64,000 bases of DNA from Azolla caroliniana (Eukaryota > Plantae > Polypodiophyta): the NCBI GenBank assembly GCA_043228905.1, contig JBHGNT010000002.1, forward strand, positions 13,144,001 through 13,208,000, in the 5' to 3' direction. The notes under the pieces were generated by a model. It was not told the origin of the DNA. It searched no databases and worked only from the letters and a program-made list of their open reading frames with translations. The translations under genes and the position numbers were made by a program. Below are positions 1 through 64,000 of the stretch, one piece after another. How positions within the stretch are numbered: the stretch's first letter is position 1; each line of letters begins with the position of its first letter.

Positions 1-877
1 GTTTATTATCTTCCATAGCCTTCTCACAATCAAACTGATGCATACATTTGAGATCAATACATAAAGGCCTATGATCGGGTTCTAGTGTCCATTCACCAAG
101 TGAGAATTTATGTATACGATCCAAAATACCTTCGGAAAGTAACACATAGTCAATCACACTATTTCCGTTGTGTTTTCTACATGTAAAACCATTAGTGTTG
201 GGCCATAAGGAAATACCATTTGCAATAAGCAATCCGGTACTATTGCACATTTGTAGGAGTAACTTCCCAAATGGGTCTGGATCGTTTTCATCGCTAGAAG
301 AGCAGCTATACATTTGCATATTCTCTTGCATCCTTGAGATATATGGCATGAAAGATTCTTGTGAATCAAGTTGGAAATTTCTTTTACGAGCATTCATGTC
401 ACCAAAGACAATAACTTCCCCTTTGGATTTGAAATAAGCAATATCATCTTCTAGATTGGCAAAAGGTTGACCTTTATCCAAACAAGCATAAAAGTTAGAA
501 TCTTGATGAGGAATGTAACATCCAACTACAAAAGTGAGCAAATCATTAGGTGTTTCTATTTTGAGCCATATGTAGCATTTATGTTCATCATTTTTTATGA
601 TTGACACATATTTCTCTATTTCCTTCTTAATCAAACATGCCACCCCTCCTTGTCCTCTTCTTTTTCTTGGATTTTTCTTCCATATCAAAGAGTGTACATT
701 ATAGTTTCCTAAACCTTGAATCCTTTGAGTATCATGCTCCCATGTTTCAACAAGAAGTGTGATATCCGAGTCATCGGTGAACTCCTCTATGCCAAATCCC
801 GCATTCCATGGGTATCCATTGCAATTCCAAAAGCATAGTCGTAAAAGGCGTGGGTTAGTCTCATAGATCACGTGTCC
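1..877 (-). mobile_element. LINE ORF2, N-terminal APE-type endonuclease domain (runs off window start)
   Basis: Manual minus-strand translation from 877: LRLCFWNCNG...LLVETW...GQGGVACLIK...VGCYIP...VIVFGDMNAR...FTC...SVIDYVLL...PDHRPL, the EEP/APE motifs of non-LTR retrotransposons. Absent from the ORF track because it crosses the window edge. Confidence 0.85.
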
Positions 878-1634
878 CTATTTGCCGATATTTTCATCTT
901 TAGGCACATCCTTAACCTTGTTTTTCAATCTTTCTTCATATGCTTTACAACGAGCATTTTGTTGTGAGATAGTACGATCTTCACTCACAAAGCATTGTGT
1001 ACCTTTGAGGTATACCCAACTATTTTCGAGTATGATCCACCGCTTTGTATCATCTGTCATTGTGCATACAAAGGACTTTCTCCGGAGCGAGTAACACCAT
1101 GTTTCCCAACTCGGTGTGCCCCATATACATTCACATCTGACATCCCATAATGTATGCTAAAAAATTCACCAATGGCCTTTCCAAGGGATGCGGGTGTTTC
1201 AATACTCTCTTCTTTAATCCCACGGACGACAATGTTCTTTGATCGTCGTTCACGTTCTTTCAATTCTCGGACATCTATGTTTTCTATATTCTTCTCGCCT
1301 CCTCGTGTCCAATTTTTCTTCTTTTTAATGCTTCCTTTAACTCAATCCTGTTAAGGCGCTCATTTGTTTCAAAAGAAGCTCTTTTATATTCTTAAATCTC
1401 TTCTTCAAGTTTTTGCTTAAGACTTTCATTCTCAATGACAACAATTTGGAGCTTTGCATTCTCTTTCATTAACGTCCTAATCTCTTCACCTTGCTTGTTT
1501 ATGGTTTCATGAAGAGAAATCAAGTGACTCATAAGAATTTTTTCCATTTCATTGGAATTGAGATTTGTTGGTGACCTCGGCTCATTATCAATCATACCCC
1601 CGAACTTTGCAGTGACTTTACGAGTGTTTGCCAT
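878..1634 (-). pseudogene. LINE ORF1 (coiled coil + RRM-like), frameshifted
   Basis: ORFs 1392-1634 (coiled coil), 1057-1263 (ERERRSKNIVVRGIKE...GAHRVGK) and 878-1060 (YLKGTQCFVSEDRT) are collinear pieces of a LINE ORF1, directly upstream of the endonuclease. Confidence 0.75.
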
Positions 1635-1840
1635 TGTAGGGGCAAACCCTACGGGAAAAAGAGAGATGAAGCGGGCGGGAGAGAGAATGTACCTTTCACT
1701 CTATTTAGGATTTCAAAATTTACCTTGCTTTTGATGAATGGTGGGGCAAAGATGGTTCCGGATGAAAATGCTCATAAGTTTTCGTCACGGTAACAGAATT
1801 CAGTAAATGAACATTCTTTAGAAAGCTCTCTTAAAGAAAG

Positions 1841-1900
1841 AACGATGATAACAAGGGGGGGGGGGGGGGAGGGGGGCGAACGATGATAACAAGGGGGAGG

Positions 1901-1942
<42 letters not shown>

Positions 1943-1970
1943 TGATAACAATATATATATATATATTATA
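1841..1970. repeat. Compound simple repeat: AACGATGATAACAA x3 followed by (G)n, (GA)n and (TA)n tracts
   Basis: Directly visible in the sequence. Confidence 0.85.
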
Positions 1971-2051
1971 TGAAGAGAATATACAAGAATAGCTAGGAGG
2001 CTTAAGATTGGCGTTGAACCGATTTGGTTCTCAATAATGCCATGTGACTCT

Positions 2052-2684
2052 TGTTAAATATAATCAATGATCAGCCCCAAGTTGTAAATCTATCCCCATA
2101 TGTGCTCTTAGAGTGCACATTTTGTGATAGCGCCCCAAATGAGGAGCGGCTAGTGTGCAACTCGACCATATGGGTCGATAAGGTGTTAATCTAGGAAACC
2201 GTAGATGCGTAGGACACAATATATTTAGGAAAGAGAGAAATAGATAAAAGGATTGGCTAATCAAGTCAGCTAGAATATTTTGTGGGCAAGTTACGATGTA
2301 CTTAGTCTTGAAGTATGCGTCATTGACTTCAAGATAAGTATTATCTAGCACTAGCCTGTACCTAGGGAGTTGGGTCATATTAAATGACAAGTCAGTTGAC
2401 AGAAAAGGAATATCTCCACTACTGTCAACTGACTTGCACATTTATACTAAGACCAAACATAGATTATAAGTCACTTTTCTCACACAGTGGTCAGATTGAT
2501 CATTAGTCCCCACTAATTTTGTAGTGAGCCGGTCCATATCCTATCTAAGCTCTAAGGTGTGAGCGCATGGGAAAACTACCATTTTGAACTACTCTCATAT
2601 GTAATAGAAATTCTGTTTTCATATATCCATCTCTGCAGTTGTAACTCTATATACCTATCTACTCGATTCTCAATATTTCTAATA
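2052..2684 (+). repeat. copia-A 5' LTR (TG...TA)
   Basis: Direct repeat of 6877-7509, offset 4825. Confidence 0.95.
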
Positions 2685-2696
2685 TGGTATCAGAGC
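2685..2696 (+). promoter_or_regulatory. Primer binding site, tRNA-iMet
   Basis: TGGTATCAGAGC immediately after the 5' LTR. Confidence 0.93.
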
Positions 2697-2787
2697 GAAG
2701 AGGTTGATCTAGATTAGGTATATACGGGTAGTTGCTGTCTAGCAACAGAGAGAAATAGAGAGAGAGACAGAGAGAGACAGAGTATCA

Positions 2788-5700
2788 ATGGCCTTGTCCA
2801 CGAATGTTGCAACTGCTCCATTGCGCATTCGCCCACCTCCATTGTCTGATGGAAAGCTAGATGGAACCAACTACACTCTATGGAAGTTCAAAATGTCTGC
2901 CATTTTGGATTCCTACGAGTTGTTGGAAACAATCACGGGACCCACAGGGGGAGACCCTGAGCCCATGGCAACCTTTGACCCTGCACACCCTACCACATCA
3001 ATTCATCCAAATGCTGATCTACTTCGAGCCTGGAAGAGAAGGAATGCTGATGCGCTATGTACCATAGTCACTGGTGTATGTGACTCCGTACTAACACTAG
3101 TGCAACATACAACTAGGGCACATGAAGCTTGGAGCATATTGGCCAGCCAGTATGAGACCAGAAACTATACAAGGATACAAAACCTCGAAAATCAGCTTGC
3201 TGCAGAGAAGCTCGCTGATGGAGAGAAAGTAGAATCCTTTGTAAAAAGGATTAAGGATCTTCAAGATCAGCTGGCGGCTGTTGGAGTAGTCGTCTCTCAA
3301 GAGGATATGGCTCGTCGGTGCATTCGAGTACTTCCTTTCAAGTATGATGGCATTGTGACAACATTGAACACTCAGGTTCGACCCACTCCTTTAAAATTTG
3401 ATGAACTAAGTGCAATGCTACTTGAAGAGGAGCTTCGGCTGAAGACAAGAGAAGAAAGGGAAGATTCAGCATTTGTCTCTAGGACTAAGGGTGAAGGGGC
3501 ATCCAATTCAAACAATGCGAATAGGATACCGAAGAAGAAGAAGTTCAATGGATCGTGTTTCTACTGTGACAAGAAGGGTCACACAATCAAGGATTGTCGA
3601 AAGAAGATGGCGGATGAGAAGAATGGTTCTAATAAGACTTCTTGGAGAGAGCCCGAGTCCGCTAACAATGTCGTAGATGAACTTGAGTTATGGGTCGCAA
3701 CTGAAGAAGTGTGTTCTTCAGTTGACACTCAAGTTGTTGATGAGTCTTGGATTCTCGATAGTGGAGCATCCCGACATATGACCAGTAATCGTGACTGGTA
3801 CAGTTCTTGGACACCTCTACAAGAGCCCATCAATGTTGTGGTCGGGAACAATGCTCGATGTCCGGCCAAAGGAACCGGAACCGTCTCCCTCAAAGCAACG
3901 ACCGGTGGGACAAAGCATCTCTCTCAAGTGTTGTACGTGCCAGATCTGAAGAAGAATCTACTGTCCATTTCTGCACTGACTGACAAGGGTCTTGATGTTC
4001 GATTCAAGAAGTCGGGTGCAGAAATAACAGATTCTGCTGGCAAGGTTGTAGGAATAGGGGTGAGGCGCAACAATCTCTATGAGCTGAGCGCGTTTACCAT
4101 TTCTACTGACCACAGCACAAGTACCAACACAAAGCAATGGCATGAGAGATTTGGGCATCTCAACGTTGCTGTGTTGAAGGAGATGAAGAAGTCGAATATG
4201 GTAGTTGGGTTGCCAACCCTATCTGACTTAAGTCATGTTTGTGATGCTTGTATGATGGGCAAGCATCAAAGATCAGCCATTCCAAAAGAGAGTCAAAATC
4301 GGGCAAAGACTCCTCTACAGCTAATACACATTGACCTCTCTGGAAAAATGGTGACTCCTGCAATGGGTGGATCTCTCTACTATATACTAATAGTCGACGA
4401 CTTCAGCAGAAAGATGTGGGTTTACTTCCTTCGGGAGAAGGCTGAAGCTTTTAAAATCTTCAAAAGATGGCATAAGTTTGTCGAGCGAGAGTCTGGAAAG
4501 TTAGTGAAGGAGCTACGCTCTGATCGAGGTGGAGAATTCTTATCAATAGAATTCTGTGAGTATTGCAAAGAGCATGGAATTAAGCGCCAACTTACAACTG
4601 CCTACACCCCACAACAAAATGGCGTTGTCGAACGTCGAAATCGAACAGTTGTCAAGATGGCTAGGTGTATGTTGAAGGCACAAGCGCTGCCCGACCCATT
4701 CTGGGCTGAAGCAGTGAACACAGCAGTTTACATCCTCAATCGGAGCTACACGAAGGCACTTCAAGGGAAAACACCCCAAGAAGCTTATTCAGGCAAGAAA
4801 CCTTCAGTGCTGCACTTCAGAACCTTTGGGTGTATGTGCTACGCACATATTCCAGATGTGAGCAGAAAGAAGTTGGATGCTAAAAGCAAAAAGTGTATCT
4901 TTCTCGGATATAGTGAAGAGTCAAAGGCCTATCGACTCTACGATCCAGAGGCAAGAAAGATATTGACAAGCCGCGATGTGGTGTTCGATGAGGAACAACC
5001 ACAGCTAGCTGAGAACAACGATTCTCAAGTTATCTCATCAACTGAAGAAGTATTTTACCCAATCCTGACCCATTATCCAAAAAAGGAAGCTGAACCATCT
5101 GATGGTAATGGTTCACTAGTTCAGCCTATGCCAGTCCCACATGTAAAGAAAATACCTAAGTGGGCTCAACAACTCTTCAATGATCATACTCCTAAAGTTG
5201 AGTTTCCTGAAACTTCAACTGATGGATTACGAAGATCAAGAAGAATACAGGAGCAAGGAAGAACCTCTGACCACATTGTCAACATGGCTCTGATGGTGGA
5301 CATCATAGGCTCAGTGAGTGAGCCGACCTCGGTGGAGGAAGCTATGGCCGACCCGAAGTGGAAAGAGGCGATGATATCAGAATATGATAGCATCATGAAA
5401 AATGACACATGGGAGTTGGTAGAGAGGCCAACAAAGAAGAAGGTGATAGGCACGAAGTGGGTATGGAAAGTAAAGTATAAAGCTGATGGCTCTTTGGAGA
5501 AATTCAAGGCCAGGCTAGTAGCGCAAGGATACTCCCAAATTGAAGGGTTCGATGTACAAGAAACATTTGCCCCGACAGCTCGCATGACAACAATTCGAAT
5601 GGTCATAGCGTTGGCTGCTTCAAGAGGATGGCCGATTTATCAAATGGATGTCAAATCAGCATTTCTGAATGGGCATCTCAAGGAGGAGGTATATGTGACA

Positions 5701-6882
5701 CAACCACCGGGGTTTGAGATACCGAATTCAGAAAACAAAGTTTGCAAGCTGAAGAAGGCACTATATGGTCTAAAGCAAGCACCAAGAGCTTGGAACAAGA
5801 GGATAGACAGCTTCTTACGATCAATCGACTTTAAGCAATGTGCTTCGGATGCAAGTATGTATGTCAAAATGAAGGACGGGAAACAAGTCATCATTATCAT
5901 TTACGTGGATGATCTAGTACTTACTGGTGACCATGAAGAGTGCATTGGCCAAACACAAGAGTGTTTGAAAACTGAGTTTGAAATGACAGACTTGGGGATT
6001 CTACACTACTTCCTTGGAATTGAGGTTTGGCAAACCTCGGTCGGCATCTTCATGTCACAAAGAAAGTATGCAACAGAGATCTTGAAGACCTTCGGGATGA
6101 TGGACAGCAAGTCGAAGTCGACTCCAATGGAGTCAAACTGCAAGCTATCCCAAGAAGACTCATCACCAATGGTTGACATAAGGAAGTATAGACAACTAGT
6201 AGGAAGTCTAATTTTCCTATGCAACACTAGGCCGGATATTTGTTTTGCAGTCAATGTGGTGAGTCGATTCAGCAACAAGCCGAAGGAGACTCATTGGAAA
6301 GCTGCTCTACGTGTATTAAAGTACATTGTGGGTACTTTAAATTATGGAATCTTCTACAAGCCAACAATTGACCAACTTAGTGGATATTGCGACTCCAATT
6401 GGGCTGGAGATAGTGATTCCAGAAAATCAGTTTCTGGATATTGTTTTTCAATAGGATCTGGAGCTGTTTCATGGAGTAGTAAAAAACAACCAACAGTGGC
6501 ACTATCTTCAACGGAGGCAGAATACAAAGCAGCATGCATAGCGGCATGCGAGGTAGTTTGGCTAAGAAGAATCCTTATGGATGTGGCAGTCCCAATAAGG
6601 ACAGCAACGGTATTGAGGTGTCACAATCAGAGTTGCATGGCCATTGCCAAGAACCCCGTATTTCATGCACGTACTAAACACATAGAGATTCAGTATCACT
6701 ATGTGCGGGAGCTAATAAATGATGAGATTGTGGAGCTTGAGTACTGTCCAACATCAGAAAATGCTGCAGATATCTTCACAAAGGCGCTTGGAGCAGAACA
6801 ATTGCAACAACACCTTCGACGACTAGGTGTTGGCCCAATTCCAAGTGAACTCAATGGGTTGATCATTGAGGGGGCGTGTTAG
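2788..6882 (+). CDS. Copia Gag-Pol polyprotein (gag, CCHC knuckle, PR, INT, RT, RNase H), 1364 aa
   Basis: [54 protein letters not shown] in copia order. Confidence 0.95.
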
Positions 6883-7509
6883 ATATAATCAATGATCAGC
6901 CCAAAGTTGTAAATCTATCCCCATATGTGCTCTTAGAGTGCACATTTTGTGATAGCGCCCCAAATGAGGAGCGGCTAGTGTGCAACTCGACCATATGGGT
7001 CGATAAGGTGTTAATCTAGGAAACCGTAGATGCGTAGGACACAATATATTTAGGAAAGAGAGAAATAGATAAAAGGATTGGCTAATCAAGTCAGCTAGAA
7101 TATTTTGTGGGCAAGTTACGATGTACTTAGTCTTGAAGTATGCGTCATTGACTTCAAGATAAGTATTATCTAGCACTAGCCTGTACCTAGGGAGTTGGGT
7201 CATATTAAATGACAAGTCAGTTGACAGAAAAGGAATATCTCCACTACTGTCAACTGACTTGCACATTTATACTAAGACCAAACATAGATTATAAGTCACT
7301 TTTCTCACACAGTGGTCAGATTGATCATTAGTCCCCACTAATTTTGTAGTGAGTCGGTCCATATCCTATCTAAGCTCTAAGGTGTGAGCGCATGGGAAAA
7401 CTACCATTTTGAACTACTCTCATATGTAATAGAAATTCTGTTTTCATATATCCATCTCTGCAGTTGTAACTCTATATACCTATCTACTCGATTCTCAATA
7501 TTTCTAATA
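6877..7509 (+). repeat. copia-A 3' LTR
   Basis: Follows the PPT; matches the 5' LTR. Confidence 0.95.
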
Positions 7510-7667
7510 ACTCTTTTTATAGTGGCTTAGGAATACTCTTGAAATTTCTAGAATGTTCTAGAGAAATCTAGAATATACATGAATTTCCTAAGTGAAATAA
7601 TAAATGGAAATAATATTCCCATGTGACACAAGGTTATGGGTTCAAATCCTTTGTAAGCCATACCATG

Positions 7668-10600
7668 CTATATCATGATATTGGTCGAGCAAATAGTGCC
7701 GAAATTTATTGATGTTGTAGGCCATGCCGAGTGCCTCCCGTTCTGTTGTGGAGTAGTTCTTTTCGGCTGTCGAGAGCCAACGGCTACCATAGCAAACTGG
7801 GTGATACTAGTTCGGAGGCGTTTTTTGCATGAGGGCACTCCCAATGGCCACATCCGATGCGTCGACGAAAATGTGGAAGGGTCGCGACCAATCCGGCGGT
7901 TGCACCACTGGTGCGTGTGAGAGCATTACCTTAAGGGAGCAATATGCGTCGTCTTCTGTTGCCGTCCAACGAAATGGAACCCGATGTACAGATGCATGTA
8001 AGGGTGTCACGAACTTGGCCAGGTAACGCAACATTCTACTATGGCACCTAATTTGACTCAAAAACTAGTTGAGGGCTTTTGTTGTGATCAAGGCCGGGGC
8101 ATTTAGGATGGCATGCACTTTGTCGAGATCCATTGCTATTCCGTCGCGGCTGACAGTATGGCCGAGTAAGGCTTCGTTGGACACGTAAAAAGCACACTTT
8201 TCTGGGTTTAGGCTTAGCCGAGCTTGCTAGCATCGCTCTAGACAAAGGCGTAAGTGTCCGAGGTGCTCGTTCTTCCGGCCATACACGACAAAGTCATTGA
8301 GAAAGACTTGCATAAAGGCCGGAATGTAATTTTCAAAAATTTCGGTGATAATTCATTGGAAAGTGGCCGGTGGAATCTTTAATCTGAACATCATCACGAC
8401 TGCCATGAACACGCCCCATTCAATGAAAAATGTTGTTTTCTCTTGGTCGTTGGGATGCGTTCGGATTTGATTATAGCCGTTGAACCCGTCAAGGACGCAA
8501 ACTCGGATTTGCCTGTTCTTTTTCGGAACTATGACGATAGGGTTTAACCATGTTGCCCATTTTACAAGTCGAATGAACCCTACTTGGAGGAGTTTGTCGA
8601 TTTCCTCCTTTATTTTAGCCGCGTAATTGGGATTCATTCGGTAGCGACGGTGCTGCACAGATCCTGCATCGCGTTGGAGGTGACGTTGTAGGTGAATCTT
8701 GTGCTGGTAATATTGGGGATCTAGCCCCTTCATGTCGTTGTACGACCAGGAAAACACATCTTGGTAATCAATGAGCAACCCAACCAGGCCTGATCATTCC
8801 TTAGAAGCTAGTTCTTTCACAATTTTAAGGGTGCATGGCTCTGTGGGGGATCCAAAATTAATTTCCTGTAGTGTGGACGTCGTGAGTCTTTAAGAGATAC
8901 CCAATTTCCAATCAAGCGCGTCACGGGCATGTCATAATTCTTCAATGGGTTGCGCGCGTCAAGTTCGTGCAGATCCTTGTTGTCCTCAGGGGCCGGCTCG
9001 GATACATACGGTTTGATGCCCGTGAGAACATCAATTTGAAACAAAGGAACGATCGTGGGTTGTTCCTTGAGGAAGTGGTCCATTTCTTCCTCCACGTGGC
9101 CATCGAGCATGTGGACTCCTTCGGCATATAACGGGCTAGTATCAGGAGGTGTTGCGATCCATTCCTTTGTGACGACACGGATCTTGGTTTTTCCGTAGTG
9201 GAAGAAGATCATATTCCACTACCAGTGCTGCTTAATGTTGGCCGTGCGCAACCATGGACAACCAAGCACCATTGGGTATGCCCTGGGAGCATCGAGGCAT
9301 AACATCAGCGCTAAGATGGTGAAAGTGTGGCCTACGAGGATGAAGTCCAGGTGGCGGATTAACCCCATTGGTCAAACGGAATGGGTGTCCGCCATTCGAA
9401 GCCAAAATGGACATGGCTCCCATTGGGTGATGTCGAGTTTGTGGCATGTAGCTTCATTGATGACATTAACACCCGAACCCCCATCGAGAATACAGCCGTG
9501 AACATTGCGGCCTTTGATTACTAGCTTAATTGCGGGGTTCTAAGAGTCCAATAATGGTGGACCGATGCCCGGCTCTGCTAGGTGCACAGGCAAGGTGGTT
9601 GGTGCTTTGCCGGTGGTCAGAGATGTCACCGTGTCCTTGAATCGGGGAAGCAATTGTAGTAGTTTATGTAAGGGGATGGAGATTTGGCAGCTTGTGAGAG
9701 CTTGCCACACAAGGTCGTCATCATGTGCCCCGGTAGGTTGAGAGGAATCCAAGGGACCGATATTGATATGGCCTATCTTGGTTTGCATTCTCTCAGTATT
9801 AGCCTAATTAGCCGTGTCGACCTATTTTTTGACAGCCTGCCGGACTTCGTTCTGAATTTCCCATTGTGTTTTATCGGCTTTGCTTCGGGTTGTGACCTGT
9901 TGAACGTCTGCCATAATGATGTTTACGGAAGGTGGTTTACCTCAATCATTTGTCAGGCACTAAGTTGCGTAATGCGCTGGTTGGTTGTAGTTAAAGCACG
10001 TTACTGGTGCCGAGTTGCTAGATTCCCCTTGCTCCAATTGGGATATTTGATTTTGTGAGGGATGATCTTCTCGGGCCCGTGAGGTATAGGTCTGGGCATG
10101 GGGAGCGTTTTCCCGAGACTCAGGCAAGGGGTGTCGTTGATTATCGGTGGGCGGAGGGTCTCGACAACTGTTGTCGCAGGGTCGTCGATTACTGCCTGAG
10201 GGTCGGGGAACATGATTATTATAGGGAGGCCGTCGGTCGTGCCATGGATACCTCGGTTTGTAGTAGTCCTCTCAATCGTAATCATAGCGGTAATAGTCGT
10301 CGTCCGAATGATAGCGTTCGTCGCGATATCGATAGCGATCGTCCTCGGGTCGTAGTCGATTATCTTGGCAATAGCACGGCTCCTGAAGTCGGTACTAGTT
10401 ATCACGGTGATAATGATCCAGGTTAGGTTGGTAGTTGTTGTCCTAGTGATGCCGAGTCTCATACCAAGGTCGTTTGGCGTCCCAATTGTGTGGTAGAGGA
10501 TGATCATCTTGTTGAGGGTGATCGGGGCGTAGCTCAATTTGTCGTACAGGAGCCGAGGCAATACGGTTGAGCTTGTTGTACTCGCATTGCTCAACCGTAT

Positions 10601-12090
10601 TGACTCAAGAATGGGATATAGTGCAATGAGGCCCAAGAGCGCAATCCACGGCCAAGTGGCCGGAATTGGAACAAGTTGTGCATTGCAGCGCTTGCCGAAA
10701 CTAGGTTTCTTCGTGTGTTGGTAAGGCGATTTGGAGGGAGCCCATCGAGAAGGAATTACTATGCTAAGTTCTGTCCAAGGCTAAGTCTCAAGTGACCACC
10801 TATTCTATGGTCTGTTGTGAAAAATCCGTTAGGGAAAGCATAGTCCAGAGAGGCTCTCGGAGTTTGGGAAGGAATGTGTCTTTCAAATGATTTGCCGACA
10901 TGTCTTGCGCGAGTTATCAATAGAGGTTTTGAAATCAGAGTGCGAACTGGGAAACTTTTTCATTCGGTTCCTGGGCAATGGTGTGGCACTGGTGGAGCAG
11001 TTCGCGCTTTGGGATCTCCTGGTGGAATAGTTCAAGGAAGCGGGTATGAACATCCTGAAATGTTGTAAACTCCCCAAGGTCGTGGCGGGAGTACCATCGA
11101 GAGAGAGGGTGAACTCGGCGATTTTGGAGGCGTCGACCTCCGCAGCGGTGAGACACTGCGTCAAATGGTTAGCTTGCCAAGTGGACAGAAAAGAGCGGAG
11201 GTGAGATTCCACTTCGGGGCCATCCATATAACAGGGATATGGGTAAGGCATGGTGTCCAACTCCGGATCTTTTGGCAACGTCGGAAATGGGTTGAACTTG
11301 GCTTGGGTAACTTCGGTAGGACTCAGAGGTGTGGTATGATCAGAGCCTATGTGCGACTGTGTGTGTGCAGCTGCTACTAGCGAGTGATGTGACTCCAGGG
11401 CTCCGGCGATGATTGTTGTGTGAGCACAGAGTCGGTAGTTTCCTTGGCTGGCTCGACGCAGTGGGAGGGTAACCGAGAACGCGTGGTGCGATTGGGCATT
11501 GTAATGGCAGCTGGGGTTTCCACCTACGTTGTTCGTTGTATTGAACGACGTGAACCGGGAATGCCAAATTGTGTTGTCTCTGCTCGGAGATAACACCTTC
11601 GATTACTTCTAAGGTAATAGGATCAAGGGATCATGGTACGTAGTAGTGGACAAGGAACCCAGGCTAATTGATTACGAAAAAAAAGTTGTCGGCCAGAACC
11701 GGCCTGGTAAATTGTACTTGAAATTAAGATAGCAAATCCAAATAACACAGATAGATGCTTGAATATATTAGACCCACAAGAACAGATATATTAATAAATT
11801 CATATGCAAAGGTTACACAGCTCAAGGCTGGAGTTCTACTCTCATACAATCAGACAGATAACAATATTCCTCTCTAGACTAGGGTATCATTCTCCCTCAT
11901 TCTTGCTGATTCTACTCCTCGTTTTATAGCTTCCCTTTCTACTTGGTGCGCTTCAGTCAATCCTTTCTTCTCGACTGCACATAATCTATTACCTTCCTCC
12001 TTCTCGGTTGTCTATTCTCACCTACTTTACCTACTAATATCCTTAGATTCATTTCACATTGTATCCCTTTTGTCCCACGGATAACCCTCA
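7668..12090 (-). mobile_element. Degraded non-chromovirus Ty3/gypsy (Tat-like) element: 5' LTR, PBS, gag, PR, RT, partial RNase H
   Basis: Fragments YQDVFSWSYNDMKGLDP, LDGFNGYNQI, IPPATFQ, FHIFVDASDVAIG and gag-like ORFs at 10883-11596; many stops and frameshifts. LTR about 11570-12090; degenerate Arg PBS TGGCATTCCCGGT at 11554-11566 (minus). Confidence 0.8.
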
Positions 12091-14514
12091 ACACTCCCCC
12101 TCAAGCTCAACTTGAGGTTGGTCCATCGTGTCAATGTCCGCCAGTTCTTTCCTCCAACTCCTCCTAGCGTCTTCCCATCTTGCTTGCGCTCCTCGACCCA
12201 TCTGATCTCACTTTCCACGACTCGTCTGATTTCACGCACCTCAACCTTCACTATCGGTTTGTCTACTCATAAGGCCCATCTAAGCACCTTCACTGATGTG
12301 ATTTTGGTGTCGTCGGTTCCTCCATTTCGGCGTCGACTTTCGTTGTCGTCTTGTCTATTTGGCCTTCAATTGGTCCGTCTCCTCCAAATCAAACTATTCA
12401 ACCAAATCGGTTGCCTCCGATTTGTTCCCGGTATTGCCTCCAACCACATGCAAGACACAGACGGTCGTCATCTTCGCGATTGGCACGAACGTAGACATTG
12501 TACCGATTGACGAAGCCCTTGGCCACTAACCAGGCCTTGTACCGATTGATGAAGCCGTTGACATTGAACTTGATCTTGTAAACTGCCCTGCATCCGATCG
12601 GCTCCATGCCCTTGGGGGCATCAACTAGGTCCCATGTCTCATTCTACGCTATCACTCACATCTCTTCCTTCATAACGGCATGCCAATTCGCATCTTTCGC
12701 CACTTTTGCATAGCTCTCCAGCTCACGCACTTTCGCCACTTTCGTCATGTACGCATAATGATGCGCCATGTACTCGTTATAACCATAACACTTCACGAGA
12801 TTCTTCTGGCAGGTCGATCGGCATAACTTCTTGTTTGCTGATTTTAGGGCCCTCTTGGCCAACTCGGACTTCGTCTCCAAAGATCCTTCTTCATGCTTTC
12901 CAGAGTCAGATTCGCTCCAATCAAACTCTTCCTTTTCGGTGCCATATTCTAGCATCTTCTTCTTTCCTTTCTCCTTCTGCGTGACCGTTTCCTTGGTTCC
13001 TTGCATGGGGAATGCACGACCGAGTCCCCACTACTCGCCGGCTCTTCATCCGACTAGTCGTTCCGACTCAGTCTCTCATTCGACCCACTTCGCTGAAATG
13101 AAATTTGACTCTCCTCTAGAGCTCTGATCCCTTCTTCTTCGACAAGGATCATTTCGGGCTCATTGACCTCATCCTCAATGATTGGGTGGTCAAAGTTGTC
13201 AGTAGGGAGTAGCAGGATGTCGACTCGTCAAATTCAACATCATGGCTTACTCGAACTTGTTTGGTCTGGGGGTTATAACAGTTATACTCCTTCTGCTCAT
13301 GAGAGTAGCTGACCATTATGCATTTCTTCTTCTTTAGGTCCAACGTCCTCCTCTCCTCATCAAGCACATGAACATAGACAACGTTATCGAATATCCTTAA
13401 GTGTCGTAAGTTCAGCTTCTGCCCGAAATACAACTCGTGTGCCGACACCTTCTCCTTGATCCAATTTTGGATGTAGATTGTTGTTCGAACTTCTTCAACC
13501 CAGTAGAACTTGGGCATGTTCTTCTTCTTCAGCTTCGCCCGTGCCGCTTCCACAATAGAGCAATTCTTCCGCTCGGCTATGCCATTTTACTCTAGAGTAT
13601 ATCTACAGCTGAATTCTCTCTAAAATCCCATATGCTGCAAAGAACAGTTGAATTGGCTGGAAAAATATTCTTTTCCACCATCCGATTGTAAGCACTTTAT
13701 ATTCCCCTCCGTTTCTATTTTGACTAAACTTTGAAAATTCCGGAAACAGTCGAAGACTTCACTCTTCTTTCGATGAGGTAGATCCACATGTACTAGTCGT
13801 TGATGAAAAAGACAAAATATCGACCTTTGCCAAAACTTACATTTTGAGTCGGTCCCCATACATCTGAATGTATCAAGTCGAGCTTGTTCTGGCTCCGGTG
13901 TTGCTTCCCAAGCTAGCATGCTTCACAAATTTGGGCCTTCCAGCCCCTAAATTTCAGCAATCCGAATACCACTTGATTCGATGGCAGATCCTAAAACCTC
14001 CAATAGTTGACGTGGCTGATCTCCTTGTGCCATTAGTCGATATCTGACTCGACATTCTGTCCTTTCACAAACAAAGAGGTGCCAACGTCGTTGGTGTTGA
14101 GGATGAACATCCTCCTTTCCTGGTGCCCTTGCACAATAATTTGACCCTCTTCCTCGATGAAGCACCTAAGATGGGTGAATCGAACTTGCATTCCCTGGTC
14201 GAAGATCTGACTGACCGACATTGGGTTCTTTGTTATTGTTGGGACATGAATGTTGAACACAGTGCTCGGCCACAACCGAGGAATAGGATTAACTCACAGA
14301 AAACAGGAAATACAAAATGCACAAAGATAATAGAGAGAAGAGTACACAGGATGTTTTACGTGGAAAACCCTAAATGGGAAAAACCACGTGAGTCCTCAAA
14401 CTCCAACTATCACTATAAACAGAGATGTACAATGGTGAAGCTACAAGGCAACAACCTTGGGCTCACTGTCTTCGCCACAGGCGGCGGTAATACACAGTGG
14501 CAACGACCTCTTCG

Positions 14515-14562
<48 letters not shown>

Positions 14563-14747
14563 CTGCTCACTTAGCTCCCTCTAAGTGGAAAATCAGAAAA
14601 ATGAGTAACAACACTAAACTGTTTGCCCTAAGTCATATTTATACACATATGACTTTCGGGCTATTTACAAATATAGCCTCAAGGGCCCTTGGCAAACATA
14701 TTCACAAATATGTCCCCGCATCTGGATCTCTCTCCGGGTACATTCGT

Positions 14748-14975
14748 CATCCGGCTCCGTAGCCGGGGTCTTCATCATCCGGCTCCGTAGCCGGGGTCTT
14801 CATCATCCGGCTCCGTAGCCGGGGGCTTCATCATCCGGCTCCGTAGTCGGGGGCTTCATCATCCGGCTCCGTAGTCGGGGTCTTCATCATCCGGCTCCGT
14901 AGCCGGGGGCTTCATCATCCGGCTCCGTAGCCGGGGTCTTCATCATCCGGATCCGTAGCCGGGTACTCTTCATCC
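14748..14975. repeat. 28-bp tandem repeat in copia-C U3 (7 units + 1 variant; 4 + 1 in the 5' LTR at about 19660-19800)
   Basis: Unit CATCCGGCTCCGTAGCCGGGGTCTTCAT, counted directly. Confidence 0.9.
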
Positions 14976-15062
14976 TCCGGTTCCGTAACCGCAACCGGGC
15001 TTGCCGTCATTCATCTCCGGACATCCCATCCGGAGGGACAGAAATCCCAACAAACTCCCCCT

Positions 15063-18000
15063 TCACTTCGGCATGGGATGTCTCTCTAATCCGATCCTCT
15101 TCCGGCATGCTTCCAGCTTGTCGGGTGTGAGCACCTTAGTCAGCATATCTGACCCGTTCTCGTCCGTGTGGATCTTCGTCAGCACGAACTCCTTGTCTTC
15201 TATCCTTTCCCGGATCCAGTGGTATCTACGTTGGATGTGTTTCGTCCGGGAATGGTAGGCCGCGTTCTTCGCAAGGTGGATGGCACTCTTGACTATCGCA
15301 GTAGAGCCGGTACTCCTCCTGCCGGATACCGAGCTCTCTAATGAAGTCCTTCATCCATATTATTTCCTTGCCGGCTTCAACAGCCGCCATGTACTCCGCC
15401 TCCGTGGTTGACAGTGCAACCGTCTTCTGCAGCCTTGACTGCCACGAAACAGCTCCCCCTGCATACGTCATCACATACCCTGATGTGGACCGGCTTGTAT
15501 CTGCATCAGCCGACATATCCGAATCGGTAAAGCCGTCGAGTTCGGGCTTACCGGAGCCGAATCGGAGGCACACGTTTGCCGTGCCCTTCAGGTATCGGAG
15601 TATCCACTTGGCCGCGTTCCAGTGTTCTTTGCCGGGATTGCTCATGTATCGGCTCACCACTCCGACTGCATATCCTATGTCCGGTCTTGTACACACCATT
15701 GCGTACATCAAGATTCCGACGGCAGAGGCATATGGTACTTTCATCATGTCCTCCTTCTCAGCCTTTGTCTTGGGGCTTTGCTTGCTGGACAACTTGCAGT
15801 TTGCCGGGAGGGTTGACCCGACCGGTCTTGCTTCCGACATGTTGAACCGGTGAAGCACCTTTGTCACGTACTTCTCTTGTGACAGCCACAACTGCTTCTT
15901 CCTCCGGTCCCGGATGATGTGCATCCCTAGTATTTGCCTCGCCGGACCCAAGTCCTTCATTGAGAAGGTTCGGTGAAGAGCCTTCTTCAGCATCCGTATC
16001 TTAACCTGGTCCCGTCCGACGATCAACATGTCATCCACGTACAGGAGGAGTATTAGAAAGTCTCCTCCTTCGAACTTCTTCACAAACACGCAGTGATCGG
16101 ATTGCGTTTTGTGGTACCCTTCGTCGGTCATGAAGGAGTCGAACTTCCGGTACCACTGCCGGGGAGCCTGCTTCAGTCCGTAAAGGCTCTTCTTCAACCG
16201 GCATACCAGGTGCTCCTTCCCTTTCTTCTCGAATCCTTCCGGTTGCTGCATGTAGATCTCTTCTTCAAGGTCACCGTGAAGGAATGCCGTCTTCACGTCC
16301 ATCTGTTCTACCTCGAGGTCCATGCTTGCCGCTATGCTCAGCACCGTCCGGATGGAGGTCATCTTCACTACCGGGGCAAATATCTCGTCGAAGTCGACGC
16401 CCTTCTTCTGCTGGAACCCCTTCACCACGATCCTGGCTTTGTATCTCGGGGGGTTTCCGGCATCTCCCGGTTTCAGCTTGAACACCCACTTGTTTCGAAG
16501 TGCCCGCTTTCCTTTCGGCAACTCCACAAGTTCATATGTGTGGTTCTCATGCAGGGAATCCATCTCCTCCTGCATGGCACTTAACCACCTGCGGCTATGG
16601 GTGTCAAGCTTTGCTTCTTCAAAACTCTCCGGCTCCCCCTCGTCTGTTAGCAGCACGTGCTCTGGTTCCGGAAATCTCCGGGGTGCCCTTCTCTCTCTTA
16701 GAGGATATCTCCGTTCCGGAGCTTCGGTAACCGGCTCCTCCGTTTCCTCTTCATCCGAATCCATTTCGGGATCGGGGCCGGTTCCGGTATCAGTTTCATC
16801 TTCCTCGGCCGGTTCTGTTTCTTCACCGTCTTCGGCCGGATCTTCAAGTGCTAACCGGTCCCTTGCCGGTCGGGACTGCTCCTCGTAGAGTTGATCCTCA
16901 CCGGTCGACTTGGAGCTCTTCATCTTCTTCTCCGACTCCCAGTCGGCGAGTGTCTTATCCTCCATGAAGATGATATCTCTACTCCTGAATATCTTCTTGT
17001 CGACCGGGTCCCATACTCGGTAGCCGAACTCGTCGTCGCCGTAACCGAGGAATATGCATGGTCGGGTCTTTGGATCTAACTTTCCTCTCCGGTCCTTTGC
17101 CACATGCACGTATGCGAGACACCCGAACACCTTCAGATGCCGGTAGGACACTTCCTTACCGGTCCACACTCTCTGTGGCGTGTCTCCGTCCAAAGGTACT
17201 GAGGGTGATCTGTTTATCACGTATGTCGCCGTCGACATTGCCTCAGCCCAAAATCCCTTGGGTAATTTCGCATGTGCTAGCATACTCCGGACCCTCTCCA
17301 TTATGGTCCGGTTCATCCTCTCGGCCAGCCCGTTCAGTTCCGGCGTCTTCGGCACAGTAAACTCGAGCCGGATTCCCATCGAACGGCAATACTCCTCAAA
17401 TTGCCCTCGGTATTCTCCTCCGTTATCCGCTCGTAGTGCTTTCAGCTTCTTGCCGGATTCTCTTTCCACTCTCGCGTGGAGTTCTTTGAAGACGGACAAT
17501 ACTTGGTCCTTTGTCTTCAACGGTGCCGTCCACAGCTTCCGGCTGTGGTCATCAATGAATGTCACGAAGTACTGGGCTCCGCCATGTGACTTCGTTTCTA
17601 CTTGACACACGTCAGTGTGCACCAACTCCAATGGTGCGCTACGTCTCATCGGTGGCCTTGAGTGGAAGGAGGTTCGGTTCTGCTTACCGGCCAGGCAATC
17701 GGTGCACTTCTCCAGGTGCACATGCTTCACTGGGATAAGGTTGTCTTCGGCAAGCCTCTTCATCCCCTTCTCGCTCATGTGGCACAGTCTCTTGTGCCAC
17801 AGCTCACCGGCAGTGTCAGCTGCCACGTTCAGCTCCTCCGGACATAGCTGGGAATTCATCAGGTACAGAGTGTTGACCTTCCGGGCCCGAGCCACTATCA
17901 GGCTCCCTTTGCTGAACTTCATGACACCGTTCCAGATGCTACCCGTGTAGCCTTCATCGTCTAGCCTCCCGGCCGAAATCAGGTTCAATCGAACCTCCGG

Positions 18001-19137
18001 AACGTGTCGGACATCCTTCAGCAGCATCTTGCATCCGGTTGATGTCATCAGCCACACGTCTCCTATGCCGGCAATCCGGCATGTACCTTCATTTCCCATC
18101 CGGACACAGCCGTGCTCACCGGCTGTGTAGGATGAGAAGTATTTCTTCTCCGGGGTCAGGTGGAACGACGCTCCGGAATCGACCACCCAGGTCATCTCTT
18201 CACCGGCAAGGTTCAGCTCCCTCTCTTCGGTAATGAGCATTATCTCTTCTTCACTTGCCGCGAGTGCCGTCGTTCCTTTCCGGTCCTGCCCTCGCCGATC
18301 CGGACCTCTCCGGTCCGTGGCTCCCCGGTATGTATCGTTTCGCTCCGGTGACTTCTTCGAATCGGTACCGTCGGTTCCGTTGTCTTTCCGGAAATGCCGA
18401 CAGTTCTTCTGGAAGTGCCCCGGCTTCCCACAGTAGAAGCATGTAGGTCTTCCCCTCGACTGCGACCGTGTCCCCGACTTCTCCTGTCTTTGCGGACTCC
18501 GGTACCGTTGTCTTCCCCGTTCCGATTCGGTAAGCAGCGCCTTCGAGTCGGAGGCCGGTTCTTTATCTCTCCGACGCGCTTCTTCATTTAGAATACTTGT
18601 CTTTACCGTTAGTAAAGACAAGTTCTCTTCCTTACAGGAGGTGCTGAGAGTAACTACCAAATTCTCCCAGCTCTCCGGAAGGGTACACATCAGCATGATG
18701 GCTTGCATTGCGTCATCCAACGGGAACTTGATCGCCGCAAGCTGGTTCACGAATCCCATGAATGTGCTGACGTGTTCGACCATGCTCTCGCCGTCCCGGT
18801 ACTTAAGATTCACTATCTTCCTCATCAGGGAGGTCCGGGTCAGAGCATTCTTCCTCTCATACAGTCCGGATAGCTTCTGCCACATCTCATAGGCATTCGT
18901 ATCGTTCGCCACATGTTGCAGAACACTTACATCGACATATTGCCGGATCGTCGCTACGGCTTTCCGGTTCAGGAGCTTCCACTCCGACTCTATCACCCCC
19001 TTTCGTATCTCGGCATTGTCGATCGGTTCGTACAGGTCTCGGACGATGAGAAGGTCTTCCATCTTTATCTTCCAGTCGGCGTAGTTCTGTGAGTTCAACA
19101 CCATCATGCCCGGAGGCCCACTACCGCCGCCTTCCAT
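15063..19137 (-). pseudogene. copia-C Gag-Pol with a +1 frameshift in RNase H
   Basis: ORF 15226-19191 is nearly identical to the 55871-59944 protein until CDSQ, then goes out of frame (extra base near 15290: CTCTTGACT vs CTCTGACT). Confidence 0.88.
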
Positions 19138-19432
19138 TTTCTGTGTTAACCTCGCTCTGATACCACTTTGTTGAACACAGTGCTCGGCCACAACCGAGGA
19201 ATAGGATTAACTCACAGAAAACAGGAAATACAAAATGCACAAAGATAATAGAGAGAAGAGTACACAGGATGTTTTACGTGGAAAACCCTAAATGGGAAAA
19301 ACCACGTGAGTCCTCAAACTCCAACTATCACTATAAACAGAGATGTACAATAGTGAAGCTACAAGGCAACAACCTTGGGCTCACTGTCTTCGCCACAGGC
19401 GGCGGTAATACACAGAGGCAACGACCTCTTCG

Positions 19433-19474
<42 letters not shown>

Positions 19475-21518
19475 CTGCTCACTTAGCTCCCTCTAAGTGG
19501 AAAATCAGAAAAATGAGTAACAACACTAAACTGTTTGCCCTAAGTCATATTTATACACATATGACTTTCGGGCTATTTACAAATATAGCCTCAAGGGCCC
19601 TTGGCAAACATATTCACAAATATGTCCCCGCATCCGGATCTCTCTCCGGGTACATTCGTCATCCGGCTCCGTAGCCGGGGTCTTCATCATCCGGCTCCGT
19701 AGCCGGGGGCTTCATCATCCGGCTCCGTAGCCGGGGTCTTCATCATCCGGCTCCGTAGCCGGGGTCTTCATCATCCGGATCCGTAGCCGGGTACTCTTCA
19801 TCCTCCGGTTCTGTAACCGCAACCGGGCTTGCCGTCATTCATCTCCGGACATCCCATCCAGAGGGACCGAAATCCCAACAATGAAGCACATTCATCAATC
19901 TCCCCTTCTATCCGACATGACTTAAGGGGACTTCACCGACATGTTTGATCGGGTGCAGAGTGTCGTCTTCGGTTTCGACCACTCCCAGTTGCTCCGGTTT
20001 CTCTAAATAAGAGAACCACTCTTCATGGCTTGTCATATGATTTGACACTCCGGGGTCAACGTACCACACCTCATCCGATTGTGAGGTGGTCTTCTTCATC
20101 GAGTTCGCCTTGTGCTTCATCACAAAGGATGACCCTTTTCCGATCCTTCCAGTTCCGGAATTTTCCGATCCTTCAGTGTAGTGCGACCTTTGCCAATTTC
20201 CATGTTTGGCTTTGCCGGATCCAGATTTGTCCGAATCAGTGCGCTTCCTCCAACACTAGCTCTCTCAGTGGCCTTTCTTGCCACAATACCAGCATTCCGT
20301 GTCGGCCTTTGCTGCCGATTTCTGGCGCCGCCTTGACCCCCCCTGCATGTGGAGGGTCCAGAATTGTTGTCTGCACCACCTATGTGCCTCCTTTCTTACT
20401 CGCAGTTGCCAATGTTGTGTGCTGACCCACCTCGTCTGCCATGCCCACGATGTTGATCTGCCTTTGTGTACAACATACAGTTGTCTGATTGACTGGTCCT
20501 CGACCCACTTGCGTGGTTTTCTTCGACCATCAACATCAATTGCAAGTCAAAGAAGGATGGTGGCTTCTCTCGGGTGCATATCACTGTCCCGATTGGCCCG
20601 TACCTCTACGCTAGGCCACGGAGGCAAATCTGCACCATTTCATCTTCGTCCACTGTCATGTTGATGGACCCTAGGGCGTCATAGATATCCTTTATCTTTC
20701 TATTGTACTTAGTGACCGACATGTCCCTTTGCTGGATGTTAGCGGCGAAAACCCTTCTGAGATTTTCCCAGGCTTCCTTCAGCATTTTCGCGTCTCTAAT
20801 ATAACCGAGCATTTGATCGTGCACACAGGACGTGATGCAGTACAACACTTTGCTCGCTGCTTGTTCCCATACCATGAAGTCCTTGTGTGCCAGCTCCGGC
20901 GCTACCTCGTTTTCTCCTTCAACATAACTCCAGTAGTCGCGCCTCAACAGGTACATGTGCATCTTGTAGGACCAAGATGCATAGTTGCTTCTATCAGATG
21001 CGAGCTTGCAATGCTTCTATCCATTTCCTCTTCTATTTGTTCTTATCCAGTATTAGGGTTTGTTTATGTTACAACTCTTGTCAGCAATAGAGGATTCTCA
21101 ACCCTCTTGCAGAAGCTTGTAGACACAACCAGTTCTGCCAGATAACAACAGAAAACAGAATGAAGGTTTAATGGAAAGCTTCAAAATACACAGAGAATAC
21201 ACAGGAGAGACAAAGAGATCAGAACACACAAAACTATATTCAAAATACTCTATAGACTCTGTACATAAAAATGTGTTTTAGAGCACTTTTTTATACAAGT
21301 CCCTAAAAGGACTGATAGAAGTATTGACAAGTACTTCAATGCTCATATTGAGCTACTGACACTAACTCCTAGAACCATAACTACCTAGTAGACTAGGAGC
21401 GTAGGTTTCCAACGGCCTACCGGTTCGCACATAGATCAGGCTCCCGAATTCGGCTCACCAATCCGGATCTCAGCTTATTTAGTCGATCCGGACCACGTTG
21501 AGCTTGCTCAGTCAACAA

Positions 21519-22199
21519 ACCGGGTGTGCCAAAATATTGTGTTGTCTCTGTCGACTGACACAATGATTTGAACATCTTACTTCCTAAGTTGTTCTGTCAT
21601 GAAGATTGTGGTTGGATATATGGTGTTTGTCGACACTAATTACTTACTCAGATCTTGATGTAAACAATGGTTACTCAGAACTGAATTACTTTGATTAGAG
21701 CATAAGTTCTTGGTCGACTGTTAGTTATAAATATAATTTGTGTAATAGAGAAACATATCAGAACATCTGACACAGTAATTAGGTAGAGAAAAGGAATCAG
21801 AATAGTCGACATAGTAAATACTCTAACTAGCGAAATTATAATTAATAAACCCCAAATCGACTGATATTGATACAATGCTCTCGGTCCCTTTTTATAGACG
21901 ACCTGAGAGACTCTTACAAGATAGTACACTTGCTTATTCAACAAGAACCTATAGTTATACTAATTTTTCTATTTCCTAAATTACTCTATTTTTCCTACTT
22001 GGCAAAATACACTACCGACTCTGTCTTTTCACACTTGTCTGAGTCCCCTTCTCGACCTCTACACTTCGGGTAGCCGATCGGCTAACATCGGACGATCCAA
22101 AATTAGAACCGGATGAGCCGACCGATATTTGGGGTCCATCCGACCAGATAGGTGGGTCGGATTGGGCTACAACGAAGCACCCAGTCTCAGCTTCTATCA
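21519..22199 (-). mobile_element. Remnant 5' LTR plus tRNA-Arg PBS of a Tat-like gypsy element
   Basis: TGTGTTGTCTCTG terminus shared with 11570; minus-strand TGGCACACCCGGT at 21519-21531. Right boundary uncertain. Confidence 0.55.
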
Positions 22200-23774
22200 C
22201 TGACCTCCTTGGTCCAGAACCCCGGTGGTCCCACCCAAGCCGACCTGCAAGCCACGGATGTCCACGACTTCTTTCGTGAACCCGATGTGAAGGGGCGGTA
22301 AGGGTTTCTTCTTGGTGATAGATGATGGGCTTTCAACCAATTGGGTCGTGGCAAAGAGGGTATGTAACCGATTCGACAAACGGCGGGAGTGGAATGATGA
22401 AACACCGGCATGCGGCCAAACATCTGGAAGTAGAATCATGGAGGGGCCCATCCAGACTAAAGAGACAAGAAGGCGAGCCGACATAGGCCCACCAACCCCA
22501 ACGAACATTGTTGAAGGGTACTCCAGAGGGTCTACATTGGACGAGCTTACAAAGATAGTACGAGACTATTGAGCAAGCAAGCTCAACCTGGGTTGGATCG
22601 ACTGAAGAAGTCAGGAACTAGATAGGAGGGAAACCGATCGGTTAGGCCCGGATCAGCAAAAGAAGCCGAGAATCGGATCGGAGGGAAACCGATTGGTTAC
22701 GTCTGGATCAGCTAAGGAAGCCAGGAGCCGGTAGGCCGTTAGGACCTATATTCCTCATAGGAATATTTTAGGTGTCAGTGTCAGTAGCTCATTTATGAAC
22801 ATTGAAGTCCCTTAGCTGCAACAACGTTTTGGAGATCCCCTCAGTCATTTTGAGGACTTGTTAAATAGTGCTCCCTGAGCACATTGCATGTACAGAGTAT
22901 TATTATTTTGAATATGGGTTGTGTTTTCTGCTCAACTCTATCACTATGTCAATCTCATCTCATCTCTACATATACCTAATTGTCCTGTTTCCAGATAATC
23001 AAGTGTATTTTGTGCTTAACATAACACTTCCACATGTATTCTTTTACATGGTACCAAAGCGCGACGGTTAGAAGCATCCTCTGTTATCGACAAAGCGAAC
23101 AAGACAAGTCACGTTTTTTTCATCTTTTGGAGAAGAAGAGACGGGAACATGGATAGAGGTATGGGAAGCTCACTTTCAAGAGAGAAGCTCGATAGCAGCA
23201 ACTATGTAGCTTGCTCGTAGAAGATGCACCAGTACCTGATGGGGCATGGGTACTGGAGTTATGTCGAAGGCACAAATGATGTAGCACCAGATGTGACACA
23301 CAGGGAATTTCCAGCTTGGGAACAGGGTAAGCAGAGTATACTGCTTCGCATCCAGTGTCGGAAATCAGCTACTCAGCTACATCCGAGACACCAAGACGCC
23401 TAAAGATGCTTGGACGAATGTGAAGAGGGTCTTTTCTACAAGCACGATGGCCAAGAAGCTATAACTCAAACATGAGTTGAGAAATGTTTGACATAGAGAC
23501 ATGTCCAAGGTCAACTACACTCTAAGATCAAGGAGATCTACGATTCACTCGCCTCCATCAACGTGACCGTCAAGGAGGAGGAAATGGTGCAAGTATGTCT
23601 TGGAGGGCTGGCATCTAAGTTTGGATCATTCCAAACGGCAATCTGCACGAGAGAGAATACTTCCTCGTTCTTCGAGCTACAATCAATGTTGCTCGTTGAA
23701 GAAAACCATACAAGTGCGCCAACGAGCACGCATGCCGACAACAAGATGTTGTACATAAAGGTGGATTGGCACGA

Positions 23775-26010
23775 TGTCGTGAAGATTTTCGGCAATGGTG
23801 TGAAAATCACATAAGACGTACGAAATCAAGTGTCAATCATATAAAACAATAATAGTGAATATACTAATTCTAAGTAAGTTTAAATATCTTAGTACAAAAG
23901 ACAAAGATCTTGAAGAGATGCACTTTACTACATAAGAAACGGACATCTAAGTGTCAACTTATGTGGGTAAGAAGTTGTGAAAGAAAAAGAGAAAATTGTG
24001 AGATATCCCACATAAATAGGACGAATTGGCCTCTCACCACATATAACGTAGAGCAAAAGTTATTATTTTTGTGTTTATGTGTGGAGCATAGAGAGTTCAA
24101 GGTAACTTGAACTAAGAGTGGAGGTGGCCTAGCCACTTATAAAGGTTTTGGCCAACCAAATCGGAACGCGATTGGTGATCCGGCAGTATCGGCGACCGAC
24201 AATAACCGGCAGCATCAGCATCCGGTGATCCGACGGCGCACCGACAATATATATGTATATATATACATATACAAGGAAGGCAAGTAAAGATTCGAACCTT
24301 GCACCTCCAAGTTAGGAGTCAATTGTCTTACCACTGAGCCATGACATTTAGTTAAATTTATATTTTTATCATAGTACTTTTACATGTAAATTCTCATACA
24401 TGAGAGCTAAAATGAGTGACATGGTTATCATGCACCACATGTAATACATGAGCGCCAAATGGCAAACATGCATTTTATGCATGTCTTGTACCCTCACATG
24501 CATCATATGCATGAGAGTATCTATAAAAGAAGGGATGACAAAGAAGACGGGTTAGGCTCTTTTGGTTATGAAATTAAGAAGAAGAAAATTCATTATTGAA
24601 TTGATGGTGTAACTTGTCTCTTAAAATCTAAAATCAAGAGTTCAATCTTAATCTCTCTTTCAATCTAGCTTAAGTACTTTCTCGTCTCTTGTCCATATCA
24701 ATCTTTCTCAATCTAAGTCAAGGGTTTAATCTTAATCTCAACTTCTCTCTTTCCCAATCTATCCTAAATACTTCCTCACTAAGCTTGTACCGACTTCGAA
24801 TCCTTCCGGTCCAAAACCTCGGCGGTTCCGCCTCGCGATCCGCACCTAGTGACGGATCTTCACGAATTCTTGTATCCGACGCTTGTCCTTCTTGTCGGGT
24901 AGTACTAGTTTACATGCGCCACTAGGTGTGACACATGTTGCTTCTCCTCGCAATCCACGCACTCTTCTTACTTGTGGGGTCTAGTGATTGCTGAGACTAT
25001 TTGTGCCCCATGCTTCAATAGTCCACTCTAAAAATCCGAGGATTCGCCTCTGAGACTATCTCGATTCCTTTCATGATTGGCTCGCACCGTTAGGAATTGG
25101 ACCAACCTTTGGTTCTCAAGACTCTTTATTCGTGCGAAGGCTGCTCCATTATCGAACACTTTGGTCTCCATCCGAGATGATGTGATATAAGGTTGCCCTA
25201 GGATGACAGGGTCTCCATCCGAGATGACAGAGCAAAAGTTATTATTTTTGTGTCTATGTGTGGAGCATAGAGAGTTCAAGGTAACTTGAACTAAGAGTGG
25301 AGGTGGCCTAGCCACTCGTAAAGATTTTGGCCAACCAAAACGAAACTGGACGGTCACCGGCGGTATCGGCATCCGACGGAGCCGGCGAGGTGGCAGCGGT
25401 AGCCACCGGTAACCGGCGGTGCACCGGCATCCGGCGACTAGATAAATAAATATATAAATAAGTATACAAGGAGGGTAAGTAAAGATTCGAACCTTGCACC
25501 TCCAAGTTAGGAGTCAATTGGCTTACCACTAAGCCATGACATTTAGTTGATTTTATATTTTTATCATTATACTTTTACATGTAAATTCTCACACATGAGA
25601 GCTAAAATGAGTGCCATGGTTATCATGCACCACATGTAATACATGAGCGCTAAATGGCAAATATGCATTTTATGCATGTCTTATACCCTCATATGCATCA
25701 TATGCATGAGAGTATCTATAAAAGAAGGGATGAAAAAGAAGACAGGTTAGGCTCTTTTGGTTATGAAATTAAGAAGAAGAAAATTCGTTGTCGTTTTGAT
25801 GATATACCTTGTTCTTGAAATCTAAAGTCAAGAGTTCTTAATCTCTCTCTCAATCTAAAATCAAGCATTCTATCTTATCTCAATCTCTCTCTCTTTCAAT
25901 CTATCTTAATTCCTTTCCCACTAAAGCTAGTGCCAATGTCGAATCCTTCTGATCCAGAACCCCGACGATTCCGCCTCGCGATCCGCGCCTAGTGACAGAT
26001 CTTCACGACA
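23775..26010 (+). mobile_element. Insertion of one full and one 5'-truncated LTR of a TGTCGT...ACGACA family, flanking an inverted gypsy pol fragment
   Basis: 12-bp terminal inverted repeat TGTCGTGAAGAT/ATCTTCACGACA; 24050-24865 is repeated at 25229-26010; minus-strand PVILGQPYITSSRMETKV lies between them. No clear TSD. Confidence 0.7.
24285..24345 (-). ncRNA. tRNA-like Pol III module in the related LTR family; copy at about 25479-25540
   Basis: Minus strand TGGCTCAGTGG ... GGTTCGAATC. Confidence 0.55.
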
Positions 26011-29000
26011 ATGCAATAGAGGTGGCCAACAAGAGCCAAACCATAAGCATAATAGGAATGCCCACATTGGTTATGGACCCTCCACGAGCAGGGGGAGTCA
26101 AGGAGGTGCCGGAAACCGGCAAGGAAAGGCCGCGACAGACTGTTGGTACTGTGGCTGGAAGGGCCACAAAGAAAGTGTGTGTTGGAAGAAGTGTGCCGAT
26201 CTGGACAGATACGGATCGAGCTGTGGAGATGCAGATAGGTGTCACAAATCACACGTCGCCAGAGGTTCAGGTCCAGCCGGAATGGGCCTAGCTCTTGTGA
26301 TGAAGCACAAGGTGAATCAGATAGGAGCCCGCACTTTTAAGCCGGAAGAGGTGTAGTATGTGGATTCTGGAGCATCATACCACATGATGAGACATACGGA
26401 ATGGTTCTCCTCCCTTGAGAAGTTAGAGCAGCCTGGAGTTGTCAAAACAAGCAACAACACCTCATACCCCATCAAACATGTAGGTGATGTACCACTCAGC
26501 CATGCTAGACATAAGGGGGTGATGCGGAACGTACTACATGTTCCGAAGATTGCGAAAAAATTAGTATCTATCGGACAAATCATTGATCAAGGCATGCATG
26601 TATGGTTTAATCACCTCGATTGCTAGGGACGAGGTGAATGAGAAAGATGAAATCGGAACTCAAGTGGAGACTTCGATCTCATTTCAGTTGGGTGGGCCGA
26701 ATGAGGGATTGAATTAGAACAACGAATCTGATGATGAGTCGGCGAGTAGTGGAGACTCGGTCCTGCAGTTCTCGCACCAGAAGTTGAGGAGATGGCTTAT
26801 GCGCAAGGAGAAGGGGAAGATGAAGATGTCGAAGTACGACATAGAGCCTTGCTCATCAGACCGGAGTGAATCCGACACAACCAGGAGTGAAGATGGACCT
26901 TTGGAGATGAGGTCATAGTTGGCCAAGAGGGCCTTAAATTGGATGAATCAAAGGTTGCACCGACCCACTCACTAGAAGAACCCCGTAATCCGATACGGGT
27001 ACAATGAATATATGGCGCATCACAATGCGTATATGGCAAAGGTGGCAAAAGTGCGTGAGCCGGGGAACTACGCAGAGGCGAAGAACAACACAAAATGGTG
27101 TGCCGCTATGGAGGAAGAGATGCATGCACTAGCAGAAAACGAAACATGTGACTTGGTTGATGCCCCCAATGGTGTGAAACCGATTGGGTGCAAGTGGGTG
27201 TACAAAGTCAAGTACAACGCTGACGACTCTGTCAACCGGTGCAAGGTCTGACTAGTGGCCAAAGGTTATGCACAATAGCACGACATTGACCACGACGAAA
27301 CATTTGCTTCGGTTGCCAAAATAACAACCGTCCGAGTGCTACTAGCGGTAGCAGTGGCGAAGGGATGACACTTGCACCAAATGGACGTTCAGAATTTGTT
27401 CTTATAAGGGGAGCTTGAGGAACAAGTATACATGGTGCAACCTCCTAGATTTCACTCCAGATTGAATACGTTGGCTATTTACCGACTGAAGAAGTCCCTC
27501 TACAGACTAAAGCAAGCCACTAGAGCCTAGAACACAAAGATTGTGTCGGATGGGCTTTGCTACGTCGAAATCGGATTCTTCATTCTTCATCCGGCAGGGT
27601 CGGCATGGGCCGGTAAGTATTCTACTTTGTGTTGTTGATGACTTGGTCATCACCGGCGCCAACATGGACGAAATCGATCGCGTGAAGTCTATGCTAGCGG
27701 CATCGTTTGAGATGAAGGATCTAGGGAATCTTCCCTACTTCCTCGAGATCGATGTGATCCGCAACCCCGAAGGCATACTAATCTATCAAAGGCACTATGT
27801 GTTTAGTATGTTCTTCGAGTTCAGAATGATGGATTGCAAATCCATCTCAACTCCTCTAGATCAAAATGTGAAGCTTCGCCCTGAATTAGGAATGGTGTGT
27901 GATCCGACACGGTTCTGACAAATTGTCGGAAGCCTTATATATTTGACCATCCCCCGACCGGACCTCATCTATCCGGTCGGTCTGATCAATCAATTTATGT
28001 CACAGCTGATAACCAACCACCTTCAGTGCGCACGTCGAATCTTGTGATATGTGAACAACACGAAGGACAAGGTGTTACTATATCGGGCAAGTGTAGTCAA
28101 ACAACTAGTCGGCTACACAAATACCGATTGGGCCAGACATGCCGGTGATTGCAGATCCACATCCAGATTTATGTTTTCATTGGGAAGCCTGTGATCACTT
28201 GGAGAAGTAAGATGTGGCCAATAGTTGCACTATTGAGCACCAAGGTCGATTACCGAGGAGCAGTTGTCGCGAGTTGCGAAGCCATATGGCTCGAGAGGCT
28301 CTTGAAAGATCTGCATGTGGAGGTGTCTGAGTCGACATTCATATACTGTGACAACCTCAACCACATTCAACTTGTGGAGAATCCCATTTTCCATGCCTAG
28401 ACCACCGGACCAAGCACATGGAGGTGCACTATCATTTTGGGACGACAGAAGAAGCTAAGGACGGATGCAATGGGAGTGGCCAAAACAACAAGCCTGAGTT
28501 GGAACCAACCAAACAAGGGGGAGTCAGAGCTGAGAAAGCCAAGGCAGGCGGCAGAGCCAAGAAGGGAAGAACCGACTTGAAGATGAAGGCCAAGACTAGA
28601 ATGTGGTCAGATATGATCAAGGGCCTGGAAGAAGACGAATTGAAGAGAGCCAGTTTTGTTGAGAATAGTGATTCGAAATGATGAATCACGTGAAGGCCAA
28701 ATTGACAAGAGGGCATTCGAAGATAATGCAAAGGGGGGAGAGCCGACGGATCAAGGGGTGCCAAAGTCGTAGAGGCAAGAGGAAGGCCACTGAAGGCCAT
28801 AACAATAGACAAACCGATCGCGCAGTTCAAGGAGCGTCAGACTAGACGGGTCGAGGAGCACGAGCAAGAAGGGTGAAGCTAAGAGATGTTGGGGCGGTGG
28901 ACTAGCTGGAACTAATGGAGAACCTCAAGTTGAGCTTGAGGGGGAGTGTTGAGCGAGTAAGCTCAACTTGGGTCGGATCGACTGAAAAAGTTGAAAACCA

Positions 29001-32000
29001 TATTGGATGGAAACTGATCGGTTAGGCCTGGATCGGTTGAGGAAGCCAGGAGCCAAACCGGATGAAGACCGATCGGCTAGGTCAGATCGGCAGGCGCCGG
29101 CAAGCCATTAGGACCTATATTCCTCGTAGGAATATTTTAGGCATTAGTGTCAATAGCTCATTTATGAGCATTGAAGTACTTGTTAGTACTTGTGGTAGTC
29201 CTTTTGCGGACTTGTATAAATAGTGTGCTCACTGAGCACATTGCATGTGCAAAGTATTATTATTTTGAATACAGGTTGTGTTGTATACTCATCTCTATCA
29301 CTATGTCAATCTCATCTCATCTCTGCGTATACCTAATTATCGTGTTTCCAAATGATCGAGTGTGTCTTCTGTGCTAAACATAACGCTTCCGCACGTATTC
29401 TTTAACAACGACCTTCAAATTGCCTAAGCTTGAAGAGACGGTGGGACCCTTGTCGCGACCGACGTATCCCTTACATACAGAGGTGCATGTGGTGCAACAA
29501 CAACAACCACATATAGAAGGATTGTGCGGACTTTGCCGAGGCTCTGAAGCACAATGTGGTGTACTTGTAGGAAATTCGGGTGCACACTAGTGAGACGCGG
29601 AGGCCCCTAGAGATGAACATTAGATGCAACGGAATGAAAAGGTTAATGGAGCAGGTAGTGGCACGGCATGTTGAGGCCGTTCACTACTCGACGTTGGCTA
29701 GAATCCTTGTAGGATGGGAAAAGGGCACTAGTAAGGAGAAGGATGCCGGATTTTGGACAGTCGTTCTTGATAGCCTAGCCGGGAAGAAGGACAAAACAGA
29801 TCGAGTGGAGCAGCGAATCCGAGAGGTTACCAAGTGGGGCGACCCGGTGGAGGAGAAGACTAGCCTCGTCGAGGCTGTGTGCCAAAATTAGGAGGTTTTG
29901 GTCGATGAGACATGGGTTGGAAAGGGCGGAGGGACAAGCCCCTCAAGAAGATATGATACCTAGAACAAGGTGAAGAGAGATGAGGGCAATCCGGCCTAGG
30001 CGTACAACAAAAAGGGGAAGGAGAAAATGAAGCTCCTGAGCGTCCGGATGATCTCAGAGATAGAGCAATCGATAGACTTGTGGAAGGTCCTAGAGGAGAG
30101 AATCCTCAATAGTCGTGTGGAATTCACATTGAGTGAGAGAGAACACACAGTTATACAGAAAAACAGAAAATTGTATTAATAAGAAGAGAATAAGATAACC
30201 AACAGTAACAAAGAGGAGGAGAAGGTGCTTATATAGTCACTGTCTCTCTATGTTCTCTCACTATAACCACCACTTGCAAAAGAGGTGGAGACTTAACTAT
30301 CTACAAAATATGGGTCATAGAAAATTAAGCCCCACATACTCATCATAAGGTTAGGGAAAACTATGAAAAACCTATCTCATGATTAGATATTACTATGCAC
30401 ATAACAATTGGTCTCACGATTTTAGGTTGAGTTGAGGCCTGACGTCAAGGTTTCAAGTTGAGATTTGGTGTCAAGTATTGGACTTGAGATTTGTGTTGGG
30501 ATCAAGGATTTGGGTAAAGTCGAGGATTGCTCTCAATTGGAGGATTCAACTTGAGGGCTTCTTTGGAATCAAGTAATTGACTTGATGGCTTCTTTTTACT
30601 CGAGTGCTTGACTCAAGGGCTCATTTTTAGGTTCTCTTTATGCTTTTACCTTCATGCACTCTCTTTCATATGTCCCACTCTTCAACTCCATCACAATATG
30701 TCTTTCAAGTAGTTTAATAATACTTACATAATATAATGATGTTGACACTAATTTCTCTCCAAAAAAACCACATTCATGAATTACTAAGACCATAATTCTC
30801 GCAAATTACATTAGCTTAATGAATCAATTGAGGAGGTGATCACTAGGTTTACAATAATTAATCTCTTTTTATGTGGAGCATGAGAGCAAGTCTAAGATGA
30901 TGATGAAGTTATTTCCTAATACATCGATTGGGAGAAAAATCATCTACCTTAAGTGGAGTGTTTTGGCACTCCTATCTCATAAAAAAAGCTAACCCCTTTT
31001 TGAATGTCCTATTATTTGATGCACTCCTCTCCATTCCGTCTTTCCTTTTTTATTGGGATCAACAAAAACAACAATATTCCTTTTTATTTCTACCCCACTG
31101 AGAAACAAACCTCTACCCTTTTGTACAAAATGGAAAACCTTGACCACTAGGTCTATACCCTTTGAATCCTACAAAAGGTTACATCCTCGAGCATAAAATC
31201 TTTGTTTTATTAGTGACAAAGAGACCACAAGAATTCATTATGAGGTCTAGACACAACCCTCTTCCCCGTTGATGCCGTCCTTCAATAAGCATTGGGCGTT
31301 GGGCATTGAGCATTGTGCAAGACTAAGTAGAAAGACTTTGGTTAATGGAATAACTCCCAGAACACATAGGATGTATGTTGGAAAAGCACAAGCCATTTAC
31401 AATCGATGGGGAAATCCATACAAGAAGGGATAGGATGATGTCTTACGCATGTGCATGTTCGATGCTATGTGAAAACAATAATAGAGAAAGGTCACTTCAA
31501 ATGAGATGGAGGACATTTGAGCGCAAATTTTACATTCCAAAAAATATTGCAAAGTATGATTGTGGGAACCCATGCTCTTCATAGATACATACACACAAGT
31601 AAATAGATGCAACGAGTGTTAATGCCATAAACGCCTACTCCCACGTGACTTCAACTCTCTAGAATTAGTCGTGTATTGACAATAATTAAAAAATTGAGAA
31701 TTTTTTTATCTCAAGCATTAGACGTTTTGCAATTGACTATAGTATTTACTAAGTGGATCAAAGTTAAATCTCGCATAAAGGGTGCCCATAGGGCCATCAC
31801 AAAAATTCTATAAGAGAACACAAAAATATGCTTATTCTCTCCAACATGTGACCACCACACAATTTTGATACAAAAATGTGGCAATTTATTTTACTTGGTC
31901 ACATTTCCTAAGGCAATTGTAGAAAAGTGATTGTGCATTGCACTTATTCTCCAAAGCTTATCAGAAACGAAGGTCCACATTTCCTAAGTGAGGAACTCCC

Positions 32001-32083
32001 TAACCTTCTTGCCAAGTTGATGGCCATGCATCAGTACATCACCTCGTGTTACTGGAAGTGTAATGACTAAGAGAAGAGCTAGT

Positions 32084-32605
32084 GATCGCAGGCTTCACCT
32101 TGTGGTATGTATGGAAAGCGCGTTGCCTAAAGGTCTTTCAAGATTTGGTGCGGCCCTTGAAGGAAGTGATCATGGACATATGGTTTGCGATTATCAACTG
32201 CCTACGAGGGCAATTGGATGAGGTTTGCAGCCATTCCAATGATGTGGTTACTGCCCGTTTGCGCTTTTAGCAGAAATGACGGAACACGCCTATGGTGACA
32301 CAAGGAGGAAGTGGCCCGAGGTGGAACTACTAGCCCCCACGCTGGCTGTTTCTGACTCAATTACCATCCTCCCTTCGTTGTCGACCCCAGGAGTTGTCTC
32401 GTACTAGCCATCACTAAAGGGCACCGTTTTTACCTATAGGTACTTACATTAACTAGTCAGTCTAAAAGGCGATGTAACTAGTCTCATTTTCTTGAACTTG
32501 ATCGGAGGGAGATTCCCCGATCTATGTAGAAGCCTCCTTGTACGGTCTCTTTGTAATAATCCTTCCTAACTAATGGGAAAGTAGCTTCATTTTGGAAAAA
32601 AGAAG
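32084..32605 (+). mobile_element. 5'-truncated L1-type LINE (ORF2 C-terminus, 3' UTR, A-rich tail)
   Basis: TLWYVWKARC..VF motif; A-rich tail about 32596-32605; 15-bp TSD AAGAGAAGAGCTAGT at 32069-32083 and 32606-32620. Confidence 0.85.
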
Positions 32606-33967
32606 AAGAGAAGAGCTAGTATTTAGTTCTTTGAAATGTACTAATTAACATTGTCTTCGAATCAAGTTTTGACTAGGATAAAAAACTAGATGTAGGTCTC
32701 TAGTCATTTTGGACATCATATAAAGTTACAAAATGATACACACCCTTCCACCTAGTCTTTGGTTAAGGAAACATAACACAATAGAGTTTTTATTACCTAA
32801 CCTAAGGTTTGGGATACAAGAAAGGTGGCAGAAAAATCCCCTGAGTGGTAATCTTAGATGTTAATAAGGTCAATGACAAAGACTTGGGAGAAGGTTGTAC
32901 AAACCTATGTATTGTTCTCATAAGGAAAAAACACAAAAAGAAGTTAGAATTTCGAGAGCACAGCACATAATCATGATTCATAACCCAACTAAAATAAACA
33001 CAAGTTTAAAAACTTGATGAGGTTTTCATAGGCTTGGTAAATAGGATCAATTTGAAAGGATGTTCTAGATAACTCAAGCATGAAACTTGCCTTTCCTTTC
33101 TGTAAAATATTCAAAATGCAGGAAAAAAAACTTATGAGGGTTTAGGGTTTGCTGGCTGCATCCTAGATTCATAGGTAGCCTACTAGCCACCCACAAGAGG
33201 AGGAGCATCTCGTTGCTAATAACATTCATATATATATGAACATAATATGATATATATATATATATAAGTACCGTGCGATCCATAACAGATCGCTCCTATG
33301 TATAGGCCTAGGGTTTGGGCCATCTTTTTTCTTTATTGTTTTGAGATAGATACTCTAATAGTATGGGAAAGTTATAGCTTCATACACGTGTGCCTCCTTC
33401 ATCTTAATACCCAAGGTAAGTACGTATGCATGTACATATGTAGTTGGTGCATGTATTTTTTCTACTAGCTCTTTGGGTCGTTCATATACATATGTATATA
33501 TATATACATACATACATGATACATACATGAATGAACGTACATCTTGTTGTGTTGTGGGTCCGTGGATGAAAAAGAGAACGGAATCTTTTACCTCTCTCTC
33601 TCTCTCTCTCCACACACACACACACATTTCTAGAAATCAAGCCGGTGCTTTATAGATGGCTTCCACATAATTAATTAAATAAATATGAGCGTTTGTCGTA
33701 AGTGGTAAGAAAGTGAATGCATGATGTTATGATATATATATATATATGTATGTACATCTGAATTGGGAATGGATGGTATATGTACATACATAACCAAAAA
33801 CCATGGTGGTTTTGGGACAATGGCATATGTACATACATAACCAAAACCATGGTTTTTGTTTTTGGGCTGTTGTCCTTTACAGGCCGGCCCTTCTTGCTGC
33901 TTATCCTCTCCCAATGCAATTATTTGTTTGTGCTTGGTTAAGAACTGATTGAAACCCCCAACCTCTT

Positions 33968-33970
<3 letters not shown>

Positions 33971-34006
<36 letters not shown>
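33971..34006 (+). repeat. (CT)n tract upstream of the host gene (likely 5' UTR or promoter)
   Basis: Direct; about 215 bp before the ATG. Confidence 0.8.
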
Positions 34007-34010
<4 letters not shown>

Positions 34011-34219
34011 CTACCCTCGTTGATGCCTTCTAAATAACTAGAAACAATACCAGGACAATCATTCATCGCTAATAACAGGGGTAATAAGGATTCGTCAAAT
34101 TCTGGGGTACCTCTCTCCTCTGTGTTTGTCCGATTGGTCAAACAAAGCTTTGGGGCTTATTAAAGCTGAATTTGGGGGACTCATTGCCAGAAATCTGAGG
34201 AGCTCGTAAGATTTGCAGC

Positions 34220-35512
34220 ATGGAAAGTAGCAAAGATGAAGCAGAGACGATTGATGTGTCGGAACTCATGCTGGGGCTTGATGATAATGATAATGATAAT
34301 GATGATGCAGATGAGGGAAATGATCCGGGATCAATCATCCATTTGCCATTACCGTCAACATTGACAACTGAGTCATTAGCTTCTTTGAAAGCCTTGAAAG
34401 TCTCCCATCGGCGGCCAAGGAGGTCCATGGTTTATAATCCCGAGGAATCTGTTAGGCAATATCGTCCAGCAGCTCAGACAGTGATACAGGAGGAATGTGG
34501 ATCCATGGAGGGATCATGTAGCTCAGTGTTATTCGGTGATGAAGCAAGTATATTTCTTTCGGAAAATTCAGTGGCTTATGATGAGGATGAGATTTCGGCA
34601 CGATCCGTTTCCCTCAGATTATTTGGTTTCAAGGCTGGAAGTATGGCTAAAAACCATCATGGGAAGAGAGAGGACTTACTTGGTACCAGGTTGTCAGGTG
34701 AAGGTGAGACGCCCACCTCTCCTCCATCCACACCATATTCTTCTACTTCTACTTCGGCTTCAGGTGGCCTTCTTAAGCAATGGTTCCAGCGCTCTTCAAG
34801 GGAGAAAAAACATTCAAGCCCCGTTAGTTTCAAGTCCTTGTTCAGGGAGAGCCGGCCGACGAAATCTTCAGATCAATACGAAAACCACGGAGCGATTACT
34901 TTGGATTTCAAATCTTTGGAGGCCAATGCGAATAGCCGCCGAGCTTGGCATTCGTTTTCGAATGTGAATCGAAACCAACAGCTCATTCGAGACAACGTTT
35001 TGCATCATCCCAGCACTACAACCAAAGGTAGCAGCTGGGAGGTAGAGAAGCTCCCAGCACTCTACTCCACAAATGACCGTGCTGAGGCCGACGCGTACGA
35101 GGACTGTAATGCAGCTAGGGCCATCTTAATCTCGCTTGTTGGTACATCCTTTGATGAAAAGAGTATCTCCCTACATCCATACCATGAGATAGAGTTAAAG
35201 AATGCACTTAATATACCAATGGCTGAAGAAGTCCTAGTAGTACCCACACTCTATGTGCGAGGTGAATATGTGGTGGGTATTGATAACATCATGCAACTTT
35301 ACAAGAAGGGAGAATTGGGTTCTCTTCTACTTGAGGCTCTTCCTCATGGTTTGAAGCGTGATTCGCTCTGCACTTGCCGGGGCGGGAGGTTCTTAGTTTG
35401 CCCTCTTTGTAAAGGGAAAGGAAAACTCAGTCGGAAGGGGCAAGAGCCAATGCGCTGTCGCCATTGTAGTGCTACCGGACTTCTCAAGTGTCCTAATTGC
35501 CTGTACTCATAG
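34220..35512 (+). CDS. Glutaredoxin-like domain, Cys-rich protein (GRXCR / At5g39865-like plant family), 430 aa, single exon
   Basis: N-terminal ETIDVSELMLGLD motif, low-complexity linker, GRX-like VPTLYVRGEYVVGIDNIMQLYKKGEL, C-terminal CTC-GGRFLVCPLC-RCRHC-GLLKCPNC. Flanked by (CT)n and (TACA)n tracts. Confidence 0.88.
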   Translation: MESSKDEAETIDVSELMLGLDDNDNDNDDADEGNDPGSIIHLPLPSTLTTESLASLKALKVSHRRPRRSMVYNPEESVRQYRPAAQTVIQEECGSMEGSCSSVLFGDEASIFLSENSVAYDEDEISARSVSLRLFGFKAGSMAKNHHGKREDLLGTRLSGEGETPTSPPSTPYSSTSTSASGGLLKQWFQRSSREKKHSSPVSFKSLFRESRPTKSSDQYENHGAITLDFKSLEANANSRRAWHSFSNVNRNQQLIRDNVLHHPSTTTKGSSWEVEKLPALYSTNDRAEADAYEDCNAARAILISLVGTSFDEKSISLHPYHEIELKNALNIPMAEEVLVVPTLYVRGEYVVGIDNIMQLYKKGELGSLLLEALPHGLKRDSLCTCRGGRFLVCPLCKGKGKLSRKGQEPMRCRHCSATGLLKCPNCLYS

Positions 35513-35533
35513 ACAGGACATCTACTTTGCTAC

Positions 35534-35576
35534 ACATACATACATACATACATACATACATACATACATACATACA
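35534..35576 (+). repeat. (TACA)n microsatellite in the 3' UTR region
   Basis: Direct. Confidence 0.85.
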
Positions 35577-37249
35577 CTTGGTTGGACTTTGTGTCTTGCC
35601 ATCAGGCCAACTTGGGTTACACTATAAGCCAATTATTTGCTTATATATTCGAAAATCTGTGAGCAACGCTGCATCATCATCCTCTGGTGGTGTTCGATGC
35701 AGATACAACCCTGGACCTCCATGTCAACAATGTTTTTTGTATCCTTCCTCATGATTTGTAGGACGAAGACAATAATTACACTTAAAACTAAATTGATGGT
35801 ATTTTTTGTTTTCTCTTATGATTTTCTGGTTATAGGATTTCCGGGATTACATATCAGAGGCTAACGCTCAATTTGCTTAGAATTGGTACTAAGATTGATA
35901 CACAATTTGAAGTACATTGTTCTTACCCTTATTATAAAGAGCCAACTCTAAGTTTGACAGCATTGATCCAGCAAACAATGTGATGAACAAGAAGGTATTT
36001 TGTACATAATTGGATGGGTGCAAGCATAGCTTGCAGATCCAGAATGTTTGAGTGGGTGCGGTGCGTGTATGTATCTATGTCTGGCATGGTTGCGTGCAAT
36101 TGTTCTGACTATGCGCATTAAAGTACCAGCACAACAACTGACGTGGCCATTTAATGATACATATGTGGAAGGCGCCTAGGCGTCTATGGTTGAAAAATAC
36201 ATGTTGATACTTCAAGCACAACCACCAATCCTAGGTTTTGTAAAGCCAACAATTTAGCTACATATCCATCTCACATTGTTGTTTGTTAATTATAGTGGCT
36301 ACCCGAAAACCCTTCATAATCAAAATTGCCTTAGATGGAAGATCCATACATCATCATGTCAACAACATGATACTCCTAGATTTCATAGTAGCGATTTCTT
36401 TTTTCATTCTAGCAGCATGTGCAAGAAAAGAGATGTGTTGTGCGGGTCTTTTATGATAGTGTTGCTGGTTTTTCATATCATGTTAACACATTAGAACCCT
36501 ATATTTCTACTTATAGTGTCTTTCTCATGTACTCCGTCACTTATTTTACGAGAAAGCTTGGGCATTCTATGATGTGATTTCTTTCTTTTCATCAAAAGCT
36601 ATGAAATATTTTTAGGTTATTTGAACATTACCTAAGCATTGGGAAATCATTGATGGTTTGTCGAAACCCTGCCATATTTATGCAATGCCAGGTAGGGAGA
36701 AGATGAAAGAGATTCCTGTGGTTTTGGCAGAGAGGAGGGAGAAATTATCATAAATCTTGGAGGGGAGGAGGTTTTACTAAATAGATGAAGGAGCAAGCAT
36801 CACAAATTCTAATGAACGCTTGTTTCGGTATAGCATCCGTCACAAAAGAATTAAGAGAATTGAGTAAGGAGAATCCTCAATGAGCTTGGCACAATCATGA
36901 CCCAAGAATTCGTTTTGATTAATCAGTGAGGTTAGGATCCATATGTTCAAAGACAGAGATGGAGATAGATGCGGAGGTGGAAGCGCCATCTGATCAATCG
37001 TCCAACAGTATGTTAAGAGTCATTTCCTGCATAGGGGGTAATGAATGGCCAAGGTTCAGATATTCTACTGGCATTAGCAACTTCTTGTAGGACAACTAGG
37101 AGCATAATAGTAATACAAGGCTTTGTGTTTAAAGCAAGGATCTGGAAATGAAGTAAAGGGGAAACATGTATGGATCATGTATGTATGTATGTATTAGAGA
37201 GAGGGAACGGAATTTTTTACACAATCATCCTAGGCATCCCAGAATTGAT

Positions 37250-38560
37250 TCTGTCTAATACATTCATAGATATGAAAGGTATAATACCACAACCTACAAC
37301 CATCCCAGAATTGATAGAATGAAAAAATGAAGATGTAGATGCATCCAAGGAATTGCTTATTCCTCTAACTTATGAACAAATAGATTTAGTAAAAGAACTA
37401 GAAACATCAAAAGAAATATGGGATGCATTGAAGGAATGCCACAAACCATTAGACAGAACAACAAAGATCAACACCTTGAGACACCTTGTCACATTGGAAA
37501 TGGAAGAAAGTGAAGGAATTGACACTTTCATCAGAAAACGTGTTGAGAGACAAGCTCAACATGAGCCGGATCGGCTAAAGGCTGGTAGGCCGAATTGGCT
37601 AAAGAAGCCGACAGCCGAGTCAATTGAGGAAGATCGGTTAAAAAAGCCGACAAGCCATTAGAGGCCTATATTCCTATTTTAGTAAATAGGAATACTATAG
37701 GCAATTAGTGTCGATGGCTCATTCATGAGGATTGAAGTACTTATAGTACTTTTGAGGACTTGTATAAAAGGTGCTCAATGAGCACATCATCACGTACAAA
37801 GTGCTATTATTTCGAATATAATTGTGTTGTCAGCTCATCTCTCTCTCTTTCTCTACATTCTGTTGGGTAAACTGGTTCCTCCAGATGGGAAGAGCATAAG
37901 TAGGATCCGCTAAGGGACTGGCCATCAATCGGCCCGTCCGGATCAAGTTCCAAATACATTAATAACCCATACTCGTGTATTACTATATATACACCTAGGG
38001 CTAACATATTGTATATATGAGATCATTAGAGTGGTAATCACCGTGTGTGCTAAGAGAGACTTGAGTAATTGTCGGTAAGACAAAGAGGAGATCGAGCTTG
38101 TTGCCTAGAGTTTCTTGTATATCTCTTTACATAGTCATTCTGTTTGGAGTGTGTGGGCTCTCATGGTTTTTCCCATTTAGGGTTTCCACGTTAATATCTC
38201 GTGTCTCTATGTTTATGCATTTTCTATCTTTCAAATGTTTTGGTTATTGTTTTTTTTATTTTCGCTTGTGAATCGGTTGTTGCCGTCCCATATTCTATCA
38301 AACTAGTATTCGAGCAGAGGTTCATAATCTCAAAGTTATAGAAATATGAATGAATCTTCGGAGGGATGTTCAAGCTATCTAGCTCCAACTACTCAGTTTG
38401 GAAGTCGAACATGAGAGATGAGAGACATGCTCATATGCAAAGACCTATGGTTGTCGGTGCAATATGGCAAAGAAAAACCTGACAAGATCAATGCATCGAC
38501 TTGGGAAGTCATGCATCTGAAGACAACTACATATATAAGGTGTTTTATAGATGCGAGTCT
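37250..38560 (+). mobile_element. Cluster of copia remnants: gag fragment, family-B LTR piece (from 37541), another LTR (37861-38300) with degenerate PBS and gag start
   Basis: ETSKEIWDALK gag motif; TGTTGAGAGACAAGCTCAAC like the family-B LTR; TTTTCCCATTTAGGGTTTCCACGT as in copia-C/E LTRs; SSNYSVWKSNMRD. Confidence 0.65.
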
Positions 38561-39095
38561 ATAAACACGTTCGTGTTCACAAGTGGAAGGATAAGGAATA
38601 TTCTGTTTGATTTTGGGGCTTTTTTTGCCATTTCACAAAACACCTTGATAATGTCACATTTCTCAAAAACTTGAAATTTTCACAATTTGGTAAAATTGAA
38701 AAATGCCAAAAATTGGTCAAATACGAAAAGTAACTTGTGACCACTAATAAGTTTTTAGATCTTAAAGATTTCAGAAGCAAAAAATTCAAAACAATCAACT
38801 TTTTTATATCATTCGATAAAATGTTATCATTGCACAAAAAATACATTCAGTTATTTGCATCACTATGATCACTCCTTTCATGAGAATCACTACTATAGCT
38901 AATATACGATTGTGACTCTTCCGACTCATTTTCAAATGTACCAATCAAATCATTGTATTCACCAAATGGTGTCTCCAAATTGTGGTACTAAATCTTGTTC
39001 GCCTTCAATCTGAGACATCTTCTAGACTTGGTAATATCTCTTTTATTATATCTATCATTGTCTTCCTTAAACGTCCAAATTTTGTCAATGTAAAC

Positions 39096-39551
39096 TGTTA
39101 CCCATTCCTTTGGGTGAACACCTTCGATAGATCTGCGACTATCGGTCTTCAAGGGCGTGGTACATGAAGGCTCGTATAGAGGCGTCGAGAGAGATACAGG
39201 GTTCAGAGAGAAAACACTAGCGAGGTTTTGATAGACGTGGCGGCGTGAAACTCATAGGTATAGATTGAAACACAGAATCATGCAACCAAAATAGGCACAA
39301 ATAAGATGTATTACTATGGCCGAAAGGATTACAGAACACGGCCTATGGCCGGTGACCTTACAAGTTTATCTAATTCGAATGACTAAGCTAGTGCTTCCGC
39401 CTATAATTTTTCTTCTCTCTCTTTTCTGAGGTATTGTTCCTCGTTTAAATAACTTTTCCCCTTACACACAGCCGAGCCCTTGGTGGCCCGTGATACTCGG
39501 ACTCGCCGTCTGCTAATTTCCTAATTTTACATTTCTATCCTCTGCACAACA
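39096..39551 (-). repeat. Putative 3' LTR (TGTTG...TAACA on minus)
   Basis: Shares AACACCTTCGAT, the TATA-region CCTCGTTT.A.A.CTT and a terminal hairpin with the LTR at 11570-12090, in the same orientation. Partner LTR not in the window. Confidence 0.65.
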
Positions 39552-40067
39552 CCTGGCACGCCCGTGGGACAGGACCTTGTCCGTCGGACCCACGACCTTC
39601 AAAATACTAACAATATTACAAAAATTGCCTTTTAGGCGTGATCCTCGTTTCATTCCTCCTTTAAGATGTCGAGGATGCTTTCGGGGTCCGGGGTGGCAGC
39701 AGGGTGGTCTGGTTGGACTGTTGGTGCGGGGGGTTGAGTTTGGTCCGGGGGTGGCCGATTCTTCTGGTGGGGGTGTGGGTTCGTGGGCGTTGGCCTCTCC
39801 TTCGACAGGCTCTGGTACCGTGTGGACGTCCATGGGATGTCTGTTGGCCGGGGCAAGTTCCTCCTGTGCCGTGTCCGTGATCTCCTCGCTGGGAGGTTCT
39901 TATTTCTGCTCTATGGCCGTTGGAGGGCTGGTGGGGATGGCAGCGAGTCGTTCTCGTTCGAAGGCTTCTGCTTCCAGGCGAAACAACATATGACCGTCAT
40001 TGAAGTCCTCCATTATTTGCTCGATTGCCGCGGTGTGAGATTTTGCCAAGGACTGGTAATCCTCGGT

Positions 40068-41039
40068 TCAATCTGCACGCAGATTTTGAATGCTGGCTTC
40101 GTCCATTTTGTAGAAGTCGCGGCCCTTCTTCCGTCGGTTCTCGACGTCGGCGCGTAAAATATGCAATTCGGCAGCTTGGGCTGCCCATTCGTCTCCTGCG
40201 CGACTTAATGTTTCCTCGACCTTTTTGGTAAGGTGATGGCGCTGTTTCTCGAGCAGTATGCGGATGCGTGTCTCATCCATGCCGGGCTGTGCTCGGATGG
40301 CTGCTAATTCCTGTTTTAAGCCGTCGATCTCGGCCTGAAGCTTCTGTGTCTTTAGCTCATAGATGGTCTGACTGTTCTTTGCATCCGCGGTTACGAGCTG
40401 GAGAGCCTGCTTGTAACGCTTCGTGAGTTCTTCGGTGGCCTGCTCCCGTTCTTTCTGACACGTGGCCCAAATTTGTTCCCGTTCGACGATTCTCTCTTCT
40501 TGTAGGGCGAAGTAGGAATCCGATAAGGCGTCTTTTTGCTTCGAAAGTAGCTTGCACTTGATGAAAAACTCGTCAGCCATCTCTTTAAGGGTCGTCCGCT
40601 GACTCTGCAGCTCGGCATTCTCCGCGTTCATCCTCTCCTCCTGTTCGCGATTTCTTTCCTCCTGCCGCTGGTTCCAATCGTGTGCATTGTCGAGCGCGGC
40701 CTGTAAGTCTAGAACCTCCGTCTCTTTCTTCACCATTGTGGCTGCGTATTCCTCCAACTTGCTTTTGAGTTCGGCTTCCTTGGCCGCGGCTTGCGCTTGT
40801 ACCCGGCCCAATGCTTCGTGTTGCTCGTGTATCCTTTGGTTGGCCTGGGCTCTTATCTCGGCCATATGCTTGGAAGCTTCTTCTTTTAGGCGAGCCATCG
40901 CCTCTTGATGTCGTTGCTCGTGTCTCTCGGTTCGCCGTTGTTCTTCTTTAAGCTCCACACGGTAATCCTGGAGCGGGGGTTCTGTCTGGGTTGCCACCTC
41001 CTTGGTTGGTGCGGTTAGTTTGGGTTGCTCCACGGCCAT
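40068..41039 (-). CDS. Extra (3') ORF of the Tat-like element, long coiled coil; continues from 62381-63563
   Basis: E/K/Q/A-rich heptads; joins ORF 62359-62862 in frame once the chromovirus and one TSD copy are removed. Confidence 0.7.
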   Translation of the reverse strand: MAVEQPKLTAPTKEVATQTEPPLQDYRVELKEEQRRTERHEQRHQEAMARLKEEASKHMAEIRAQANQRIHEQHEALGRVQAQAAAKEAELKSKLEEYAATMVKKETEVLDLQAALDNAHDWNQRQEERNREQEERMNAENAELQSQRTTLKEMADEFFIKCKLLSKQKDALSDSYFALQEERIVEREQIWATCQKEREQATEELTKRYKQALQLVTADAKNSQTIYELKTQKLQAEIDGLKQELAAIRAQPGMDETRIRILLEKQRHHLTKKVEETLSRAGDEWAAQAAELHILRADVENRRKKGRDFYKMDEASIQNLRAD

Positions 41040-41490
41040 TATTAGAGATTAGGTACTAAAGTAAGCATAAAATAAGGACATATCAATGATAGATCTAGAA
41101 AGAATAGAGAGAAAAGAGAGAAAGAAGGGTGCCGATCCACCCGACCACCCCCGAGCGAAGGGATCGAGACGGACTCGAGCCTCGATCGGCGTCCCATACC
41201 ACCGCCTTGGCGTCGAGTCATACCTGGACGATAGCGCGCTTGCTACAAGAGTCGTTCCACTCACGGACAGAGTCTCGACGTAGTCAATGCATGATGAAAT
41301 GAGGGTAGCTAGGCCTCTTATTTATAGTAATTCTCAAGGCCCCCAGCCATGTTCACACTTGGCCTCATGGGTTGTCTCAATCCCGAGGATTAAAAGTAAT
41401 CCTCCCCTTCTTTAGACTCTTTGTTTAACGCTCACACTTATCCACGTGTATAAAATACTACGACAATTCTCACCACGGGATATTATATGG

Positions 41491-44400
41491 TCATGCCCGT
41501 AACATACTCCCCCTCTTTAAAACATTGCACTCTTGCAATGGAAAGTTAGGGAAGTTAGTTGTTAGAGTCGTTTCGCGTTCCCATGTGGCATCTTTGATTG
41601 ATTTATCCATCCATTTTATTTTAAATTCTCGGATTTCCTTAGCACGTAATTTTTTTGTTTTAACATCGAGAATTCTTTCTGGTACATGTGGTTTAGAAGA
41701 TAAATCTTCAGAAGTAACCAGAGTTTCAGTTGTAACTGTATTGTCGCCAGAACCTAGAAGTTCTTTTAGACGACTTACATGAAAGACTGGATGGATTCCA
41801 ACACCATCGGGAAGAGCGAGACGATAGGCTGATGATCCAATGCGTTTGAGGACTGTAAAAGGTCCACAAAACCGTGGGGCTAACTTAGCGCACTTACCCG
41901 TAGACAATGTCTTAGAATTGTGAGGTACACGTAAAAATACCTTCTGTCCAGGGCTGAATACACGAGGTTGCCTGTGATGATCGGCATAAAAACGCGCTCT
42001 ATCTTGAGCTGTTTTTATATTATCCCGTGCAATATGCAACATATCTTGCATATCCCGAAGAAAGTTTTGCGTACTTCGCAACTCATCATGATGTATATTA
42101 AGATCAATCGGGGCTCGTGGCTGAAATCCATACATCAACATAAAAGGACTATATCCCGTCGACGTATGCTTGGAGCTGTTATAAGCAAACTCCAAAATTG
42201 GGAGGTAACGTTCCCATTTTGTTGGTTTTGCACCAACGTATGCTCGAAGCATGTCCTCAATAATTTGATTTACTCGTTCTGTCTGTCCATCGGATTGAGG
42301 ATGATCCGTGGAGCTCATGCTCAACGTAGTTTCTAACTTCTTAAAGACTTGCGTCCAGAAGTCACTAGTAAACTTCGGATCTCGGTCACTCACGATATCC
42401 ATCGGTAACCCGTAAAAACGAAATAACTCATCAACGAATTGGTAAGCCAATTCAGGAGCTGTTACCGTGGTTTTAGTAGCAATAAATCTGGCCATTTTAG
42501 TTAGTCTGTCAACCACAACCCATATGGCATCATGACCTTTTTGGGTGCGAGGAAGGCTAACAATAAAATCCATGGATATACTTTCCCACTTATTATTGGG
42601 AATGTCCAAGGGATGTAAAAGTCCTGCGGCTTTAAGTCGCTCGGCTTTGTTAACCTGACATTGGTGACATTTAGTCACATAGCTATGTATGTCAGGACGC
42701 ATCTTAGGCCAATAAAATTGAGTGGAGATGAGAACGAGTGTACGATGTATTCCAGGGTGCCCTACTGAGGGTGCATCATGGCATTCAAAAAGAATTCTCT
42801 TTTTGACCTCAGGTAAATCTGGAACACAAACCTTCCCATTACGGTAGAGCAGACCGTTAGCAATGTGGAAGTATTCCTTCGAGGGTGTGGTGGTGTCTGT
42901 TCCAGACTCGACTCTTGCCCAGTATTTTGCAAAATAATTGTCATCAGGATACTTTCCTCGAAGGTGATCATAAAGATCTGATGTTATTTCAGTGAAGCTA
43001 AGCATGTTAACTTCACGGATGCGACTTAGTGCATCAGCGACAGTATTCATGGAACCTTTACGATATCGTATGGAAAAATCAAAGTCCTGGATGAGATCAG
43101 CCCATCGTGCCTTACGACCTTTCAGGTCTTGTTGGTCACAAAAATATTTCAAGGACTCGTGGTCCGTAGTTACCACAAAGCGATTTCCATAAAGATAATG
43201 GCGCCATGTTTTGAGCGCATGTATAACCGCAAATAATTCCTTTTCTTGAACGGTATACCGACATTGAGCAGAATCAAGTTTCTTACTCTCGAATGCTATT
43301 GGTTTACCATCTTGATACAAGACAACACCTATAGCATAATCGCTTGCGTCGGTTTCAACCTCAAAAGGTTTTGAAGGATCGGGTAAAAGAAGTGAAAGAG
43401 CCTTGCATACCAAGTCCTTGAGTTCCTTAAAGGCGAGGTCTAGTGTAGCATTCCACACAATAGGTTTTGTAGACTTACGCGTTTGACCTTTTAGAAGATC
43501 AGTAAACGGCGTCGTCAATTGTGAGTAATTACGAAGAGATTTTCGCAAAAATCCGACAAAACCAAGGAATGATCGAACTTCTCGAATATTCCGAAGAGTG
43601 GGCCAAAGCTTGATTTTCTCGATGCGAGAAGGATCAATTTCAACTCCTCGTTCGGTTATGAGATGTCCAAGATAAGTAATTGATTTCTTGAAGAACTCAC
43701 ATTTTGAGATCTTCGCGTAAAATTGTTTGTCACGCAATATTTGTAAAACAAAGCGGACATGTCTAGCATGTTCTTGTAATGTACGGCTATAAACTAAAAT
43801 ATCATCTAAGAAGATAACGACAAATTTTCCAAGTTGTTCTCGGAAAATGTCATTCATTTCTTGTTGAAATGTAGCCGGAGCATTGGTCAAACCAAAAGGC
43901 ATAACCAAAAACTCATAATGGCCGTAGCGCGTACGAAATGCTGTTTTAGGAACATCGTCCTCACTTATTCGTATTTGATGGTAGCCAGTACGGAGATCAA
44001 GTTTCGTAAAATACCGAGCTCCCTGGAGACGGTCAATTAGATCGTCAGCCCGGGGCAATGGGTACGAATTCTTGATCGTCACTTTATTCAAGCGTCGGTA
44101 ATTAATACACATACGCCATGTGCCCTCTTTCTTTTTAACCAAGAGAACTGGTGCACCCCATGGAGATTTACTATAACGTATATAACCCATTCGTAAATAG
44201 TCCTTAAGTTGCTTAGCTACCTCATCCTCTTCAGATCGACTTAGGCGATACGGAGGTATACTAATGGGTGCAATGCCAGGTACAATATCTATACGATGGT
44301 CTATATTACGTTTAGGAGGTAAACCATCGGGTAGTTCACTCGGAAAAACATCACGAAAATCGTTTACGATTTCATCAAGTTGTTTTTGTTCAAAAGATGT

Positions 44401-44888
44401 TAATTGACCCGAGACATTATCGATATTGTAAACGTGAATGTCCGGATCAAGTACACAATAAAATAACGTAGAACAAGACAACTCGGATATTGATGGACAC
44501 GAGGAAACAATCGAGAGGGATTGTTTTGTTACACATTGAATAAAATGCGTACAATCGTTGAGTACAAAAGAAATGGAATGGCGAACCCAATCAATAAATA
44601 AAGAAGAGCTTTTATTATAAAACCAAGGATAACCCAGTATTACATCGGTGGTACTAAGATTCATTACATGGAAGTCTACTTCCACTATATAGGTATCAAT
44701 AGAAATTCCTAAAGAATGAATCGCCCCGTTGATGTGTTGTACTCTTCCATCAGCCAAGTGCACCGTGTAGGTGTGATCACTTACGGTGGGTTGGATTCCC
44801 CATATCTGTACCAAACGATCATTCACAAAATTGTGTGAGCTTCCCGAATCAAATAAAAATTGTACAGGAGATCCATTGATATACCCGT
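41491..44888 (-). CDS. Chromovirus pol (PR, RT, RNase H, INT, chromodomain), separated from gag by an insertion
   Basis: [43 protein letters not shown]...IKW...ATWE. The first ~35 aa of the track ORF derive from the inserted LTR. Confidence 0.93.
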
Positions 44889-44990
44889 TGTCGTAGTGTA
44901 TTTCGTACACTACGTGAAAAAGTAAAAATAATATAACCGATTTAATTACATATAAATAAATAAAATAATATATCAAGATATTTATCACGT

Positions 44991-45060
44991 GCATAGGGCA
45001 GGATTTGAACCCTATACCTCCACGTAGCCAAACCTCAACTTTACCATTATGCTACCTTAT
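44991..45060 (-). ncRNA. tRNA-like Pol III module (A box + B box) inside the LTR; copy at about 47358-47427
   Basis: Minus strand TAGCATAATGG ... about 32 nt ... GGTTCAAATCC, followed by a T-rich tract. Confidence 0.55.
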
Positions 45061-45640
45061 CTTTAGTGTTCTATAAATAGATTTAATAACTATAAGTGCT
45101 TTATTTGCGCCTACCTTTATTAAAAGGTAAATCATGTATTTTTAGAGTGCGTGAATATTTTATAGAAAAACGCAAGCGACTAAAAAGTGACTCATGCACA
45201 TCTAGCGTGCATGAGCACTATATTTAGCAAATAAAAGCAAGGATTAGAAAAGCATCACATGCACATTTAGTGTGCATGAACATATTAGAAAAAAAGCATG
45301 TAGCTATGCTTAGTCTCTCCCATCACTACATAAGGATGGGGAGCACAATGTAATAGGTGTGTGAAAAATATTTGGGAAATTGGATATATTTCCTAAAACA
45401 CCAATTAACAAACTATACTCGTGGGATTCACGAGATTTCTATATCTTTCTCTATCAATCTAAATACATATTCTTACATAAATATTAATCAATAAAATACA
45501 TTATACTTGTGGGATTCACAAGTTTCTAATAATCTACTCATAATTATAATAGTCTCAAATTCTTCCTCCTCCTAGTCCAAAACCCCGGTGGTTCCCACCC
45601 GACTCACGCAACGATCCGGAGCCGAAAGGCACGACACAGT

Positions 45641-45658
45641 TGGTGAACCCGACGTGAA
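45641..45658 (+). promoter_or_regulatory. PBS complementary to the tRNA-Trp 3' end
   Basis: TGGTGAACCCGACGTGAA, 4 nt after LTR-A; matches the recalled plant tRNA-Trp(CCA) 3' end ...TTCACGTCGGGTTCACCA. Confidence 0.8.
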
Positions 45659-45673
45659 GGCGGGTGGCAAGGA

Positions 45674-46040
45674 GATGGAGAATCAACAAGAGGCGATGAA
45701 CATGATGATGATGATGTTCGAGAGAATGCTACAAGAACAACGCGAGATGTCGGAGATCACGACAGTAGTACAACGGCTCGTGCAACAGAACGGGCAATTC
45801 GATGGAAAGGACGTGTCACGCTATCTACGTGACTACAAAATGGAGATGTTGCGATATGGTATCTCAGAAAGATTGCAAGTGTTATCTTTCAACCGGGTGG
45901 CTACGGATGAGCTTCAAGAGAGAATCCACGAGATACGACAACAAAGCCCGATGTGGGAGTCCTTTGAAGAAGCTATACGAGACACATATGACTATCTAAG
46001 ACCGAAGCGGACGAGGACATGGTCCACGAACGGCGGTTAA
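45674..46040 (+). CDS. Truncated gag-like ORF of the Trp-primed element
   Basis: Starts just after the PBS; FDGKDVSRYLRDY...W.SFEEA resembles a gypsy gag N-terminus. Confidence 0.6.
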
Positions 46041-46046
46041 CAGTGG

Positions 46047-47303
46047 GTGAAAAGCGGCCACCGACTACCACCGAAGGAGAGCTTGATGCGGAAGGGTTCG
46101 GAGATGCATGAAAAGTCGCAAGTCGACATTGAAGGGGAGCTTAAAACCGAACCAAAGTCGAGGCCAACAAAGGACGAGGAGGAGGAAGATCGAGGACGAA
46201 AGGGTATCCCCACACCGGTTCCAGAGACTTCGGCGGCTGTGCCCGTGCACCAACGTGAGACTGGAGAGACGGAATGTGTCGGTGGAAAAGTGGAGGACCG
46301 GAAGGGCAACGAGGAAGACAAAGTAAATGAGCACGAACGAAGGGATTCCTTCACCATTGTTTCGGAGACTTCGGTACTGGAGCCCGGGTGTCGACATAAC
46401 ACCGAAGATAAGGAAAGTGGCGGCAACGAAACGAAGGTCGAAGCCGATGCATACGAAGGAGAGATAGCCAAGGAGAACATGGCTATGGGTGAAACAACAG
46501 AAGATGATAATACCGAGGATTCCTACCCACTAATTCTAGAGACTTCGGCGGTTGTGTCCGAGAACCAACGTGAGACCGGAGAGACGGGAGGTGGCAACAA
46601 GGAAGGTAAAGTCGGAAGCCGGTTCGGATGGAAGATGATCCGTCTGAAATTCCGATGTAAACAAAAGCATGACAACGCGAAGGTCGGGTCTACGATGGGA
46701 GAAGCATGTAATACGGAGCACGCACTACGGCACCAAAAGAAGCACGTGCTACGGCGTAAAGAGAAGCACACGCTACGGCGCAAAAAGAAGCACACGCTAC
46801 GGTGCAAAAATAAGCATGCACTACGGGGTAATACGGCGCATGCACTACGATGGAATACGAAGCATGCGCTACGGCCTAATACGACGCATGCGCAACATCG
46901 AGAAATAAAGCATGCATTAAAGCCGCACAAGGACCTAACAGCGAGCGCGTATTCGGAGGTCGACATCGACGCGTGGGTAGAACCTACGGAAGACAAGCGC
47001 GGAGTGGAGAGAGACAACACACCGAGATGCTCAAGAGTACCACAAGGGACCATGACAACCACTCATGGCAATGCAAAGAATGAACAAAGAATATGGTGGA
47101 TCGGATGGCGACAATGGTTCGGGTGGAAAGAATGGGTCTACTCAAAATGGAGAGACAAAGTTGACATAGCGGGACAAATTGAGGATGAAGGGGAGACAAC
47201 GAGCATCGGCAACTTCGGCACATACCGGAGGATGTGCGGGTTCGGAGGGGGCGAGTGTCGTAGTGTATTTCGTACACTACGTGAAAAAGTAAAAATAATA
47301 TAA
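46047..47303 (+). CDS. Unknown repetitive protein, in frame with gag after a single TAA
   Basis: 418 open codons; acidic ETSA..RETGET repeats, about 8 basic 8-aa repeats (KHTLRRKK), Trp-rich tail. Confidence 0.45.
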   Translation: MKSGHRLPPKESLMRKGSEMHEKSQVDIEGELKTEPKSRPTKDEEEEDRGRKGIPTPVPETSAAVPVHQRETGETECVGGKVEDRKGNEEDKVNEHERRDSFTIVSETSVLEPGCRHNTEDKESGGNETKVEADAYEGEIAKENMAMGETTEDDNTEDSYPLILETSAVVSENQRETGETGGGNKEGKVGSRFGWKMIRLKFRCKQKHDNAKVGSTMGEACNTEHALRHQKKHVLRRKEKHTLRRKKKHTLRCKNKHALRGNTAHALRWNTKHALRPNTTHAQHREIKHALKPHKDLTASAYSEVDIDAWVEPTEDKRGVERDNTPRCSRVPQGTMTTTHGNAKNEQRIWWIGWRQWFGWKEWVYSKWRDKVDIAGQIEDEGETTSIGNFGTYRRMCGFGGGECRSVFRTLREKVKII

Positions 47304-48731
47304 CCGATTTAATTACATATAAATAAATAAAATAATATATCAAGATATTTATCACGTGCATAGGGCAGGATTTGAACCCTATACCTCCACATAGCCAAAC
47401 CTCAACTTTACCATTATGCTACCTTATCTTTAATGTTTTATAAATAGATTTAATAACTATAAGTGCTTTATTTGCGCCTACCTTTATTAAAAGGTAAATC
47501 ATGTATTTTTAGAGTGCGTGAATATTTTATAGAAAAACGCAAGCGACTAAAAAGTGACTCATGCACATCTAGCGTGCATGAGCACTATATTTAGCAAATA
47601 AAAGCAAGGATTAGAAAAGCATCACATGCACATTTAGTGTGCATGAACATATTAGAAAAAAAGCATGTAGCTATGCTTAGTCTCTCCCATCACTACATAA
47701 GGATGGGGAGCACAATGTAATAGGTGTGTGAAAAATATTTGGGAAATTGGATATATTTCCTAAAACACCAATTAACAAACTATACTCGTGGGATTCACGA
47801 GATTTCTATATCTTTCTCTATCAATCTAAATACATATTCTTACATAAATATTAATCAATAAAATACATTATACTTGTGGGATTCACAAGTTTCTAATAAT
47901 CTACTCATAATTATAATAGTCTCAAATTCTTCCTCCTCCTAGTCCAAAACCCCGGTGGTTCCCACCCGACTCACGCAACGATCCGGAGCCGAAAGGCACG
48001 ACACAGTTGGTCCTCAACTTTACCATTATGCTACCTTATCTTTAGTGTTCTATAAATAGATTTAATAACTATAAGTGCTTTATTTGCGCCTACCTTTATT
48101 AAAAGGTAAATCATGTATTTTTAGAGTGCGTGAATATTTTATAGAAAAACGCAAGCGACTAAAAAGTGACTCATGCACATCTAGCGTGCATGAGCACTAT
48201 ATTTAGCAAATAAAAGCAAGGATTAGAAAAGCATCACATGCACATTTAGTGTGCATGAACATATTAGAAAAAAAGCATGTAGCTATGCTTAGTCTCTCCC
48301 ATCACTACATAAGGATGGGGAGCACAATGTAATAGTGTGAAAAATATTTGGGAAATTGGATATATTTCCTAAAACACCAACAATCAATAAAATATACTCG
48401 TGGGATTCACGAAGTTTAAGATAATCTATCTCTTTCAATCTAAATTCATATTCTTACATAAATATTGATTAATGTAATACTTGTGGGATTCACAAGGTTT
48501 GATCTCTTTTCTCAATCTACTCTAATCTATTCTAAATTATTTCAATTTATTACTACGATTTAGATAAACTAAAACAATTATACTTGTGGGATTCACAAGT
48601 TTCTATATCTCTTTCTTATAATCTATTCATATTCATAACTAGATTAGCCTCAAATTCTTCCTTCTCCTAGTCCAAAACCCCAGTGGTTCCCACCCGACTC
48701 ACGCAACGATCCGGAGCCGAAAGGCACGACA

Positions 48732-49861
48732 CCGTTTGCACGTAGTAAATCATTGGGACCCAATACATAATGAGGGAAAGAACATTGACAATTACTCAAA
48801 TGATGTGTATAGACCTGAAGGACATTAGGAATCTGACCTTTATGGTCTGTAGCTTTAGGTTTGGCGTCGTGCTCTTTTCGTTGGAGCTTACGACATTGCT
48901 CTTTTGTATGACCCTTCTTTTTGCAGAATACGCAAAAAGGATGTTGTCGCTTATAATCGCGATCCATGAATTCGTTGGGTGTCTTGCGTTTCCCAACGAA
49001 TTGCGACTGCTTAGTCCCGGGCGCTTCGTTGGGTTTGTTATGGTCCTTCTTCGAAGTGCGTTGATAGCGAAGAACTATCTCAACGGCCTCTTCGAAGGAT
49101 TTTGGATCCTTATCGTGCACTATCCAGTGATAGTCCGAATTGGGGATGCCATTGACAAAACAAGCTATTAACCAATTGTCCCCTTCTAGACCCGATTTTT
49201 GGATTTGGGTTCTAGCATGGTGGACATAATCTTCTAGCGAGGAAAACTTCCTGCTAGAGAGGTTCATTAAAGCTTGTGCTGCCTCGGTTCGAGAGGGAGG
49301 TTGTAGAAATTGACCCTTGAAAACTGTGACAAAGTCTGTCCAGGTCTCGGGCAATCTCCCCAAAGTTCGGAGCCCACGCCACCAAGCGGCGGCCTTACCC
49401 CCTAGTTCTCGGCCGACATATGCAATCTTCGTACTATCTGGCATGGGATAGAGCTCAAAATGAGACTCCCATCGGCCCAGCCACGTGCAGATTGCTTCTT
49501 CGGTTCTTTCCTTTTTATCTCCCGTAAATGGCTTTACGACAAATGATGGTTCACCCTGACGCTCATCAGGTCTATTAATCTCATTTTGGAGACTAATGAC
49601 TCGTGCCTCGAGAGCACTTTGAGATTGCCGAAATTCGGTCAACTGCTGCGCGGTTGAACTAAGGAAATGTTGTACTTGTAAAATATACGCCTCAATGGAC
49701 ATTGTCCCAGGAGGATTTCCTTGAGGTCTTTCCGCTTGAGCGGAGGGCATTGGGTCGTTATTCTGAGCCATTGAATGATTATTTCTGGCAAAGAAATAAG
49801 ATAAGGTCAGACAAATAGTCATAACATCTTGTCGTGGTGTAAACATATCATGGGCAAACAT
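48732..49861 (-). CDS. Chromovirus gag (retrotransposon gag domain + CCHC)
   Basis: LGGKAAAWW...TWTDFVTVFKGQF, CVFCKKKGHTKEQC; joins pol in frame when the insertion is removed. Confidence 0.88.
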
Positions 49862-49988
49862 TAATCGATATCATGATCTCACGTCAATACCCCTCTAGAC
49901 GTATGAGATGAGGTTCAAGATCAGGTTACTATGGTAACACAGAGGTGTTTTAAAAACCATGGGGGTGACAAATGAATGCCTTTCCCTG

Positions 49989-52900
49989 TAAAGGTAAAGA
50001 GGGATGTTTGACGGATCAGCTATTGAGAGATGACGTTCAGCAAACAGGACTGTAGTAGAGATAAGAGTAGAGACACACAGATCTTTGGTGTACCCAACCG
50101 CCTTGATTGGTACACAAGAAAAAAGAAGGTTATTATATTAGTTAACCTTACATAGAAAGTGGTGTGTTCACATTATAAAAGGAGGTGTCCTGTCCAAGTG
50201 AACAATGTGTTCACATATACGAATAATTACCTAATTTGTGAACTACGGGCCTTTACACCTAACAACCTCCCACTTAAAGGTCCGATGTGAACATTCAAGT
50301 AACTCCCACTAACTGTATGCAATGTTCATGTTGAGCTTTGCCAAGACTTTTAGTGAGAATATCTGCAGGATTATCCTGTGTTTTGATCTTGGTCAATGTG
50401 ACTAGACCATCCTCCAAAACTTGTCTGATAAAGTGATGTCGCACATCAATGTGTTTGGTGCGCGAATGAAACATGGCATTCTTAGCCAGATACACAGCAC
50501 TCTGGCTATCACATCCTAACACAGGAGTACTAACAGACATGCCAAGATCTTCACCAAGTCTGCTGAGCCATATAGCTTCCTTTGAAGCTTCTGAAGCTGA
50601 AATATATTCAGCTTCAGTAGTACTCAGTGCTACAATCTTTTGCAATTTGGAGCACCAAGACACTGCTCCACCAGCAACTGTAAATATATACCCGCTAGTA
50701 GACTTACGTGTATCCAAGTCACCTGCCATGTCTGCATCACAATATCCCTGCAAATTTAATGCACCCTTCCCATAGCATAAACATTTTCTTTGTGTACCTT
50801 TAAGATACCTGAAAACACACTTGACAGCCTCCCAATGTGCTTTCCCGGGATTAGACATATAGCGACTAAGAACTCCCACTGCATAAGCAATATCTGGACG
50901 AGTAGCTACCATAGCATACATTAGAGAACCACATGCTGATGCATAAGGAATTCCCTTCATAGCATTGATTTCCATCTCATCCTTTGGACAATCAGCCTTG
51001 CTGAGTTTAAGATATGACGGCAAAGGAACTCCAAGAGACTTTGCTTCTGCCATATTAAATCTGTTAAGCACTTTTTCAATGTACTTTTCTTGTGACAAAA
51101 ACAACAATTTGTTTTTTCTGTTTCTATTGATTCTCATGCCCAAAATATGCTCTGCATTTCCCAAATCTTTCATAGAGAAGACCAATTTCAGTTGATCTTT
51201 TAGAGCATCAAGACTAGTCTTTCTTTTCCCAGCTAGCAACATATCATCCACATATAGAACAAGTATGATAGGACTGTCATCGATATCCTTTTTCGTGTAT
51301 AAACAATGATCTGCATAGCTACGATCAAAGCCTTGAGAAAGCATAAAAGTATCAAACTTCTTATACCACTGTCGTGGTGCTTGTTTTAGGCCATACAAGC
51401 TACGTTTTAGTTTGCATACCAAATGCTCCTTGTTAGAGACTACAAAACCCTCAGGTTGTTTCATGTAGATCTCTTCATCAATATCACCATGCAAAAAAGC
51501 GGTCTTTACATCCATTTGGTACAACTCCAAATTAAGCATTGCAGTGAGAGCAAATAGCACACGAAGTGTGGTCATCTTCACAACAGGAGAGAAGACCTCT
51601 TGGAAGTCAATACCTTCCTTCTGTGCATAACCCTTGGCAACTAATCTTGCCTTGTATTTTGGTTTCCCTTCAATTTCCTTTACCTTATAAACCCACTTAT
51701 TTGGAAGAGCTTTCCTTCCTTGAGGTAAGGACACAAGATCCCATGTATCATTTGCATATAAAGATTTTATTTCTTCTTGCATTGCAAGCTCCCACTTACT
51801 ACTAAGTTCACATGACATTGCCTCCTTATAAGTAAGAGGTTCACCCTCATCTGACAGCATGACATAATGCAAAGAGGGGTCATATCTATATACCTGCCTC
51901 CTTGAACGATTAGACCTACGTACCCAATGATCAGTATTTTCTGGGATTGGTTCTAAATCTGGAGGAAAATCATTTTCAGCACTTTCTGGCTGTTGCGAAC
52001 CATGTCCAACATGTTGTTCGACATCTATATTTTGTTCTTCAGTACCTTCATCTCGTTGACCAATATCTTCATGAGCATCTCTTTGCTGTCCAACTTCTTC
52101 TGGCTCAAAGATAACCGGTTGACCATCATATTCAACCTTTGGTATAGCATCATGAGGTTTATTTTCAGATTTTGTGGATGGCTGTAATTGCTGAAATGTA
52201 ACGCTCTTAGAGTTCCCAACAGAGGAACAAGCATTTTTCAGCAATTTTTCTTCATTAAAAACAACATCCCGGCTGCGTACAATTTTTCTGGACTGAGGTA
52301 ACCAAATCCTATAGCCCATTTCACCTTCATCACCATAGCCCATAAAAATGCCCATGGTGGACTTAGCATCGAGCTTATTTCTCAGCTCACTTCTAATGTG
52401 TACAAACGCATCACAACCGAAAATTCGTAAATGGTCATATGAAGCTGGTTTGCCAGACCAAACCTCCTCAGGGATTCCATTTTTTAAGGACTTGTTGGGA
52501 GAACGATTACATATATGAACCGCGGTTTTTAATGCTTCTCCCCAAAATTCATGAGGGAGATTAGCTGTGGACAGCATGCATCGTACTCGCTCACACAAGG
52601 TCCTATTATACCTTTCTGCCACCCCATTTGATGAAGGGTTATATGGAGCAGTAAGCTCTCTTTTAATACCATGTAAGTCACAATAAGACTTAAATTCTGC
52701 AGATGTAAACTCACCCCCATTATCTGTTCTGAGACATTTCAGTTTTGTCCCTTTTTGAGTAGTCACAAATGCATGAAAAGATTTAAATGCATCAAATGCA
52801 TCACCTTTTCTTTTCATCAAGTACACCCAAATCTTCCTAGAATAATCATCGATAAAGGAAATAAAATACGCAGCACCGCCCAAGGATTTTACAGGCATGC

Positions 52901-54540
52901 TACATACATCAGAATGCACCAAATCTAGCACATTTGGTTTACGAGAGATACCAGAATAATAAGAATTTCTCACTTGTTTGCGAAATAGACAATCATTACA
53001 AAAAACCAGCTTTGATCCTTTAACATCAAATCTTTTTAAAGCAGAAAGGACTTCAAGTCCTTTTTGGCTCATATGTCCTAATCTCTTATGCCAGAGCTCT
53101 AAACGAGAGTCGAATTCAGCAATAGCAAGAAACTTTTCAGGTAAAGCTTTGCATTGCAAACAGTACAGAGTGCCCTTTTTGCAACTTTTCACAATAACCA
53201 TAGATCCTTTCTTTAGTTTCCATAATCCACCACCGAATAATGTGGTGTAACCATGCAAATCCATTTGTCCTACAGATAGCAAACTTTTCTTTATGCCAGG
53301 TACATACCTAACATCTTTGAGCACAAGCTCTTGACCATTATTCAAAGACAAGTGTATGGTTCCAATACCATCAATATTGCAAGCACTATTGTTACCAAGA
53401 TAAACTTTTCCATAATTGCCTGCATCAAATGTGGTAAAGCACTCCAAACATGGAGTAACATGAAACGAAGCCCCAGAGTCTACTATCCATGTCTGTGTCA
53501 ATCCATCATCGATTGACAATAAAGCATCAATAACATCTGTTTTGGTGATTTGCATGTCTTGAACATGAGCTATAAAGGCATCACCTGTAATACAAAGTAC
53601 ATCACCATCTTCACCAGATAGCTCTTCAATGATAACATTTGAAGCCATATTAGCTTTCTCTGTTGTATTAAACTTATCCTCTTTGTTTTTCTTCTCTCCA
53701 ACATTCTTCTTCCTTTCTAGTTCCATCTTCCAATATCTACAATCAGGTTTCTTATGACCTTTACGGCCACAATGATAGCAAGTGATATCTTGTTGTTTTC
53801 CTTTCCCTCTACTCTTACTTCTATTTCTTTGTCCTACATTTGGGTTCCTCTTATCATATCTCCCCCTAATATTGTATGCTGAACCACTACCTTCTCTGCT
53901 AGATTGTCTTCTAATCTCTTCATTGAGAATAGAGCCCCGCACACCATCGAAGGTCAAGGTGGGGCTATTAGATAGTGAAACAACTAATGTTTCCCACGAA
54001 TCCGGTAAAGTCATAAGTAGGAAGATAGCTTTGAGCTTGTCATCAAAAGCTGGTAATCCTGAATCTTGTAGTTGGGAGAGAGTACCTGTGAATAAAGATA
54101 GATGCTCTGTTGCACCTTTCGACTCATCAAGCCTCATACTGACAAGTTTTCTCATCAAATGCACCTGATTCACAGGAGTAGTATTCTCGTAAGTTTTCTT
54201 AAGTTTCTCCCAAACTTGATGGGCAGTAGTCAAGCCCTTTACATCTACAAGAATTTCATCAGAAACAGCCATTTTAATATATGTAATGGCTTTCTTATTC
54301 AGAGTGTTCCAAGCATCATTTTCCATGCTCTCTGGTTTCTTTTCTACGAGAGCATCTTCACAATCTCTTAGAAAGAGGATGCCCAGCAGACGCTCTTTCC
54401 ACAATTCGAAACCTTTTCCATCAAATCTCTTGATTTCAAAGAGGTTTTTCACTTCAGCTGAAGTGGAGGCCATTGCTCCCACGATTTATGACAGATGCCT
54501 TCAGAAATTGAGCAGAATACCAATAGGAAAGGGTCTGACA

Positions 54541-54572
<32 letters not shown>

Positions 54573-54925
54573 AATCTGTGTTTTCTGCTGATTCTGAATC
54601 TAAAGAAAAACAGCAAAGTAGAGGAAAGAGATTTGGCTCTGATACCAGTTAAAGGTAAAGAGGGATGTTTGACGGATCAGCTATTGAGAGATGACGTTCA
54701 GCAAACAGGACTGTAGTAGAGATAAGAGTAGAGACACACAGATCTTTGGTGTACCCAACCACCTTGATTGGTACACAAGAAAAAAGAAGGTTATTATATT
54801 AGTTAACCTTACATAGAAAGTGGTGTGTTCACATTATAAAAGGAGGTGTCCTGTCCAAGTGAACAATGTGTTCACATATACGAATAATTACCTAATTTGT
54901 GAACTACGGGCCTTTACACCTAACA
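49989..54925 (-). mobile_element. Full-length Ty1/copia element (copia-D) in the chromovirus leader
   Basis: 276-bp LTRs at 49989-50264 and 54650-54925 (1 mismatch seen); TSD CCCTG at 49984-49988 and 54926-54930; iMet PBS 54635-54647; PPT AAGTGGGAGG. Confidence 0.96.
50295..54482 (-). CDS. copia-D Gag-Pol, intact, 1395 aa
   Basis: CYHCGRKGHKKPDC, WIVDSGAS, HSDVC / LRTDNGGEF, YVDD, YCDAD / EAEY / CDSQ all intact. Confidence 0.95.
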   Translation of the reverse strand: MGAMASTSAEVKNLFEIKRFDGKGFELWKERLLGILFLRDCEDALVEKKPESMENDAWNTLNKKAITYIKMAVSDEILVDVKGLTTAHQVWEKLKKTYENTTPVNQVHLMRKLVSMRLDESKGATEHLSLFTGTLSQLQDSGLPAFDDKLKAIFLLMTLPDSWETLVVSLSNSPTLTFDGVRGSILNEEIRRQSSREGSGSAYNIRGRYDKRNPNVGQRNRSKSRGKGKQQDITCYHCGRKGHKKPDCRYWKMELERKKNVGEKKNKEDKFNTTEKANMASNVIIEELSGEDGDVLCITGDAFIAHVQDMQITKTDVIDALLSIDDGLTQTWIVDSGASFHVTPCLECFTTFDAGNYGKVYLGNNSACNIDGIGTIHLSLNNGQELVLKDVRYVPGIKKSLLSVGQMDLHGYTTLFGGGLWKLKKGSMVIVKSCKKGTLYCLQCKALPEKFLAIAEFDSRLELWHKRLGHMSQKGLEVLSALKRFDVKGSKLVFCNDCLFRKQVRNSYYSGISRKPNVLDLVHSDVCSMPVKSLGGAAYFISFIDDYSRKIWVYLMKRKGDAFDAFKSFHAFVTTQKGTKLKCLRTDNGGEFTSAEFKSYCDLHGIKRELTAPYNPSSNGVAERYNRTLCERVRCMLSTANLPHEFWGEALKTAVHICNRSPNKSLKNGIPEEVWSGKPASYDHLRIFGCDAFVHIRSELRNKLDAKSTMGIFMGYGDEGEMGYRIWLPQSRKIVRSRDVVFNEEKLLKNACSSVGNSKSVTFQQLQPSTKSENKPHDAIPKVEYDGQPVIFEPEEVGQQRDAHEDIGQRDEGTEEQNIDVEQHVGHGSQQPESAENDFPPDLEPIPENTDHWVRRSNRSRRQVYRYDPSLHYVMLSDEGEPLTYKEAMSCELSSKWELAMQEEIKSLYANDTWDLVSLPQGRKALPNKWVYKVKEIEGKPKYKARLVAKGYAQKEGIDFQEVFSPVVKMTTLRVLFALTAMLNLELYQMDVKTAFLHGDIDEEIYMKQPEGFVVSNKEHLVCKLKRSLYGLKQAPRQWYKKFDTFMLSQGFDRSYADHCLYTKKDIDDSPIILVLYVDDMLLAGKRKTSLDALKDQLKLVFSMKDLGNAEHILGMRINRNRKNKLLFLSQEKYIEKVLNRFNMAEAKSLGVPLPSYLKLSKADCPKDEMEINAMKGIPYASACGSLMYAMVATRPDIAYAVGVLSRYMSNPGKAHWEAVKCVFRYLKGTQRKCLCYGKGALNLQGYCDADMAGDLDTRKSTSGYIFTVAGGAVSWCSKLQKIVALSTTEAEYISASEASKEAIWLSRLGEDLGMSVSTPVLGCDSQSAVYLAKNAMFHSRTKHIDVRHHFIRQVLEDGLVTLTKIKTQDNPADILTKSLGKAQHEHCIQLVGVT

Positions 54926-55126
54926 CCCTGATCTCTATATCGATTTTTTTCATGGCGGCTCCCCGAGGCTCAACCATGTATGTTCGCGTCATGAATAGTT
55001 TATACACGAAAAAAATGTTAACAATAACTATGTTTCTGTGCCCACATATGTGGTTTCGGCTCTTTAAGTCCTATTACGAGGACCCCGAAGTGCACTTAGA
55101 CCTAAAGTCTAAACATGTATTATAGT

Positions 55127-58100
55127 TGTTGCGAATCAACGCTTGGATTCACTTTCACCACTCGGCCACAACCGATTAATCGCGGATCAATGCAGCAGAA
55201 AATAGGAAACACAGAGAGAGACACGATAACACAGGGATTAACGTGGAAAACCCTAAACGGGAAAAACCACGGGAGTACAAGACTCCAAACCAACACTATA
55301 CAGAGAAGTATACAATGGCGAGCTGCAAGGCGACGACCTTGAGCTCGCTGTCCTCGCCACAGGCGGCGGTAATACACAGAGGCAACGACCTCCTCGTTTC
55401 TCTCACTCTCTCTCTCTCGGCTGCTCTCACTTCGCTCCCTCTAAGTGAAAAACAGAAAATGAGCAGCAACAGAATAAAACTGTTTGCCCTAAGTCATATT
55501 TATACACATATGACTTTCGGACTATTTACACATATAGCCTCAAGGGCTCTTGGCAAACATATTTATAAATATGTCCCCGCATCCGGATCTCTCTCCGGGT
55601 ACATTCATCATCCGGCTCCGTAGCCGGGTCTTCGTCATCCGGCTCCGTAGCCGGGGTCTTCATCATCCGGATCCGTATCCGGGTACTTCATCATCCGGAT
55701 CCGTATCCGGGTACTCTTCATCCGGCTTCATACCGGGTATTCTTCATCATCCGGAGAGTGCGCTCACCGGACCTGTATCTTCATCCGGTTCCGTAACCGT
55801 AACCGGGCTTGCCGTCATTCATCTCCGGACATCCCATCCGGAGGGACCGATATCCCAACAAACTCCCCCTTCACTTCGGCATGGGATGTCTTTCCAGTCC
55901 GACCCTCTTCCGGCACGCTTCCAGCTTGTCGGGTGTGAGCACTTTGGTCAGCATATCTGACCCGTTCTCGTCCGTGTGGATCTTCGTCAGTACGAACTCC
56001 TTGTCTTCTATCCTTTCCCGGATCCAGTGATATCTTCGCTGGATGTGCTTCGTCCGGGAGTGATAGGCCGCGTTCTTCGCAAGGTGGATGGCACTCTGAC
56101 TGTCGCAGTAGAGTCGATACTCCTCCTGCCGGATACCGAGCTCTCTAATGAAGTCCTTCATCCATATTATTTCCTTGCCGGCTTCAACAGCTGCCATGTA
56201 CTCCGCCTCCGTGGTTGACAACGCAACCGTCTTCTGCAGCCTCGACTGCCACGAAACGGCTCCCCCTGCATACGTCATCACATACCCTGATGTGGACCGG
56301 CTGGTATCTGCATCAGCCGACATATCCGAATCGGTGAAGCCGTCGAGTTCGGGCTTACCGGAGCCGAATCGGAGGCACACGTTTGCCGTGCCTTTCAGGT
56401 ATCGGAGTATCCACTTGGCCGCGTTCCAATGCTCTTTGCCGGGATTGCTCATGTACCGGCTCACCACTCCGACTGCATATCCTATGTCCGGTCTCGTACA
56501 CACCATTGCGTACATCAAGCTCCCGACGGCAGAGGCATATGGTACTTTCATCATGTCCTCCTTCTCAGCCTTTGTCTTGGGGCTTTGCTTGCTGGACAGC
56601 TTGCAGTTTGCCGGGAGGGTCGATCCGACCGGTCTTGCTTCCGACATGTTGAACCGGTGAAGCACCTTCGTTACGTACTTCTCCTGTGACAGCCACAACT
56701 GCTTCTTGTTCCGGTCCCGGATGATATGCATCCCCAGTATTTGCCTCGCCGGACCCAGGTCCTTCATTGAGAAGGTTCGGTGAAGAGCCTTCTTCAGCAT
56801 CCGTATCTTGACCTGGTCCCGTCCGACGATCAACATGTCGTCCACGTATAGGAGGAGTATTAGAGAGTCTCCTCCGTCGAACTTCTTCACAAACACGCAG
56901 TGATCGGACTGCGTCTTGTGGTACCCTTCGTCGGTCATGAAGGAGTCGAACTTCCGGTACCACTGCCGGGGAGCCTGCTTCAGTCCGTAAAGGCTCTTCT
57001 TCAACCGGCATACCAGGTGCTCCTTCCCTTTCTTCTCGAATCCTTCCGGTTGCTGCATGTAGATCTCTTCTTCGAGGTCACCGTGAAGGAATGCCGTCTT
57101 CACGTCCATCTGTTCTACCTCGAGGTCCATTCTTGCCGCTATGCTCAGCACCGTCCGGATGGAGGTCATCTTCACTACCGGGGCAAATATCTCGTCGAAG
57201 TCGACGCCCTTCTTCTGCTGAAACCCCTTCACCACGATCCTGGCTTTGTATCTCGGGGGGTTTTCGGCATCTCCCGGTTTCAGCTTGAACACCCACTTGT
57301 TACGGAGTGCCCGTTTTCCTTTCGGCAACTCCACAAGTTCATATGTGTGGTTCTCATGCAGGGAATCCATCTCCTCCTGCATGGCACTTAACCACCTGCG
57401 GCTATGGGTGTCATGCTTCGCTTCTTCAAAGCTCTCCGGCTCCCCCTCGTCGGTTAGCAGCACGTGCTCTGGTTCCGGAAATCTCCGGGGGGCCCTTCTC
57501 TCTCTTAGAGGATATCTCCATTCCGGAGCTTCGGTAACCGGCTCCTCCGTTTCCTCTTCATCCGAATCCATTTCGGGATCGGGGCCGGTTCCGGTATCAA
57601 TTTCATCTTCCTCGGCCGGTTCTGTTTCTTCACTGTCTTCGGCCGGATCCTCGAGTGCTAACCGGTCCCTTGCCGGTCGGGACTGCTCCTCGTAGAGTTG
57701 ATCCTCACCGGTCGACTTGGAGCTCTTCATCTTCTTCTCCGACTCCCAGTCGGCGAGTGTCTTGTCCTCCATGAAGATGATATCTCTACTCCTGAATATC
57801 TTCTTGTCGACCGGGTCCCATACTCGGTAGCCGAACTCGTCGTCGCCGTAATCGAGGAATATGCATGGCCGGGTCTTTGGATCTAGCTTTCCTCTCCGGT
57901 CCTTTGCCACATGCACGTATGCGAGACACCCGAACACCTTCAGATGCCGGTAGGACACTTCCTTACCGGTCCACACTCTCTGCGGCGTGTCTCCGTCCAA
58001 AGGTACTGAGGGTGATCTGTTTATCACATATGTCGCCGTCGACATTGCCTCAGCCCAAAACCCCTTGGGTAATTTTGCATGCGCCAGCATACTCCGGACC

Positions 58101-60625
58101 CTCTCCATTATGGTCCGGTTCATCCTCTCGGCCAGCCCGTTTAGTTCCGGCGTCTTCGGCACAGTAAACTCGAGCCGGATTCCCTTCGAGCGACAGTACT
58201 CCTGGAACTGCCCCCGGTATTCCCCTCCGTTATCCGCTCGTATCGCTTTCAGCTTCTTGCCGGATTCTCTTTCCACTCTCGCGTGGAGTTCTTTGAAGAC
58301 GGACAATACTTGGTCCTTTGTCTTCAGCGGTGCCGTCCACAGCTTCCGGCTATGGTCATCTATGAATGTTACGAAGTACTGGGCTCCGCCATGTGACTTC
58401 GTTTCTACCTGACACACATTAGTGTGTACCAACTCCAATGGTACACTACGTCTCATCGGTGGCCTTGAGTGGAAGGAGGTCCGGTTTTGCTTACCGGCCA
58501 GACAGTCGGTACACTTCCCCAAGTGTACATGCTTTACCGGTATCAGGTTGTCTTCGGCAAGCCTCTTCATCCCCTTCTCGCTCATGTGGCACAGTCTCTT
58601 GTGCCATAGCTCACCGGCAGTGTCGGCTGCCACATTCAGCTCCTCCGGACATAGCCGGGAATTCATCAGGTACAGGGTGTTGATCTTCCGGGCCCGAGCC
58701 ACTATCAGGCTCCCCTTGCTGAACTTCATGACACCGTTCCGGATGCTACCCGTGTAGCCTTCATCATCTAGCCTCCCGGCCGAAATCAGGTTCAATCGAA
58801 CCTCCGGAACGTGTCGGACATCCTTCAACAGCATCTTGCATCCGGTTGATGTCATCAGCCACACGTCTCCTATGCCGGCAATCCGGCATGTACCTTCATT
58901 TCCCATCCGGACACAGCCATGCTCACCGGCTGTGTAGGATGAAAAGTATTTCTTCTCCGGGGTCAGGTGGAACGATGCTCCGGAATCGACCACCCAGGTC
59001 ATCTCTTCTCCGGCAAGGTTCAGCTCCCTCTCTTCGGTAATGAGCATGATCTCCTCTTCACTTGCCGCGAGTGCCGTCGTTCCTTTCCGGTCCTGCCCTC
59101 GCCGATCCGAACCTCTCCGGTCCGTGGCTCCCCGGTATGCACCGTTTCTCTCCGGTGACTTCTTCGAATCGGTGTCGTCGGCTCCGTTGTCCTTTCGGTA
59201 ATGCCGACAATTCTTCCGGAAGTGCCCCGGCTTCCCACAGTGGAAGCATGTGGGTCTTCCTCTTGACTGCGACCGGGTCCCCGACTTTTCCCATCTTTGC
59301 GGACTCCGGTTCCATTGTCTTCCCCGTTCCGATTCGGTAAGGAGCGCCTTCGAGTCGGAGGCCGGTTCTTTATCTCTCCGACGCGCTTCTTCGTTCAAAA
59401 TACTTGTCTTTACCGTTTGTAAAGACAAGTTATCTTCGGTGCAGGAGGTGCTGAGAGTCACCACCAAGTTCTCCCAACTTTCCGGCAATGTACACATCAG
59501 AATGATGGCTTGCATTGCATCCTCCAGCGGGAACTTGATTGCCGCAAGCTGGTTCACGAATCCCATGAACGTGCTTACGTGTTCCACCATGCTCTCGCCG
59601 TCCCGGTACTTGAGGTTCACTATCTTCCTCATCAGGGAGGTCCGGTTCAACGCATTCTTCCTCTCGTAGAGGCCCGACAGCTTCCGCCACATCTCGTATG
59701 CGTTGGTGTCGTTCGCCACATGTTGTAGAACGCTCACGTCGACGTATTGCCGGATGGTTGCAACGGCTTTCCGGTTCAGAAGCCTCCATTCCGTCTCAAG
59801 TACCCCCTTCGGTATTTCCGACCTGTCAATCGGTTCGTACAGGTCCCGAACAATCAGAAGATCCTCCATCTTGATCTTCCAGTCGGCGTAGTTCAGCGCA
59901 TTCAGCACCATCATCCCCGGCTGCCCGCTGCTGCCGCCTTCCATTTTCTGCACTGCCGTCGCTCTGATACCACTTTGTTGCGAATCAACGCTTGGATTCA
60001 CTTTCACCACTCGGCCACAACCGATTAATCGCGGATCAATGCAGCAGAAAATAGGAAACACAGAGAGAGACACGATAACACAGGGATTAACGTGGAAAAC
60101 CCTAAACGGGAAAAACCACGGGAGTACAAGACTCCAAACCAACACTATACAGAGAAGTATACAATGGCGAGCTGCAAGGCGACGACCTTGAGCTCGCTGT
60201 CCTCGCCACAGGCGGCGGTAATACACAGAGGCAACGACCTCCTCGTTTCTCTCACTCTCTCTCTCTCGGCTGCTCTCACTTCGCTCCCTCTAAGTGAAAA
60301 ACAGAAAATGAGCAGCAACAGAATAAAACTGTTTGCCCTAAGTCATATTTATACACATATGACTTTCGGACTATTTACACATATAGCCTCAAGGGCTCTT
60401 GGCAAACATATTTATAAATATGTCCCCGCATCCGGATCTCTCTCCGGGTACATTCATCATCCGGCTCCGTAGCCGGGTCTTCGTCATCCGGCTCCGTAGC
60501 CGGGTACTTCATCATCCGGAGAGTGCGCTCACCGGACCTGTATCTTCATCCGGTTCCGTAACCGTAACCGGGCTTGCCGTCATTCATCTCCGGACATCCC
60601 ATCCGGAGGGACCGATATCCCAACA
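55127..60625 (-). mobile_element. Full-length Ty1/copia element (copia-E, same family as copia-C) in the chromovirus leader
   Basis: LTRs 55127-55860 (734 bp) and 59976-60625 (650 bp); TG...CA; TSD ATAGT at 55122-55126 and 60626-60630; iMet PBS about 59961-59972. Confidence 0.96.
55871..59944 (-). CDS. copia-E Gag-Pol, open frame (likely start MEGGSSG)
   Basis: All copia domains present; the upstream extension in the ORF track runs through the LTR. Confidence 0.92.
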   Translation of the reverse strand: MEGGSSGQPGMMVLNALNYADWKIKMEDLLIVRDLYEPIDRSEIPKGVLETEWRLLNRKAVATIRQYVDVSVLQHVANDTNAYEMWRKLSGLYERKNALNRTSLMRKIVNLKYRDGESMVEHVSTFMGFVNQLAAIKFPLEDAMQAIILMCTLPESWENLVVTLSTSCTEDNLSLQTVKTSILNEEARRRDKEPASDSKALLTESERGRQWNRSPQRWEKSGTRSQSRGRPTCFHCGKPGHFRKNCRHYRKDNGADDTDSKKSPERNGAYRGATDRRGSDRRGQDRKGTTALAASEEEIMLITEERELNLAGEEMTWVVDSGASFHLTPEKKYFSSYTAGEHGCVRMGNEGTCRIAGIGDVWLMTSTGCKMLLKDVRHVPEVRLNLISAGRLDDEGYTGSIRNGVMKFSKGSLIVARARKINTLYLMNSRLCPEELNVAADTAGELWHKRLCHMSEKGMKRLAEDNLIPVKHVHLGKCTDCLAGKQNRTSFHSRPPMRRSVPLELVHTNVCQVETKSHGGAQYFVTFIDDHSRKLWTAPLKTKDQVLSVFKELHARVERESGKKLKAIRADNGGEYRGQFQEYCRSKGIRLEFTVPKTPELNGLAERMNRTIMERVRSMLAHAKLPKGFWAEAMSTATYVINRSPSVPLDGDTPQRVWTGKEVSYRHLKVFGCLAYVHVAKDRRGKLDPKTRPCIFLDYGDDEFGYRVWDPVDKKIFRSRDIIFMEDKTLADWESEKKMKSSKSTGEDQLYEEQSRPARDRLALEDPAEDSEETEPAEEDEIDTGTGPDPEMDSDEEETEEPVTEAPEWRYPLRERRAPRRFPEPEHVLLTDEGEPESFEEAKHDTHSRRWLSAMQEEMDSLHENHTYELVELPKGKRALRNKWVFKLKPGDAENPPRYKARIVVKGFQQKKGVDFDEIFAPVVKMTSIRTVLSIAARMDLEVEQMDVKTAFLHGDLEEEIYMQQPEGFEKKGKEHLVCRLKKSLYGLKQAPRQWYRKFDSFMTDEGYHKTQSDHCVFVKKFDGGDSLILLLYVDDMLIVGRDQVKIRMLKKALHRTFSMKDLGPARQILGMHIIRDRNKKQLWLSQEKYVTKVLHRFNMSEARPVGSTLPANCKLSSKQSPKTKAEKEDMMKVPYASAVGSLMYAMVCTRPDIGYAVGVVSRYMSNPGKEHWNAAKWILRYLKGTANVCLRFGSGKPELDGFTDSDMSADADTSRSTSGYVMTYAGGAVSWQSRLQKTVALSTTEAEYMAAVEAGKEIIWMKDFIRELGIRQEEYRLYCDSQSAIHLAKNAAYHSRTKHIQRRYHWIRERIEDKEFVLTKIHTDENGSDMLTKVLTPDKLEACRKRVGLERHPMPK

Positions 60626-61409
60626 ATAGTCATATGTATCAACGATGTTGTATGGTGTTGGTCATATTTGAACTCGAGACCTCGAGGACAAATACATCAA
60701 ACACTTGAGCCAACCAAGTAGATTGCGCGTCTTGAATGTTTAATGTTTGAGGCGTATTCGAGATATGCGAGGCATTTGCCCCTATATGTTTTTTTTAAAA
60801 GAAACATATAGGTCAAGTGGCCTTATTTCTCCCTCATTTATTACCCACTATGGTTGTACGCTACCTACCCTCAAGCCTCGTAAGTACAATGGCATATGCC
60901 AAAGTGTAACCTAATGGTCAAGCCGAATGAGCCCTTGTGTCTTCATAGGCTCATGTGGCCCATCACATGGTCACGTCATTACGAATGGCGCTCGTAAGAA
61001 CGAGCTCATGGTGGCATCGTATCCATGTAACGAGGGGAGATGTTGGATATGTGTGTCATTAGAGCGACCCTACTTGATGTGGATCAAGCCCGACGTATTC
61101 AACATCATTTTAGCTATACGAGGTTCGTTACGTAACGAAAGATCAAAGTGACCAACGGGAATTTCAACAATAAAAATTGTTGATAAAAGGGATGGTGACA
61201 ACGCCATTCTCACAAAAATGTGAGGACGGCCACCAAAATCCTCTCCCCAATTAGGAAAACATTTGATATGAATCACGTAATCTAAAATATACACATATGT
61301 CAATATATCACATATATACGATCAGAGACGTATATAAGTGACCACATATGCGTATACTAAAGGAATCGTTTTTTTTATATAGCCAACAATGATGTATTCG
61401 GGATACGTA

Positions 61410-61662
61410 ATCGAGGCATATACCTCTACGCACACGAAACATCCGAAAATAAGGTTAAGTGTAATTCGCAATTGAGGTATTGACCTCTTACGCATAGTAA
61501 ATCCAACGCATATCATTTCGAACGAAGCGAGGTATTGACCTCGTACGCGAACGTAACATATGTTCGTGAACGTAATACGCAATTGAGGTAATAACCTCGT
61601 ACGCATACGACACTCATCACATATGATTTATATGTCAAACGAGGTATTGACCTCATGGACAT
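61410..61662. repeat. Five ~55-60-bp-period repeats with a GAGGT-N4-ACCTC hairpin core in the chromovirus leader
   Basis: Cores at about 61413, 61475, 61529, 61585 and 61641. Confidence 0.7.
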
Positions 61663-62380
61663 ATGTAAACGTTTAAGATAACCAATTAAATACCACGTCA
61701 ACATCATTGAATATATGAAAAAAAAACTACATATTAAGTATACACATGTATAGAAGGGAGAAGAAAAATTAGATAAAAAATTAAGGAAAATTTACCGAAG
61801 TTCTTTCGCTAATCCTTGTCTGCATGAAGGCGACCGCACAACGATCAATCGCCATCCCACGCGAAGACAAAAAGAAAACCAAAAGAAACGTTAGTACATA
61901 GGCTCCGATACCAAATATTAGAGATTAGGTACTAAAGTAAGCATAAAATAAGGATATATCAATGATAGATCTAGAAAGAATAGAGAGAAAAGAGAGAAAG
62001 AAGGGTGCCGATCCACCCGACCACCCCCGAGCGAAGGGATCGAGACGGACTCGAGCCTCGATCGGCGTCCCATACCACCGCCTTGGCGTCGAGTCGTACC
62101 TGGACGATAGCGCGCTTGCTACAAGAGTCGTTCCACTCACGGACAGAGTCTCGACGTAGTCAATGCATGATGAAATGAGGGTAGCTAGGCCTCTTATTTA
62201 TAGTAATTCTCAAGGCCCCCAGCCATGTTCACACTTGGCCTCATGGGTTGTCTCAATCCCGAGGATTAAAAGTAATCCTCCCCTTCTTTAGACTCTTTGT
62301 TTAACCCTCACACTTATCCACGTGTATAAAATACTACGACAATTCTCACCACGGGATATTATATGGTCATGCCCGTAACA

Positions 62381-63563
62381 GCCATGGCCGCCTCGGTTGT
62401 TGTGCAAGCATCGACCATTTGTAACGAGTCCGTTTGTGCACTGGCCTGCTCCTTCAGGATGGAGTCGGTGATGGTGCTTTCATCCATCATCGTTATGCGT
62501 GGGGGCGCTGGGAGGGCCTCGATGGTCGTTACTGGAAAGCTCGGGACTTGTTGTTCCAGTCGATTTTGCTCCCAGGCTGCCAGCTTCTGGTTCGCAGCGT
62601 GCCATAGCTCTGTAGCCATCTTAGCTTGTTTTTGGGCTACTTTTATCTTTCGGGCCATGTCTTTGGCTGCCCGCGTAGTGCGATCTAGGTCCCGATATGC
62701 CTCAATAAGGGCCGTGTTCAACTCGGGGACCTCCATGAGGAGAGCGGCCTGTTTTGCCTGCTTCTTCCTCCCGATTTTTTGTAAAGCCCTGTCCTCCTGG
62801 GGCTCAATTTCACCTATTAGCGGGCGTTGAACCATTTTTGTTTCGGCGTGCTCTTCGGCCATCCGAGTGGCTACCGCGACTTGGGCTCTGGCGAGGAAGT
62901 CGACCAGCTCGATGACGTACTGAGGCGGAGGAGCGCACTAAATTCGTAAGCCTCCGCGGGGAGGTCCTTATACCCGAGGACTTCATCCTCCGAGATCTGT
63001 GTTGTCTGCCCATGCTCGATCGTTCCCTGGTTCAGCGATGCCTCTGCAGGGGTGATAGCCAGGTTGCTCTGTTTGACCACTAAGGCTTGCTCCTGATGTG
63101 GCTCCTTCTGTTCTTCCGAGGTCTCACGGTTGAGTCGTCTTCTTTTGCTTGGCTGTGGTTGGGGTTCCGGGGCCGGTAGTGTCGTTTCCTCCGCCTGCTT
63201 CCTTTTTTGGGGTCGTGGTGGTGCAGCCTGCTGCGTGTTGGGGCATGGGCTAGGTCCTGGGGACATTACCGAGGGGCGCGACATTGGCTGTCGAATGGTG
63301 ACGTCATCGGCCATGTTGTCTGCCGCGGCTTCCTCCCCCTCCCATTCTTGGCAGGTCTCGGAAACTACCCTTTTTTGTTGGGGTTGGGCTGATGGTGGAG
63401 CAGATGTGGGTTTCTGGTCGGCGGCAGGAGGTGAAGGCGATGTGGGCTCCTCCCATGCTTCGTGGCTGATGGCCACGAATTTCTCTCTCTGCCTCCGTGG
63501 TGGTGGTGGGGACGTGAGTGCGCGAGGGGAAGGAAGCGAAGAGGGTGGGTATAGCACCATCAA
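62381..63563 (-). pseudogene. N-terminal part of the Tat-like extra ORF (Pro/Ser-rich, then coiled coil), frameshifted
   Basis: ORFs 62871-63563 and 62359-62862. Confidence 0.6.
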
Positions 63564-63574
63564 AAAATGGGGCC

Positions 63575-64000
63575 GTGTCCTCGACTGACGTCCATTGGAA
63601 AGGAAGGCGATGGACTGCCGCGTGTAAGGGTGTCGCGAAATCGGCCAGGTGTCGTATCATTCGGCTGTGCCACCGGATCTGTCCCAAAAAACGACTTAGT
63701 GCCTTAGCGTTCGAGGGTGCGGTGGCCTCCAGGATTTCCTTTACTTTATCCGGGTCCATAGCAATGCCTTCTTGACTAACAATGTGGCCGAGAAGGTTGC
63801 CGCTGGTGACTAAGAATGCACATTTCGCCGGGTTTAAACTCAATCGAGCTTGGCGACATCGGTCCAGGCAGAGTCATAACTAGGTCATGTGTTCCCGTCG
63901 ATGGCCATACACGGTGAAATCGTCGAGAAAAACTTGCATGAACGCCGGGATGTAGTCATGAAAGATTTCAGTGATGATGCGCTGGAACGTTGCCGACGTT
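63575..64000 (-). pseudogene. Gypsy reverse transcriptase C-terminal part
   Basis: FQRIITEIF...MQVFLDDF...LNPAKCAF...LLGHIVS...FLGQIRW. Confidence 0.85.

What the first reader, a model, noticed from the sequence alone, without database searches (positions are those of the whole stretch)
39552..39570. Inverted tRNA-Arg PBS in place of the polypurine tract: possible tRNA priming of both DNA strands
Seen: the element's RT and extra ORF are on the minus strand. The LTR at 39096-39551 has the same orientation as the related 5' LTR at 11570 (shared motifs, TATA-like box on minus), so it should be the 3' LTR. The element strand just before it reads GTCCCACGGGCGTGCCA-GG-|TGTTG, with no purine tract. 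Known (recalled): plant tRNA-Arg(TCT) ends ...GTCCCACCGGGCGTGCCA, so this is a tRNA 3'-end copy including CCA, one base short. Related copies here use an Arg PBS at the normal 5' site (11554-11566, 21519-21531). Inference: the minus-strand cDNA would carry a second PBS 2 nt from the LTR, so tRNA-Arg could prime the plus strand instead of an RNase H-generated PPT. Alternatively, the element RNA 3' region could pair with its own PBS (circularisation or self-priming). Only one 3' end is visible in this window.
Basis: partly seen in the sequence, partly recalled or inferred. Interest (0 to 1): 0.85.

Follow-up and report, generated by a model that had tools for sequence, protein, structure and literature searches.

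The report
tRNA site replaces polypurine tract
A clade of jumping genes, here from what is likely a fern, lacks the purine-rich signal that normally starts the second DNA strand and carries in its place a conserved 40-base copy of a tRNA's tail end, so a host tRNA likely primes both DNA strands, which would be a new way for such elements to replicate.

Summary
Confirmed, and larger than reported. Window 39554-39593 copies nucleotides 49-76 of tRNA-Arg(TCT) (real tRNA found in L003), with base 66 missing and a 13-nt hairpin between 58 and 59. It ends 2 nt before a minus-strand 3' LTR; there is no polypurine tract. Other copies of the same LTR carry a normal PBS and gag at the far edge, so this is no inversion. 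A motif scan gave 113 retroelement loci in 53 LTR clusters; the T-arm block and covarying hairpin, not in the query, are conserved. A full-length sister element found by pol similarity alone (L137) also has a tRNA end there. In L032, L062 and L137 the 5' PBS fits another tRNA, which argues against pairing with the element's own PBS. Best model (0.65, inferred, no biochemistry): host tRNA anneals to minus-strand cDNA and primes the plus strand. Main rival: the element's own RNA serves as a non-purine primer. This copy is defective (RNase H and integrase deleted). Ten literature searches found no description. The scan reported the same feature earlier on three other pieces of this genome.

The parts
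39096..39551 (-). 3' LTR, 456 bp, TG...CA
   Evidence: collinear with L021 at 79%
39552..39553 (-). 2-nt spacer (GG) between the tRNA-like CCA end and the LTR
   Evidence: 2 nt in 114 of 116 family matches, pattern allowed 1-3
39554..39570 (-). copy of tRNA-Arg(TCT) nt 59-76 including CCA, base 66 missing; reads as a primer-binding site on the minus-strand cDNA (window + strand)
39571..39583 (-). 13-nt insert with a 4-bp hairpin, between tRNA positions 58 and 59
   Evidence: covariation in all 4 pairs
39584..39593 (-). copy of tRNA nt 49-58 (T-stem 5' strand and T-loop), one change (T55 to C)
39650..41039 (-). extra ORF, C-terminal part (coiled-coil-like, no Pfam family), one internal stop; final stop codon 56 nt before the tRNA copy
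41040..62380 (-). nested chromodomain-bearing gypsy element (LTRs 99.4% alike, TSD GCCAT) with further insertions; interrupts the extra ORF and is not part of the feature
62381..63570 (-). extra ORF, middle part, with frame breaks; its N-terminal part is deleted
63571..64000 (-). RT fragment, 74-77% identical to intact family polyproteins, cut by an internal deletion that removed RNase H and integrase
39091..39095 (+). 5 flanking bases (TAAAC), predicted target-site duplication; the flank is another repeat
   Evidence: partner end outside the window, untested
11531..11571 (-). 5' PBS of a related element in the window: 5-nt spacer, 13-nt PBS (two changes), then CGAAC matching the T-loop; gag follows
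21519..21531 (-). 5' PBS of a second related element, followed at once by a copia insertion

Best explanation
This is the 3' end of a non-chromovirus Ty3/gypsy retrotransposon whose polypurine tract is replaced by a split copy of the 3' half of tRNA-Arg(TCT), and a host tRNA likely anneals to its complement on the minus-strand cDNA and primes the plus strand two bases before the LTR. Shown: the anatomy, its conservation across many LTR families, the normal PBS at the other end, and intact RNase H and integrase motifs in relatives. Inferred steps: (1) a tRNA primes the minus strand at the 5' PBS as usual; (2) RNase H clears the RNA; (3) tRNA-Arg(TCT) pairs with the exposed cDNA through nt 76-67 and 65-59 (66 bulged) and 58-49, with the hairpin looped out next to position 58; (4) RT extends it through the 2-nt spacer into the LTR; (5) RNase H removes the tRNA and integrase trims the two extra bases. 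The window copy is a non-autonomous deletion derivative.
For: Match to a real tRNA-Arg(TCT) with CCA: L003, ARAGORN and Rfam RF00005 71 bits. Order on one strand: integrase, extra ORF, site, LTR, PBS in L016; extra ORF, site, LTR, PBS, gag, protease in L069; site, LTR, PBS, gag in L048. Extra-ORF hits upstream on the same strand in 34 of 122 loci (42 had any protein hit); none had gag behind the site on the opposite strand. T-arm block, not in the query: mean 7.9 of 10 matches in 52 clusters vs 4.5 in 156 control scans. Within nt 51-58, position 58 is the least conserved (61 of 95 rows); it carries a pairing-blocking methyl group in tRNAs (recalled). Hairpin: all 4 pairs change on both sides; for the 9-pair structure tested, 22 such cells, 0 of 500 shuffles as high. 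Changes shared within clusters are mostly those a tRNA:minus-DNA duplex tolerates as wobble: 18 vs 4 in fine clusters, 11 vs 1 in coarse clusters. The 5' PBS has the same split build (core, hairpin, CGAAC) in L016, L029, L032, L034, L036, L048, L062, L069, L077 and window 11566. L137, found by pol similarity only, has two LTRs (93.4%), no PPT, and a hairpin plus an 18-nt tRNA-like end 2 nt before the 3' LTR: 14 of 18 identical, the single best of about 44,000 positions in the locus. Computed pairing with the tRNA is stronger than with the own PBS in all 7 loci tested (net -24 to -38 vs -4 to -17 kcal/mol; RNA parameters as a proxy).
Against: No biochemical or cDNA-intermediate data. A tRNA annealed to DNA is itself an RNase H substrate, and nothing here shows it survives. 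The 113 loci were selected by the motif and come from one series of assemblies, perhaps one host, so they give no rate of PPT-bearing relatives; only L137 is unselected (1 of 1). The wobble asymmetry is soft: clusters are kin, the LTRs show a 1.3-fold background G-to-A excess (0.29 vs 0.22 per site), and without position 67 the CpG comparison is 5 vs 2, p 0.45. Non-standard pairs in the hairpin do not say which strand folds (G-T 15 vs A-C 9). My pattern fixed nt 59-64, so compensatory T-stem changes could not be seen. In L137 four of 18 bases differ from the L003 tRNA and the T-arm block is weak (about 6 of 10, by eye), so its partner tRNA is not identified. The short-PBS non-coding families (L023, L035, L073) lack the CGAAC block at the 5' end.
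Confidence: 0.65

Rival explanations
1. The element's own RNA at this site survives RNase H and serves as a non-purine plus-strand primer; its likeness to tRNA is mimicry read by RT, and no second tRNA binds.
For: It keeps the canonical logic (an RNA remnant cut next to U3; PMC5371799 section 2). The sense RNA can fold (-9 to -20 kcal/mol for 43 nt), the T-stem is paired in 82.5% of cells and the hairpin covaries. It avoids exposing a tRNA to RNase H.
Against: An RNA remnant is always complementary to its own cDNA, so identity to tRNA, T-loop included, needs an extra assumption. The G53-C61 closing pair is broken in whole clusters (G53A in 3 of 14 multi-copy clusters) and A58 varies, so a T-loop fold is not kept. 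The 5' PBS, which binds tRNA, shows the same split build on the strand complementary to tRNA.
Confidence: 0.2
2. The plus strand is primed elsewhere (a cryptic or internal tract), and the site has another job such as holding tRNA or guiding a strand transfer.
For: Plus-strand transfer in Ty3 is intricate and the PBS is not copied from the tRNA (PMC5371799 section 2.2; PMC7472051 passage), so accessory tRNA-related sites are plausible. Internal purine tracts were not searched.
Against: The CCA end sits exactly where a primer end is needed to define the LTR edge: 2 nt in 114 of 116 matches and in L137. No purine run above 9 nt lies within 60 nt of the LTR in 52 clusters.
Confidence: 0.1
3. The 3' RNA segment pairs with the element's own PBS to circularise the RNA or, once cut, to self-prime the minus strand.
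For: In same-tRNA families 10-11 bp can form, and position 67 covaries with the PBS (A with T in L029, L034, L036, L077; G with C in L016, L023, L047, L048, L069, L073). Some families have a PBS of just these 10 nt.
Against: L032 and L062 (two assemblies of one family) and L137 keep the site although their PBS fits another tRNA and shares only 4 complementary bases (net -4.1 kcal/mol in L032). Long PBSs carry the complement of base 66, which the 3' copy lacks. The model leaves the plus strand without a primer. Covariation at 67 is equally expected if both sites follow one tRNA variant.
Confidence: 0.03
4. It is an ordinary 5' PBS of a plus-strand element joined to minus-strand ORFs by an inversion or misassembly.
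For: On the + strand it reads LTR, CA, 2 nt, PBS; in-window orientation evidence was weak; the window copy does carry a rearrangement (deletion).
Against: The other LTR edge has a different, normal PBS followed by gag. The arrangement recurs in 53 LTR clusters and in a two-LTR element (L137). L021 is collinear with the window across extra ORF, site and LTR.
Confidence: 0.02

Closest known systems
Canonical LTR-retroelement priming (tRNA at PBS, RNase H-resistant PPT), as in Ty3 (PMC5371799, section 2 read)
   Same: LTRs, 5' tRNA PBS, RT with intact RNase H motifs, integrase; plus-strand start predicted at the U3 edge.
   Different: No purine tract; a tRNA-sense copy with CCA stands there instead.
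Bipartite PBS of Ty3 and Ty1 (PMC5371799, section 2.1)
   Same: tRNA pairing split between acceptor end and T-arm, with a loop between the parts (Ty1); a tRNA-related site near the 3' end (Ty3).
   Different: Those sites are complementary to tRNA on the RNA and serve minus-strand priming. This one is tRNA-sense on the RNA, upstream of U3, and can bind tRNA only as minus-strand DNA.
Plant non-chromovirus Ty3/gypsy: Athila, Tat/Ogre/Retand, Phygy, Selgy (PMC6317226; passages and section 13 read)
   Same: No chromodomain, tRNA-type PBS (Arg is among those listed for non-chromoviruses), sense extra ORF 3' of pol, no additional RNase H (as Athila).
   Different: Trees group the family with L137, environmental sequences and Riccia elements, apart from the Asteraceae/pine elements and the aRH-bearing ones; no Athila ORF-1 Pfam hit; no PPT. 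No labelled reference was available.
Self-priming Tf1/Tcn1/TAR elements (PMC6317226 section 13; 10.1101/2022.12.06.519325 passages)
   Same: A departure from canonical priming read from terminal sequences.
   Different: There the transcript's 5' end primes the minus strand and a PPT remains; here the minus strand has a tRNA PBS and the plus-strand signal is what changed.
Helenus/Cassandra TRIMs with small-RNA-derived sequence (PMC10886601, passages)
   Same: tRNA-derived sequence inside an LTR element.
   Different: Theirs lies inside the LTR as a Pol III promoter, with PBS and PPT kept; this is a 3' half with CCA outside the LTR, replacing the PPT.

Membership tests
Ty3/gypsy LTR retrotransposon | gag-PR-RT-RH-INT order | tested here: met
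   P0034, P0036, P0088 by Pfam; window RT 74-77% identical to P0034/P0036; the window copy itself lacks RH and INT
Ty3/gypsy LTR retrotransposon | two direct LTRs with TG...CA ends | tested here: met
   L137 LTR pair 93.4%; only one LTR inside the window
Ty3/gypsy LTR retrotransposon | [quoted passage not shown] | tested here: met
Ty3/gypsy LTR retrotransposon | [quoted passage not shown] | tested here: not met
   this is the variant feature
Ty3/gypsy LTR retrotransposon | 4-6 bp target-site duplication | tested here: inconclusive
   L137 flanks CAATA / ATATA, imperfect; window partner end not visible
Tat (TatI-III, Ogre, Retand) | additional RNase H domain | tested here: not met
   absent from P0034, P0036, P0088; canonical RNase H motifs intact
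Athila | no aRH, sense extra ORF 3' of pol | tested here: met
   L016, L137
Athila | placement in the Athila clade by RT-RH phylogeny | tested here: inconclusive
   quick IQ-TREE and FastTree trees put the family apart from Tagetes/Tanacetum/pine rows; none of these is a labelled Athila reference; the careful tree did not finish
Athila | Athila ORF-1 domain (pfam03078, in 16% of Athila elements per PMC6317226) | tested here: not met
   no such hit in window, P0001, P0004, L016, L032 or P0088; a minority feature, so weak
Phygy / Selgy | short elements whose polyprotein fills the internal region, no extra ORF | tested here: not met
   extra ORF of about 1060-1170 codons in L021 and L016
Phygy / Selgy | phylogenetic placement with reference elements | not testable with these tools
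   no reference sequences retrievable; supplement search gave nothing
Self-priming Tf1/Tcn1/TAR | PBS not complementary to tRNA | tested here: not met
   PBS matches the L003 tRNA over 10-14 nt
Helenus (TRIMp3) | tRNA-like Pol III promoter inside the LTR, PPT kept | tested here: not met
   copy is outside the LTR, 3' half only, B-box broken in the window family (T55 to C, insert before C61)
tRNA priming of the plus strand (proposed) | tRNA covalently joined to the 5' end of plus-strand DNA | not testable with these tools
   needs cDNA intermediates or in vitro RT assay

The most novel reading that the evidence does not exclude
A whole clade of non-seed-plant Ty3/gypsy retrotransposons has abandoned the polypurine tract and starts both DNA strands from host tRNAs, using mirror-built split binding sites (tRNA end, hairpin, T-loop match) and in some families two different tRNAs, one per strand: a third mode of LTR-element replication beside PPT priming and Tf1-type self-priming.
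Probability: 0.6. Interest if true: 0.92.

Novelty: new variant of a known kind. Interest (0 to 1): 0.8.

Why it matters
PPT priming of the second strand is treated as near-universal for LTR retrotransposons and retroviruses. A successful, high-copy clade without it would show that RT and RNase H can use a tRNA on a DNA template in vivo, and it offers short natural substrates to test how a primer escapes RNase H. It also affects annotation: tools that orient or validate elements by PBS and PPT would likely misorient or drop these families in fern genomes.

Tried and rejected
No genome held, so no genome-wide census, partner LTR or TSD. ARAGORN found no tRNA in the window; Rfam found nothing on 39450-39700, as expected for a split half-tRNA. 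In-window LTR orientation was too weak alone. Viral contigs held no relative of the extra ORF or pol. Pattern hits there (1, not examined; 13) and 9 of 122 metagenome loci (L006, L014, L025, L045, L050, L051, L075, L103, L107; from other sources, without T-arm or LTR context) were dropped before all counts; 3 matches with under 40 nt upstream were also dropped, leaving 113 matches plus the window. The extra ORF has no Pfam family; the Atlas gave only coiled-coil look-alikes under 0.9. No RNA holder listed. No tRNA-sense copy with base 66 directly before an LTR was found in the motif-selected loci. A Pol III B-box role was rejected (T55 changed, C61 displaced). My first argument that the PBS is corrected from tRNA each cycle was dropped after PMC5371799 and PMC7472051 showed this is not so for Ty1/Ty3. 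The careful tree did not finish; 24 of 55 proteins were left out for covering under 70% of RT-RH. Literature searches gave no description; 'inverted PBS' in PMC7207207 refers to PCR primers. The library lacks most subscription papers. The element table of PMC6317226 may not be among the 5 supplement files searched (17,418 characters), and bioRxiv supplements were not seen.

Full report
Observation. On the element (minus) strand the window reads GTCCCACGGGCGTGCCA, then GG, then the LTR start TGTTG. The LTR spans 39096-39551. There is no purine tract; the longest purine run is 5 nt, while four control 3' LTRs in the window have runs of 6-12 nt. The window is a retrotransposon stack, probably from a fern: all five named relatives of its glutaredoxin gene are ferns. 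No genome is held.

Anatomy of the host element. A chromodomain-bearing element (41040-62380, LTRs 99.4% alike) interrupts an extra ORF that ends 56 nt before the feature. Beyond it the ORF continues to about 63570, where it is joined to an RT fragment. Comparison with L021, L016 and intact polyproteins shows an internal deletion that removed RNase H, integrase and the start of the extra ORF. This copy cannot be autonomous.

Orientation. In-window alignment favoured the minus strand only weakly. Public contigs laid on the 39096 edge settled it: a single contig of run X4 continues into the complement of CA-CAATT-TGGCACGCCCGG, a normal PBS, and pooled loose ends in X2 (16 contigs) and X4 (5) end the same way. 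Divergent contigs link the site to the extra ORF and to the LTR. L016 reads integrase, extra ORF, site, LTR, PBS; L069 reads extra ORF, site, LTR, PBS, gag, protease; L048 reads site, LTR, PBS, gag; all on one strand. These short contigs may be collapsed or tandem repeats, but they show what lies at each LTR edge. Extra-ORF hits lay upstream on the same strand in 34 of 122 loci, and no locus had gag behind the site on the opposite strand.

The feature is a split half-tRNA. L003 holds a full tRNA-Arg(TCT) with CCA. Against it, window 39554-39593 is nt 49-76 with base 66 missing, T55 changed to C, and 13 nt inserted between 58 and 59. The block for nt 49-58 was not in the query, yet averages 7.9 of 10 matches in one row from each of 52 clusters against 4.5 in 156 control scans. 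The insert is 13 nt in 82 and 14 nt in 27 of 114 rows and holds a 4-bp hairpin in which all four pairs change on both sides (32 distinct rows with 13-nt inserts; relatedness is not removed by the shuffles). The spacer is 2 nt in 114 of 116 family matches; the pattern allowed only 1-3, and about five rows could also be read as 4 nt. The rows fall into 53 LTR clusters at 80% identity and about 30 at 70%. They come from one series of assemblies and may represent one host.

An unselected test. A scan of genome contigs by pol similarity alone gave one locus, L137. It is a full-length element, sister to the family in an RT-RH tree (67% identity to P0036), with LTRs 93.4% alike and an imperfect TSD. 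Two bases before its 3' LTR it has an 18-nt end matching the L003 tRNA at 14 of 18 positions, CCA and base 66 included, preceded by an 8-bp hairpin. This is the best match of about 44,000 positions in the locus, and there is no PPT. Its host is unknown because the contig appears chimeric.

Which partner? Pairing with the element's own PBS fails in L032 and L062, which keep the site while their PBS starts TGGCGACCAC, and in L137, whose PBS starts TGGCGACTCC. No call identified those tRNAs. Computed pairing of the tRNA with the minus-strand site was stronger than site-to-PBS pairing in all 7 loci tested (RNA parameters, no base modifications). The 5' PBS of the coding families shows the same split build on the RNA: core, hairpin, then CGAAC, the complement of the T-loop (9 loci and window 11566). 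Position 58 is the least conserved of nt 51-58, which fits a methylated, non-pairing base in tRNA (recalled). Changes shared within clusters are mostly G-to-A or T-to-C, which a tRNA:DNA duplex tolerates as wobble (18 vs 4; 11 vs 1). Against this, the clusters are kin, LTRs show a 1.3-fold G-to-A background, the CpG test loses significance without position 67, and the hairpin's odd pairs do not reveal the folding strand.

Mechanism. Most likely (0.65) the host tRNA anneals to the minus-strand cDNA after RNase H has cleared the RNA and primes the plus strand at the spacer; integrase would trim two bases. RT, RNase H and integrase motifs are intact in relatives. The weak point is that a tRNA on DNA is an RNase H substrate. 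The bulge 11 nt from the primer end, near the roughly 13-bp spacing of the two active sites in Ty3 RT (PMC5371799 passage), might protect it; that is speculation. The main rival (0.2) is that the element's own RNA is the primer. Nothing here is biochemical.

Comparison and novelty. The family is a non-chromovirus Ty3/gypsy without an additional RNase H, so not Tat. It resembles Athila in layout, but quick trees place it with L137, environmental and Riccia sequences, apart from the Asteraceae and pine rows (no labelled references). PMC6317226 (passages, section 13, term search of 5 supplement files) lists three primer types, all for the minus strand. PMC5371799 (abstract, section 2, passages), PMC7472051, PMC10886601, PMC12786077, PMC7207207 and 10.1101/2022.12.06.519325 (passages only) describe PPT priming or unrelated matters. 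Ten searches found no tRNA-primed plus strand; the library omits most subscription journals. Three earlier notes of this scan report the feature on other pieces of the same genome, and one a look-alike in a fungal element; I read them after forming my view and do not count them as evidence.

Verdict. A real, conserved, clade-wide replacement of the PPT by a tRNA-derived cassette; dual tRNA priming is the best-supported but untested mechanism. New variant of a known kind; interest 0.8.

Noticed in passing
L003:1190-1265: A complete mature tRNA-Arg(TCT) copy including CCA is joined, antisense, into the extra ORF of a family member 460 nt before the 3' site. It looks like a read-through copy of the primer tRNA followed by a template jump; the contig ends there, so the LTR is not seen.
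   Followed up: partly
L023, L035: Tandem units of about 2.2-2.3 kb without protein hits (LTR about 340 bp, 10-nt PBS) carry the same 3' site: non-autonomous members, or collapsed assemblies.
   Followed up: partly
L137 (G001:C10): The contig is filed in a bacterial genome bin, but its first part holds plant-type retrotransposons and the stretches from 26 kb on hold bacterial genes: likely a chimeric assembly, so the host of this element is unknown. Its pol and extra ORF form one 2444-codon frame.
   Followed up: partly
L010, L012, L016, window 11572-12090: In several families the first 15-20 nt of the LTR are partly complementary to the tRNA-like 17-mer and could fold back on it.
   Followed up: no
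L078:991-1585; L009: Two 3' ends of different elements lie on opposite strands close together, which can mimic an LTR with the 3' site at both edges.
   Followed up: partly
window 12080-12110: The related 5' LTR is preceded by a copia-type polypurine tract; the gypsy element seems inserted into the first bases of a copia 3' LTR.
   Followed up: no
window 34199-35512: Host glutaredoxin-domain gene; all five named relatives among 18 hits are ferns, which points to a fern host.
   Followed up: yes
window 41040-62380: Young chromodomain-bearing gypsy element whose LTRs end TG...TA, with a tRNA-Met-type PBS (label recalled) and a normal PPT; several nested copia elements, two of them 89% alike (14265-19882, 55161-60627).
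   Followed up: no
window 2-877: Open frame resembling a LINE endonuclease domain (recalled likeness, not searched).
   Followed up: no
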